A stretch of 64,000 nt of DNA from an uncultured Isosphaeraceae bacterium (GTDB lineage Bacteria > Planctomycetota > Planctomycetia > Isosphaerales > Isosphaeraceae): contig CAWJGW010000064.1 in assembly GCA_963842405.1 (NCBI GenBank), positions 24,781 to 88,780 on the forward strand, read 5' to 3'. A model generated the notes under the pieces. It worked only from the letters and a program-made list of their open reading frames with translations, made no database searches and had not been told where the DNA came from. The first letter of the stretch is position 1. Every line of letters begins with the position of its first letter. A program made the translations under genes and the position numbers. Shown here one piece after another: positions 1 to 64,000 of the stretch.

Positions 1-902
1 AAGACCTTGCCGAATAATCTCAACCTGTTGTGAGTTTCCCCAAGCTAACACAGCATGCATTCGGGCTGGAGAGATTTTCGGACAAACCCAGTCCGCCCTC
101 GGTTCAGCGTCGTTGGGAGCCCCATGGAAAGCCGGCGGACCGGAGTCTCGATCCAACCGATTTCGAATCATGGCACCGCCTCGAAGTCGTTGCGATATCC
201 TATAATCTAGAGGGGAAGCTCCGGAGTGAGATCCTATGCGCCGAGGTCGTGCGCGAAGCGGCCCTCGGCATCCCTCAGGGTGAGACCGCCCATGTCGGCC
301 TTTTCTCTGGCCCCGGAGACGTCCGGCTCGAGTCCCGGGAAAATCAGGCATTCGCCAATTTTTATCCAACTGGCGACGAGCTTGCGGATCATATGGAAAG
401 AAGGGATTGTGCGGCGTCCTCCCCACGTCCTTACAACAAAGCATCCCGGGATGTGAGACAGCCGTGAGATGCGCCGAATCACTCGATATCAGAATTCGCA
501 AAACGAAAGTGGTTTGAGTTCGCGAAGCCGAACGCAAAGCATCGTTCAAGAAGCCCGGTCGCGGCGGGCGTCGCCCTGGGGGAAACGCTTCGGTGTCAGC
601 CGGCTTTCGCAAGCGTCACGGGCGGGACGGGAGGGGCTCGTGACGGCGATGCGGTGATGGGGATGCGGAAAGGCCAGTGGGATCGGCACGACGGGGAGGG
701 GGATTCCGGGCCTGCGCACGCCGTCTCGGCGTGTTTTGGCCCACCAGGCGCACACCGCGATCGACCTTCGGGTCGGGAAGGTTGTGGGCCACCAGGGTCG
801 GAGCGGAAGCGATGCGTTCATGGAACCGTCTAACTGGTATCGAAGGCGAGATGGTCAACCGGCAGGATTCGGCCCAGATAACACAAGGGGCCACCACAGA
901 CG

Positions 903-1887
903 TCACAGCGGAGTTCCGGCTCGCTGGCAGCGACCGGGGGAGATCTGGGCCAGCACCAGCGAGATCAGTCCGTAGCAGAACACGACCAGGCGACGGACGG
1001 TTTCGATCGCGAACTGGCTCGTCGGGCTGAGGAAACCGTAGTGCCGCACCTTTTGAAAGCCCGCGGGCAAGACATGTTGCAGGAACCGGCGGATGAACTC
1101 CTGGGCATCCACCGTCATTCGCCGCATCCGCTTCGACCCGACGCGGCGATACGAGAAGGTCACCCGGCCGTCGTCGCAGGAGACGATCCGCTGATCGCTG
1201 ATCGCCACCCGAAACACGTACGGAGCCAAATACTTCAACGAGGTTCGGCCGTCACCGACGGCCTGGGAATGGACGACCCAGGGGGCCCGCCACATCGCCG
1301 GATCGACCTGGTCCAGCAGCCCGGCGCGGTCCAGGGCACGGCGCGGAACTTGGCGCGGAACCGGATCGCCAAGGCGCTGTTGGGGGACGAAGAAGTTGGC
1401 CCGCGACGGCAACCACTGGGTCCCGTCTTTGTTCAACCCGCCCCCCGGCACGATGTAGTGGACATGAGGATGATAGTCCAGCGTCCGGCCCCAGGTGTGC
1501 AGCACGCCCAAGAAGCCGCAGTGCGAACTGCCGACGAAGCGGGGGTTGCTCGCCAGGGTCTTCGAGCGCGGCGCTGGAGGCCTCGAACAATGCCGCATAG
1601 CCGATCCGCTGGTGGCGGCGGATCACGTCGCGCAGTTCCGACGGCACGGTGAACGTCACCAGGAAGTAGGGACAGGGGAGCAGACGGGCGGTTTGCTGTT
1701 CGAGCCAACTGGCCTGGTCTTTCCCCACTGACAACTCGGGCAATGCCGGTTGCCGCAGGCGCAGGCGAGGGCGTGCGTCTGACCGCACGACTGGCACACG
1801 TAGCCACGCCGTCCCCAGCTCACCGGTGCGGCAGGCCGCGATCGCCTGCAACACCTTCTTGTGCTCGGGAGGCATCGCCGTCGCCAT
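903..1887 (-). pseudogene. IS91-family (HUH/Y2) transposase, frame-disrupted
   Basis: Two overlapping ORFs lie in different frames. ORF 1252..1887 is the N-part (YFLVTFTVPSELR). ORF 903..1598 is the C-part (HTWGRTLDYHPHVHYIVPGGG, YLAPYVFRVAISDQRIV). I recognise these motifs from IS91/IS801-type transposases. At least one frameshift lies in the overlap. Confidence 0.75.
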
Positions 1888-1945
1888 AACGCTCCAGGTA
1901 AGCCGGCCCGTACTGCCGCAACACCTCGGCGACGCTCGGCATCGG

Positions 1946-2841
1946 TTACTCCGCCATCACGCCTTCGATGAGGACCCGTGCACGCTCTTGACCCAACGTC
2001 GTCACATGGAGATAAACCATGGTGGTCTTCAACGAACTGTGACCCAGATAGTGCTGGATCAACCGCAGGTTGACACCGGCTTCGAGCAAATGGGTGGCGT
2101 AACTGTGCCGCAAAGTATGCGTCGCGACCGCCTTCTGGAAAGGGAGTTCCTCGACCACCCGGGCCATGGCGTTCTGGACGGTCGAACGCTCCATGGGGCC
2201 AACGCCGTCGGCGTAGCGGCGCTGGGATCTCGGGGCCGGAAACAACCAGAGCGGATGGCGATGGGTCCGCCAGTGCTGGCGGAGCCGGTCAAGGTCGGCT
2301 CTGCCAGCGGCACGAAGCGGTCCCTGGACCCCTTGCCCAGGTGGACATGCACCAGCATCGCTGGCTGTCGATGTCGCCGACCTGCAGATGCAAGCCTTCG
2401 CTGAGGCGCAGGCCCAGGGAATACACGGTCCAGCAGAAGGTTTGGAGGTGGGGCTATGCGAACGGCGTCGATGAGCCTGTGCACCTCGGCGATGGTCAAG
2501 ACATCGGGAAGGGTCTTGGGCTTGGGGACCCGGACCATCTTGAGCGTCTTCCAGTCGCGCGGCACGGTATGGGTGTAGAAGAACTTGATGCCACTGAAGG
2601 CCACGCTGAGGGTGCCGGGAGCGAGTCCACGGCCCTCCTTGAGATGGAGGAAGTAGTCGCGGACCTGCGGCTCGGTGAGACAATCGGGAGGCAGCCCGTA
2701 CTGAGCGGTCAGATGCCGGACGCTGCGGAGATACCCCTCCTGGGTACCGGGGGCCAGCCCAACCAGGGCCAAGTCGGCGAGCATGCGTTGGCAAAGTGCG
2801 TCCAAACCGGGAACACCGTCCTCGTGAGGCAGAGGAGTCAT
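1946..2841 (-). pseudogene. Tyrosine recombinase / phage-integrase-family protein, frame-disrupted
   Basis: The N-part is ORF 2059..2841 ([13 protein letters not shown], core-binding-like). The C-terminal catalytic box [39 protein letters not shown] lies in the frame of ORF 1946..3061. The middle ([16 protein letters not shown]) is in the third frame, so there are at least 2-3 frame changes. Confidence 0.8.
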
Positions 2842-4627
2842 CAGTCGATCCTTTCCAAAGGGGGAAGAGAAATCGTCTGGAACAACTCTGCCTCACGGGC
2901 GGTGCAGTCCACCTCGGATTCCGCCGGCACGGCGGAAGTCCAGGGCGCAAAGCCGAAGCGACGAGCGCAGTACACGGGTGCAAGCAGGAATTCCGCCCGC
3001 CGCGAACGCGGCTTCCTTGAACGAACCCAGCCACGGCCGGACCGGAAGTCTTCCAGGTCACAAAACTGACGAAACGAACCCAGCCGCGAGCCAGGCGGCC
3101 CTCTCAGTCCGCAAAATCGACAAAACACAGCCAACCCCGAGATGCGCCTTGAGCCGATCACGATTTCGCGTTGACCGTCAGCCGCACTGTCGAGCTCGAT
3201 CCTCGCCGGGCCGGGTCGTAGTATTCGTAGGCGCACGCCGGGGGGACCGTCAGCTTCACCGGCATGGTGGCGCGGAGCCGATAGCGGAGCGTCAGGGGTG
3301 CGCCCGGCTTGAGGTCGCGCAGATAGACGATGGCGCTTCCGCCGTGATCTGGAACTTGGCAATCGAGCCCGCCTTGACCAGTCCGGCCAGGTCGTCCGCG
3401 TCGATCGCGAACCCCGCCGGGATCGGCAGGTCGAGGATCACCATCGGGGCCGGTTCGGACCGGTTGTTCACGACCGACGCCACGGCCGTCACGGTCTCGT
3501 CGACGGCGATCGCGGTGCGGCCGTACTCCAGTCGGATCGAGAGAGGGTCCGCAGCCCGGTCCGCCTTCGCGTCCGGTGCCGGACGATCGACCGTGTCGGG
3601 CTCGTGGTACCGGAAGACGACCTGATAGCCGGACTCCGTGCCGGAGCGGTCCTCGATCGTCAGCCGGTGCGTCTCCGTGGCCATGGCGACGCGGTCCGAG
3701 AGATCGACTTGCCGCAGGACGTCGGACTGGTCGGCGGCGATGGCCAGTTCCTGGACCAGCTCACCATCCAGGAGAAGGGCGATCCGCCGCGGCTTGTCGC
3801 CGCCCAGCGGGCTGCCGGTACCCGCCAGGAGGGCCTTGAGGCCAGCACGGTCGCCTGGGTCGAGCCCCAGGTACCGCTCCCGTCCTTCCGGGCGACCAGC
3901 CAGGCCAGGGCCTTGCGCACGGACTCGGGGCTTCGGCTGGCATGTCGCAGCGCCAGGACCGCCATCGCGGTCGTCTCGATGCGATGACTCTCGCCGGCCC
4001 CGTAGAACAAGGTCCGACTCGGCCGGGAAGGGGAGTCCGCCGGTCCCCACCACACGAGCTTGCCGTCCTTCGATGTCTGTTGGAGCCGTTCCAGCCGGTC
4101 GAGGGCCGGCTGCGCCGCGGCTCCCTCGGGGTCGATGGCCAGCAATGCATTGGCGATCAAGGCCAGGACATAGGGATCCTCACGCGCCGCGTCCGCTTGA
4201 CCCTGAAGATAGTCCAGCGTCGCCCGGGCCTTGGGATCGGCTTGCCCGGAGAAGACAGACCACGCGATGTAAGCGGTCGTGCCCAGGCGCGCCGGAGCCT
4301 GGCCGCCCCGCGCGCCGGTAGGGTCCTCTTGAAGCCTGTGCCCCTCCGGTTCCCAGGACCCGTCCGGCTTCTGCTGGTCGAGCAGCCAGCGGCGGGTCCG
4401 CGCGATCAAGTTGGGATCGATGTCGTGGACCTTCGCCATGTCCTGGAACTCCATCAGGCCGTAAGCGGTCAAGGTGCGGTTGGCGGGCGGGTGGCCGAAC
4501 CAGTCGAACCCGCCGCCGCTAATCTCGAAGCTGACGAGCCGCTGATAACCCAGGTGGATGTACTGCCGGGCCCTGGCCTCGACCTGCGGCACGCTCTTGC
4601 CGGTCCGCGCAGGTAGTCAAGCGCCAG

Positions 4628-6348
4628 GTAGCCGTTCACAATGGAGTTGACGGTGTTTGTACTATGGAGTCCGCGCGCACCAGGACATTCACCAATGGCT
4701 CAGCATTGGCCATTCCCGCGATGGCCTTCTCCCGGTCATCCCCCCGGCCAGGATCGCCCCTGGCTCTGGGGAGGGATGGTCACGGCGGCGTTCGACCTGC
4801 AGACTTCCCGGTCCTTACGAACCTTGCACCTACCGACTCGGCCAGCTCGCTCTCTCGCTTCGCTCTAACTCTCCTGCGACAACAACGACGGCGCCTCATC
4901 CCCCTGAAACCACGCCGACACCGCCGCCTCCAGATACGCGAAAACCGATCGCCCCTGTTGATGGCACGTCGCCAGCACCGTCCAGATCCGTTCGCACCAG
5001 CGGTTGCCACGCTCGCTCCGCGTCCCCTGCGTGATCAGGCGGTCGATCACCACGAACCGGATCGCCTGTTCCGCCAGGTTGTTTGTCGGTCCCACCCCCG
5101 GAGTCGTAATGAACCGAAAATAGCTCTCCCCATGCGCCTCGAACCGCTTGGCCAGGTTCTGACTGGCCCGCGTCGCCGGCACGTTGCGCGTCCCCAGTCG
5201 CAACACCTGGGCCCGCGCCGCTTCCAGTTGGCTCTGGAAGTCCGGCGCCGACAGATCGTCGCGGCGGTGGATCACCGCGAACAGCGACCGCAAACCCTCG
5301 AGCAGCTGGTCGCCATAGGCCCGATCCCTGGCGTCGGGGAGCGTCGTCAGGAACTTCACATCACGAATCAGGTGTGCCAGGCAGAACTGAAGGGCCACAC
5401 CGAACTCGCGATGGTACCGGCGGTACGCCGAGAAGTAGTCGCAGCCCAGCACCCCGTCGAACTCCGTCCCCAGCACCTCGATCAGGACGTCGCCGCTCCG
5501 CGTCGGGTCGATCTTGAACAACGTGAACAGCTCCGCCCGGAAGCACCAGGTCCAGAGCCGTTGGCGGTTCTGCTTGTGCCCGGTCTCATCGACATTGAGG
5601 AAGTCCTCGTCCGGCAACTGGTCCAGGAGTTCCTCGTAGGGCCGCTGAAGCCCGGCTGACCTTGCCGATGATCTTGGCCAATTGCCCGCGGGAGATGGTC
5701 AAGCCGATCACATCGCGGATGTACTTGCGGATGGTCGAGAACGAGGCGTGACAGACCCCCTTGAGATAGGCGATGACGGTGGTCAGCCGCGGCCCGGCCA
5801 GGCCGCCGCGCTGGATCGGGAGCGGGAGCGGGGCGTAATGGGTCTTGCGACAGTGGGGACACCAGGTCGGATGACTGCGGTGCTCGTGGATCTCCAGGGG
5901 CACGTCGCGGATGTCAACCTGCTGGACAACCTGGATCGGTTCGGCGTCGGTCAGGTGCAGGTGCCCGCCGCAGCCGGGGCAGGCGTCGAGGAGGTAGTCG
6001 GTGGGGGTGGAGGTGAGCATCTCGGGCGGGAACAGCTCGCGCTGGTGTGCGGTGTGTCCCGGCTGGCCGCCGGGCTGGCGCCGCTCCTGGCCGGGTGGCG
6101 GCTGCGGCTTGGGGGGCTTGACGATGTCCGAGGAGGGGGGCTTGGACGAGTTGGAGGAATTCTTGAGGGCCGCGGCGAGTTGCTTCTGCAACTGCTCGAC
6201 GACGACCTGGAGAGCCACGAGTTGAGGCGCAAGTCGTCAACTTCGGCTTGCAACCGCTGGCAATTGGCACATGGAGGTATTGTGTCGGTATTCATGGTCG
6301 TAGAGTCTATACGGCCTGCGACAGCGATTCAACACTGTGAACGGTTAC
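4628..6348 (-). mobile_element. IS66-family insertion sequence (single-transposase type)
   Basis: Imperfect terminal inverted repeats: GTAGCCGTTCACAATG at 4628 and the reverse complement of GTAACCGTTCACAGTG ending at 6348. Flanking direct repeat AGCGCCAG (4620..4627) versus AGCCCAG (6349..6355), an 8-bp duplication with one base missing. The A2M reading frame NVL|ALDYL is restored on removal. Confidence 0.8.
4865..6295 (-). pseudogene. IS66-family transposase, frame-disrupted
   Basis: Three ORF pieces. ORF 5951..6295 starts MNTDTIPPCANCQRLQAEVDDLR. ORF 5586..6218 has a leucine-zipper/zinc-finger region, CPGCGG...CPHCRK. ORF 4865..5617 has the DDE core, NVDETGHK, GCDYFSAYRRY, NNLAEQAIR. Confidence 0.85.
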
Positions 6349-9300
6349 AGCCCAGGACGTTGGGATAGGTCGTCAACGAGGTCTGCTCGAAGCAGCCATA
6401 GGGCGCTGGAAGATCGCGTCGAGCCCTTCGACGAGCTGGCTGAAGCTCGATGGGTAGATCTTGACGATCGCCTGCACGCTGCCGGGAATCACGTCCTTTG
6501 GGGTATCGAACTCGACTTCGGCTGGCCGCTGCAACGTACCGGAGGCCACGTGCTCGACGCGTCGGCCGTCGGGCACGACCTCGATGGGCCGCTCGGACGG
6601 CGTCGGACACGCCCCGATCACTTCCCCGCCCCGTGACCTGGATCTGGTGATGGCCGACCGATTTGGCCCGGATGCGGAAATGCACGGCGCGGACCTCGTT
6701 CGGCTTCAGCTCCACCGATTGCTCGGCGGTCTTCTCCAGGCGCTCGAACCAGGGAGCATCCGCAAGCACGATCGAAACGGTCTGCGGCTTGTCGAGGTAG
6801 TTCGAGACGACGACGGGGATGCCGATCTCGTCGCCGCGGGTCAAGGCCGAGGGCAGGCCGAGGTCGACGAAGAACGGCTGGAACACCCGGATCGCCGATT
6901 GTGCGCCGCCCAGCCTTCCTTCGGCCGAGACGGCACCGAGCGAGACGCGCCAGGTGGTGATCGAGTCGGCCAGTTCGATATCCAGCCGCGCGTGCCCCTG
7001 GTCGTCGGTGATCAGCTCGGGGCGCCAGAGCAAGGTCTCGGGGAAGTTCTGGCGGACGCGGACGTCGTCAGCACCTTCGCCGCCGGCCGGGGCCGCCTCG
7101 GCCAAGCCGAACTGCTTCAGATCGTTCATTGCCTGGACTCGTCGCGCCGCCTCCCGAGCCGACTGGGTCGCCGGGAGCAGCAGGCCGGCCAGAACTCCCA
7201 GGATCGAGACGACGATGAGTATCTCGAACAAGTTCTTGACCTTGAAGAACGACCAGATGAGCCCTCCGCTGGCGGCCGTGATCAGGAGGAGGACCCAACC
7301 ACTCCCGATGATGTCGAGAGATCTGCTTCGAACGGACCCGAGCTTTCGAAGTTTCTCCAGATAACTGCTGACGGACAGTCTGTTGGGACTGTCGCTCGGA
7401 GAAAGTGGCGTAGCCATATCCTCGCCTATCGTATCATCCGCGGCCATGCTCTCCGGCCCTCGGGCCGTGCGGGCGAACAATGCCTGCTCGAATCCGACCC
7501 GCTCGGCCGGAGCCGCGTTGTGGACCAGCTCGCCGGACTCGGCCTTCTCCGGCGTCCAGTCCTCGACCTCGTAGACCGGCTTGAGCAACTCCTGCTCAAG
7601 GGTGAAGAACGTCTGCTCCAGTCCCGGACGGCGGCCGAGCACGCCGAAGACCGCCTCATCGACGGCGGCCACGCTGATCGCCCCCGGCGCCGGCTCGCCG
7701 TGCTCGTCGGTCAGAGCGAAGGTCAGCGAGGCCCGCTCGCCCGGCCGGTATTCGGGCCGGTCCGATGTCATCTGGATCGACAGGGCCCGGGCCGGCCGGA
7801 TGTGGATGACCCGCGACTCCTGGACTGGCAAGCCCTCCGTCCCATAACGATAAGCATGCAGGACGACCGTGCCGAACAGCTCGGGAGGCAGATCGATCGT
7901 CCGTTCGCCACGGCCATGGACGATCTCGATCGACTCGCTCAAGACCGTCTGGCCGTCCTTGATCATGTCGAGGAAGACCGGCTCGACGCCTCCGGCCAGC
8001 ACCAGCACGCGGACCGGCTCGCCCCCGTCGTAGACCGACTTGTCAGTGCGGACCAGGTAATCCCCAGCGAGCGCGCCGCAGGTCAAGAGGACTTGCCGGC
8101 GGCCGATCCGGCCCCGATCGTCCGTGGCCTGGATGGTCCAGTTCATCGTACTGAACTGCGGGGTGACTTCAAACGAGGCGACCCCGAGCGCGCTGGTGTG
8201 CAACTCGCGATCGAGGCCAGAGACGGACAACCGGGTCTGGACCGGTTGACCGTCGAGCGTCGTGGTGAGGACGTGGATCGTGTTGGGGAGATTCGCGACC
8301 AGCGTACCGGCTTCGGGAATCACCTCGATCCGGATCGGATGCGCGGCGACGACCCGGGTCTCGGTCCGTTCCTGGGTCTGGCCGCCGGGGTCCTTGACCG
8401 TCGCGGTGACGGCGACCCGCGCCGAACCGCCGTCTGGCTCGCGGCCGATGAGCGTCGCGGGCAAGGGAAGCGCGAATTCCGCCCCACCCTTCGCATCGGT
8501 GCGAAGCTCCAGCTTTTGAAGCGTCTTGGGAGCGACATCGGTCGCCTCCAGCGCGACGGTCACGGCACCGTCGGCGACGGGTTTGCCGAAGACATAGTCG
8601 GCCTGGGCCCGGCCCTTGATGGTCTGGCCCGGCTGGTAGTACGGCTGATCCAGCTCGAGGACGACCTTGAACCGCGGCAGGACGCAGCGCTTGACCTCGA
8701 CCGTCGTCCGGCTGGCCGTCTCGCCGACGCGGCAATCGACCTGGTAGTTCCCCTCGATCAGCTCGCCGGCCAGCGGGCAATCGGCCGAGCCGATCCCGAA
8801 CCGGCTGGTCGGACGGCCTTCACGGAAGACGACATTCCCGCGCGGATCGGTCAGGGAGAAGCTCATCATCTGGCCGGCGACCGGCTTGAGGTCGGGTCGC
8901 CGCAGCGCCAGTCCGCGGACATGGATGACCTGCCCGGGCTGATAGACCGGCTTGTCGGTGCTGGTCATCAGTCGCCAGGAGTGCTTGAGCGTGACGGTCC
9001 GCGCGATCGCTTCGGGAGCGACTGCCCCGTGTGGGCTGGCCGTGACCTGCAACTGATACGAGCCGTCGGGCCAGTCAGGCAGCCGGAACCGCGGGGCGGC
9101 CGCACCGTGTTCGCCGGTTGTCAGGCTGGCCAGTCGCACGCGACGGCCCCCGGCCGAGCCCGGGGGGTCCGTCAGCTCGACGGTGACCGGAACGCCCCGC
9201 TCCCGACCGCTGTCATGACGCAGCACCCGCAGGTGAAGCGACGCGTCCGTGTCGGGCAGCCACGCGGCCTGGCCCAGCACACGAAGGTCGTACGGCGACG

Positions 9301-9689
9301 GCTTCAGGTTGACGTAATAGACGTTGAACCCGGCCAGGACCAAGGCGGCCACGGCCAGGGTCGCCCAGAAAAACAACCACAACCGTTTCCCGAGTAGAAT
9401 CATGGCTCTGCCTCATGTGGCGAAAGACGGAAATGGATGAGATCCGATCGGAGTCGCCCGGACCAGAAAGGATCGCGCAATTCGCGGGGGGCGCCCGTCA
9501 GCTTCTATCATGACAACGGGCGAGCGGAGCGCTGCGCAGAGCCTGTCCGCTGCAAGGCGTATCCGCGGCCCTGCGGTCCAAGGAGAATCAGCCTTTCCTC
9601 GATCGAATCGATGCGGCAGACAGACTTGGGGCGGATATAATCAATCGTCGAAGAGGGACAGTAAGGCTCTCACGAAGGATTCCGATACC

Positions 9690-9964
9690 ATGACGATCAC
9701 GATCGACCTGACTCTCGAGGAAGAAGTGCGACTCCGGAGCGCGCTTCGCATCGAGGCCGAGATTTGAGAGAGTCCGTCCACGACCTGATCACCAGCGACA
9801 TTGCGGCACAACCGCCAGCCGATGTTGACGAGGCGCTGGCACCGTTTCGCCGTCAGGTCGAGACAAGCGGCCTGACCGATGCCCAACTCGAGGCGTTCTT
9901 CGAAGAGCTCCGTGAGGAAGTTTGGCAAGAGAAGCAGGAGAGCATACTCAATGGAGAATCATGA
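9690..9964 (+). CDS. Small hypothetical protein (about 90 aa, one apparent frameshift)
   Basis: ATG at 9690 (MTITIDLTLEEEVRLRSALRIEAEI) joins ORF 9764..9964 (..LTDAQLEAFFEELREEVWQEKQ). Its stop overlaps the ATG of the next gene. No recognisable family. Confidence 0.3.
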
Positions 9965-10659
9965 TAATGCGAATCCTCTCCATTCGGCTCGTCCGGTTCA
10001 AATTCCGATTGGGGACGCTCCTCCTCTTGGTGGCGCTGGCGGCCATCGCCTTGTGGCCCGCGACACAAAGGTTGCGGCCGCCCCGAAACTCATTGTACAG
10101 GGAATGAGTCCGTCCCCTTTCGACCACCTGGGCGGCGAAAGGTCGCCGTCCTTTTTTGTCCGGATGAAACGCTTCAAACTCCCGGCCCGAGACCCCAACC
10201 TGATCTACTACCCGCTCGTCCATCTCCACGGACAGGCACCGCTGTCCTATTCCCAGGAGGATCTTTCCGCCCTTCGACGGCACTTGAGTCCCCGTGGGGG
10301 AACCCTATTCGTCAACGGAGACTCCAGAAATCCGGCCTTCGACAGGGACTTCCGTCGGTTCGTCGCCGCGTTATTGCCCAACCAATCGCTGACCGCGATC
10401 CCCTGGGATGATGAACTCTACAGCAAGGGGATCCGCAACGATCTGACCAACGTCCAGTACAACCGCTCGGCGGGCGGTGGCCACGGTCATCTTCGGCTCG
10501 AAGGGGTGAAGATCGATGGCCATTGGGCCATCATCTACTCGAAGGACGATATCAGTTGCTCCACGGAGAAGGAACCGCCGAATGATCCACCGGGATATAC
10601 TCGCGATAGCTCTTCGAAAGATCCTGGAGAACATCATCATTCACTCGATTGAGCCGTGA
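9961..10659 (+). CDS. DUF4159-like protein (N-terminal TM helix), frame-disrupted
   Basis: Starts MIMRILSIRL..LLLLVALAAIALW in ORF 9922..10107. The body is in ORF 9879..10652. It matches my memory of the DUF4159 pattern (DPNLIYYPLVHLHGQAPLSYSQEDLSALRRHL..GGTLFV, LEGVKIDGHWAIIYSKDDISC). The tail ALRKILENIIIHSIEP in another frame ends at 10659. Confidence 0.55.
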
Positions 10660-10701
10660 TGAACGAGTGGGCGAGCATCGCTTGCCCACGGTTCGACCCG
10701 C

Positions 10702-11578
10702 TCACGACGCCTGGGACATCACCGGCGGGTCGGCCTCGACATGCCAGTCGAACGGGATTCGCTCGTCGCGGGTCTGGAGCTTGATGGCGAGCCCCGAGTG
10801 CGGAACGTCTCGCGGAGGGCGAAGATCGCGTCCTGGGCCGTGAGGACGTCGGGGTAGCTGAGCCAGCCGACGAACCGGCCGTCCTCGATCCGCGACCGGC
10901 CCGCGACGACGGTCTTCTGGCCACGGAGCCGCTCGAACAGGTCGATCAGCGTGTGGAGGGTCTCCGCGGCGGCGGGGAACTCGGCCGTGCGGTGGACCAG
11001 GTCCTCCGGCGGCCAGGCGATCACCATGCAAACGCTCAACGTCGCATCGTCCGCATCCGGCTCCGGCAACAGGGCGCCGGCCCGTCCTTCTCGAACCGGG
11101 TCCAGATCAGCTCGACGCCCACGGTCCGGATCCGGCTGGAGTCGAAGCCGGGACTCTCGGCTGTGTCCGAGGCCGAACTCGTCCGATCGGCCTCGTCCGG
11201 CTCGTCAGGGGCTTCGGTCCCGTTTGCCTGCGCCGCTGTCGCGGTCGAGTCGTCCGGGGCCGCGCTGGTGCCGCCCGGCCGACTGTACCGCGCATCCCGG
11301 GTCCAGGCCCACTCGCCCGACCGCCCCGGGCCCGCGACATCCGCCTCGCGGCCCTCCCACGGCCTCGCCGCCGGTCCCGTCTCCGCCGTCGTCTTCAAGA
11401 CTTCATAAGCCCGCGTCACCATCCGGAACGCCCACTCGTCACCCCCCATGTCGGGATGATGCTTCTTCGACTTGGCGCGGTACGCCTCGTGGATCTCCTC
11501 CATCGAGGCGGACGGACCGACCCCCAAGACCGTACGCGGATCCAGCGAGAAAGCATGAAAACCCATGAGAACACACAA
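10702..11578 (-). CDS. J-domain (DnaJ-like) protein with uncharacterised C-terminal region, frame-disrupted
   Basis: ORF 11036..11578 has DPRTVLGVGPSASMEEIHEAYRAKSKKHHPDMGG, a J domain with the HPD motif. It continues in ORF 10719..11069 and ORF 10702..11031. Confidence 0.7.
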
Positions 11579-11862
11579 GTCCTTTAAGTCCCGCGGCGAT
11601 CAGCTCGCTCCGAATCCAGACGGCGCCTCTCCCGAACATGAGACGCATCTCCTATGAGTTTAATTCAGTGCAAATCCCTTGCCAATCGATTCTTTGTCTT
11701 GCGAATCCTCTGGTCGGAACGGATCGGGTTCCCGGCCGGGCGGTTGTCGGGAGGAGCGCACGGGAGGCGGTACGGCAGGCCGTCTGAGGCGCGCGGTCCC
11801 CGGGCCCGTCACGTCACTGGCGATGGCAAGCCGATCTGGGATAATGCCTGCGAGGGTCCGGC

Positions 11863-14800
11863 ATGAGTCCAATCGGTTCCCCCGAGGTCGATCCGGTGGA
11901 CGAGACGACCGATCCGACCGAGCCACGCTCCCGCGATTCCTCCGTCCGGCGGCGTGGCCGGCGCGTCGTCGCCAGGCACGTCGAACGATCGCGCGAGGAC
12001 GAGACCACCGACCGCGCCGGGACGGCAGCCTGGGAAAGTCCCGGGTCCGGTTCACCGGCATCGGCACCGCAAGGCGACCCCACGGCGATCGGCCGCTACC
12101 GCGTGATCCGGCGGCTCGGCCAGGGAGGTTTCGGGCGGGTCTACCTCGCCCGCGACGACGAGCTGGACCGACCGGTCGCCGTCAAGGTGCCCAACCCCGA
12201 GCGGGTCGCCGGGCCGGAGGACGTCGCGGCGTACCTGGCCGAGGCGCGGACGCTCGCGAAGCTCGACCATCCCCACATCGTCCCGGTCTACGACGTCGGC
12301 CGGACCGACGACGGGCTCTGTTACGTCGTGTCGAAGTACGTCGAGGGGAGCGACCTGGCCGAGCGGATGCGGCAGGGGCGGCTGACGTTCCGGGAATCGG
12401 CGGAGCTGGTGGCGACCGTCGCCGAGGCGCTCCACCACGCCCACACGCGGGGCCTGGTCCACCGCGACGTCAAGCCCGCCAACATCCTCCTCGACGCCTC
12501 AGGGCAAGCCGTGCGTCGCCGACTTCGGGCTGGCGCTGAAGGACGAGGACTACGGCAAGGGGGCCCGCCTCGCCGGGACGCCCGCCTACATGAGCCCCGA
12601 GCAGGCGCGGGGGGAGGGGCACCGGGTCGACGGGCGGTCCGACGTGTTCAGCCTCGGCGTCGTCTTCTACGAGCTGCTCACCGGCCGCAGGCCGTTCCGG
12701 GGCGAGACGCCGACGGAGGTCATGGACGAGATCGCCCGGGCCGAGGAGCGGCCGCCCCGGCAGGTCGACGACACGATCCCCCGCGAGCTGGAACGGGTCT
12801 GCCAGAAGATGCTCGCCAAGCGGGCGTCGGAGCGGTACAGCACGGCCCGCGACCTCGCCGACGACCTGCGGCACTTCCTCCAGTCCGACGCCTCCGCCGG
12901 CGCCCCGGCGTCCACCCCCGGCCGTCCGCCCCGGCCCCCGGCTCGACCCTGGAGGCCACGCCGACCCCGCCCCGGCGCAGACCCGACTCCTACAGCCGCC
13001 CCGCCGTCAAGATCGTCCCCAAGGGGCTGCGGTCGTTCGACAAGAACGACGCCGACTTCTTCCTCGAGCTCCTCCCCGGCCCCCGCGACCGCGACGGCCT
13101 GCCCGATTCGCTCCGGTTCTGGAAGACCCGCATCGAGACGACCGACCCCGACACCGCCTTCAAGGTCGGCCTGATCTACGGCCCCTCGGGCTGCGGCAAG
13201 TCGTCGCTGGTCAAGGCGGGGTTGTTGCCCCGGCTGGAGAAGCACGTCCTCTCGGTTTACATCGAGGCGACGCCCGACGAGACCGAGGCCCGGCTGTTGA
13301 AGGCCCTGCGGAGGGCGTGCCCCGACCTGGCCCCGGGACTCGGACTGATCGAGACCCTCGCCGCGCTCCGGCGGGGACGTGGCCTCCGGTCCGGCCAGAA
13401 GGTGCTGCTCGTGCTCGACCAGTTCGAGCAGTGGCTGTTCGCCAGGCGGAACGAGATCGACACCGAGCTGGTCGCCGCGCTGCGGCAGTGCGACGGCGAG
13501 CGCGTCCAGGCCGTCGTGATGGTCCGCGACGACTTCTGGATGGCGGCGTCGCCGGTTCATGAGGGACCTGGAGATCCGACTCCTCGAAGGCGAGAACTCC
13601 GCCGCCGTCGACCTCTTCGACCCGCTGCACGCCCGCAAGGTCCTCGCGGCGTTCGGCCGGGCCTACGGCGTCTTGCCCGAGCACACGCCGCGACCTGTCC
13701 CCCGAGCAGAACGCCTTCCTCGACCAGGCCGTCGCCGGGCTCGCCCAGGACGGCAAGGTGATCTCCGTCCGGCTCGCCCTGTTCGCCGAGATGGTCAAGG
13801 GGAAGCCCTGGACCCCGGCCACCCTGCGCGCCGTCGGCGGGACGCAGGGCGTCGGCGTGACGTTCCTCGAGGAGACCTTCAGCGCCGCCACCGCGCCCCC
13901 CGAGCACCGCCTCCACCAGAAGGCCGCACAGGCCGTCCTGAAGGCCCTGCTGCCGCAGACGGGCACCGACATCAAGGGCCAGATGCGGTCGGTCGAGGAG
14001 CTGCGCGACGCCTCCGGCTACGCCGACCGGCCCCGCGACTTCGACGACCTCATCCGCATCCTCGACCCCGAGCTGCGGCTCATCACGCCCACCGACCCCG
14101 AAGGGGTGGTGGGTGACGGGTGGCGGGTGGCGGAGAAATACCGGGCATGACCCGACGATCGGTGATGGAGCCGGAGATCCCGCCACCCGTCACCCGCCAC
14201 CCGTTACTACCAGCTCACCCACGACTACCTCGTCCACTCCCTCCGCGACTGGCTGACCCGCAAGCAGCGCGAGACCCGTCGAGGGCGGGCGGAACTGCGG
14301 CTGGCGGAACGCTCCTCACTCTGGAACGCCAAGCCCGAGAACCGCCATTTACCCTCCGCCACGGAATGGGCGAACATCCGGCTGCTGACGAAGAGGCGGG
14401 ACTGGACCGAGCCACAGCGCCGGATGATGAAGCGCGCGGCGAGGGTGCACGGTTCCAGGGCGCTGGGATTGGTCGTGCTGGTCTCTCTGATCACCTGGGG
14501 AGCGATCGAGGGCTATGGCAGGCTCCGGGCTTCGGTCCTGGTGGAGTCCCTCCAGAAGGTCGACACGCCGGGCGTTCCGGCCATCGTCGAACAGCTCTCG
14601 GGCTATCGCCACTGGGCTGATCCTCAGTTAGTGCGTGCGGTCCAGAGTGCCGACGATCAAAGCCCGGAACATCTGCACGCCAGCCTCGCCCTTCTCCCGG
14701 TCGATGCCTCCCAGGTCGATTACCTCTTCAAGCGGCTGCTTTCCGCCACGCCTAGCGAACTTGTCGTGCTGCGTGATGCCCTCAAGCCCCACCGTGCGAG

Positions 14801-17800
14801 CCTGACCCCGAAGCTCTGGACCGTCCTCGATTCCGCCAATCCGGGCGATCCGAGCCTGCTCCCGGCGGCGAGTGCCCTGGCGGATTACGACGCCGCCAGC
14901 CCGCGCTGGGAGTCGGTGGGTGGCAAGCTGACGCAAGCCCTGATCCGAGTCAACCCGGTCTTTCTCGGTGCCTGGCTCGACGCCCTCCGTCCGGTGCGGG
15001 CACCCATCACGACGTCCCTCGAGGCAATCTTTCGGAACGTTGCAAACCTGCTCATCGACGCCGACCCCAAGGCGTTTGTGGCGTACTTCCCCATCGCCCA
15101 GTACCACGAATCGCTGACAACTCCGTTGCTCCAGGCGGAGCTCGCCAGGAAACTCACGTTGTCGTGGAATGACCCTCCCCTCGATCCCTCCTGGACCACG
15201 CCAGACCCCACGCTCACCGGCCAGATCGAATCGGCCCAGGGGATGCTTGCCGAGCGATTCGCCTTCTGTCAGACGATGCCCCTGGACGAGTCCCTCACGA
15301 CCGCCGAGGATCTCCGCAAGTCGGGATACCGCCCCATACGCTTCCGTCCCTATGGCGATGGGGGGACGGTTCGCGTGTCGGCGGTCTGGACTCGTGACGG
15401 GCGTCCCTGGCGAATGGCTCACGATCAGACCGCCGACGCGATTCGCCAGATCCGACGAGCGGAACCGCAAGGAGGGATACCTTCCGGTCGAGGTCGCCGG
15501 ATATCTGGCCGCGGGGAGGCAGGAGGGCAAACCCACCTCCCGCTTCGCCGCCCTGTGGGCGCAGCGGACCGGACCAGACGACGATGCCCGCATGGTTCTG
15601 GCGTCATCCGCCGCCGAACTCACGAAGCTCCAGGTACAACTCAAGAAGGCCGGGCTGGTCCCCCTGGCGTCACATGCCTGGCGGCAAGCGGATAACAAGC
15701 TGAGCTACTCCGGGGTCTGGCACAAGACGGCCGTCGGAACCACCGACACGGGGTCGTTCCAGAGTGGTCTGCTGGAAGCGAACCTCCCCGGCGTGGTCGA
15801 GAAGGAATCTGGCTCCCTGATCGACCTGGACCTCGCTGTGGCACCCCCGCCGCCCAGCCCCAAGGAGCGTGCCGCCTCGGCTCTGCAAGCGGCGGAAGCC
15901 GCCCTCAAGGCCAACCCGGATGATCTCAACGCTCGGCTCGCTCGGGCGTCGGCTCACTTACAGCTTGGCGAGAGCCAGAAGGCCATTGACGACCTCGATG
16001 CCGTCATCAAGAAGTCCCCGCAACTAAAGACCCAGGCTTATCAGTTCCGTGCCATCGCCCACGCCCGGCTGGGTCACAAGGACCAGGCGAGGGCGGATCG
16101 GGAGAATTTCGAGAGAGGAAACGAGCAGCGAGAGCCAGAAACTCTACCTGGCGGTCATCGTGGCCGCGGAACTGGGTGAGGGAGCCGACCAGGCGTTGGA
16201 GAGGCTCGAAGCGGCCCTCAAGAGCCAGCCCCAGGATTCCGGTCTGCACTACGATGCCGCCTGTGCCTACGCCCTGGCATCTCAGGCGGTTGCCCGGATG
16301 GACCAGGCGAGGGGTCAGTCGCTGTCGGAGCGAGCCCTCAGCCTGCTCCGCAAGGCGATCGAGAACGGCTACACCGATTACCGTCACATGCAGGAGGACG
16401 CCGACCTCGATCCCATCCGAGACCTCCCGGCGTTCGCCGAGATCATGAAGGCGGCGCATCCGGAACGATCCTACGCCGCCGTCTGGAAGGGCGATAGTCC
16501 CTTCGAGGCGAATCCAATCATTGGTCTCGACCCGACCACTCACCTCCGGCGGTGCCGGGAACTCGAGGCGCAGGGCTATCGCATGGTCGCTCTCTCGGTC
16601 GCCCGGACTTCCCCCGAGGGACCGCTGGTGACCGCCTCGGTCTGGCACCGCCCGGTCATCACGGAAGAGACCAGGGACCGACTGGCGGAACGTCAAGCTC
16701 GGGCGGCGGTCGCCCTCTTTCGGATGGGGAAAGCCGGTGAAATCCTGCCCTTGCTGCGTCACAGTGCCGACCCCCGACTGAGGAGCTTCATCGTCAACTG
16801 GCTCAGCCCTCTCGGAGCCGACCCCGGCACCATCGCTGCCGAGCTTGACCGACTGGATTCTCCCGCCACCCGCCACGCGCCACCCGTCACCCCAAAGATG
16901 GACGCCATCCTCTTCCACCCTGAGACCTCGCAGCGGCGGGCGTTGATCCTGGCGTTGGGGACGTACGGGACCGAAGGGCTGTCTCCCGGCGAGCGGGACC
17001 CCGATCGGCAAGCTGCTCGACCTCTACCGCAACGACATCTGTGCCCGCCAACGCCCTGGTCGCCCTCTCGCCGGCTTGATCGGCAAGCTGCTCGACCTCT
17101 ACCGCAACGACCCCGACAGCGGCATCCACGGGGCGGCGGGATGGACCCTGCGGCAATGGGGGCAGCAGGCGAACCTTCTCGCCGCGGACGCCGAGTTGAT
17201 GACGGTCAAGGATCGGGGCCAACGCAGGTGGTACGTGAACAGCCAGGGGCAGACGTTTGCCGTCATCGAGGGACCAGTGGAGTTCCGCATGGGGTCGCCG
17301 CACGGTGAGCCGGAGCGATCCGGCGGCGAAATTCTACACCGGGTACAGATCCCCCGCCGTTTCGCCATTGCCGCCACCGAGGTGACGGTCGAGCAGTATC
17401 GGGAGTTCGTGAAGGAGAATCCCGGCGTCGATCATGCCACCAGTGATCGGTACAGCCCCGACCCCAAAGGCCCGATGAATAACGTGACTTGGTATGACGC
17501 CGCCGCCTATTGCAACTGGCTCAGCCGAAAAGAGGATCTGCCGGTGTGTTACGAGCCGAACGAGGGTGGCCAGTATGCGGCGGGCATGCGGATCAAGGCC
17601 GATGCCTTGAAGCTCCCCGGCTATCGGCTTCCGACCGAGGCGGAATGGGAGTATGCGTGCCGTTCCGGGGCAGCCACCAGCCGCTACTATGGTTCGAGCC
17701 TTGACCTGCTGGGCCGGTATGCTCGATACACGGCAGACATCCCAGGGCCGGACCGGGCCGTGCGGGAGCTTGCTGCCCAACGACCTGGGCTTGTCGGACA

Positions 17801-18043
17801 TGCTGGGGAACGTGTGGGAGTGGTGTCAGGATCAGTACTTGCCGTACAGGACGGATGGAACGCCAGTTTTAGATTTATATATTAATAGATAAGAATATAT
17901 AAATCAAACAAACCCTCGTCTGCTCCGGGGCTGGGCGCACAACTCTCATCCGGCGTACGTCCGCTCGGCGTTCCGTAACAGGCTCGCCCCGGCGTACCGT
18001 AACGCGCTCAACGGCTTCCGCCCCTCCAGGACTTGCAACTGAT
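11863..18043 (+). CDS. Giant Ser/Thr protein kinase - P-loop STAND-like NTPase - helical/TPR region - FGE-sulfatase (SUMF1) domain protein; multiple frame disruptions and in-frame stops
   Basis: - Kinase: GRYRVIRRLGQGGFGRVY, HRDVKPANILLD, then [16 protein letters not shown] in the frame of ORF 12590..13174.
- NTPase: GLIYGPSGCGKSSLVKAGLLPRL, LLVLDQFEQW.
- YYQLTHDYLVHSLRDWL, then a TM helix in ORF 14424..15695.
- TPR-like region in ORFs 15169..16179 and 16049..17308.
- FGE domain in ORF 17076..17885 (NNVTWYDAAAYCNWLS, RLPTEAEWEYACR, GNVWEWCQD, ..NGFRPSRTCN, stop at 18041..18043). Confidence 0.8.
14111..14195. repeat. 17-bp perfect inverted repeat (GGGTGACGGGTGGCGGG / CCCGCCACCCGTCACCC) with 51-nt spacer inside the kinase-NTPase gene
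   Basis: Read directly: 14111..14127 is the reverse complement of 14179..14195. The spacer carries two in-frame TGA codons (14148..14150 and 14163..14165). A related GCCACCC/GTCACCC heptamer run recurs at about 16862..16893. Confidence 0.85.
17003..17111 (+). repeat. 34-bp perfect direct repeat (period 75 bp) inside the coding sequence
   Basis: GATCGGCAAGCTGCTCGACCTCTACCGCAACGAC occurs at 17003..17036 and again at 17078..17111. It duplicates the peptide IGKLLDLYRND around a 41-nt unique insert. Confidence 0.9.
17873..17904. repeat. AT-rich perfect palindrome (11-bp arms, 10-nt loop) within the FGE-domain coding region
   Basis: ATTTATATATT (17873..17883) is the reverse complement of AATATATAAAT (17894..17904). 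It is embedded in an AT-rich stretch of about 48 nt (17866..17913) in otherwise high-GC DNA, and contains an in-frame TAA at 17890..17892. Confidence 0.9.
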
Positions 18044-18257
18044 CTACTTTATATCTTTACTAATTCCGCCTTTCTGCCTTACGATTAGCATTTGTAAATT
18101 TGATTGATTTCCTGAGCACACTCACCCGGCGAAGCCGGGTCGGACCCAAGACGCCAACCTGGCGATTGACGTGGCAGGAAGAGCGAACCAGGCACCACGG
18201 GAGTTGCCCCGCCGTCCCGGGCGCTGGTAAAATGCTCGTGAATTGAGGAGGCTCATC

Positions 18258-18983
18258 ATGCCGATCCACGACTGGACCCGACTCGAACCGGGTGACTTTC
18301 ACCACTTCCACCAGGGTTGGGTGGTGAACCTGACCAACGACTTGAATAGCGGACTGTTGCCACCCGATTACATGGCGATGACGGAGCAGGTCACCGGCCG
18401 CCCGATCCCGGATGTTGTGACCTTGCGCACTCGGGAGCCCAAAGACGACCCAGGCGGGATCGCCGTCGCCACGGCCCCGCCAACCGCCCGGGTGATTGCT
18501 AAGTTCGAGAAGATCACTTACGCCAAGAGGGCGGACCGGGTCGTCATCCGGCACGGCCGTGGTAAGGTCGTCGCGATCATCGAGATCATCTCCCCGGGAA
18601 ACAAGGACAGCCGGAACGCAATCCGGACGTTCGTCGAGAAAGCGGCCGACATCCTGAACCAGGGAGTGAATCTGCTCGTGGTGGACCTTTTCCCCCCGAC
18701 GCCGCGCGACCCCCAGGGGATTCACAAGGCGATCTGGGACGAGTTCGGTGACGAGCCGTTCGAAGCCCCGCCGGGCAAGCCTCTGACCGTCGCGTCGTAC
18801 ATCGGCGGCGACCTTCCGACGGCCTACGTGGAGTCAGTCGGCGTTGGCGACCCGCTACCGTCGTTCCCGATCTTCCTCTCGGAGACCCGATACATCCCGG
18901 CTCCCTTGGAGGCGACCTACATGCGAGCCTGGGCGATGTTCCCGGCCTTGCTCAAAGAACTCATCGACCCGACGACTGGCTGA
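18258..18983 (+). CDS. DUF4058 family protein (PD-(D/E)xK-like fold family)
   Basis: ATG at 18258 is preceded by GAGGAGG (18245..18251). The N-terminus MPIHDWTRLEPGDFHHFHQGWV and IIEIISPGNK match what I recall for DUF4058 proteins. The ORF is intact. Confidence 0.6.
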   Translation: MPIHDWTRLEPGDFHHFHQGWVVNLTNDLNSGLLPPDYMAMTEQVTGRPIPDVVTLRTREPKDDPGGIAVATAPPTARVIAKFEKITYAKRADRVVIRHGRGKVVAIIEIISPGNKDSRNAIRTFVEKAADILNQGVNLLVVDLFPPTPRDPQGIHKAIWDEFGDEPFEAPPGKPLTVASYIGGDLPTAYVESVGVGDPLPSFPIFLSETRYIPAPLEATYMRAWAMFPALLKELIDPTTG

Positions 18984-19349
18984 CATACCGCACGAGGTCG
19001 ATGCTCGGCTTTCGGGAATGACACGTTATCGGTCCTTGACAGGGCCTCCGCGGAGGCGCACTCTGGGAAGAGCGCGAGCGACGATCGGATCGGATTTGTG
19101 AGATCGCCTCACGCTTGGGTTGCACGCTCGCCAGATACCGATGCGAATGCAACCCCTGCGTGTACGCAATCCAATCGTTAATCGCTCGAAACCGTCCCGC
19201 CGGTCACGACTCCGTTAGAACCTCCCCCAGACGACTCCGATTCACGCTGAACCATTAACGCGTCATTGGTCATTGATGACTCTGCCCGAGGCCACCGAAG
19301 CTTCGGAGAGGCAAGCAAGCGCTCGACACCAAGGACAAAGGATCAAATC

Positions 19350-20740
19350 ATGAACCGGAGGCAAATGCTTCGGATCGGCGGCCTTGGGTCGTTGGGCCTT
19401 TCGCTGCCGGGGCTGTTGCGGGCCGAGGCCGAGAGGCTGGTGTCGCCGGGACGAGCCGGGACGACACCGATCCGGTCGTGCATCCTGCTGTTCTATTATG
19501 GCGGACCCAGCCACATCGACACGGTCGACATGAAGCCTCGGGCTCCGGCGGAGGTGCGCGGCGCGTTCGGCTCGATCGCGACGAGCGTGCCCGGGATGAG
19601 GGTCTGCGAACACCTGCCGTACACATCGCGGGTGATGGACCGCGTGGCGGTCGTCCGCAGCATGCACCACCCGATGACGAACCACAACGCGGCTGCGTTC
19701 ACGGCGATGTGCGGGCGCAACCCGCTGAAGGGGGACCTCGAGCTCCTGGGCAACGACCGCAACGATCCGCCCTGCTACGGCGCGATCCTGAGCGCGACGA
19801 TGCCGGAGCGCCGGGGCCTGCCCACATCGGTGGCATTGCCGCACGTGCTGTACAACGTGGTGCAGCTCCCCGGCCAGATCGCGGGCTTCCTGGGCTCGGC
19901 GCACGACCCGTTCCAGGTCAGCGCCGATCCCAACTCGCCCGACTTCCGCCTGGGCGAGCTGGAGCTGCCCGGCGACGTGTCGATCGACCGGCTGGATGAC
20001 CGGGCCGCACTCTTGCGCGGCTCGACGCCCGTCGCCGACGCATCGAGGCTCGAGCCGAGGCCGAAGTCAAGGCCGGGGCAGGGGAGAGCCACACCGCGCA
20101 CGGGATCGATCCGTGCGACGTCTACACGGAGAAAGCGTTCCGGCTGCTCCACTCTCCGGCCGTGCGCAAAGCGTTCGACCTGGGCGTGGAAGACCCGAAG
20201 CTCCGCGACCGATACGGCCGGACCAAGCTCGGCCAGAGCGTGCTCCTGGCCCGACGGCTGGTCGAGGCCGGCGTCCGATTCGTCTCGGTCTACGACGGAC
20301 AGTACAACGGCCAGGACGCCAACTGGGACGCCCACGCGAGCGTCTTCCCGAGGCTCAAGGACCACCTGCTCCCGCCGTCCGACCGGGCCTTCGCCGCGCT
20401 GATCGACGACCTGAGCGGCCGCGGCCTGCTGGAGGAGACCCTGGTCATCGCCATGGGCGAGTTCGGCCGCACGCCCAAGATCAACGGCACCGCCGGGCGC
20501 GACCACTGGCCTTATTGCTACAGCGTGCTCCTGGCCGGCGGCGGAATCCGGGGCGGGATCACGTACGGCTCGAGCGACAAGCTGGGTGCCTACCCCGACA
20601 CCGACGCCGTCACCCCCGGCGACCTCGCCGCCACGTTGTTCTGGCGGCTGGGCCTCGACCCGACGCGGGAGATGATCGACCTCACCGGCCGGCCCTACAA
20701 GCTCGCCGACGGCCAGCCCATCCGGGCGATCTTCGGCTGA
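19350..20740 (+). CDS. DUF1501 domain protein (sulfatase-like, Tat signal), frame-disrupted
   Basis: Tat-type leader MNRRQMLRIGGLGSLGLSLPGLL. FYYGGPSHIDTVDMKP is in ORF 19266..20402. The C-part is in ORF 20162..20740 (AMGEFGRTPKINGTAGRDHWPYCYSVLLAGGGIRGG). The frame changes around 20030-20160. Confidence 0.8.
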
Positions 20741-20803
20741 TGGCAATCTCCGATCCGTGATACAATCAAGCTTTCGCGAACCATTACCGGGGAGGTGCCG
20801 ACC

Positions 20804-21022
20804 ATGAAGACCATTGAATTTCAGTCGCAGCTCAATCCGGACCGGACGCTGACGGTTCCCGCCTCGGTGGTGGGCGCCATTCCCATCGGTCAGACGGTCC
20901 GCGTGTTGGTCCTCCTCGCCGAAAACGATACCGACCCGGAGTGGGAACAACTCACGGCCGAGGAATTCGGCCAGGGATACGCCGACACGGATGCCGTCTA
21001 TGATCAACTATCAACCGGGTGA
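20804..21022 (+). CDS. Small AbrB/SpoVT-like (antitoxin-like) protein
   Basis: ATG at 20804 lies 8 nt after GGAGG. It is a 72-aa acidic-tailed protein (MKTIEFQSQLNPDRTLTVPASVVGAIPIGQTVRVLVL). The family assignment is tentative. Confidence 0.4.
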   Translation: MKTIEFQSQLNPDRTLTVPASVVGAIPIGQTVRVLVLLAENDTDPEWEQLTAEEFGQGYADTDAVYDQLSTG

Positions 21023-21103
21023 TCGCGGCAACTTGGTGGCCGCGACGTCTCCAACACAACGATGCGGAAAACCGCACGAATCGCCCTGGAACGAGATCGA
21101 GCG

Positions 21104-21517
21104 ATGGCAATTCAGACCTTGACCGTTCGACTTCCTGATCGACTCTACGCACAGCTTCGGCATCGTGCCCAACAGGCAAATCGCACTGTTGAAGCCGAAT
21201 TGGTCGAGCTGGTGGCGACAGCCATGCCGGAGCAAGAAAGACTCCCGGCCGAGCTCAGCACGGAACTCGCGGGATTGGAACACCTCGACGACGAAGCCCT
21301 GTGGCAAGCCGCAAAGAGCCGCCTGGCCTCGGCGATGGCCCGGCGCACGGAGAAGCTGCATCACAAACGACAGCGCGAGGGGCTCACCGAGGCCGAAGGG
21401 CAAGCTCTCGCCGAACTGGTGCAGCAATATGAACGGGCAATGTTGATCCGCGCCCAGGCCGCTGTTTTGTTGAAACAACGCGGCCATGACGTCTCGAAGC
21501 TGGTCGCCGTGGGATGA
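21104..21517 (+). CDS. Ribbon-helix-helix-like small protein, partner of the downstream HNH gene
   Basis: MAIQTLTVRLPDRLYAQLRHRAQQANRTVEAELVELV has an RHH-type beta-alpha-alpha start. Its stop overlaps the ATG of the HNH gene (ATGA at 21514..21517). Confidence 0.45.
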   Translation: MAIQTLTVRLPDRLYAQLRHRAQQANRTVEAELVELVATAMPEQERLPAELSTELAGLEHLDDEALWQAAKSRLASAMARRTEKLHHKRQREGLTEAEGQALAELVQQYERAMLIRAQAAVLLKQRGHDVSKLVAVG

Positions 21518-21942
21518 GCCGGTCATATATCTCCAAGGCCCTGCGTGCCAAGGTCCGTGCTCAATCGCGCTATCGTTGCGGTTATTGTCTGACCCAGGAG
21601 GCCGTCGTGGGCACGCCCATGGAACTCGATCACCTCGTCCCGGAAGCCCTTGGCGGCCGAACTGTGGAAGGAAACCTCTGGCTCGCCTGCTCGCTGTGCA
21701 ACGACGCCAAGGGTTGTCGGATCGCGGCCCGCGACCCCGTCTCTGGTGAGGTTGTCCGCCTGTTCAATCCCCGTGAGCAAGCCTGGTCCGATCACTTTCG
21801 CTGGTCGGAAGCCGGGGATCACATCCTGGGCTCGACTTTGACCGGACGCGCCACAGTCAACGCGCTGAATCTGAACCGCCCCACGCTGGTGCGGGCGAGG
21901 CAAGCCTGGATCGCCGTGGGATGGCATCCCCCACCGGATTGA
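21514..21942 (+). CDS. HNH endonuclease
   Basis: YRCGYCL...ELDHLVPEALGG...NLWLACSLCNDAKG shows an HNH/zinc-finger arrangement. The ORF is intact at 142 aa. Confidence 0.75.
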   Translation: MSRSYISKALRAKVRAQSRYRCGYCLTQEAVVGTPMELDHLVPEALGGRTVEGNLWLACSLCNDAKGCRIAARDPVSGEVVRLFNPREQAWSDHFRWSEAGDHILGSTLTGRATVNALNLNRPTLVRARQAWIAVGWHPPPD

Positions 21943-22076
21943 GTGGCTCCGTCCAAGAACTGCCCTTGTCCTTTTCCAGTCGATCCGTATACTGCTCGCT
22001 CGACCGGGCCGGCACTCATGCTCCCGGTGCGCACGTCTTCGGTCAATTCGATCTCGATGCCGGCGGAGTCTCGACA

Positions 22077-23702
22077 ATGAAGTCGCTCTCGGTTGCGCAC
22101 GCCTGGATGGCTCTCGTTCGCGACCGCAAGGCCCGTGATCGGGCATGGTCGCCTTCATCGTGGTCGGTCGAGGACCTGGAGCCGCGGTTGGCACTCAGCG
22201 CGACCCCGGCCGCGGCGCCGGCCGTCCAGATGATCTCGGCGACCACCACGGACTCCAAGAGCGTCACGATCGAGTACCAGGTCAACCAACCGATCACCGC
22301 CGCGACGCCCCTCCAGTTCGGCGTCTACCGATCGAGCGACGGCCAGTTCGATTCGAGCGACGCCATGGTCGACACGTACACCCTGGTCCCGCCCGACTCG
22401 TCTTCGGGCCAGGCCGCGACGCTCGACCAGGCCGGCCAGCCGGCCACCGCCGTCGGTACCCACGAGCTGACCATCCCCTTGCCACAGGGCCTGCCGCCGT
22501 ATCCGGCGAAGCCTTATGTCCTGGTCGTCGCCGACCCCGGTTCGCCCTCCGCGACCGCCGAGCCACAACAGACCGCGTCGTTCCGCGTCTACACCATCGG
22601 GATCGTGACCCACGGCGGCATCCAGGACACGAGCTGGACACACGGGCCGCCCTGGCAGCTCCAGATCGCCTACGACCTGAAGCAAGAGGGCTTCGACTCG
22701 GTCATCCACTACAACTGGGTGCAGCAGAGCGGCACGCCCGGCGAGGCGATCAAGCAGTCGCCGAGGCTGGCGCGGATCATCCTCGGTACCGCCAACCGGT
22801 TCCCTGCAAACGCCGTGGTCAACCTCGAGTTCATCGGCCACAGCGAGGGGACGGTCGTCAACACCTATGCCATCGTCAAGCTCTCGACCGAGATGACTCC
22901 TCAGCTCACATCCGGCTTCATCGAGGACACTCTGCTGGATCCTCACGCCGCGAACAACGACCTTGTCTCCGGCAAGCAGATCAGCTATGCCGGACCGCTC
23001 GCCGGGCTGGCCCAGGCGATCGTCACCAATTACCAGGGCGAAGCGAAGGACCCGCCCGCGTACTTCCCCTCGATCGTCGACGAGGCCCAGGTCTTCTACG
23101 AGCACACCGCGGCCACGGCCGGTGGGATGTATAACCTCTGGGGCCAGGTCCCCGTCAAGAGCGACGGCCCCCTGGTGCATTACTACAACCTCACGCCCAG
23201 CGGAGTGACCCACTCGGGCAATACCGGAGTGGCCGAGTGGTACCGGAACTTCATCGTACCCACCCTGGGCAACCAGGCCCCGCTGGTCCAGGAGCTCCAG
23301 CTCAACGGCCAGATCGACAACGCCCAGACACCCGCGACGCCGGCCGTCACCGCGGCTGGCGGCGGGGGGGCCCTGGTGCGGCAGGCCAACGCGACCCACG
23401 CCGACCGCGCCTACGGGGCGGAGCAGGTCGTATCGACCAGCCAGCCCGAGTTCTCGGGTACGGCCGCGCCCGGCTCGGTCGTGCGGCTCTACGTCGGGCC
23501 CGCGACCAAGCCCTCGGCGATCAGGCTGGCCGGCTTGACCCGGGCCGACGAGACCGGCAACTGGTCGTTGACCACCCGTAGCCCCCTCCACGATGGACAG
23601 TACCGCACCGTCGTCACGGCGTTCTCACACGCCCTCAGCACCCGGCCCGGACTGAGGGTCGTCCCCACCCAGCCGCTGGGACGCCTCGTCGTCAACACAT
23701 AA
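22077..23702 (+). CDS. Secreted protein with lipase-type GxSxG (alpha/beta-hydrolase-like) core and C-terminal Ig-like domain
   Basis: ATG at 22077 (MKSLSVAHAW..). LEPRLALSA is a leader motif typical of planctomycete secreted proteins. FIGHSEGTVV is a nucleophile elbow. The C-terminus (PEFSGTAAPGSVVRLYV..TGNWSLTT..DGQYRTVVTA) resembles a bacterial Ig-like domain. The ORF is intact. Confidence 0.5.
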   Translation: MKSLSVAHAWMALVRDRKARDRAWSPSSWSVEDLEPRLALSATPAAAPAVQMISATTTDSKSVTIEYQVNQPITAATPLQFGVYRSSDGQFDSSDAMVDTYTLVPPDSSSGQAATLDQAGQPATAVGTHELTIPLPQGLPPYPAKPYVLVVADPGSPSATAEPQQTASFRVYTIGIVTHGGIQDTSWTHGPPWQLQIAYDLKQEGFDSVIHYNWVQQSGTPGEAIKQSPRLARIILGTANRFPANAVVNLEFIGHSEGTVVNTYAIVKLSTEMTPQLTSGFIEDTLLDPHAANNDLVSGKQISYAGPLAGLAQAIVTNYQGEAKDPPAYFPSIVDEAQVFYEHTAATAGGMYNLWGQVPVKSDGPLVHYYNLTPSGVTHSGNTGVAEWYRNFIVPTLGNQAPLVQELQLNGQIDNAQTPATPAVTAAGGGGALVRQANATHADRAYGAEQVVSTSQPEFSGTAAPGSVVRLYVGPATKPSAIRLAGLTRADETGNWSLTTRSPLHDGQYRTVVTAFSHALSTRPGLRVVPTQPLGRLVVNT

Positions 23703-23965
23703 GCCGCGTCCTGAGCGGGTCGTTTCGTATCGAGCGACATCGACCAACGCCGTGTGGGCATCGCACCGATGATCGTGGCGTAGGCTGGCGATGGTTCGCG
23801 CAGATTTCGGCGCCTCGCCGCATACTGTACATATATTCATAAAGATACTAGCTCGGCCTCCTCGCCCTCCCCAAGAACGCGACTTCCCGGGTATAGTGGG
23901 ACGGTCTTGTGGAAAGAGACCCCGTTGACAAAGCCGTCGGCCTGTCGAGGAAAGAGGTGAGGGCG

Positions 23966-26900
23966 ATGAGCGAGACGATCCGCGTCGACGAGTCGCTGGT
24001 CCAGAGGTTACCGACGCCCCTGGTCAAGCTCATCCGCCGCGCCCAGAACGCCAAGACACCCTTTGACCGACATCAGGACGCCTACTATCTCTGGGAGGCC
24101 AGTCTCAAACTTCTCGCTTCCGTCACCGTTGTCGAATACGCCGAGCTGAACGATCACGAGCCCAAGCTGGTGGCGATGCTCGAGAACCTCGCCCGGCCCA
24201 CGATTGGCCACTGGTGGGAGTTCACTCGCCGGTTAGTCCCGGTGCTGGCCGATGCGGGCGACGCGGGCTTCGTGCGAATTCGCGAGCTCCTTCTGGGTCG
24301 AGCCCGCGACGACTTGCCCCGCGCCGCCGGGTTGGACGCGGCCCTCATCGAACATCAGCAGGGCAAGGCGTCGGCCCGCTCGACCGTGCGGCTCACCGAG
24401 TTGTTCGACCACCTGGTCTCCTACCGCAACCAGGAGATCGGCCACGGAGCCGCGGGCCAGCGTCCCGGCCGGTTCTACGACCGGATGACCCGTTCGCTCC
24501 TGGGCGGCATGAGCGAGCTGCTGGGAGAGCTGGATGTCCTGGCGGGGCGTCGTCTGATGTACGTCGGCGAGGTGCGCCGACAGTCCACGGGCGACTGGCT
24601 GGTGGAGCGATACGAGCTGGCCGGCGAGTCGGCGCGGCGGGTGGAGTCGCTGACGTTGGCCGAGGGTCAGGAGGCCGCCTTGCCCCGCCCCGAGCGCGTC
24701 TACATCGAGCGGGCGGCATCCGGGGCCGCAGTCCGGCCGACCGACGCTCTTGTGCCTGAGCCCACTGGTCCACGCCCACCCCGAGACCGAGCAGTTCTTC
24801 TTCCTCAACGCGCGGCGGGGCCGGCGACAGGCCGAATACCTCTGCTATCATGACGGTGAGCAGTTGCGGCAGGACGTGGGGGCCGAGCAGCGCGAACTGC
24901 TGGCGCGGTACCTCCGGATGGGCAGTGGACGCCGAGGAGGTCGAGACGTGGGCGGCCCGGTCGCAGGCCGAGGAGCCGGCGGAGGACGCGTACGCGTCCA
25001 TGCCGGCGGAGCGGATGATCGGCGAGTATGAGCTGCTCAGCCGGCTGGGACAGGGCGGCATGGGCGTCGTCTACCGCGCCTGGCAGCCGTCGCTGGGGCG
25101 ACAGGTGGCGCTGAAGTGCATGCTCCGCAGCGGCGATCCCAAGGCCGAGGCCCGCTTCGCCCGCGAGATCCGGGCGCTGGGGCAGGTCGAGCATCCCGGC
25201 ATCGTCAAGGTCTTCACCTCGGGCTCGGAGGCCGACCAGTGGTTCTTCGTGATGGAGCTGGTCGAGGGAGCGGACCTGTCCAAAGTTTGCGAGCAACTGG
25301 CCGGCCGACCGGCGACGGAGGTCGACGACTCGACCTGGCAGGATGCGCTGTCGTCGGCGTACGCCCAGGTGCGCTCGCAAGAGAAAGCCTTGAGCAACTC
25401 GCAGCACGTCGCCGCGCGGTTGGACAAGGTGCGAGGCGAGACGTGAAGCCACCGCCGAGGTCGCAACGACAGTCGCGGAGAAGGCACCAGCCGGTGTCCG
25501 GGGTCCGGGCTACGTGGCGGAGGTCGTCGAGATCTTCCGGCGGGTGGCCGAGGCGGCGCATGCTCTGCACGAGGCCGGGGTGGTGCACCGCGACATCAAG
25601 CCCGGCAACATCATGATCACCGCCGAAGGCAGGGCGCCGGTGCTGATGGACCTGGGACTGGCTCAGCTCGCCGACGAGGCCGAGGGCCGCTTGACCCGCA
25701 CCCGGCAATTCGTGGGGACCTTGCGTTATGCCAGCCCGGAGCAAGTCCTGGCCGCCGGACGCATCGACCGCCGTAGCGACGTGTATAGCCTGGGCGCGAC
25801 CTTATGGGAGTTGTTGACCTTACGGTCCCTGTTTGGTGCCGGCGATGAAACGCCAACACACGAGCTGATGCTCAGGATTCAGACGACCGATCCCGAGCGG
25901 CCGCGACGGTACAACCGCGCACGTGCCGCGGGACCTGGAAGCGATCGTGCTCAAGTGCCTGGAGAAGGATCGCGCCCGTCGGTATTCCACGGCCGCCGAC
26001 CTCGCCGACGGATCTCGGCCGGTTCCTCTCCGGCGAACCGGTCGGCGCACAGCCGCCGAGCCTGACTTACCTGTCGGGGAAATTCGTCCGCCGATACCGA
26101 ACGCCCCTGGCCGTCGCCACGGTCGTGCTCGCGCTCTTGCTCGGCGGTACCGTCGCCGCATTCATCGGTATCGATCGGCAACGCCGGGCCGCCCTGGAGC
26201 GAACGACAAGCTTGTGAAGGAAGCCTATTTGAATCACATCGCCGTGGCGGAGCGGGAACTGACTCTCAACCAGGATGTGGACCTGGCGGGCCAACTACTG
26301 TCGGCGTGCCCGGAGCCGATGCGTGGGCTGGGAATGGCATTACCTGATGCGACTTCGCGATGGTGCCCGGCCCCCGCTCAAGGGACACGAGCGTGCGTTG
26401 TGGATGGCGGTGTTCAGCCCGGACGGCCGCCGCGTGGCCACCGCGAGCATCGACGGCACGGTGAAGGTCTGGGATACCGCATCCGGCCGTGAACTCTTGA
26501 CTTTTCGCGGACACGCCCTGCTCGGGATCTCGATCCCGGGCGTCCCCAACATCCCCGTGACGTGCCTGTCGTTCAGCCCGGACGGCCGGAAGATCGCCTC
26601 CGGAAGCTTCCGGCCCAATCCCGTGAACTTGCGAGAATCCCGCGGCGTCGTGAAGGTCTGGGAGGTCGAAGGCCGCCGCGAACTCATCTCGTTCGAGAAA
26701 CAGCGTGGCGTCGTCCTTTCGCTGGCGTATCAGTCCCGACGGCAAGCGAATCGCGTCCTCGAGCATCAACGAGGATAACACCTTCGTGGTCTGGGACGCG
26801 CAGTCCGGCGAGGTGGTCCAAGTGGTCCGTGGTCATACGAGCCACATCCACCGGCTGCGATACAGTCCGGACGGCCGCATCCTTGCCTCGTCGAGCACGG

Positions 26901-28237
26901 ATGGCTTCGGTGAAACTCTGGGACTCCGACGATTATCGGGAAATCCGGTCCATCGCGGCCCATCCCGCGCCGGTGACCGATGTGGCGTTCGCAGCCGACG
27001 GGATGCGTTTTGCCTCGGCCAGCAACGACGGCACCGTCGGCATCTGGGAAACGGCGACGGGCGTCGAGTTATCGAGGCTGCATGGACATACCGGCGCCGC
27101 CCTCGGCGTCTCGTTCAGCCCCGACGGCAACCGCATTGCCTCGAGAGGGTACGACAAGACGGTGCGGCTCTGGGACCCCGCGACCAGCGAGAATATCCTC
27201 ACGCTCCGCGGGCACAGCGATACGGTCTGGAGCGTCGCGTTCAGTCCCGACGGCCAGCAACTGGTCTCGGCCAGCTTCGACAAGGAGGCGCGGATCTGGG
27301 ATGCCTCGCCGGCACGAGGAAGCGGACCGGGCCCGGCTTGTTTACGATCACCGGACACACGGACCGCGTCAACAGCGTGGCCTTCAGCTCCGATGGCCGT
27401 TACCTCGCTTCGGGGAGCTGGGATTACACCGTGCGCCTCTGGGACGGCCATTCCGGCGCGGCGGTCCGGACGATGGAGGGCCACAAGGGGGCCGTCTTCA
27501 AGGTGGCGTTCAGCCCGGATGGTACGCGCCTCGCCTCGGCAAGCTGGGATCATAAGGTGAAGGTCTGGGACCCGTCAAGCGGGCAAGAGCTCCTGACGTT
27601 CTCGGGACACACGGCCCCGCTCCAAAGCGTGGCCTTCAGCCCGATAGCAAGCGGATCGTCTCGGGCGGTTTCGATGGCTTCATGATCGTCTGGGATGCGG
27701 AGACCGGCAAAGTGAAGGCCACCTGTGACGGCTTTGTCTTCCCCTTCCTGGCCATGGCGTTCAGCCCCGATGGACGGCGCATCGCCTCCGGGAGTACAGA
27801 CCGCTCCGTGCGGGTCTGGGACGCGGAGACCGGCAAGACTCAGCTCATCTTGAACGGACATGAGGCCGCGGTCCAGGGCGTGGCGTTCAGCCCCGATGGC
27901 GACTCGCCTCGCCTCGGCGAGCTGGGACCATACCGTGAAGGTCTGGGACGTGGGCTCGGAGCGGAAGCTGTTCACCCAGAGCAGGGAATTCCTGACCCTG
28001 AAAGGACACGATGACCGCGTGAATGGGGTCGCCTTCGCACCCGATGGCAAACACATCGCGTCCGCAAGCGACGATAAGACGATGCGATTGTGGAACGCGG
28101 AGACGGGTCGGGAAGTGCTTCCGCCGCGCCGACACCGCGGCGTGGTGTGGTCGGTCGCGTTCAGTCCGGACGGCCAACGCATCGCGACGGGCTGCTGGTC
28201 CAGCTCGGGCTGGGTGAAGACGTGGAAACTGGAATGA
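23966..28237 (+). CDS. Unknown N-terminal domain - Ser/Thr kinase - TM helix - WD40 repeat protein, frame-disrupted
   Basis: - ATG at 23966 follows AGAGGTGA.
- N-domain in ORF 23909..24853.
- Kinase in ORFs 24850..25446 ([20 protein letters not shown]) and 25514..26065 ([21 protein letters not shown]).
- TM helix ([21 protein letters not shown]).
- WD40 blades (FSPDG.R.AS.S.D.TV..WD) in ORFs 26275..26778, 26705..27685, 26562..27560, 27682..28014 and 27860..28237. Confidence 0.8.
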
Positions 28238-28342
28238 ACGGCCGGACCCGCCGGGTCTTTTCCTCGCTCCCATGCGAAGGCGTGGTAACGAGTTCACCCG
28301 GTATCCTTGCGACAGACTCAAAAGAAACTCGGGTGGCAAAGC

Positions 28343-28360
28343 TAGAGCGCTTCACGATTG
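28343..28360. repeat. Solo copy of the 18-bp MITE terminal repeat (TAGAGCGCTTCACGATTG)
   Basis: It differs at one base from the TIR of the 316-bp element at 41734..42049. No partner repeat was found nearby. Confidence 0.4.
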
Positions 28361-28747
28361 TGAGCGACTCAGCCGTCTCCGTTCCTCGAGGAGAGTCTCC
28401 GACTACGAGGCAGCGAATCGCGGCACCCACTTCAGCCGCCTCCATCTCCAAGGTGCGCGACGTCCATTCTCTGGCAGATGTCCATAGAGACGCGACGAGG
28501 GGAGCCGATCCGAGTCCATTGATGCGGCCATTTCCCGCTGGCCTGCACAGGGCAGAAGGGAGCACTTCGAACAGGATCGACGCCCTGGATTCCTGGTAAG
28601 CCGCCCGGACAGTCAATCCGCTGAGGCCGGGATTGACGGCCAGCATCGGGGAGCAAAAACACGAATGGCGCGGGAACCAGCCGAGGGGTCGCGAGGCGTG
28701 TCCGTCGCGCCCTCGAGGGATCGTTGCGACGCGCGGCTTCACGTCGA

Positions 28748-31700
28748 TCAGTGAGCGAACGGGTCGGCCGGGAAGGCCTCGTCGAGCTGGATCGTCTCGG
28801 CCTCGCGCAGCAACGCCTTCGCCGTACCTTGCGAGTCATCCAGATTCGGGATCACCTGGCGCAGCCGTTTCAAGGTATGGCGGGCCTCTTCGGAGTGACC
28901 CAGGCGGCTCTGGGCCATGGCCAGGAAGGCCAGGTAAATCCAATCCTTCTCCTTCTCCTTGTCCAGGACCGCTGCCCGCGTCAGAGACGTCAGCGCTTCG
29001 GCCACCAAACCGCAGCGGTACTGGGCCACCCCCAGGTCTTTGAGGACTTCGCCATTGTTGGGTTCGAGTCGCCAGGCTGCCTTGATCAGGCGCAAGCCTC
29101 GCTGGTAGCTCGCGTCCGGCTTTCCTGGCCAATAGACCAGATCGCAACCAGCGTTGTCGCAATCCATGGCCGATTCGGTCCAGGATGCCGCGAGCTCCAG
29201 GCACGCTGCCTGGACATGCGGATCGTCGGCCGGTTGGGCCCTGAGGGCGGCGATCACGTCCTCGCGGATCAGCAAGCTTGCGAACAGGGGCGAAATGATC
29301 GCGTCGGCTCCAGATCGGGTCGGCAGGAGGCCCAGGTAGAACCGGGCCGCGAACTCGTCTCCGATCTTCTTCGCCTCGTCGTATTCCCTGCGATAGCGTG
29401 CCAAGTCCGGACGCGTGAGGAGCCGGCGATAGTCCAGCTCCTCCGCATCCGGATGGAGAGCGATCAACTCAACGCGGTTGCCGACCGCGTGCGCGATCGA
29501 ACGACCGTCCGGGCTGATCGGGCTCGACCGGGTTTCCGGCGGCATCCGCGCGCCCTTCAACTCCTGTCCCGTCCGCGCGTCCCAGACCTTTGCCGTCTGT
29601 GTGTCCCGCACCCTCGCCGTGTTTTCCGGGGTGTCGAAGAACCCTAGATACATATTGTTGGATACGTCCACAATGATCCCCGACCCCCTGTCCCAAGCCC
29701 CCACGCGTTACCAATGCCGGTGACGATGCGCGAGCCGTCGGGGCTGAACGCCACGCTACCCACCGGGATGTCACTCTCCGGGGAGTTGGGACCGTGCTGC
29801 CCTTTGAGTTCGAGCAAGGCCATACCCGTCCGCGCGTCCCAGACCGTCGCCGTCGAGTCACCACCACCGGTGACGATGCGGGAGCCGTCGGGGCTGAACG
29901 CCACGCTCCAAACACCTCTCGTGTGCCCTTGGAGTTCCAGCAGAGCTGTGCCTGTCCGCGCGTCCCAGACCTTCGCCGGCCCGTTACTACTGCCGGTGAC
30001 GATGCGGGAGCCGTCGGGGCTGAACGACGCGCTTCTCACCGCATTCTTGTGCCCGATGAGATCGAGCGAGGCCGAGCCCGTCCGCGCGTCCCAAACCTTC
30101 GCCGTCCCGTCCACACTGCCGGTGACGATGCGGGAGCCGTCGGGGCTGAACGACACCCACCGGACCGGGCTCGTGTGCCCCTTGAGCTCGAGCACCGGCG
30201 GTATCGCCCGCGCATCCCAGACCCTCGCCGTCCCGTCGTCACCGCCGGTGACGATGCGGGAGCCGTCGGGGCTGAACGACGCGCTCTCCACTCCCCCGCT
30301 ACCTTTGAGGTTGAAAAGGGGCGAGCCCGTCCGCGAGTCCCACAACGTCGCCGCCCCGTCAGAACCGCAGGCGAGGATGCGGGAGCCGTCGGGGTTGAAC
30401 AACGCGCTCGTCACGTCACGACTGGGCCCGGTGAGCTCGAGCAAGGCGGCGCCCGTCCGCGCGTCCCACACCTTTGCCGTATCGTCCGAGCCGATGACGA
30501 TGCGAGAGCCGTTGGGGGCGAACGACGCGCTGTAAAACCAGCCCTTCTGGCCCTCGAGCTCGAGCAGGGCGCGCCCCGGTCCGTGCGTCGCACACCTTCG
30601 CCGGCCCGTCAGGACCGCCGATGAGGATACGCGAGCCGTCCGGGCTGAACGAGCCCCTGCCCCCTTTGAGCTCGAGCAGGAATGAGCCCGTGCGCGCATC
30701 CCAAACCTTCACCTCGGCACTGACGGTGAGGATGCGCGAGCCGTCGGGGCTGAATGAAGCCGTGTGGACCGCGCCTGTGTCCCCTTTGAGTTTGAGCGCG
30801 GCGGCGCCCGTCCGCGCATCCCAAATCTCCATTCTCCCGTCGCGACAGACGGCGAGGATGCGGGAGCCGTCGGGGCTGAACGACGCGCTCCGCGCCCGCT
30901 CGTGTACTGGGAGTTCGAGCAAGGCGGCGCCCGTCCGCGCGTCCCAGACCTTCGCCGTCGTCGCTCTGTCCTGACTGTCGGTGGGGAGGCGGCAGGTGAC
31001 GATGCGCGAGCCGTCCGGGCTGAACGCCACGCTCCGAACAAGGCCCTTGTGCCCGATGAGATCGAGCGAGGCCGAGCCCGTCCGCGCGTCCCAGACCATC
31101 GCCGTCCCGTCGTCGCTTCCGGTGGCGATGAGCGAGGCGTCGGGGCTGAACAACGCGCTTGTCACTTCGCCCGTGGGCCCTTTGATTTCGAACAAGGGCT
31201 CGCCCGTCCGCGAGTCGCAAACCTTAATGTTGGCGACGTTACCGTGGTTACTTCTGGTGAGGTTACTGGTGAGGATACGCCGGCCGTCCGGGCTGAACCA
31301 GCCGCCAAGGTTCCCTTTGAGCTTGAGCAGGAGTGAGCCCGTGCCGCATCCCAAACCTTCACCTCGGCACTGCCGGTGAGGATGCGCGAGCCGTCGGGGC
31401 TGAACGACGCGCTCAGAAGCATCCACTCGTGCCCTTTCAGTTCGAGCAAAGCCGTCCCCGTCCGCGCGTCCCAGACCTTCGCCGTCTTGTCCCAACTGCC
31501 GGTGAGGATGCGGGAGCCGTCGGGGCTGAACGACGCGCTGCTCACATAGCCCTTGTGCCCGCTGAGCTCGAGCAAGGCCAAGCCCGTCCGCGCGTCCCAG
31601 ACCTTCGCCGTCCGGTCCCGACTCCCGGTGAGGATGCGGGAACCGTCGGGGCTGAACAACGCGCTCGTCACCGCGCCCATGTGCCCGTTGAGCTGGAGCA

Positions 31701-33698
31701 AGGCCGAGCCGGTCCGCGCGTCCCAGACCTTCGCCGTCCCATCATCACTGCCGGTGACGATGCGGGAGCTGTCGGGGCTGAACGACGCGCTGCCCACCGC
31801 GCCCATGTGCCCGTTGAGGTCGAGCAAGGCCGTCCCCGTTCGCGCGTCCCAGACCTTCGCCGTCCGGTCCCGACTGCCGGTGACGATGCGCGACCCGTCG
31901 GGGCTGAACGACACGCTCGCCACGGTGCCTGTGTGTCCATACAGGGTGAACAGGCCGCCGCGCGTTTGCTGCTTCAAGTCGCGCCATTCCCATCCGCGCT
32001 GGCCCGGGGGCACGTCGTCCAGCCATTCGGCGGCCGTGAGCACTTCGCCCGCGTCGTACGCGATTCTCGCCTGGACCATCTGGCTGACGCCCAGCCGATA
32101 CTTGAGATCGTCGGCGCGGTCGTTGGCGGTCTGGAGGGCCAGGTCACGTTCCTCGGCGCGTTCGCCCGCTTTCTTCAGGGCTTCGTCGCGTTCCTTGACA
32201 CGCACGGCCTCCCGGAATAATCCCCATGTGGTCCCCGCAATGCCGGCCAGGAGGGCCAGCACGACCAGGATGGCGGCGATCACCGCGCCGCGGTGCTTCC
32301 GGACGAACTTCCGCAGCCGGTAGGCCCGGCTCGGCGGCGCCGCCAGCACCGGCTCATGCGCCAGGTGCCGCAGGATATCGGCCGCGAACCCGTTGGCCGT
32401 CTCGTACCGCCGGCCGCGGTCCTTCTCCAGCGCCTTCATCGCGATCCAGTCGAGGTCCCCGCGCACGCGCCCGTTTGAGTTGCTCCGGCTCGATGGCGCG
32501 GCTGGCCGCGATGCTGGGCAGGGCGTCGGCGGTGCTCACCTTGGTGCTCGGCCGGGGTGGGTCGACCTCCCGCACCATCCGCAGCATCTCCAGGATCGCC
32601 CCCCGCTTGAAGTCCTTCGCCTCGAGCGGCGGCGAGCCGGCCAGCAGCTCGTAGAGGATCACGCCCAGGGCGTAGACGTCGGTGCGGGTGTCGATGTCCA
32701 TCGACGACGGGTCGGCCTGCTCCGGCGACATGTACGCCGGGGTGCCGACGATGGCGCCGGTGTCGGCCAGGCTCTGGTCGGTGAGCTGGAACCCGGTCGC
32801 CTTGGCGACGCCGAAGTCGATGACCTTGGGGGTGGGCCGGCCGTCGACCTCGGCGACCAGGACGTTGGAGGGCTTGAGGTCGCGATGGATGATCCCCTTC
32901 TGGTGGGCGTGTTGCACCGCCTGGCAGACGGAGACGAACAATTCGAGGCGGGCCGGGACCGGGAGCCGAAGGGCGTCGCAGTACTCGGTAATCGGGACGC
33001 CGCTGACCAACTCCATCACGAAGAACGGCTGACCGGTCGCGGTGGTGCCGCCGTCGTAGACGCGGGCGATGTTGGGGTGGTCCATCAGGGCCAGCGCCTG
33101 GCGCTCGGCGTCGAACCGGGCCAGCACCGCGCGCGAATCCATGCCGACCTTGATCAGCTTGAGCGCCACCTGCGCCTGACCGGTTGGGTTTGCTCGGCCC
33201 GATAGACGGTGCCCATCCCCCCCTCGCCCAGGACCTCGAGCAGCGTGTACCGCCCGGCGATGACCTGGCCGATCCCTTCGCCCGTCGGGGCCCTTGCCGC
33301 GCGGGCGCGGGGGCCGCCGATGCCCATGCCGAGGTGGCATCGGCATCGGTGTGGGCAAACGCCTCCGTCGCCCCATCGGGCAGGTACTCCCCGGTCACGA
33401 TCGCCGGCGACGCAGGCGGCGCGTCCGGGTCAAACGCGTCGGGGGCGGACCTTCCGACCGGGAGATCGACGGTCCCGGGATGGCTGGGTACCGACGTCGA
33501 GGCGGCGTGCGCCGGGGTGGGTGATGGGGGTTCGAGGATGCTGTCGGGGTCGGCGTTTGCGACCAGCAGTCGAGCGACCTCGGCCCGCAGTTCGGCATCC
33601 TCTCCGCAGGCGTCGGCCAGGAAGCCGGACCGCTCTTCGGGTGAGCGTTCGAGGGCGGCGAGGAAGACGTCGCGGACGCGATTCGGATCAGCGGGCAT
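28748..33698 (-). CDS. Ser/Thr kinase - TM helix - about 18-20 WD40 blades - C-terminal TPR-like domain protein, frame-disrupted
   Basis: - ATG at 33696..33698 follows AGGAGG.
- N-terminus [17 protein letters not shown].
- Kinase in ORF 32354..33376 ([27 protein letters not shown]).
- ORF 31162..32466 has the TM helix plus WD40 blades ([35 protein letters not shown]).
- More blades in ORFs 30416..31495 and 29644..30699.
- C-terminal domain in ORF 28748..29704. Confidence 0.8.
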
Positions 33699-33817
33699 GA
33701 TTTGACCTCCTGGTTCACCCTTCAATGCGGATTTCCCGCCGGTCGAGCGATTCGGATCAGCGGGCATGATTTGACCTCCTGGTTCACCCTTCAATGCGGA
33801 TTTCCCGCCGGTCGAGT
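33680..33817. repeat. 69-bp tandem duplication (2 copies, 68/69 identical) covering the kinase RBS and start codon
   Basis: Copy 33680..33748 matches copy 33749..33817. Each contains (minus strand) AGGAGGTCAAATC-ATG-CCCGCTGATCCGAATC. Confidence 0.9.
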
Positions 33818-33835
33818 CTCAACAATCTCCAAAAG

Positions 33836-34396
33836 TTATTTTCCCGACCCATCGGCGAGACGGGAGGTCAACCAGGCCCGGGCGTAAGTCCATACTCGGA
33901 AAGCGGTTGCACGGGAAACGCCGAGAGCTTCGCCCGCCTCTTCGACGGAGAGACCGCCGAAGACCCGCAGTTTCGCCAGTTCGGCGGCCGTCGGATCGAT
34001 CGCCGCGAACCGGGTCAGGGCGTCGTCGAGGTCGATCCAGCGGTCGGGGTCGAAGCCGCCAGCCGGCAGGTGATCCGGGTCGAGGTCGGCCCGCGCCGGG
34101 CGGTCGCCGCGCTTCTCCGCCCGTTTCGCCCGGGCGTGGTTGACCAGAATGCGACGCATGGCTTCGGCGGCGGCCGCAAAGAAGTGACCGCGGCCGTCGA
34201 ACTGTTGATCCCCGACCAGCCGCAGGTAGGCCTAGTGAACGAGGGCGGTAGCGTCGAGGGTGTGGCCGGGGGCTTCGGCGGCCAGGCGTGCGGCGGCGAG
34301 CTTCCGTAACTCGTCATAGACGAGCGGCAGCATGTCGGCGGCGGCTCGGCGGTCGCCGGCTTTGGCAGCTTCGAGGAGACGGGTCAAATCCGACAT
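33836..34396 (-). pseudogene. ECF-type RNA polymerase sigma factor (Sigma70_ECF family) with an in-frame TAG
   Basis: [75 protein letters not shown].., ending in an HTH (LSVEEAGEALGVSRATAFRVW). The TAG at 34232..34234 sits where this family normally has VHEAYLRL (GAG to TAG). It lies directly upstream of, and co-directional with, the kinase-WD40 gene. Confidence 0.75.
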
Positions 34397-34480
34397 AACA
34401 GGGATAGTTTACTTGTCGCCGAATCGCCCGTCATCGGACGACCGAGATTCCACGTTAAGATCTGATGCGCGAAATAACGC

Positions 34481-36010
34481 CACTTCTCGCCGAACGCCAC
34501 TGGTAGCTTGACCCGGGATAAGCCGTTTTGCTCTTGAAAGTTAGGGCTTGCGTCCCCGTGAATGAGGATTGGACACCCCTCACCACGAAAGGACGCAAGC
34601 CTGGGCACCAATGCACCCACGACCGTCACTGTACCGGTCCTCTGCGCACCCAAGAAGGCCCCTTGCCCGACCTGTGGCAAACACGGCCACCGCGCACGGA
34701 AGTTGAATCCGCGGTTGGTCCGAACCGTGGCCTACAAGACCATCGTCTATCTGGAGATCACCTGTGGCGAGTATCGTGCGAAGTGCGATTGCTGCACGAG
34801 CTTCCGCAACACCCCCGAGGGCGTGCTCCCCAGGGCCCACTCTGACAACAAGGTCCGCGACTTGGTCCTGGATCGCATCCTCAAGGACGGCATGAACATC
34901 GAGCGGACCTTGGAATCGCTGCACCGCGAGTTCCTGCTCGATCTGTCCACGGGCTTCGTTTCCGATGTGCTCCGCGACCGCGTCGAGCAATTGGACCTGG
35001 CCCAACAGCGGCGCATGGTCCTGGAGAACTTCATCGGCACCCTCTGCGTAGATGAGGTGCATCTGGGTCAGTTTACTCAGTTGCTGGCGACCGACCCGAT
35101 CCGCGATTTGCCGGTGGCCTTCGCCTTGGTCAGTGCCAACGATCAGGATCACATGTGGGGGTTCCTCAAGAACCTCAAGAACTGGGGATTGATGCCCCGT
35201 GTCGTGATCACCGACGGCTCGAACCTCTACCCGGCCGTGCTCAGTGAACTGTGGTCCGAGGCGGACCATCAGTTGTGTGTCTTCCACATCATCAAGGAGA
35301 TCAACAAACTCATCCTCGATGGAGTGCGGCGGCTGCGGATGGCGATGAAGCGGCGGGGCCAGGGCGGGCGGAAGAAGAAGCGGGGCCGCAAAGGGGCCAA
35401 GTCCAGGGCCCGTCGCGGCTTGACGCTCAAGGAGAAGTCGGCCTTCGTGTTCAAACACCGGCACCTGATCGTGACGCGCCCGGAGAACCTCACCGAGTTG
35501 CAGTGCGACGACCCGAGACGGATGCAGGAGTACCTGCCCGCGTTGGCGACATTGCGGCGATTCGCCGAGCGGATCTACGGGCTCTTGGATACGCCCAAGG
35601 ACTACCACCAGGCGAGCTGCCGCCGCGCCCTGATCATCCGCGATCCGGCCGTTCGGGCCGTGCTCGAATTGAACAAAGCCTTGGAGCAATTGAGTGAGGA
35701 GAAGTTCCCCAAGATCATGGCCTACCTGAACAACCCGGTGAGCCAGCGGGTGCGGACCAACAATCATGTGGAGCGAACCAACCGGATGGTTCGGTTCTTG
35801 GAGAAAGTGAGGTACAAGTGGCATCGGAGAAAGACGCTGGTCCGCTTCGTGGTGTTGCGGCTGGACGACATCTGGAGCCATTGGGTTACGCCCGAGGCCA
35901 GGGAACCGAAATCTCCCAAGGTTGGCCGAGGACGCAGCAAATCGCAAGCCCCTACCGGGCAAGAACCGCGTCGCGTCGCATGAGAAGGTGGTGGCGTTCA
36001 GCGAGAAGTG
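34481..36010 (+). mobile_element. ISL3-like insertion sequence
   Basis: Terminal inverted repeats: CACTTCTCGCCGAACGCCAC (34481..34500) and GTGGCGTTCAGCGAGAAGTG (35991..36010), a 19/20 match, enclosing a single transposase ORF. No matching target duplication is present (AATAACGC versus TCGAATTA). Confidence 0.65.
34562..35983 (+). CDS. DDE transposase, ISL3-like
   Basis: Intact 473-aa ORF. N-terminal zinc finger CPTCGKHG..CGEYRAKCDCC. DDE-region motifs LCVDEVHLG, VITDGSNLYP, CVFHIIKEINK and TNNHVERTNRMVRF follow the ISL3 pattern as I remember it. Confidence 0.7.
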   Translation: MRIGHPSPRKDASLGTNAPTTVTVPVLCAPKKAPCPTCGKHGHRARKLNPRLVRTVAYKTIVYLEITCGEYRAKCDCCTSFRNTPEGVLPRAHSDNKVRDLVLDRILKDGMNIERTLESLHREFLLDLSTGFVSDVLRDRVEQLDLAQQRRMVLENFIGTLCVDEVHLGQFTQLLATDPIRDLPVAFALVSANDQDHMWGFLKNLKNWGLMPRVVITDGSNLYPAVLSELWSEADHQLCVFHIIKEINKLILDGVRRLRMAMKRRGQGGRKKKRGRKGAKSRARRGLTLKEKSAFVFKHRHLIVTRPENLTELQCDDPRRMQEYLPALATLRRFAERIYGLLDTPKDYHQASCRRALIIRDPAVRAVLELNKALEQLSEEKFPKIMAYLNNPVSQRVRTNNHVERTNRMVRFLEKVRYKWHRRKTLVRFVVLRLDDIWSHWVTPEAREPKSPKVGRGRSKSQAPTGQEPRRVA

Positions 36011-37182
36011 TCGAATTATTGAGGCTGCATGGACATACGGGCGCCGCCCTCGGCGTCTCGTTCAGCCCCGACGGCAACCGCCTTGCCTCGGGTGGTTACG
36101 ACAAGACCGTGAGACTCTGGGACCCCGCGACCGGCGAGAACATCCTCACGCTCCGCGGGCACAGCGACACGGTGTGGAGCGTCGCGTTCAGTCCCGACGG
36201 CCAGCAACTGGTCTCGGCCAGCTTCGAGAAGGAGGCGCGGATCTGGGACGCCTCGCCGGCCGAGGAAGTGACCGGGCCCGGCTTGTTTACGATCACCGGG
36301 CACACGGACCGCGTCAACAGCGTGGCCTTCAGCTCCGATGGCCGCTACCTCGCTTCGGGGAGCTGGGATTACACCGTGCGCCTCTGGGACGGCCATACCG
36401 GCGCGGAGGTCCGGACGATGGAGGGCCACAAGGGAGCCGTCTTCAAGGTCGCGTTCAGCCCGGATGGGACTCGCCTGGCCTCGGCAAGTTGGGATCATAA
36501 GGTGAAGGTCTGGGACACGTCAAGCGGTCAAGAGTTGCTGACGTTCTCGGGACACACGGCCCCGCTGCAAAGCGTGGCGTTCAGCCCGGATGGCAAGCGG
36601 ATCGTCTCGGGCGGTTTCGATGGCTTCATGCTCGTCTGGGATGCGGAGACCGGCAAAGTGAAGGCCACCTGCGACGGCTTCGTCTTCCCCTTCATGGCCG
36701 TGGCGTTCAGTCCCGACGGGACTCGCATCGCCTCCGGGAGTACCGACCGCTCGGTGCGGGTCTGGGACGCGGAGACCGGCAAGACTCAGCTCATCTTGAA
36801 TGGACATGAGGCCGCGGTCCAGGGAGTGGCGTTCAGCCCCGACGGGACTCGCCTCGCCTCGGCGAGCTGGGATCATACCGTGAAGGTCTGGGACGTCAGC
36901 TCGGAGCGGAGGCCCTTCACCCAGACCAGGGAACTCCTGACCCTGAAAGGACACGATGACCGCGTGAATGGGGTCGCCTTCGCACCCGATGGCAAACACA
37001 TCGCATCCACAAGCGATGACAAGACGATGCGTTTGTGGAACGCGGAGACGGGCCGGGAAGTGCTCCCGCCGCGCCGACACCGCGGCGTCGTATGGTCGGT
37101 CGCGTTCAGCCCCGACGGCAAACGCATCGCGACGGGCTGCTGGTCCAGCTCGGGCTGGGTGAAGACTTGGAACCTGGAATGA
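36011..37182 (+). pseudogene. 5'-truncated duplicate of the WD40 C-terminal region of the 23966..28237 gene
   Basis: The DNA is highly similar (mismatches every 10-20 nt by eye) to 27064..28237 from the first base after the IS right end. It translates to intact WD40 blades (ORF 35818..37182 from ..[25 protein letters not shown]) but has no kinase or start of its own. Confidence 0.8.
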
Positions 37183-37260
37183 ACGCCTGCCCCTGCCGGG
37201 GCATTTCCATGCTCCCCGCGAAGGCGTGGGAACCAGCTCACCCGATTTTTTCTGAGAGGA

Positions 37261-37377
37261 TGTGAAGAAATCGATTCCGAATGACAAATTTCGAATTGCG
37301 AATAGATAGAAAGCCTGATTTTAAAGGCATTTATGAATTCGCAATTCGCAATCTTCCATCGGATTTTTTCACAAGCT
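37261..37377. repeat. Low-GC palindromic element of about 120 bp, copy 1 (MITE/REP-like or structured RNA)
   Basis: TGTGAAGAAATCGATTCCGAATGACAAATTTCGAATTGCGAAT...ATTCGCAATTCGCAATCTTCCATCGGATTTTTTCACAAGCT. The arms are mutually complementary. A second copy lies at 61644..61767. Confidence 0.8.
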
Positions 37378-37708
37378 GTAAGTCGCAGAATATTGACATC
37401 CGCTGCTCCGTTCTCCATAATACGTGGAAGTTGCCGGCTCGTGACGGACGGGCAGTGCTAGGTTATGGCGGCCCGTCGTGCGATTCCTTGCACGAGCGGG
37501 TTTTTTTGTTGCGCATCGTGAGCGATCGTAAGTCGGCGCCCTGGCTCCCAGGCCGGGTGATGACGCCGGCCAGCAGTTTCATCCAGCCGGCAGAGAGCCG
37601 CGAGACGTCTCAAGCCATCCTAAACATCCGGCCCCACTCCTCCCGCTCGCTCACACCGCGGCCGAAAAGCTCCGTTCCTGCTGAACTATCACAAGGGAGC
37701 CATTGGCC

Positions 37709-40700
37709 ATGGCGCGCAGCTTGTCTCGTCCGTTTTCCGGCCTCTTATCCGCCTGCACGCCTCGCCACGCCCGCAAGGCGTCGAGCCAGCGACGCCGTCC
37801 TCGGCTCCGGGCCCTGGAGGGTCTCGAGGGCCGCGTCCTCCTGGCGGCCACGATCTACACGGTCAACGCGATCACCGATACCGGCGCAGGCTTGGGGACC
37901 ACGGGCGACCTGCTCTATTGCATCAACCAGGCCCACGCCAACTCGAACACCGCCGGCAGCCTGATCCAGTTCGACCCGACGGTCTTCGGCACGCCGCAGA
38001 CCATCACGCTCTCCAGCACCCTGACCCTCTCTGAAACCGCCGGTCCGGAGGTGATCAGCGGCCCTGGCACGGGCGTCGTGACGGTCAGCGGCAACAACGC
38101 CGTCGGGGTGTTCTCGGTGGCCAGCGGCGTGACGGCCAGCCTCACCGGCCTGACCATTTCGGGCGGGCTGGCCTCTCAGGGCGGCGGCCTCTCGGTCAAC
38201 GGCGGCACGGTCGCGCTCACGAATGTGTCCGTGATCGACAATCAAGCCGTGGGAGCCGGCGGAGCCCCCGGCCTCGCCGGAGGCCAATCGGGCCCCGGCG
38301 GTCCCGGTGGCGACGGCAGCAGCGGCCTGGGCGGTGGCCTCTACCTGGCAGGGGGCACTCTGACGCTGAACAACGACCTCATCGCTGGCAATGTCGCGAG
38401 GGGGGGTGCCGGGGGCACTGGCGGTCGCGGCGGCGCTGGCCGTAGCGGCATCATCGGAGGATCAGGCGGTGCCGGGGACAGTGGGGGATTGGCGGCCGGC
38501 GGCGGCATCTTTGTGGCTGGTGGGACCGTTGTCGCGAACAACGACGTCTTCGAGTCGAATCAAGTCATCGGTGGCGTGGGAGGGAACGGGGGCACTGGCC
38601 CCTCCAAACCCCATAGCCTTTCTCGGGGTGCCCCGGGGTCGGCGGGAGGTAAGGGTGGCAATGGCGGAGCCGGAGGCGCGGGCGAGGGTGGTGGGCTGTA
38701 TCTCTCGGCGGGAAATCTGACAATCGATATTTCCGATATCGAATCCAATCTTGCAACTGGAGGCGCGGGGGCGTCGGAGGTCGTGGGGGCAATGGAGGTC
38801 CCGGAGGTCTAGGACTTTCCGCCGGAATCCCCTGCAATATATAGTCGCCCTGCTCAGACGGGATCGGACGGTGGAAATGGCGGATCCGGAGGCAAGGGCG
38901 GTCTCGGAGGTGCTGGTGGCAACGGAGCTGGCGGCGGTCTTTATATCGCGGGCGGAAACATTGGCCTGCTTGGCGACACCCTCAGCACCAATTCCGCCCA
39001 GGGTGGACAAGGCGGACTGGGAGGCCAGGGCGGTCGCGGCGGAATCGGTGGCGGTGGCGGCCTGGGTGGTTCGGGTACCTTCGGTGAATTTGCATCGGAT
39101 TTTCAAGGCAAAGGAGGAAACGGTGGAACCGGCGGCGTAGGTGGTCGCGGTGGCAACGGTGGCAAAGGGGCCTCAGGGAACACCGGCGGCGCCGGGGGCG
39201 CGGCATACGGTGGCGCTTTATATGTCGCTCATGGTAGTGTCGAGTTGACCTTCGACACCCTCAACGCCAATTCGGCCATGGGGGGCCAAGGCGGACGCGG
39301 CGGTTTGGGTGGCGCTGGTTCCCAAGGAGGCCAGGGTGGTCCCGGTGGTATCGGCGGGCGTGGTGGCACGGGTGGACCAGGGGGTGTTGCTGTCACTTTC
39401 TCATATCCTCCTTCTTCCTTAGGGCCTCCTAGAAGCCACACGTACTATTACCCCCCTGGAACCGGTGGTACCGGAGGTGATGGCGGCCTGGGTGGTATTG
39501 GCGGTAACGGCGGTCGCGGTGCAACTGGTGGAGCCGGCGGAAACGGCGGGGCCGCTCAGGGGGGCGGTTTGTACGTTTCGGGCGGATCGGTCACCCTGTC
39601 CGACGACACGCTCAGCCGTAATTCCGCCCTGGGTGGTGCAGCGGCCTCCGGAGGCATGGGTGGTGCCGGTGGAACTGGCGGCGGAGGCGGTGCGGCAGGC
39701 CCCGGAGGAGATGGTGGCGGCAGGCGGACTTACCGACCGCTCGCACGGATTGACTGGATGTTGCGGCCCCAATGGTTCGCCAGGCAATCCGGGCCAGGCC
39801 GGTGGCAACGGCAATTCTGGCCCCGCAGGTCGTTCCGGGCCGGCCGGCGCAGCTCTGGCGGGGCCAACGGAGGAGGTCTTTATCTCGCCGGCGGCACTCT
39901 CAGCCTGGTTAACAGCACCATTGCCTACAATGACGTCGCCAGCGGTGGAGCGGGCGGAGGGCTGGAGGTCATCGCCGGCACGGCCGCACTGGACAACACG
40001 ATCGTCGCGCTCAACACCAACGGGATCGGCAGCGGTGCGCCGGCCGATGACATCGCCGGCGCTGTGTCCTCGGCCAGCGCGTACAACCTGATCGGCACCG
40101 GGGGTTCCGGCGGGCTGACCAACGGACTCAACGGCAACCAGGTCGGAGTCGTCCACTCGGGGCTTGGCACGCTGGCCGACAACGGCGGGCCGACCCAGAC
40201 CATCGCTCTCTTGCCCGGCAGTCCGGCCATCAACGCCGGCAGTAATGCTCTGGCCGTCGATGCGAATGGCAACGCCCTGGTCTACGACCAGCGCGGGGAC
40301 CGGCTTCCCTCGGATCGTGGGCGGGACCGTGGACATCGGGGCTTTCGAGGCACCGCTTCCCCCCAGCCAGGTCAGCGCGCTGCCCAGCGTCGAAACGAGC
40401 CTCAGCTTCACGGTCTCCGTCACCGGCTCCGACGCCCCGGATGCCAGTCCCTCCGGCCTCACGACGTTCGATCTCTACGTCTCGACCAACGGTGGGCCCT
40501 GGACGCTCTGGACGACCGTCCCGGCCTCCAACCCCACCGCCACCTTCACCGGTCAGAGCAACAAGGTCTACGCCTTCTACAGCATCGCCCACGACGAGGC
40601 CGGCTACACCGAATTGAAGAAGGCGACAGTCGAGGCCAGCACCGACCTGCCGTTCCTCAACGCGCCGGTGACCCAGGTGACATCCTCCAGCACCTACAAC

Positions 40701-41626
40701 GCGAACGGCACCTTCACTCTGAACTTGACCGGAACGGATACCGGCGGCAGCGGCCTGGCCTACTTCGAGGTCTATGTGGCGATCGATGCCCAGGCGCCGG
40801 TGCTGATCGGCCCGGCGATCCCGGCCGGGGTGGCCAACAGCCAGGGGACGTATCAGGCCACGATCAGCTACGGCATCCCGTTCAGCGACTACGGCGCATC
40901 GCACAGCTATCGGTTCTACAGCACCGGCATCGACGCGGCCGGGCTCATGGAGGCGGTCCACGCCGCACCCGGCGACGTCACCTTCTCCGAGTCCTACAGT
41001 GAGCCTGCGGCACGCAACTCGCGGTGAGCAGTTTGTCAGTCGAGAACGGCGCCGCCGAGCGGTCGTTCATCCAGGCCCTCGACCTCAATTTCAACGACGC
41101 CAATCCCAGCCTGCTCCAGGCGATCGTCAATTCGGTGAACAGCCCGACGGCCGGCAACCCAGCGGAGCTGACGCTGACCCAGTACAACCTCAACGGCGGC
41201 GGGGCTGGAACGCCGGTGTCGCTCCAGGGCCTGTTGACGGTGATCGACAATGCGATCGAGATCGACTTCGGCATTCGTGGGATCGGCGGCAATCCCGCGA
41301 CGACGACGGCCGACGGCTACTATGCGCTGTCGTTCACTCCGACGGGCAGCCAGCCGGGTGTGGGCTCGACGCATCACTTCTACCGGCTGCTCGGTGACGC
41401 GGAGGGCGTCGGCGTCGTGAATCAGAACGACCTGAACGCGATCGCGGCAGCCCGAGGGCAGTCGGTGAGCCAGATCGCCAACGCCATCGGCCAGCCGGCG
41501 ACCAGCCTGACGCCCCTGAGCATGGACGTCAACGGCGACGGCTCGGTCAACACGACCGATCTGGCGCTCGCCACCCGCTCCAAGGGCAACAAGCTATCGC
41601 TGCCACCGGGAGCGACGCTGGGGTAA
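37709..41626 (+). CDS. Giant secreted protein: glycine-rich beta-helix-like repeats, choice-of-anchor-Q-like region, Ig/FN3-like modules, dockerin-like C-terminus; frame-disrupted
   Basis: - ATG at 37709 follows AAGGGAG.
- The leader ..LRALEGLEGRVLLAATIYTV is a planctomycete LEDRxLLS-type motif.
- NNAVGVF..GLTISGG and long GGxGGxGG repeats in ORFs 37703..38812 and 39245..41002.
- ADNGGPTQTIALLPGSPAINAG...DQRG..PRIVGGTVDIGAFE in ORF 40164..41027.
- C-terminus in ORF 41024..41626 with DVNGDGSVNTTDL. Confidence 0.7.
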
Positions 41627-41733
41627 CTCGTCGTCGCCGGGCAGAAATGTCTGTTCCCGCGATCCCGGCGCGAATGGAGCGGGCGGACGACTCTGCCCGT
41701 CAGGCGACCGGCGGACAGAAACGGGAAGGCAGC

Positions 41734-42049
41734 TAGAGCGCTTTACGATTGTGTTGCGCACGCAATAGCGCAGGGATGTGCGGTCGTTCTCGCGGCCTGA
41801 ATGGCCGCCGGAGCCCAGCCCGGGGTGAAACCCCGGGACTCCGTCGCAGGCCCCTGGCATCGCACCCTGAAAGGGTGCCGGAGACGGGCCCTGCCGAGTC
41901 CTGCGGCCTTACAGGCCGCGGAGTCTCGGAGCGTCGGCCCGTCCCCGGGGTTTCACCCCGGGCTGGGCTCCTTGCGGCCCTTCAGGCCGCCGAAAGACCG
42001 CACACCACCACGATGTGTCGCGTGGTCCGTTCAATCGTAAAGCGCTCTA
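41734..42049. mobile_element. 316-bp MITE-like long palindromic element
   Basis: It has perfect 18-bp terminal inverted repeats: TAGAGCGCTTTACGATTG (41734..41751) and CAATCGTAAAGCGCTCTA (42032..42049). The interior is itself an imperfect palindrome (..GCCCAGCCCGGGGTGAAACCCCGGG.. / ..CCCCGGGGTTTCACCCCGGGCTGGGC..). It sits in the gap between two convergent genes. Confidence 0.65.
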
Positions 42050-42075
42050 AGACGCTGAGACTCCACCAGAAGCCA

Positions 42076-44320
42076 TCAGGCTTCTTGGATCGCCGATCCA
42101 CCGCCGAACCCCAGGAAGATCGCCTCGATTTCGCCGGCCGACAGCAATGTACCCTCGCGCGGCGAATCCACAATGGTGAACCCGTGGGCGCGGCCGTCGT
42201 ACCAGGGGTCGGCGTTTTCGTAGCCGGCGCGGGGTGGCTTTCGCGTGCCCGTGGCCGGGTCGGACACGCGGTCGTCCTCGCCGTACTCCTGCCGGCGATG
42301 CTCCGATTCGGCCCGGTCGAGGAGGCCCGCCAGCCCCAGGAGCGAGGCCCCGCTGTCGGGCGTCACCGAGAGGATACAACGGCGGGCGTGGCGCGGCGAC
42401 TCCGACACGAACACCGACAGACCCAGAAAGCCCACGCCGTTCGGCGATCGCTCCCGGTCGCTCCGCGCCCAGTCCTTGAGGAAGATGCTGCGCTCCGGGT
42501 CGTCCGGGTTCTGGACGTCGCGGACCAGGAGCGTCTCCACGTCCACCCGTCCGCCGAACTGTCCGGGCAGGCTCAACCGGACAACTCGCGCATGAGTCGC
42601 CGGGTCGGCCAGCTTGCGGTGGTAGCGCTCGACATCGGCCAGCACGTCCCGCCGGTCGCGTTCATCGAAGAGATCCGGGCAGGCGAAGGCGTCCACCGAG
42701 GGCAAGGCCATGCCTGCGCGGAGGCTGTGATCCAGGACATAGGCGATCAAGTTCAGCCCCTGCTGGACGCACTCGCGCCAGTACGGATGATCGGCCTGCC
42801 GACCCAGTCGCGCGTGACGATTGAGCAACTGCATGTAGGCCGCGTAGAGGGCGAACGGATGACTCAGCGTGTGACCGATCGAGCCCTCATCGATCTTGTC
42901 GGCGTACCGGGCCAGGGCTTCAGCGCCTGGAGGGAACTCGCCGGTGGTGAGAAGGACGACCGCGAGATAAGTCGATGCCACCGAGTCGAAGTCAGGCGCC
43001 TCGTGCAACACGATGGTGAACGGGGCAGCCGGGTCCGGGCGGGTCTGGACCGTGGCCGCGACGAGATCGGGGTTCGACAAGACGAGTCGGGCCGTCGAGC
43101 CGTCATAGGCGTGCCGTTGATGGTGGTCGATCACTCCGGGCCGGAGGTCGTTGCCGACGTCCAGGTACAACCGGTCCGGAGCCGGACCGATCGCCGCCGA
43201 CGAGCCGGCTCCTGTGAAGACGAACCGGATCGCATCGCGAGCAACGAGAGGGCGATTTCTCGGGACCGTCGCGGCTCGAGCCCGGTGGGGACGCTGCACC
43301 GGATCGGGACCTCGGTCGCTCTTCAGGTAGGCGTCCAGGTCGAAGGCCAGGTCCTCCATGCTGGGGTAGCGATCCTCGGGTCGGGGTGAGAGGGCCTTCA
43401 GGCAGATGGCATCGAGCGCCGGATCGACCTCGACCCGATGCCTCGAAGGGAGAACCGGCGGTGCGTCGTTCGGATCGGGGATGAATGGCCTGCGCGGGAT
43501 CGGAAAGGGTAGCTGCCGCGCCAGCCGTTCGTACAGGACGCATCCCAATGCGAAGATATCGCTGTGCGGACCGATGTTCTCGGAATCGCCGCGAAGCTGT
43601 TCGGGCGACGTGAATGCCAGCGTCCCGAGGAACTGGCCCGGCTCGGTCAATCGCGGCTCGGGGTCATCCATCAGCAGCGCCAGGCCGAAGTCGATCACGA
43701 CCGGGAGACCTTCGTGAGTCATCACGATATTTGAAGGCTTCAGATCGCGATGGATTACACCTTCACGATGGGCCGCCGCCATCGCGATCGCGACGTCCCG
43801 AATCATCGCGGCGCTCTCCCGGGGCGTGCTGCCCGGATATCGAGAGAGCCGGGTCCCCGGGACGTATCTCATCACGAGGTAGTCGGTACCGTTGACCTGG
43901 CCGACGTCGAGCACCCAGGCCAGGCCCGCATGGACCAGTCGGGCGGCATACCGGGCCTCGCGATAGAACCGCTCCTTTAGCTGAGGGTTATCGATGAGCC
44001 GAGGGCGGGGAACCTTCAAGGCCACCTTGATCTCGAGCTTGAGGTGCCTGGGCGAGGTAGACCGTCCCCATGCCGCCGCCGCCCAGCCACTCCAGGAGCC
44101 GATATCGGCCGAAATCCTGGGGAAAGGGGCCGTCTTTGTCGGGCATCGTCCAGACCGTGCTCGCCGAACCGGGAGGCTCGGCATCGACGGTCGTGCCAGC
44201 AGCCGAATCGTCGGTCAGCGACGACATGACAGGCGCCGGATCGCCGGACCCGGTCGTCAGCTCGGTCGGACCCGACGATCGTCGCTCCGGCGATGGCGAG
44301 GTGGGCTCGAGGCCGTCCAC
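42076..44320 (-). CDS. Ser/Thr protein kinase fused to an uncharacterised C-terminal domain of about 400 aa with DHH-like motifs; one frame disruption near the N-terminus
   Basis: ORF 43988..44320 ([22 protein letters not shown]) joins ORF 42076..44184 ([32 protein letters not shown]). The C-domain carries LYLDVGNDLRPGVIDHHQ and VLHEAPDFDSVAST. The start codon is uncertain (GTG at 44320). Confidence 0.75.
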
Positions 44321-44828
44321 AGAAGGCCCTCCGAATACCCTCGGTCGGGGTTACCTGGTCCGTTCAAAAGTTGTCGGTATCGAGGACAGTTTAGAGGGAA
44401 TGCTTCTTAGACTCAACTGTATTCTCCGCTGGTTTTCAGGGACTTTAGCACCATCACCGGGGAACATGAGGATGACGGCGTTCGGCCTGAGCCTTGAAGT
44501 CAGGGAGAAATACCTCTTGCTTGGAAGGGCGTTGCCATGCTTTGGCTTGGGAACGGAACACGGGGGATGAACTGGTAGAATGCTCTGTTGGAAGCGCGAA
44601 GCTAACCATTGGACGCCGTGGCGGATACGGTGATCCCAAAAATCTGAGATGCGAAACTGGGCCGAAAAGGCTCGCCCAGATAGTGGGGATGCATCTCCCC
44701 GACAAGCGTCTCATCGCGACCGCGACCGCACAGAGGGTAGAGATCGCCCGGAAGGGTCATTAGAATTGTCGTTCATCAGTCTCTCGACATCGAACAACCT
44801 ACCATCGCAAGCTCTGTGGTAATTACCC

Positions 44829-47800
44829 GTGGCACGACCGACCGACATCAACCTGTCCGAGCGAGATATCAGCGGGCTGACGTCTCCCGATGCCCTCATG
44901 TCGTTTTTCAGCCGGCTGCACTACGATACCAACGCCCGCACGCCCCTGACCCCAGAGTCGATCGGCCTCGTGGGGGAGACGGCCGGCGTCGTCAAGAACA
45001 TAGAATTGCTCTCGGAGGACAGCGAGCACCAACTTCGAGTGATCTTCGTTCAGCCGAAATCGCTGACGGCCAAGGTCCGCAACGACCTGGTGCGGGTCCT
45101 GGGCAAGCGCATTCAGGACCACTTGCTGATCCTCTCGCCGGACTTCGAGATGTTGGAGTTCGTCCTGATCGAGAAGCCCAAGAAGAAGCAAAAAGGTCCA
45201 GTGGCATCATCCACCACGCGGCAGCCCGTCGCCAAGACGATCACCATCAACCGGCGCAGGCCCACGCGACTGGACCTGCGGACGCTGCGCCGCTTCACCT
45301 GGACCTGCCAGGATGCGATCGACCAGTTCGTTAAGCTGGTGAGTGCTTTCGATGCCGCGAAGTACACCAGCGAATACTTCCAGAACCGGGGATTATTCGC
45401 GGACTACTTCCTGCGCGAGCGGCTACGGGATGACCCGGAATGGCGGGACAATCCCTCCACAACGTTCGCGAGCGTTGGCAACTTGATCCAGGATGGCTCG
45501 ACTCGGTGGCAAAACGGCGACAAGCTGGCCCTCAGCAATCAGCTTTTCGAGCCGCTTTTCCGGCACCTGGGCTTTCAGGCCGTCCTCAGCCCGCCCGGCA
45601 AGTCCGACTCCAGCCGGCCACCGGACTATCTGCTCCGGGACCGATCGGGCGCGACCCAGTCAGCGGCGTTCGTCTACCCCTGGGACCGCTGGCTCGACGG
45701 ACCGGACATGGACGATGCGGAAACACCCGACGAGAACCCCGGTGCCTGCGTCGTCACGGCCCTCGACAGCGGTCTGGCCGGCTGGATCATCGTCACCAAC
45801 GGGAAAGAATGGCGGCTCTACAGCCGCCACGCCCATGCCCGCGCCACCAACTTCTATGAGGTCGACCTCGTCGAGGTGCTCACGGCCTCAGGCGATACCG
45901 ACCCGAACGAGGCGTTCCGCTACTGGTGGCTGTTCTTCCGCTCGAACGCCTTCGAAGCTCGGGCCGGACAAGTCGAGGCCGGCTGCTGGCTGGACGATAT
46001 CCTCCAGGGGAGCCGGGACTACGCCAAGCAGTTGGGCGAAAAGCTGAAGACTCGCATCTTCCACCACGTCTTCAAGGATCTTGCGGCGGGTTTCCTTGCC
46101 GATCGCGAGGGTCGGCTCCGCCAATCCGCCCATCCGTCCCGACAGGATCTGGACGACACTTTCGAGGCCACACTGACCTTGCTCTACCGCCTCCTATTCC
46201 TTCTCTACGCCGAGAGCCGGGACCTGTTGCCGATCCGCGAGGCGCCCTATCAAGCCGCCAGCCTGAAGGCGATCAAGGAGGAGATCGCTGAGAGGGCCGG
46301 CATCGCCCTCGACGAGGTTTCTCCCCGCCTGGAGCAGGCTTACTCGGCGAGCGCCACGACCCTTTACGACCGCCTCGGCGAGTTGTTCCAGGCGATGGAC
46401 AAGGGTGATCCGGTCCGCAACGTGCCGGTCTACAACGGGGGATTGTTCAACACCGCGCCCGACGATTCGGGCCGGCGGGATCACCGGATCGCCCATTTCC
46501 TAAAGGAGCATAAGGTCCCCGATCGTTATCTCGCCCTGGCCATCGACCGGCTGGTCCGGGACCAGGATGAGCGGACGCTAGGACTCGTCTTCATCGACTA
46601 CAAGTCGCTGGAGGTCCGGCACCTGGGCTCGATCTACGAGGGGCTGCTCGAGTTCAAACTCATCATCGCCGACGAGGACAAGACCACTCAGACCGAGAAG
46701 GGGCAGGAGCGGTATATCTCGCTGTCCCAGGCCAAAGTCAAACGGGGCAGGCAGGCCGAGGTCGCGGTGCGGAAGGGACTAGTCTACCTCTCGAACGACA
46801 AGGCCGAACGGAAGGCGTCTGGCTCGTACTACACGCCCGACCCGGTCGTCGAGTACATCGTGGCCCAGACGGTCGGCCCGGTGCTGGACGAGAAGCTGGA
46901 GGCGCTGCGGGCCGACTTCCGCGCCTTCGGCAAGACCTTCCGGCGCGAGTTGGCGAATTCCCAGCAGGCCCCCGTACCGCAGGTCCGCAAGGGCGAGTGG
47001 ACCCATCGCAATTGGGCGCGAAACCAGGCCCTGTTGAAGCATCCGGGTGTGGTCGAGGCGGTCTTCGACCTCAAGGTGCTCGACCCGGCGATGGGGAGCG
47101 GCCACTTTCTCGTCGAAGCCGTCGATTTCATCACAGACCGGCTGCTTACGTTCCTGGCCGCCTTCCCGATCAATCCGGTCAGCCTTGCGCCTGGAGCGGA
47201 CCCGCGATGAAATCTTGAAATCACTGGCCGATCAGGGCGTGATCGTCGACCCGGCCAAGCTGACGGACATCAACTTGCTCAAGCGGCACGTCCTGAAGCG
47301 ATGCATCTACGGCGTGGATCTGAACCCGATGGCCGTCGAGCTGGCTAAGGTCAGCCTGTGGCTCGACGCCTTCACACTGGGTGCCCCCCTAAACTTTCTC
47401 GATCACCATCTCCGGCCGGGCAATTCGTTGATCGGCCTGTCGGTCCGGGATCTTGAAAATGTGGCCGAAGGTCGATTGCACATCGAGAGAATCCGGGAGC
47501 CGTTAAGACCAGCGATCGAGACGATGCTCCAAGTCAGCCGGTTGACCGACGCCACAGCCGCTGAGGCTAAGGAGTCAGCCGACCTCTATCGGGAAGTGCG
47601 TGAACGGTTATCGGGGGCCGATTTGGCGCTCGATATGCTCGTCGCGGACGATTTCGGGGTCGATGGGGCAAAAGGGCTGGTCGCTGAGGGTGACGACCTC
47701 GATTTCACAGGCCGAGATCGACTTGTCGCGAGCCTGCACGGCGATGCCGAGCGACGTGTCATCGAAAAAACCGAGTCGCTCAGCAGCGACCCTGTCCTCC

Positions 47801-49188
47801 GTTTCTTCCACTGGGATCTCTCCTTCCCCGAGGTCTTCTTCGGGACCTCGGAAGCGGACTTTAACCGGCTTCGGCACAGCCAACGACTAGCGATTACTGG
47901 GAAAGGGTTCGACGCTGTCGTCGGCAATCCGCCTTATGTTCGCATGGAGCTGATCAAGCCGATCAAGCCGTTCCTCAAGCGGCATTACCAGTGCCACGCT
48001 GAGCGAGCCGATCTCTTTATCTACTTCTACGAGCGAGCTGTGCGCCTTCTACGACCCGAGGGTCGGACGGCATTCATCGCCTCCAGTACCTGGACCAAGA
48101 CCAAGGCTGGCGAGCACCTACGCGAGTTCCTCAAAGTAGAGACCACCCTTGAAAGCTTCCTCGACTTCGGGGACCTTCCTGTCTTTGAGGACGCCACAAC
48201 TTACCCCTGCATTCTGGTCGTACGCCGCCAAATGCCCCAACCCAGTCAGGTCGTCGCCAGTGCCGTGGTCAACGACCTTGAGGAGATCGACCTGGTTCGC
48301 TACCTCAAGACTCACACCGTCCCCGTTCCTCAGTCCCAGCTCGAGCTTTCGGGCTGGCACTTTGAGGACCGCCTCGCCATCCGGCTCCGCGACAAGATCC
48401 GCGCCGCGGGTATATCTCTTAAGGAGTATTGCGGCGCGCCGCTCTACGGGATCAAGACAGGCCTGAACGAGGCGTTCGTCATCGACACCCCGACCAGAGA
48501 CCGACTCGTCGCCGAGGATCCTAAGAGCGCTGAGGTTCTCAAGCCCTTCCTCGAAGGCAAGGATCTCAAGACTTGGCATGTCGAGTGGCGCGGACTGTGG
48601 CTTATTTATACCCATCATGGCATTGACATCGACCGCTATCCTGCCATACGCGCTCATCTAGCTACTTATCGATCGCAACTTGAGCGGAGAGCGACGAGTG
48701 ACAACCACGAGTGGTACGAGTTGCAGCAACCTCAATTTGCGTACACTTCTTACTATCAAACACCGAAAATATTCTATCCCCATTTTTCCCGTTGGCCGAA
48801 ATTCTCGTTTGACCCGAAGGGATTCTACGGCAACGACAAGACGTACTGCATCCCTGTCCGGGACAGCTACCTCTTGGGAGTCTTGAATAGTCCTATAATT
48901 TGGTACATTATGAAGGGGATTTGCTCCTTAAAAAAGGGGGGCTATTATGAGATGAGGGTCCAGTACGTTGAGACGGTGCCAATTGCCAAGCCGAACGATG
49001 CTGATCGTCGAGCGATCGCATCGCTGGCAGAGCGTCTATCGGAGGAAAGCATCATGGATCGCCTTGCGATCGAGTCCGAACTATTCGACCGTGTTGCACA
49101 TGTGTACGGACTCACTCACGAGGAGAAGGAGATGCTCGATCTCGAGGTGGGTGCCTCCCTGACCTCTTCGGCGATCGATGAGGACTAG
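44829..49188 (+). CDS. Large RM-type protein: HsdR_N-like N-terminal module + gamma-class N6-adenine DNA methyltransferase + Eco57I/TaqI-type target-recognition domain (type IIG / PglX / DrmMI-like); one frameshift near 47190
   Basis: ORF 44829..47210 (GTG start) has PDYLL...IIVTNGKEWRLYS, LLYRLLFLLYAESRDLLP, SGSYYTPDPVVEYIV and VLDPAMGSGHFLVEAVDF. ORF 47047..49188 has CIYGVDLNPMAVELAKVSLWL, FDAVVGNPPYVR (about 47925..47936), GIKTGLNEAFVID and LKPFLEGKDLKTW. Confidence 0.85.
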
Positions 49189-50229
49189 ACTCGTGTATCT
49201 CAATCGCCTTCGCCTCTACAACGTAAAACCATTGCGGCGTGAGATCCCGGGTGAAGGCGGGAATCCCAGAGCCCGCCCGTCACCGTCTGCTCCTGCAGGG
49301 AGGCAACGGGAGCGGCAAAACGACCGTACTCGAGACCGTGCGCGTCCTTTGGGAGTTCCTAGGCGAATGGATCGACCGGGGACAAGGGAAGCCGCCAACG
49401 GCGAACCAGTCGCGTCATTTTCTTTTCAGATCTGACTTCGCTGCGTTAGAGCTTCGAGGGTTTGCCGGGGATGACCGATCTCTGTGGGTGGGCATTGCCG
49501 GGGCGAACGATTGGTCGGACTTAAAGCGTTCAGAGCCAAACGCGGTCTTTGCTGGGCTCGTACGCTACGGGAAGAAACCTGAGCAAGCCCGCATCGAGCT
49601 CCCGGCAGGGCGTGACTGGAAGACCTTGCGAGACAGCAGTCTTGTTGGTCGGGAACCATTACCGAATATTGTCCACTTTCCTCCCGATAATCGCACCGTG
49701 GTCGGGCCTCCCAAGGGCGGTGCCCGATTAATCGACACGAAGGCGCGTAAACTGGTCGGCGTTCTACAATCCGAAACTGGACCTCGACTCACTCCTCCTC
49801 ACCGTCAAGGCATTGCGGCCCGAGAACTACGATCAGAGTCTTCGCTTGGTTAACCTCGCTATCGGACACCGAAACAAGCGGATCTCTGACTTCGGCGAAG
49901 ATGGACGGCTCTTGGTGGAGGGAGTGACTGAGTATGGGGTTGCCTACCGCCATCCCGTCGAGGAGCTCTCCTCTGGCGAACGGCAGATGTTACTCTTGAT
50001 CGTTTACACGGTCGGGTTCCTCCGGAATGGCGGAATCGTCCTTATTGATGAACCAGATCTACACATACATATATCTATGATACCTCAACTATTGGAAACG
50101 CTAGAACTGGTGGTCCGGGAACGAGGCGGACAATTAATTGTCGCCTCACATTCGCAACTGGTTTGGGACTGGTTTTCCCGAGAGGAAGAGCAAATCGAGT
50201 TGGGGCCTTGGCGGGAGGGCGCGACATGA
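49178..50229 (+). CDS. ABC/AAA_21-type ATPase (AriA/AbiLi/RloA-like), two apparent frameshifts
   Basis: - N-terminus VYLNRLRLYNVKPL in ORF 49178..49435. The start is ATG 49178 or GTG 49194, overlapping or abutting the stop of the MTase gene.
- Walker A LLLQGGNGSGKTTVLE in ORF 49239..49853.
- LSSGERQ and Walker B IVLIDEPDLHIH in ORF 49813..50229. Confidence 0.75.
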
Positions 50230-51077
50230 GTACTCCGCCCAAGCCTGTAATGGATGTTCGGACGATACGCAGCACGAGTAATCGGGCGGTTCTCGTCCTG
50301 GAGGGTAAGGAGGACTCCGAAGTCTACTCGCGATGGCTGAAGAAGCTCATGGGACCTGGTTCCGTTGTCTCCGGTCGGCTCAATCTCGTCGCGGTTGGTG
50401 GAAAGATAAATGTTTTGACTGCGTTGGAGTGGTATCGGGACCACGAAGGCAACCCGGACAACATCTTCGGCATTGTAGATCGTGATGAATGGGATGATGC
50501 TACTATCGCCACAAAGAAAGGGGACCTTTCACAGCTACGAGTCAATACTATGAGACATGGTATCGAGAGTTATTTCTGCGACCCTTCGGAGATCGAACCG
50601 GCGCTTCTAGCTGAGGATACCTCCACCTACGGCCCTCTAATCGCCGCATTCAACACGCAGGCGGCGACGGCTCTCGAGGCTCGCGTCGATCACTGGTGCC
50701 TGTTCACAGTGACTGAAAGGGTCAAGCAACGCATGATCGAGGTGGAATACCCGGGTATCTTTCACGATCTATTCGAGCTACCCGACGATACTGAGATTCT
50801 TAGCCGTCTCCGAACTTGGTCCAGCATCTTGGACTCTGACCGTATCTTCGATGAGTTCACGCGGTTACGGAGTGATGCACGATCTCGCACCTCCTCGGAT
50901 CGATTTCGAGGATGTGTCTGGGCGAAGCCCTTTTTCGAGGGCGTCGTATGCAGTGGAGCAGCCGGATTGCAACAGATGAAGGCCAAGAATACTACGACGT
51001 GGATGATCGATCTCGCTGAGCACTCACCGACAGTCCCCGCCGATATCGAGGCGATCCTCCGAGAGTTGATCCTTTGA
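50226..51077 (+). CDS. DUF4435 / TOPRIM-like protein (AriB/AbiLii/RloB-like)
   Basis: The ATG overlaps the upstream stop (ATGA at 50226..50229). AVLVLEGKEDSEVYSRW...VAVGGKINV...NIFGIVDRDEWDD gives the conserved Glu and DxD of a TOPRIM fold in the DUF4435 arrangement. The reading frame is intact at 283 aa. Confidence 0.7.
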   Translation: MSTPPKPVMDVRTIRSTSNRAVLVLEGKEDSEVYSRWLKKLMGPGSVVSGRLNLVAVGGKINVLTALEWYRDHEGNPDNIFGIVDRDEWDDATIATKKGDLSQLRVNTMRHGIESYFCDPSEIEPALLAEDTSTYGPLIAAFNTQAATALEARVDHWCLFTVTERVKQRMIEVEYPGIFHDLFELPDDTEILSRLRTWSSILDSDRIFDEFTRLRSDARSRTSSDRFRGCVWAKPFFEGVVCSGAAGLQQMKAKNTTTWMIDLAEHSPTVPADIEAILRELIL

Positions 51078-51100
51078 CCCGATGATCCTCGGGGTGGAAC

Positions 51101-54100
51101 GTGAACTTACCCTTCGTCATCGACAACGTGCATCACCGGCTGGCCGACGCTCTCAATCAGCTCCTCACTCAGAGCGCCAAGAGGCCGGTCGACGTCGCGA
51201 CCGCGTATTTCTCCCTGAGCGGATACCGGCTGGTCAAGGGGAATCTGCATCAGGTCGGCGCCTTCCGGCTGCTGATTGGCGGCGACCCCCAGACCGGTGC
51301 CGATGTCGGGCTGAAGCCCCGTTTGCGCGGCGAGCTCGAAGGCGAGCCGTTCACGGCCGAGACCCTCAAGCTGGTTGAAGACCTGATCGCCTTCCTCCAC
51401 GCCGAGAAGGTCCAGGTGCGGCTCTATGACAAGGGATTCCTCCACGCCAAGGCGTACCTCTTCCATCAGGACAAGGTGAGCCCCCTCAATCCGGCCGACC
51501 GCCTGCGGCCGTTCGCCGCCATCGTCGGGTCGAGCAACTTCACCGGGCCGGGCCTCATCAGCAATCGAGAGCTGAACCTGGTCCATCGGGTCATCCTGCC
51601 GGACGAAGACCCGCGCGATCCCGAAGCGGCCAGCCGGTCCGTGTACCTCGCCCAACTCCCCGGCCCCGAAACGGTCCTTGACCCGTCCCGCGTCGATGTG
51701 CCCGACGACGCCCGCCGGGTCATCAAGAGCGAGGTCGGGGCCAGGGCGATCACCGACTTGATGCGTTGGTACGAGGAACAGTGGGCCGAGTCGGTCGATT
51801 TCAAGGCCGAGTTGATCGAACTGCTTGATGCCAGCAAGTTCGGCACCAAGGAGTACACGCCGTATCAGGTCTATACCAAGGCCCTCTTCGAATACTTCAA
51901 GGAGGAGTTGGGTGCCGACTCGCCCGAGTTGGGCCGCAGCGCGGTGGACCTCGCTGAGTTCCAGGAGGATGCCGTCAAGAAGGCCCGCCGCATCCTCGCC
52001 CGCTACGATGGCGTCCTGATCGCCGATTCGGTAGGGCTGGGCAAGACCTGGATCGGCAAGAGGCTGCTCGAAGACTTCGCCTACCATCGCCGACAAAAGG
52101 CCGTGGTCGTCTGCGCGGCCTCGTTGCGGGCCATGTGGGAGCGGGAGCTGGCCTCGGCCACGATCGCCGCCCGGATTGTCGGCTTGGAGGAGTTGGGCCG
52201 GACCGAGTTCGACCCGAACCCCTTCGGCGATGCCGACGTGATCATGGTCAACGAGAGCCACAACCTCCGCAATGATAAGGCCAACCGTTACCTGGCGCTG
52301 GATTCGATTATCCAGAGCCATGGCGGCCGGGGCCGGGACGGAAGCCGCAAGAAGGTCATCCTCCTGTCGGCCACGCCGATCAACAACGACTTGAACGACC
52401 TCCTCAGCCAGGTCCGCCTGTTCACCCAGGGCCAGCCCGACTACTTCCGCGATGCGGGCATCGGCGACCTCACGGCCTACTTCCGCCGCGCCCGAAAGGC
52501 CGTGAACCAAAAGGACACCGCGGCCGGGGTAGTCCTGTTCAACCTGCTCGAAGAGGTGATGGTCCGCAACACCCGGCCCTACATCCGGGCCGCCTATCCC
52601 AACGCGACGATCAACGGGCGGCCGGTCGCCTTCCCCGATCGCCGGCTTCATACCGTCTCCTACGACCTCGGGGCCACGTGCGGCGGCCTGTACGACGAGA
52701 TCGTGGCCGCCATCGAGAACCTCTCGCTCGCCCCGTACAAGCTGGAAGCCTACAAGAAGAAGACGGCGATCCGGGACGACACGGAACACAAGTGGGAAGA
52801 AGGGCGCGAGATGGCCCTGGTGGGCATCTTCAAGACCCGGTTCCTCAAGCGGTTGGAGTCGAGCATCGCGGCGTTCCGCCTCAGCCTCGGCGCGCGCTGA
52901 CCTTCGAAGAGACGTATCTCGATTACCTGCTCGACGGCAACGTCGTCTCATCGAAAGACTTCCAGAAGGCCGTGCGATTCCTCGCGCGCGACGAGGAAGA
53001 TGACATCGCCGCCGGGAGTTTGGCCGAGGAGATCGATGCCGTCGCCGAGGCCAGGGAGTACATCGAGAGCCTGCCGCGCCGTGGATCTCAATCAATACGA
53101 GCTGCGGAAGTTGAGGCACGACGTCGAGGCGGATGTCGCGGCGCTTCGGACGCTGCACGATCGCACCGAGGCACTCGCGGTCCATGACGGCAAGCTTGCC
53201 CGTCTCAAGGAGCTCCTGGCCGGCGACTTGAGGGGCAAGAAGGTGCTGGTCTTCAGCACGTTCAAGGATACAGCCCGCTACCTCCATCGGCGGCTCACCG
53301 ACGAGTCGAGCGCGCCCTGGCTCGAAGCGGCGGGCAACCCGACGATTCGCCGGATCGACAGCGGCAATCACCCCTTCGAGCGGCCCAAGATCCTCGGCCT
53401 GTTCGCCCCGCAGGCCAATGGCCGGCTGGCGGCCTCCGGCGACGAGATCGATATCCTGATCAGCACGGACGTGCTCTCGGAGGGCCAGAACCTACAAGAC
53501 TGCGGGATCATCATCAATTACGACCTGACCTGGAACCCGATTCGGCTAGTCCAGCGCAACGGGCGCATTGATCGCATCGGCAGTCCCCACGCCGAGATCG
53601 GCATCTACAACCTGTTCCCCGAGGCCGAACTCGAGGCGCTCCTGCACCTGATCGAGAGGTTGACGAGCCGGATCTCGACTCTCGACGACATGGGGCTGCT
53701 CGACTCCAGCGTGCTCGGCGAGGTCGTCCACCCGCGGACCTACAACACCTTGCGCCGCATCCGCGACGAGGACGGAACCGTGCTGGATGAGGAAGAGGCA
53801 CGGGCCGAGCTGGCCGGCCCCGAGGTGCTGCTCAAACAGTTGAAGGGCAGCTTCTCAATCGCGGCGGCTCGGATGCGCTCACGTCGCTGCCCACGGCATC
53901 CACTCGGGCCTGCGCCGCCAGAACTGCCACGGGATGTTCTTCTACTTCCAGGCCCCGCGCACGGACGGCCTGGGTCGGCGCCACTTCTGGCGGTACATCG
54001 ACGGCCACACCGAACAGATCGTTGAGAACCGCTACGAGATCGCCCAGATGATCGCCTGCCTACCCGACGAGCCCCGCTACCTCGGCGATCATGACGTGTT

Positions 54101-54482
54101 CGCTCTCCAGGAGACGGTGATCGCGCACATCCTGAAAGCCGAGCGGGAGGTGGAAGCCCGGGCCGCCGCACCGACCGCCGTCGACCCGATCCAGCAGACC
54201 GTGGCCGAGGAGCTGAAGGATGCCATCCGCCGCAAGACGGTGGACCGAGATCTCGCCAAGAGCGGTATCCGCTTCCTCGGTCAGCCGATGGGCAAATCCC
54301 TCCACCTCAAACTGCGTGCGGCGTTCGCAGCGTGGGACGAGTCGCATGACGATGTGGCCCTTCTGGCGGAGATCGCGGCACTGGCACAGCAGTTCCAGAA
54401 GCACCGGCCGGCAACAGCCCAGGTCAAGCACCTTCGGCGTGAGGAGCTGGAGCTCATCTGCTTCGAGTACGTGACGGGCTGA
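51101..54482 (+). CDS. PLD-family (single HKD) nuclease domain fused to SNF2-family helicase; about 3-4 frame disruptions
   Basis: - GTG at 51101 follows GGGGTGGA.
- PLD domain: VDVATAYFSLSGY, GFLHAKAYLF, AIVGSSNFTGPG.
- Helicase: LIADSVGLGKTWIG, VIMVNESHNLRN, ILLSATPINN in ORF 51101..52900.
- C-lobe in ORF 53000..54025 (KVLVFSTFKDTARYL, LISTDVLSEGQNLQD, NYDLTWNPIRLVQRNGRIDRIGS).
- Tail in ORF 53934..54482. Confidence 0.85.
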
Positions 54483-54629
54483 GATGCTCAAGGGCCATGC
54501 ACAATTCTGAGAGGGGAGCGTCCGTGTGAGCCGCGCTGGTCTCGGTCCGCGGCGCCGAGTCGAGTCGCCTGCGACTCGCACGAGGGCTCGCCCTCCCGAA
54601 ATCACGAGATCCCATCGATCTGATCGGCC

Positions 54630-57472
54630 CTACTTCGGGCCCTCCGCCGATTGCTTCTCCATCTCCTTGAGCAGGTCCTGGAAGTCGGTCCGGCTGCGGA
54701 TCGCGTCGAGGTCGGTGTCGGACGCGAGGACCTCCTGCTTGAGGAAGCCGCCCCGGATGGCTCGGCGAAGGAGCTGTATGGCCCGGTCGCCGTACTTCTC
54801 GCGGCGGAACCGATCGCCCTTGCTCACCTTATCGGCGTCGAGGGTGCCCTGGGTCCCGTTCTTGGCGCCCATCAAGGGGATGCAGAGCGCTATGTTGCTC
54901 GCCAGGTTGTAGCTGTTGCGCGGGTCGAGCTCGGGCAGGCTCTCGTAGAGGTCGACGGCGCGCTGGAACGATCGCAGGGCCTCGACCGGCTCGCCCGACT
55001 GCTGGTGTACCCGGCCGATGTTGTTGTTCGCCTTGGCCAGGTCGATGCGCGAGTAGACGTCCTTGGGATGCTCGGAGACCAGCCGCTCGAGCAGGACCCG
55101 GGCTTTCTGGGCGAAGGCCAGCGACTCGGCCGGCTCGAGCCGACGCCGGTGGAGATCGCTGAGCAGGTTGTACGTGCTGGCCACGCTGCCCTGGTAGTTG
55201 AGGACGCCGGGATACTGCCGGTCGAGCCGCTCCAGGACCTCAATGGCCCGGCGGAGGCTCTTCAAGGCCGAGTCGAGCTTGCCGGCCATCTGCTGGACAA
55301 CGTTCAAGTCGCCCAGTTCCATCGCCAGGAGATAAGCCTGATCGGCCAGCTCGGGGCGCTCGCGGGTGACTTCCTCGCGAAGCTCGACGGCTGCCTGATA
55401 GGACTCCAGCGCCGGCTCCGGCTCATCGGGCTGCGACATCAGGGCCTGACCCAGGAGACCATGGGTCCTGGCCATGGAGATGCGTGGTTCGAGGGCTTTG
55501 GGATCTTGGGCGGCCCGTTGCGCCTCGATCGCCAGCACTTTCTGGAGGGTCTCGATCGACCTGAGGGGCTGACCTTGCTCCAACTGGATCTGTCCGATGT
55601 TCTGAAGGACCAGGCTCAGCTCGTGACGTTGCGAGACCGACGAGGGATCGGCGGCGATCAAGGGCTCGAGCAGGCCCTCGGCCCGTCGGAAGGTGCGGAG
55701 GGCCTCGTCGCGACGGCCCTCCAGCCGCATGAGCAGCACGCCCAGATCGTTGAGGGTGCGAGCCAGCGCTTCTGGATAAGCCGGGTTGCCGGGCTGGGCC
55801 GCGACCAGGCCTTCCCAGAGCGCGACGGCCTGCTGGAACTGGGGGACGGCCCGGGCCGGCGAGCCGATCTCCCCGGTGATCCTGGCGGTGCGAGCGCGGG
55901 CAGCGGCCAGATCGGCGCAGAGCGCGGGGTCGCCGTCGCGACGATCGAGGAATTCCTCGTAGAACCGCTGCGCATCCTGGAGCAGGGTCTTGCGGAGCGG
56001 ATCGAGCCCCGGCTGGTTGAGCCGGCGATCCTCGCTGACGCGCGTGAAGAACTGGTCGACCGCCCGGCGCGCCTGTCGCGAAGACTCCTCGGCGCGATCG
56101 CGATCGCGGCGGGCCAGGACCAGGCCCGTCGTGGTGCCGGCGATGCCCGCCACCATCGCCAGGAGCAGGACGATTCCGGCGGCGACCGCCGCCGGATGCC
56201 GCCGCGCGAACTTCGCCGCTCGATAGCCCGGCGAGTCGCGGTGCGCCCGCACCGGCAGGCCCTCCAGGTAGCGATGCAGGTCGTCGGCGAACTGCTCGGC
56301 CGAGGCATACCGACGCACCGGCTCTTTGCGCAACGCCATCAGCACGATCGCGTCCAGATCGCCGGCCAGGATCCGCTTGAGCCCGACCGGGGAAACGCCC
56401 GGGCCGCGGCGATCTCCTCGGGGGTGGGGGCCGGCGGCGGCGCGGGCAGTGAAACAGGCGACGGCTCGGATGGCGGCCCCGACGGCATCGGCGCGGACGA
56501 GCCCGGCGCGGAACCGGCCGTCGCACGACCGCCGCGCTGGGTCTTTCGGGCACTTGCTCGCAGATGGCCTGGAAGACCTCCGATGTCGTCCGGTCCTTGA
56601 GCCGATAGGGCCGAAGGCCCGTCAGGAGCTGGTAGAGCACGACCCCCAGCGCGTAGACGTCGCTGGCCGTCGTGACCGGCTCCCCATTGATCTGCTCGGG
56701 GCTGGCGTACTCCGGGGTCAAGACCCGCTCGCCGCGATCGGGATGGATCAGCCTGGCGATCCCGAAGTCGATGAGCTTGGGTACTCCGTCCGAGGTGACC
56801 AGGATATTGCTCGGCTCCAGGTCGCGGTGGATCACCGCGTGCTGGTGCGGCGAAATGGACCGCGCCACAGACCTTGTCGAAGAGGCCCAGCCGCGCGGGG
56901 AGATCCAGCCGGCGGCCGTCGCAATACGCGTCGATCCGCTGGCCGTCAACGTACTCCATCACGAGGAATGGCCGGCCGTCCTCGGTCGTGGCGGCGTCGA
57001 GCAACCCGACGATGTTCGGGTGCTTGCCCAGCGCGGCCTGGACGTGGATCTCGTTGTGGAACCGCCGCACGATCGCGTCGCTATCCATCCCGCGCTGGAT
57101 CAGCTTGACGGCGACCTCTTGCCGGAAGTCCTCGACCCGGGCGGCTCGATAGACGGTCCCCATGCCCCCGCCGCCGATCCGCGCCAAGAGCTCATAAGGG
57201 CCGATCCGGCGCCCGACCATCGGGTCGGCCTCGCCCGGTGCGATCGGCGCCGACTCCGAGGAATCATCCCCCTCGGACCCAAAAGTCATGGTCCGGTCGT
57301 CGTCGGCCGGAGGGCTCGCCGCGGCCGTGACGGCCTCTAGGGCAATCGACTCGACCAGATCGAAGGCCGCCGCGGTGGTCGTTTCCGTCCCGGCGGTGCC
57401 GGTGTCGGCCGCGACGGTCGCGGCCACCGTCGGGTCATCATCCGGGTTGACCCGGGAAGGATCGGCATTCAT
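54630..57472 (-). CDS. Ser/Thr kinase - TM helix - TPR repeat protein, frame-disrupted
   Basis: ORF 56339..57472 has [20 protein letters not shown] and AVKLI. The frame of ORF 55423..56949 has [18 protein letters not shown] and EYASPEQ. ORF 54630..56345 has a TM helix ([19 protein letters not shown]) followed by about 10 TPR-like repeats. Confidence 0.8.
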
Positions 57473-57742
57473 TGTTGGCTGAGACCCCTCCGCACCGCGC
57501 GCCGAGTTCGCGAGGATGGGGCCTCAATCGACCGAACACTCGGCCTACTTCGCCTTACAACGAGCCCATCGCTCGATTCCTCATTATACGCGAAACCGGT
57601 GCCGAGTGATCCAGGACCCTCGATTAGAGAAGCAGAGGCGATGAGATCACTCGGTCGGGATGGGAACAAAGGCCATCGCGACCCAATGGATCGTTTTCAT
57701 GGCTGTGCCTTCTTGCCCCGGATCAGGCGTACCGAACGGCCC

Positions 57743-60593
57743 TCACTGCTGCCCATCCCGCCTGGGTGGGACGATTTTCAAATCTCCCAGGTCCTTGACC
57801 TCACCGGGCGCGACGGTCACGTCGCGGAACAGCTCGCCGTAGAGCCTGGGCTGATCCAGGCCGGACGCCCCATACTTGAGGCCGGGGACCAAACGCTCGG
57901 CCCGGAACCGGCCGTCGCTGCCGAGCCGGACGTCACCGGGCAGGATCCCTTGTTCCGCGGGCCGCTTCGGGAATGAGCCGTCGATGTTCAAGATCTGCAG
58001 TCTCCTGAGCGGCTGGCCCTCGTCGTCGATGATGCGGCCGGTGATCGTCCCCCAGGGCTGGAGCCGGATGGTCAAGGGGCTGGCCTCGTCCCCCTTGAGG
58101 TAAGCCGTGCCGATGAGCTTCCGGCCAACATGGGTGATGATCACGCGCCGGGGCTTCGACGGGTCGAGGGCATGGATCTCGATCGTGGGTGACTCCTGCT
58201 CGTATTCGATTCCATCCGAGAACAGGTCGGTAACGCCCTTCACCTTGGTCCCGCCGATCGGCTTCCCTTCGGGGTCGACGGCGTTCACCGTGAGCGATCG
58301 GCCGGGGTCGAGCTGAAGGTCCAGCGTCGCCGACTCGGCCTTGGGATCGATGTCGATCTCGGTCAGGAGGTGGTAGTTGTTGACGAAGCAGTTCAGCGGT
58401 CGCGTGTCGAAGACCATGCGCTGCGGATCATATCCCGGGATCTTCTCGGCACCGACGCGCCCCCGGTATCGGCGCATCTCGGAGCGGCAGGCGATGATGT
58501 TGCGGCCCGGCAGGCCGACGACTTCATAGCGGCCATCGTCCTTGATGGAGATGTAGGCTATGTTGTTAAAGACATCATACCCGGGGAACTCCTTGATCGC
58601 GGGGTTGTCGCGGAAGGTAAAGGCGTGGACGAATCCCGGCGCCGGGCTGGCCGGTCGCCTTGTCGGTGACCCGGCCGCGAATCAGGACGCCTCGCTTCAA
58701 CGCGATGTCGAACGTGACGGGCTCGAACGCGGGCGAGCCGGCCGGCACCCGGAAAGACACCCTGGGATAAGGCTTTCCCTCTGCCTGCTCGACGGCCAGT
58801 TGATAGGCAGGCGCCTTGGGCAGTCCGATGAGGCGATAGCGGCCCTGGGCATCGGTCGTCGCCTCGATGCCATCCGACGGGCCGGCGGACCGTGGGTCGT
58901 AGACCGCGGCGTGGAGCGTCAACCCGGCGATGGGCTGGCCGGTGTCCTTGTCGCGGACGATCCCCTCGACGGGTTTGGTCGGTGCCACGGCGTGTTCGAA
59001 ACGACGGGCATGGATGATCAGCGGCGTGGACTTGCCCATCTCCTGGCTGATTAGCCGGACCTCAGCCCCGTCGCGGTTCATGGCATAGACCTCGGTCGTG
59101 GCGATCGTCGGGCCCGAGATCGAGAGCTCGGCGATCCGTTCACGGCCGATCCCGGTCAATTGGAAACGGCCCGTCGGGGCCGGTCGTCGTGGTCGGCGAC
59201 GCTTATCGGCAACTGGTCGAGGCCATCCCCAGGCCCCGGACGCGTTGCTCCTTGGCCTGGGTGAGCCAGGGAGTGAGATCGCCGCCTTCGGCGAAATAGA
59301 GCGCGTGGCCTTGACCTGGGCACCAGCCACAGGCCGGCCCTCCAGGTCGACGATCCGACCCTCGATCGGCGGGCCATCCTCGGCCAGCCGGACCGTCACC
59401 TCGCCCGAGGCGGCGGCCTTGAGGGCACTCCGGGTCCAGCCAGGTCCGAACCCCGGTGCCAGTGGCGACGAGCCAGGGGAACTCGCCGTAGCCATTGAGC
59501 ATGGCATTCGAGTTCCGGACCGATCGCGGGACCTGCATGAGGAACCGGCCATCCGGCCCGCTCGCGGCTTCCGTCCGACTTTCGAGATCGACGTAGCCAT
59601 TCGCAAGGTCGCCCCCGGGACGGGCTTCCCGTCGGGGCCAACGACGCGACCGCGCACCTCGATGCTCGCGCCCGGGCGCGGCTGCGGCGCCTTGGCGGCG
59701 GCGGCCTTGGCAGCCGGTGGGTTCACCGCGAGCCTGGGCTCATCAGACCGACCCGCTCCGATCGAGAAGACTCCGGCCGACGCGATTCCGACTGCCAGGA
59801 TCACGGCGGCAACGGCGAGCTTGAGCTTTGCCACGAACATGTTTCTGAGAATGATCCGGGTCAAAGCGGCGGCCGCCATCGAGCCGGCCCCGCCCGTCGC
59901 CGCCGCGACCGCCGCCTCAGTCCACGCCGACGGGACCGCCGCGGTTGCCTCGGAAGATGCGATGACGACGCCCAGGGCCGCCCCGGTCACGCCGCGGCGA
60001 GTCAGACGGTCTCGCAGCTGCTCGCGCGCCTTCACCAGCCGGTGACGCAGCGTCGGCTCGGTCCAATCGAGGCGGCGGGCGGCCTGTTCGTAGGTCAAGC
60101 CCTCCAGGTCGCAGAGCACCACCGGCAGCCGCAGGCCCTCCGGCAGCCGGTCGACCTCCTCGTGCACGATCGAGGAGACCTCGGGATCGAGCCCGGGACG
60201 AGCCGCGTCCGCGATCGCCATCGCCGATGCCTCCGCTTCGCGCCTCCGACGTCGCTTCGCCTGAACGCTCGCCTCGACGGCGGCCCGATAGGCCACCCGG
60301 TGCAGCCAGCCGCCCAGGGCGTCGCCGCCTCGGACCGAACCCGCCTTGCGGGCCAGCACCAGGAACGTGGCCTGGAAGGCGTCTTCGACGTCGTGTTCGT
60401 GCCGCAAGACGGCGCGGCAAGTGGCCGCGACCATCGGACCGTGCCGCGCCACCAGGGCGGCGAAAGCCTGGCCGTCGTTCGAGGCGGCATAGCGGGCCAG
60501 GAGCTGGCCGTCAGTCAGGCCGACGGTCGTCCCGCTGCTGAAGAGGTCGCGCAGATGTCGCAAGGTTGTCCCCGATGCCATGACGCTGGCCAT
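57743..60593 (-). CDS. ECF sigma-70 factor fused to a TM helix and carboxypeptidase-regulatory-like (CarboxypepD_reg) repeats, frame-disrupted
   Basis: ORF 58575..60593 has sigma regions 2 and 4 (DVEDAFQATFLVLARKA, LPEGLRLPVVLCDLEGLTYEQAARRL), a TM helix, then repeats of GRVVGPDGKPVPGA / GRIVDLEGRPVAGA. The C-part is ORF 57743..58477. It lies upstream of, and co-directional with, the kinase-TPR gene. Confidence 0.75.
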
Positions 60594-60632
60594 GATTCGA
60601 CTGCCTCCCCGAATGCATCCAGTTTCCGATTT

Positions 60633-60714
60633 GTAGGTCAGGCTTTCCAGCCTGACTCCGATGTCAGTCGGGCTTTCCGGCCTGATTCCTGTCAGGCCGG
60701 AAAGCCTGACCTAC
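60633..60714. repeat. Cluster of three REP-like hairpins (GTCAGGCTTTCCAGCCTGAC type)
   Basis: GTAGGTCAGGCTTTCCAGCCTGAC (60633..60656) has an inverted copy GTCAGGCCGGAAAGCCTGACCTAC (60691..60714). A degenerate copy lies between them. Each unit is a 7-8 bp stem. Confidence 0.7.
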
Positions 60715-60912
60715 TGATTTGCTGGAATAGTGAGGGGCCGGATGACGGCCGCCTCCCAACATTCTCGGAAAACCTCGGGAGGTCAACACAACGAGAAAGG
60801 TGACCGAGAGCCGCAGGGAGATCGCCCGTTTCGGAATGGCACCTGGGGGATGAGCCGATACAATGGATCCGGTAACGATGCGTGAAGGAGCGTGCCCAGG
60901 AGAACACCGGCG

Positions 60913-61233
60913 ATGAATACCGTCCCAGGACAAGGTCTCAGACAGCGACCTGGAAGAACGGCCAGGTCATCCTTGACGGCCCGGCCGACTGGCCCGAGGG
61001 CTGCAAGCTGCGGGTGGCCGCGATCTCCACGCCGGCGGAGCCGATCGGCATTCCGGATGACCAGTGGCCCAGGGACCCCCAGGGCATCGCCGAACTCCTG
61101 AAGCGGATGGACCAGATCGAACCGTTCGACATGACTCCGGCAGAGGAAGTCGGACTGGGTGGCCTGGAGACAGAAGCTCGAAGAGTACGAGCTGGCCAGG
61201 TTCGACAAGCGAATTGAGGGGCTCTTCGAATGA
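60913..61233 (+). CDS. vapB: VapB-like antitoxin (frame-disrupted)
   Basis: ATWKNGQVILDGPADWPEGCKLRVAAI...IAELLKRMDQIEPFDMTPAEE is in ORF 60882..61217. The tail DWVAWRQKLEEYELARFDKRIEGLFE is in another frame. Its stop overlaps the PIN gene ATG (ATGA at 61230..61233). Confidence 0.5.
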
Positions 61234-61638
61234 GTCGCTACTTGCTCGATACCGGCACAGCGAGCGATTACATCAACCGCCGCAACGGGGTATTCGAGCG
61301 AAGTCGCCAGGAGATGGCGCTCGGTCATCAGATCGGAATCGGCACACCCGTTCTGGGTGAGTTGCGCTATGGCGTCGAAGCCAGGCCACCCGAGAGCGAA
61401 ACCTCCGATCACTGACGCGGGCCCTGTCGACCTGGACACTCTGGCCGTTCGACCACATCGCGGCCGAAGAGTATGGTCGCATCGCCGCGACGGCTACGTC
61501 GAATCGGTCGTCCGATGCAATCCGTCGATCTCCAGATTGCCGCCATCGCGCTGTGCCTGGGTAACTGCACCGTCGTCAGCAAGGACAGCGACCTCCGCCG
61601 TGCCGGGGTTGAGCGTCGAGAACTGGGCGATATCCTGA
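61230..61638 (+). CDS. vapC: PIN-domain toxin (VapC-like), frame-disrupted
   Basis: MSRYLLDTGTASDYINRRN...GTPVLGELRYGVE is in ORF 61230..61415. WPFDHIAAEEYGRIAA and RRIGRPMQSVDLQIAAIALCLGNCTVVSKDSDL are in ORF 61473..61667. The end ..VPGLSVENWAIS is in the frame of ORF 61357..61638. Confidence 0.7.
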
Positions 61639-61643
61639 CAGGC

Positions 61644-61767
61644 TGTGAAGAAATCGATTCCGGATGACGAATTACGAATTGCGGATGGAAGTAAAGCCTG
61701 ATTTCAAAGGCATTTCTGAATTCGCAATTCGTAATCTGGAATCTTCCATCGGATTCTTTCACAAGCT
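61644..61767. repeat. Low-GC palindromic element of about 120 bp, copy 2
   Basis: It aligns along its whole length with 37261..37377, with about 10 substitutions and a 5-nt indel. It starts 6 nt after the VapC stop. Confidence 0.8.
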
Positions 61768-61792
61768 CTGAGCCGAGCCTTTACATGCCAGT

Positions 61793-61950
61793 CTACCGCT
61801 TGGGTCTGACGACTTTCCGGTCTCCAGCGTTCTCGACCTCGCCGGGCGGCGACGATCACGTCGCGGAACACGTCACCCTGAAACATGACCCCTTCCGACG
61901 CACTCGCCCCATACTTGAGGCTGGGGACCAGGCCCTCGACGCGGAACTTA
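61793..61950 (-). pseudogene. 3' remnant (about 52 codons) of a paralogue of the sigma-fused CarboxypepD_reg gene, truncated by the Tn3-family end
   Basis: The minus-strand translation ..KFRVEGLVPSLKYGASASEGVMFQGDVFRDVIVA(P)GEVENAGDRKVVRPKR* parallels the C-terminus ..RFRAERLVPGLKYGASGLDQPRLYGELFRDVTVAPGEVKDLGDLKIVP of gene 57743..60593. Similarity stops exactly at 61950. Confidence 0.6.
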
Positions 61951-61987
61951 GGGTACCGCCCAGATTGCTGTAAAAATATCCTTTAAG
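61951..61987 (+). repeat. Terminal inverted repeat of a Tn3-family transposon
   Basis: GGGTACCGCCCAGATTGCTGTAAAAATATCCTTTAAG is 37 nt. It begins GGG(G)TA.CG.CAG and ends TAAG, like the roughly 38-bp IRs of Tn3/Tn21/Tn1546-type elements. It lies 100 nt outside the tnpA stop. Confidence 0.6.
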
Positions 61988-62086
61988 CTCGTTGCCGAGG
62001 CGATATGATTGCACGCAGGCGTGCAAAAGTCGCCCCTGTCTCACAACACATTAAATAGTAAATATTATTAGTGATTATACTGTGTT

Positions 62087-64000
62087 TCAGCGGACCTGGG
62101 CGCGGTCCAAAACGTACTGGCCGTACAGGATCACGTTGTCCCACTCGATGGGGCTCACGTGCTCCAGGAGCGCGACGTCGATCTTTGCTTCGCTCTCCGG
62201 GCTGGCACCATCGCACGACCCGCGAAATCTCCTTCGCCTGCCAGTAGATCACGCAGGCCAGAATGAGCGTGAGGCAGCTACACGAGTTCATTTGCTCGTG
62301 CAATTCGCGGGCGTTGATCCGGCCCCGCCGGCCGTAATACACGTCCCGGGCCAGCGCATGCAGTTGCTCGACCTTCAGCAGGCCCCGACGGATGCGCGAC
62401 CGCAACGGCGGCTCGGACAGGTAGCTCAGCAGGAACTCGGTCTTGAAGATCCGGCCCAGGTCGCGATTGGCCCGGTAGAAGCGGTTCTTGGCGGTGCATG
62501 AGGCAAGCCGTTTGAGCGCCACCGAGGCGGTCGTGTGGCCGCTCTCCAGCGACGCATAGAACTGCCCCATCCGGTCCCACTGCTCGGCGATGACCTGGGG
62601 GTCGATCGTGCGGTCGGCCCGGCTCACCAGACCGGCCAGCGGCCCGTAGTCGCGCTTGGCGTCGAGGCGATAGAGGCGTTGCTTCCCGAGGCTGCGGATG
62701 CGAGGGCAGAACCGCCTCCCCAGCATCGCGAACGCGGCGAAGTTGATCTCCGTGTAGCCGTGGGTGTCGGTGTAGTGCTCCTCCAGCTCCAGGTCGCTCT
62801 CGTTGTAGCAGAGGCCGTCGAGCACGAACGCCGAGTCCCGGTCGGTGCATTCGATCGGCATGCTGTAGAACGGCGCGTAGTTGTCGGCGACGAAGGAATA
62901 GAACTCCAGGGCGAAGTCGCTGAACCGGGTGCTGTAGGTCTGTTGCAGGACCTTGCGGGGCATGGCGAACCGCTGCCCGTCGCTGGCCGAGGTCCGGCCT
63001 TCGCCCCAGTGGAGCGTGGTGTCGAGGCGGGAGATGGCGTGCACCAGCGCCGCCAGGGCGGCGCGCTGCGCCTCCTCGGTCATCTGCCAGTCGCTGACCC
63101 GCTTGAGCTGTTTGTAGGTGACGCCCTGGGTGATCTGGGCCATCGTGTGCAGGCCGATGTTGCAGCCGTGCGCCAGCACGACGGCCAGGAGCGTGCACAC
63201 GTCTTCCGCGTCACGCCCCCCGCGCTGAGCGGGGGCACGAAGTGGTCGGTGAAACGCAGGTCGTTATCGACCTCGATGAGCAGGTCGGGGAGGCGGATCG
63301 TCCGCATGTGTTTGGCCAGCCATTTCTTCAGGTCGCCCAGCCGTGTTTGCGCCGCGGCGTCCAACGTCTCGGCGGCGTCCTTGGACAGGTGCCAGCCGTC
63401 CTCCTCCACCGTGGCGTAGGTGTTGTCGGGCGCCGTCTTGAGGAAGAGGTCGTAGGCCGTGTTCAGCCGCTTCGTCAGATGGTCGCGGACGTTCTTGGGA
63501 TCGGCGGGCAGGCCGGACCGTTGGAAGAAGGACTTCCGGAGCGGCTCCCAGCGCTCCTTCGGGAGGAAATAGTCCGCGAACCGGCCGAACCGCTTGCCGT
63601 GCTTGACCGAGAGGTTGCCTGACCGTAGATCGTCCTGAAGCTTCAGCAGCAAGGCGCACTCCCAGGCTTTCCGATCCGGCTTGCCGTCGGTCACGACCAG
63701 GGGCAAGAGCCGCTTGGGGATGAAGTCCGTGGGGGCGTCCTCGGGGAGCTTCCGCTTCAGGTCGGCGTTCATCTCCTTGAGAACGCGAATGGCTTCCAGG
63801 CAGGGGATCTCGTCGTCGCCGGCGTCCGGGATGAACTCCAGGGCGCGAAGCAAGACCGGCGAGAACTGCCGCAGGTGGCTGAACCGCCGGACGAGGCCGT
63901 GGAACACGTCGCTCTTCTTGCCGGTGACCCACTCGTCCAACCCCGCCACCTGGGCCTCCAAGGTGTCTCGGGGCACGGCGGCGAACAGCCGCGGTCGCAG
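62087..64000 (-). CDS. tnpA: Tn3-family transposase (DDE_Tnp_Tn3), partial (N-terminus outside the window), frame-disrupted
   Basis: ORF 63080..63976 has ..FIPKRLLPLVV..WECALLLKLQDDLRSGNL. ORF 61983..63200 has HGCNIGLHTMAQ, TSASDGQRF, HYTDTHGYTEINFAAFAMLGRRFCPRIR and LILACVIYWQAKEI. The true C-terminus ..IEWDNVILYGQYVLDRAQVR is in another frame, with stop at 62087..62089. Confidence 0.85.

What the first reader, a model, noticed from the sequence alone, without database searches (positions are those of the whole stretch)
44829..54482. Four-gene RM-like operon: nuclease-like/m6A-MTase giant + ABC ATPase + DUF4435/TOPRIM + PLD-SNF2 helicase, not fitting a defined system
The four genes are A (44829..49188), B (49178/49194..50229), C (50226..51077) and D (51101..54482).
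- They are co-directional, with overlaps or gaps of at most 23 nt.
- About 500 bp of lower-GC non-coding DNA precedes them and a convergent gene follows, so this reads as one transcription unit.
- The cassette looks compositionally different from its flanks (AT-rich patches, e.g. 48700..49000 and 50040..50110).
- A supplies a gamma-class N6-adenine MTase with an Eco57I/TaqI-type TRD.
- D supplies a translocase (SNF2) fused to a PLD nuclease.
- B and C form an ATPase-TOPRIM pair.

Within the window there is no HsdS/HsdR, Res, PglZ/BrxC/BrxL or DrmA/DrmB (DUF1998) partner. The cassette therefore does not meet the definitions of type I/III RM, BREX or DISARM. It still shares parts with them: a PglX/DrmMI-like MTase, and a D protein that looks like a DrmC+DrmD fusion.

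This is my best candidate in the window for an undescribed composite defence system.
Basis: partly seen in the sequence, partly recalled or inferred. Interest (0 to 1): 0.8.

Follow-up and report, generated by a model that had tools for sequence, protein, structure and literature searches.

The report
Restriction-like gene pair hosting PARIS-like module
The four genes are two separable phage-defence modules nested together: a widespread but unnamed methylase plus nuclease-helicase pair, which carries a small PARIS-like ATPase/nuclease pair in a slot that holds different defence genes in other genomes.

Summary
The four co-directional genes are at the stated coordinates, and the domain calls hold. 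They are not one four-part system.

- **Core pair.** A (~1,452 aa, PglX/DrmMI/type IIG-like m6A methylase) and D (~1,130 aa, HKD nuclease fused to an SNF2 ATPase) form a conserved two-gene core. In 50 of 50 related loci with enough upstream DNA, A lies upstream of D on the same strand.
- **Variable slot.** The gap between A and D runs from 18 bp to 7 kb. It holds varied cargo: HEC-01, DarG-like, a second type IIG enzyme, PDC-M03, Mrr, and many unknown ORFs.
- **Cargo here.** B and C are an ABC ATPase plus a TOPRIM protein. Their closest solved structures are PARIS AriA and AriB. The pair also occurs alone, and distant relatives sit between pglX and pglZ of BREX-1.
- **No other partner.** No DrmA/DrmB, DUF499, BrxC or PglZ partner recurs nearby.
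- **Frameshifts.** The cassette has at least 7 frameshifts, but flanking kinase genes are broken at the same density. This points to assembly error, not decay of this locus.

Verdict: an unnamed variant of known HKD-SNF2 restriction-like systems, showing the known "embedded defence" pattern. Interest is moderate.

The parts
44185..44828 (.). Upstream non-coding region of about 640 bp with lower GC, lying between a divergent kinase gene and A. It is the presumed promoter region.
   Evidence: Composition and coding-state segmentation. One sigma-70-like match lies at 44738-44766, but matches are at chance level.
44829..49188 (+). Gene A, about 1,452 aa after repair of a 1-nt insertion at about 47181. 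Its parts are: a conserved N-terminal domain; a domain with a PD-(D/E)xK-like fold (PDY at 45618, TNGxxWRLY at 45795); a helical spacer; a gamma-class N6-adenine methylase (motif I at 47082-47108, NPPY at 47923-47937); and a TaqI_C-type TRD from about 48541.
   Evidence: Pfam and PADLOC. PDB sequence hits to CamA, BseCI, TaqI and PglX. The AF2 model has pLDDT 85, and Foldseek matches the type IIL enzyme DrdV and Hjc. Alignment to intact homologs fixes the frameshift.
47436..51100 (+). Hypervariable, lower-GC segment. It covers the C-terminal part of A (about 580 aa: catalytic C-part plus TRD) and the embedded genes B and C. It is flanked by two conserved arms: the 5' 2.6 kb of A, and D.
   Evidence: DNA similarity to 12 related loci stops at about 47435 and resumes at about 51110. 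GC3 drops from 0.85 to 0.55-0.7. Protein conservation of A is lost after NPPY.
49178..50229 (+). Gene B, about 346 aa after repair of two frameshifts. It is an AriA-like ABC ATPase with Walker A at 49299-49322, signature LSSGERQ at 49966-49986 and Walker B at 50038-50058.
   Evidence: AAA_21 at 5e-19. PADLOC AriA. The best PDB sequence hit is AriA 8ux9_B at 5.7e-7. Full-length alignment to intact homologs.
50226..51077 (+). Gene C, 283 aa and intact. It is an AriB-like TOPRIM effector, with the conserved Glu at 50295-50315 and the DxD at 50475-50495.
   Evidence: PADLOC AriB at 2.4e-8. Invariant E26 and D85-R-D87. The AF2 model has pLDDT 94.8. The best PDB folds are AriB 8v46_D and 8ux9_A (E 1.5e-4, TM 0.5), followed by the OLD C-terminal region.
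51101..54482 (+). Gene D, about 1,130 aa after repair of four frameshifts. It has an N-terminal HKD (PLD) nuclease domain (HxK at 51440-51463, GSSN at 51527-51544), an SNF2 ATPase (motif I at 52034, DExH box reading NESH at 52247-52264, motif VI at 53552-53581) and a conserved C-terminal domain of unknown function.
   Evidence: Pfam PLDc_2, SNF2 and Helicase_C. PADLOC 'HKD+Snf2' C3a139 and DrmD. There is 100% coverage at 70-86% identity to intact proteins of about 1,130 aa. The D384N change is unique among 112 homologs.
54630..57472 (-). Convergent downstream Ser/Thr kinase-TPR gene. It is not part of the system. It serves as a control because it is also split over three frames.
   Evidence: Pkinase profile positions 1-89 and 96-205 fall in different frames. 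Supported by the frame plot and translations.

Best explanation
The region holds two nested, separable defence modules that are probably transcribed together.

**Host module, A plus D.**
- Shown: A and D form a two-gene core found mainly in Planctomycetota and Chloroflexota, with distant relatives on cyanobacterial and Deinococcus plasmids.
- Inferred: it is an ATP-dependent restriction-modification-like system. A reads a DNA motif through its TaqI-type TRD and marks host DNA with m6A. On unmodified foreign DNA, A recruits or licenses D. D translocates with its SNF2 motor and cuts with its HKD nuclease.
- Inferred: the PD-(D/E)xK-like domain of A has no recognisable (D/E)xK, so it is probably non-catalytic.

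**Embedded module, B plus C.**
- Shown: it is a small, rare clade of PARIS-like ABC ATPase plus TOPRIM nuclease.
- Inferred: it is a second-line or abortive module. B holds C inactive until a phage cue releases it, for example an anti-restriction protein that targets the methylase-based system.

**Exchange and integrity.**
- Shown: the C-terminal half of A (TRD) plus the cargo form a low-GC variable segment between two conserved arms.
- Inferred: homologous recombination swaps this segment as a unit.
- Shown: the cassette carries at least 7 frameshifts.
- Inferred: they are most likely assembly indel errors.
For: **A and D are linked.**
- A lies upstream of D on the same strand in 50 of 50 loci with enough upstream DNA. 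The gap ranges from 18 to 7,054 bp. Seven loci have a gap under 250 bp and 34 have more than 1 kb.
- A and D identities co-vary across loci (Spearman 0.85, n=33).
- Among 97 flanking ORFs from 31 loci, no PADLOC family matched more than 2.
- The same layout occurs on RefSeq plasmids of Microcystis and Deinococcus. Their methylase is homologous to A.

**The slot carries diverse cargo.**
- Family summaries of the inserts.
- HEC-01A/B at 2.5e-152 and 5e-80, PDC-M03A, and a second type IIG enzyme.
- Mrr plus DarT.

**B and C are PARIS-like.** Supported. B directly precedes C in 48 of the 54 metagenome loci; in the other six (mostly where C lies at or near a contig end) no B was detected.

**B and C are separable from A and D.**
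- They occur alone in L138 and L140.
- Related pairs sit inside BREX-1 between PglX and PglZ in 8 loci.

**Catalytic motifs.** Those of A, B and C are intact. All motifs of D are intact except D384N.

**The variable segment.** Supported.

**Frameshifts are window-wide.**
- One kinase domain is split between frames.
- A kinase-WD40-TPR gene is broken into at least 5 ORFs.
- D shows no excess of singleton substitutions: 11, against 3-28 in its homologs.

**Literature precedent.**
- HKD-SNF2 proteins as RM restriction components (PMC3417536, PMC10853773).
- Type IIG genes next to PLD+SNF genes (PMC9881135).
Against: - No functional data exist. Methylation, restriction, A-D contact and the B-C trigger are all inferred.
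- The four-gene order recurs on at least 8 independent contigs. The C family is tiny, with 259 representatives among 1.84 billion proteins. Some functional coupling of B-C to the methylase is therefore not excluded.
- The Walker-B change D384N in D is unique. If real, it would inactivate the motor.
- The N-terminal domain of A has a nuclease fold, so A might cut DNA itself.
- B is 346 aa, against 464 aa for AriA. C fails the Pfam DUF4435 threshold.
Confidence: 0.7

Rival explanations
1. One integrated four-component system. B and C would be obligate subunits of a new composite defence machine together with A and D.
For: - The same A-B-C-D order occurs on the closest relative's contig and in L008 and L003. 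Partial versions occur in L085, L096-L098 and L108.
- Contig-length matches link P0242, P0243, P0249, P0259, P0263 and P0274 to contigs that carry A or D.
- The genes overlap or are tightly spaced.
- The C family is rare.
Against: - A-D occurs without B-C in 48 of the 50 loci. Seven loci have no insert, and many have unrelated cargo.
- B-C stands alone in L138 and L140. Homologous pairs sit inside BREX-1.
- L003 carries two B-C pairs in one slot, which suggests cargo rather than fixed stoichiometry.
Confidence: 0.1
2. A decayed locus. The frameshifts and D384N would be real, and the cassette would be a pseudogenised remnant.
For: - There are at least 7 frameshifts in 9.65 kb.
- D384N is unique among the DESH boxes.
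- The deposited gene call is the 793-aa fragment.
- Clearly decayed relatives exist: L083 and L139.
Against: - Flanking ordinary genes are broken at a similar density. There are at least 4 breaks in 4.6 kb and 2 in 2.8 kb, against 7 in 9.65 kb.
- D has no excess of substitutions at invariant columns.
- The indels are single bases at short runs.
- Many related long-read MAG loci show similar breaks.
Confidence: 0.15
3. A is a self-sufficient type IIG/IIL restriction-modification enzyme, and D is an independent single-gene nuclease-helicase defence. The two would merely sit side by side in a defence island.
For: - The N-terminal region of A has a nuclease fold like that of DrdV.
- A has a type IIG-like domain order.
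- A solitary SNF2-nuclease, HmaA, can defend alone (PMC11232893).
Against: - Co-occurrence and co-orientation are near-universal across several phyla, with gaps as small as 18-74 bp.
- A and D identities co-vary.
- No canonical (D/E)xK motif could be found among the residues conserved in A.
Confidence: 0.12

Closest known systems
Hma / type-2 'BREX-related' (DUF499-centred) systems
   Same: - The effector has an N-terminal HKD nuclease fused to a Swi2/Snf2 helicase.
- It is paired with an N6-adenine methylase.
- The locus is a hotspot in which other defence genes are embedded, including AAA_21 ATPase pairs and PARIS (PMC12839542, 10.1101/2024.01.29.577857, PMC11232893).
   Different: - No DUF499 ATPase (HmaC) or DUF3780 gene was found in any context examined.
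- The methylase here is a giant of 1,450-1,600 aa of the PglX/DrmMI/Eco57I type, not the DUF1156-type HmaB.
- D matches the PADLOC HmaA model only over the helicase C domain.
DISARM class 1 (DrmMI, DrmD, DrmA, DrmB, DrmC)
   Same: - A matches DrmMI models over most of its length.
- D combines DrmD-like SNF2 and DrmC-like PLD functions.
   Different: - No DrmA or DrmB (DUF1998) was found near any of 31 loci.
- D scores 158 bits against the NCBIfam DrmD cutoff of 610.
- PLD and SNF2 are fused in one protein here.
PARIS (AriA/AriB)
   Same: - It is a two-gene ABC ATPase plus TOPRIM pair.
- AriA and AriB are the closest solved structures to B and C.
- Catalytic residues are conserved.
   Different: - The pair is very divergent, with 14-15% identity in the fold match.
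- B is 346 aa against 464 aa for AriA.
- C is below the Pfam DUF4435 threshold.
- C belongs to a tiny separate clade.
- The trigger and target have not been tested.
Type IIG/IIL restriction-modification enzymes (MmeI, DrdV) and BREX PglX
   Same: - The domain order is the same: nuclease-fold domain, helical spacer, gamma-class m6A methylase, C-terminal TRD.
   Different: - A has about 200 extra N-terminal residues.
- No recognisable (D/E)xK motif is present.
- A is always paired with D.
- It scores 100 bits against the PglX cutoff of 500.
- No PglZ or BrxC is present.
[quoted passage not shown]
   Same: - This is the general kind: an HKD endonuclease fused to an SF2/SNF2 motor that acts with a DNA-modification component (PMC3417536, PMC10853773).
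- Type IIG genes next to PLD+SNF genes have been noted in passing (PMC9881135).
   Different: - This specific two-gene family and its internal cargo slot were not found named or analysed in the papers searched.

Membership tests
PARIS | AriA: an ABC ATPase with Walker A, signature and Walker B motifs | tested here: met
   AAA_21 at 5e-19. Motifs were located. AriA 8ux9_B is the best PDB sequence hit at 5.7e-7. However, B is 346 aa against 464 aa for AriA.
PARIS | AriB: a DUF4435/TOPRIM protein encoded directly downstream | tested here: inconclusive
   The fold match to AriB has E=1.5e-4 and TM 0.5. PADLOC AriB scores 2.4e-8. The E and DxD residues are invariant. However, Pfam DUF4435 scores E=0.076, below its cutoff, and the profile against PDB AriB scores E=0.02.
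PARIS | Activation by anti-restriction proteins, with tRNA cleavage by released AriB | not testable with these tools
   This needs experiments. The feature is recalled from the PARIS literature.
DISARM class 1 | DrmA helicase and DrmB (DUF1998) core genes | tested here: not met
   No recurrent PADLOC family was found among 97 flanking ORFs of 31 A-D loci. None appears in the precomputed Pfam contexts or in the window flanks.
DISARM class 1 | DrmMI methylase and DrmD SNF2 helicase at family level | tested here: inconclusive
   The PADLOC DrmMI and DrmD models hit. The NCBIfam DrmD score is 158 bits against a cutoff of 610.
Hma / type-2 BR system | DUF499 AAA+ ATPase (HmaC) | tested here: not met
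   It is absent from flanks and inserts and from gene contexts with precomputed Pfam.
Hma / type-2 BR system | HKD endonuclease placed N-terminal to a Swi2/Snf2 helicase | tested here: met
   PLDc_2 lies at residues 54-162, followed by SNF2 and Helicase_C. HxK is conserved in 114 of 120 homologs.
Hma / type-2 BR system | Standalone DUF3780 gene | tested here: inconclusive
   It is not listed in any Pfam context or insert summary, but it was not searched for specifically.
BREX | PglZ and BrxC/PglY alongside PglX | tested here: not met
   Neither occurs near A-D loci. A scores 100 bits against the BREX-1 PglX cutoff of 500. True BREX-1 loci were recognised easily by the same tool.
Type IIG/IIL RM enzyme | A single polypeptide with an active PD-(D/E)xK nuclease, a gamma-class methylase and a TRD, which acts alone | tested here: inconclusive
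   The methylase and TRD are met. The nuclease fold resembles DrdV and Hjc. No (D/E)xK motif was identified. A is always partnered with D.
Type III RM (Mod/Res) | A beta-class Mod methylase plus a Res subunit with a C-terminal PD-(D/E)xK nuclease | tested here: not met
   A is gamma-class, with motif I before NPPY and the TRD at the C-terminus. The nuclease of D is an N-terminal HKD.

The most novel reading that the evidence does not exclude
The A-D pair is a distinct, still unnamed two-gene restriction-like defence family. Its internal slot between the methylase gene and the nuclease-helicase gene would be a general 'embedding' hotspot comparable to that of Hma and BREX.

The B-C clade would be a dedicated guard of PglX-like methylases. 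It sits directly downstream of the methylase gene both here and in BREX-1. It would fire when a phage anti-restriction factor attacks the methylase complex, so the two modules would be functionally coupled rather than merely co-located.
Probability: 0.3. Interest if true: 0.6.

Novelty: new variant of a known kind. Interest (0 to 1): 0.42.

Why it matters
If confirmed, three things follow.

- **A minimal new member of the ATP-dependent, methylation-based defences.** The system would need only two genes. It is common in Planctomycetota and Chloroflexota, which are phyla with little experimental defence work.
- **A new anchor for "guilt-by-embedding" discovery.** About two thirds of the loci carry inserts. 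Many inserted ORFs match no known defence family: the 415-, 418-, 487- and 1,403-aa proteins.
- **A test case for co-exchange of specificity and cargo.** It could show whether TRD specificity and embedded second-line modules are swapped together between conserved arms.

Cultured carriers of distant relatives offer experimental handles: Microcystis aeruginosa NIES-2481 p1 and Deinococcus radiophilus pRadio5.

Tried and rejected
1. **A conserved or programmed frameshift, or a natural split of A near residues 735-830.** Many protein-search hits end there, and L082 is split 809+658 aa. However, the breakpoints differ by locus. In the unbiased genome loci the breaks lie at about residues 340, 531, 629, 685, 911, 934 and 988. 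I treat the cluster as an ascertainment effect of querying with residues 1-721.
2. **Decay specific to this locus.** Rejected, because the flanks are broken at the same density.
3. **Shufflon or inversion, or target-site duplications, around the TRD and cargo.** Only short chance-level repeats were found.
4. **Promoter and terminator scan.** Counts equal the shuffled expectation.
5. **Source record.** The exact look-up of the A fragment failed and no accession was returned. All that is known is that it is a 90,571-bp NCBI/ENA contig.
6. **tRNA integration site.** There are no tRNA genes in the window.
7. **NCBIfam naming.** No model reaches its cutoff for A, B, C or D.
8. **Conservation of the upstream non-coding region.** It shows no similarity to any related locus.

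Full report
**1. Observation**

The window is high-GC (0.63-0.70). The ORF list is fragmented across 44.8-54.5 kb. A GC3 frame plot shows one continuous + strand coding signal that changes frame repeatedly. Three-frame translations and alignment to intact homologs give four genes:

| Gene | Coordinates | Length | Frame breaks |
|---|---|---|---|
| A | 44829-49188 | about 1,452 aa | one, a 1-nt insertion at about 47181 |
| B | 49178-50229 | about 346 aa | two |
| C | 50226-51077 | 283 aa | none |
| D | 51101-54482 | about 1,130 aa | four |

About 640 bp of lower-GC non-coding DNA lies upstream, and a convergent gene lies downstream.

Domain calls hold.
- A has Eco57I and TaqI_C, with a sub-threshold MmeI_hel match.
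- B has AAA_21.
- D has PLDc_2, SNF2 and Helicase_C.
- PADLOC models give REase_MTase_IIG and DrmMI for A, AriA for B, AriB for C, and 'HKD+Snf2' and DrmD for D.
- No NCBIfam model reaches its cutoff.

**2. A and D form a conserved two-gene core**

Repaired D aligns end to end with thousands of intact proteins of about 1,130 aa at 70-86% identity. A scan of one genome per species with a D alignment returned 80 loci. Most come from Planctomycetota and Chloroflexota. A few come from Nitrospirota, Binatia, Thermoanaerobaculia and deltaproteobacteria.

- In all 50 loci with enough upstream DNA, an A homolog lies upstream of D on the same strand.
- The distance from the A stop to the D start runs from 18, 31, 44, 64 and 74 bp up to about 7 kb. 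The median is 1.9 kb. Seven loci have under 250 bp and 34 have more than 1 kb.
- A and D identities co-vary (Spearman 0.85).
- Among 97 large flanking ORFs from 31 loci, no PADLOC family recurs more than twice. No DrmA/DrmB, BrxC, PglZ or HmaC partner is therefore present.
- More distant versions (about 33% D identity) have the same layout on RefSeq plasmids:
  - Deinococcus radiophilus pRadio5 carries methylase, DUF262, two hypothetical genes, then helicase.
  - Microcystis aeruginosa NIES-2481 p1 carries methylase, a hypothetical gene, nucleotidyltransferase plus SLATT, then helicase.
  - The genes are annotated only as 'N-6 DNA methylase' and 'helicase-related protein'. Their methylase is homologous to A.

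**3. The slot between A and D carries variable cargo**

The 105 insert ORFs of at least 100 aa fall into many unrelated families.

- Pfam and PADLOC summaries show HD domains, AAA_21/AAA_15 ATPases, DUF4276, M78 peptidase plus HTH, DUF4411, AbiEii, HepT/MNT, DarG-like proteins and integrases.
- Explicit examples are HEC-01A/B in L027, PDC-M03A in L007, a second type IIG enzyme in L047, and Mrr plus DarT in L082. Several large proteins have no match.
- B-C lies between A and D in only one of the 50 A-D loci (L008); L062 carries a B-C pair elsewhere. It also fills the slot in the window, in L003 (two pairs) and on the contig of the closest D relative. Several short metagenome contigs show partial versions.

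**4. What B and C are**

- B has all ABC ATPase motifs. Its best PDB sequence hit is AriA.
- C belongs to a tiny family. The word-indexed search found 39 hits. The exhaustive search found 259 representatives at E<=1e-3 among 1.84 billion proteins.
- C has an invariant Glu and an invariant DxD.
- The AF2 model of C is confident (pLDDT 94.8). Its only significant PDB matches are AriB in the two PARIS complexes. The OLD TOPRIM region is the next match.
- B directly precedes C in 48 of the 54 loci found with a C profile; in the other six (mostly where C lies at or near a contig end) no B was detected.
- The pair occurs without A or D (L138, L140).
- Relatives at 25-27% identity sit between PglX and PglZ in eight BREX-1 loci.

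B-C is therefore a mobile PARIS-like module that tends to lodge just downstream of PglX-like methylase genes. It is not a fixed subunit of A-D.

**5. Anatomy of A**

- Conservation among homologs is strong from residue 1 to the NPPY motif at about residue 1036. It is lost in the remaining catalytic part and the TRD.
- By sequence, the C-terminal half resembles CamA, BseCI, TaqI and PglX.
- The N-terminal 793 aa fold with pLDDT 85. Foldseek gives weak but consistent matches to the type IIL enzyme DrdV, including its isolated nuclease domain, and to Hjc resolvase.
- The conserved residues include PD-Y and TNGxxWRLY, but no (D/E)xK could be placed. I therefore infer that this domain is non-catalytic and that the HKD of D is the nuclease.

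**6. The variable segment**

DNA similarity to a dozen loci ends at about 47435 and resumes at about 51110. This coincides with the fall in GC3. The C-terminal half of A plus the cargo therefore behave as one exchangeable segment between two conserved arms. No inversion repeats or duplications mark its ends.

**7. Frameshifts**

The deposited record contains them: P0121 is the 793-aa A fragment on a 90,571-bp contig. They are not specific to the cassette.

- The downstream kinase domain is split between frames, with Pkinase positions 1-89 and 96-205 in different frames.
- A kinase-WD40-TPR gene at 28.7-33.4 kb is broken into at least five overlapping ORFs.
- A Tn3 transposase also changes frame.
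- Densities are about 0.8 per kb in the flanks and 0.73 per kb in the cassette.
- The indels are single bases at short runs.
- D has no more singleton substitutions than its intact relatives.
- Related long-read MAG loci show similar breaks.

I conclude that assembly error is the most likely cause. The unique D384N change in the DESH box remains a caveat.

**8. Comparison with known systems**

- HKD-SNF2 fusions have long been described as restriction components of ATP-dependent RM-like systems (PMC3417536, PMC10853773).
- Type IIG genes adjacent to PLD+SNF genes have been noted (PMC9881135).
- The nearest named systems are Hma / type-2 BR, which has an HKD-SNF2 helicase, an N6 methylase, DUF499 and DUF3780 (PMC12839542), and DISARM class 1. 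Both fail on defining genes here.
[quoted passage not shown] It includes ABC-ATPase/TOPRIM pairs and PARIS (10.1101/2024.01.29.577857, PMC11232893).

The finding is thus an unnamed variant of a known kind that shows a known organisational principle. No paper naming this two-gene family was found.

**9. Verdict**

- The interpretation as a single novel four-gene system is not supported.
- The composite reading has a confidence of about 0.7.
- The mechanisms of both modules are inferred.

Noticed in passing
window 28748-33376 (-), 54630-57472 (-), 61983-64000 (-): Ordinary flanking genes are split over several reading frames: a kinase-WD40-TPR gene, a kinase-TPR gene and a Tn3 transposase. The whole window therefore carries frequent single-base indels, most likely assembly errors.
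   Followed up: yes
window 52250-52252 (D residue 384); window about 56700 (-): The DExH box of D reads NESH instead of DESH, which is unique among 112 homologs. The catalytic loop of the neighbouring kinase reads HRDLEPSN, with E in place of the usual K. These are two catalytic-site substitutions of unknown reality.
   Followed up: partly
window 34562-35983 (+) and 61983-63200 (-): An ISL3/Mutator-like transposase and a Tn3-family DDE transposase lie on either side of the region. No repeats link them to the cassette.
   Followed up: partly
L003 264-7618: A Gemmatales MAG carries two divergent B-C pairs, sharing 40-52% (B) and 36-49% (C) identity with the window's B and C, in the same slot between A and D.
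   Followed up: partly
L106, L110, L115, L116, L119, L120, L122, L127 (e.g. L106 8889-10810): Eight metagenomic BREX type 1 loci (BrxC-PglX-[pair]-PglZ-BrxL) carry a B-C-like ATPase/TOPRIM pair between pglX and pglZ.
   Followed up: yes
L141 (Deinococcus radiophilus pRadio5) and L142 (Microcystis aeruginosa NIES-2481 p1): Plasmids of cultured strains have the same layout of methylase, cargo and HKD/SNF2. The cargo is a DUF262 (GmrSD-like) gene in one and a nucleotidyltransferase+SLATT pair in the other. In Microcystis, a MotA/TolQ-family gene follows the helicase.
   Followed up: partly
L139 5090-10706: B-C is followed by a heavily frameshifted D. It is preceded by phage-like genes (Terminase_2) instead of A. 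This could be a prophage insertion or a rearranged locus.
   Followed up: no
L082 10001-14418; protein hits P0122-P0235: Many A homologs in public gene calls are truncated near residues 735-830. In L082, A is split 809+658 aa by a frameshift 20 codons from the window's break. This was not reproduced in the genome-locus set, so it is probably a search artefact.
   Followed up: yes
L083 10001-16652: This is a clearly decayed relative. The A fragment is followed by short ORFs, and only a 158-aa PLDc_2 remnant of D survives.
   Followed up: no
L013 7722-8966, L071 2670-3923, L028 6109-7569, L034 2937-7145: Large proteins (415, 418, 487 and 1,403 aa) are embedded between A and D and match no PADLOC model. 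They are candidate new defence genes by guilt-by-embedding.
   Followed up: no
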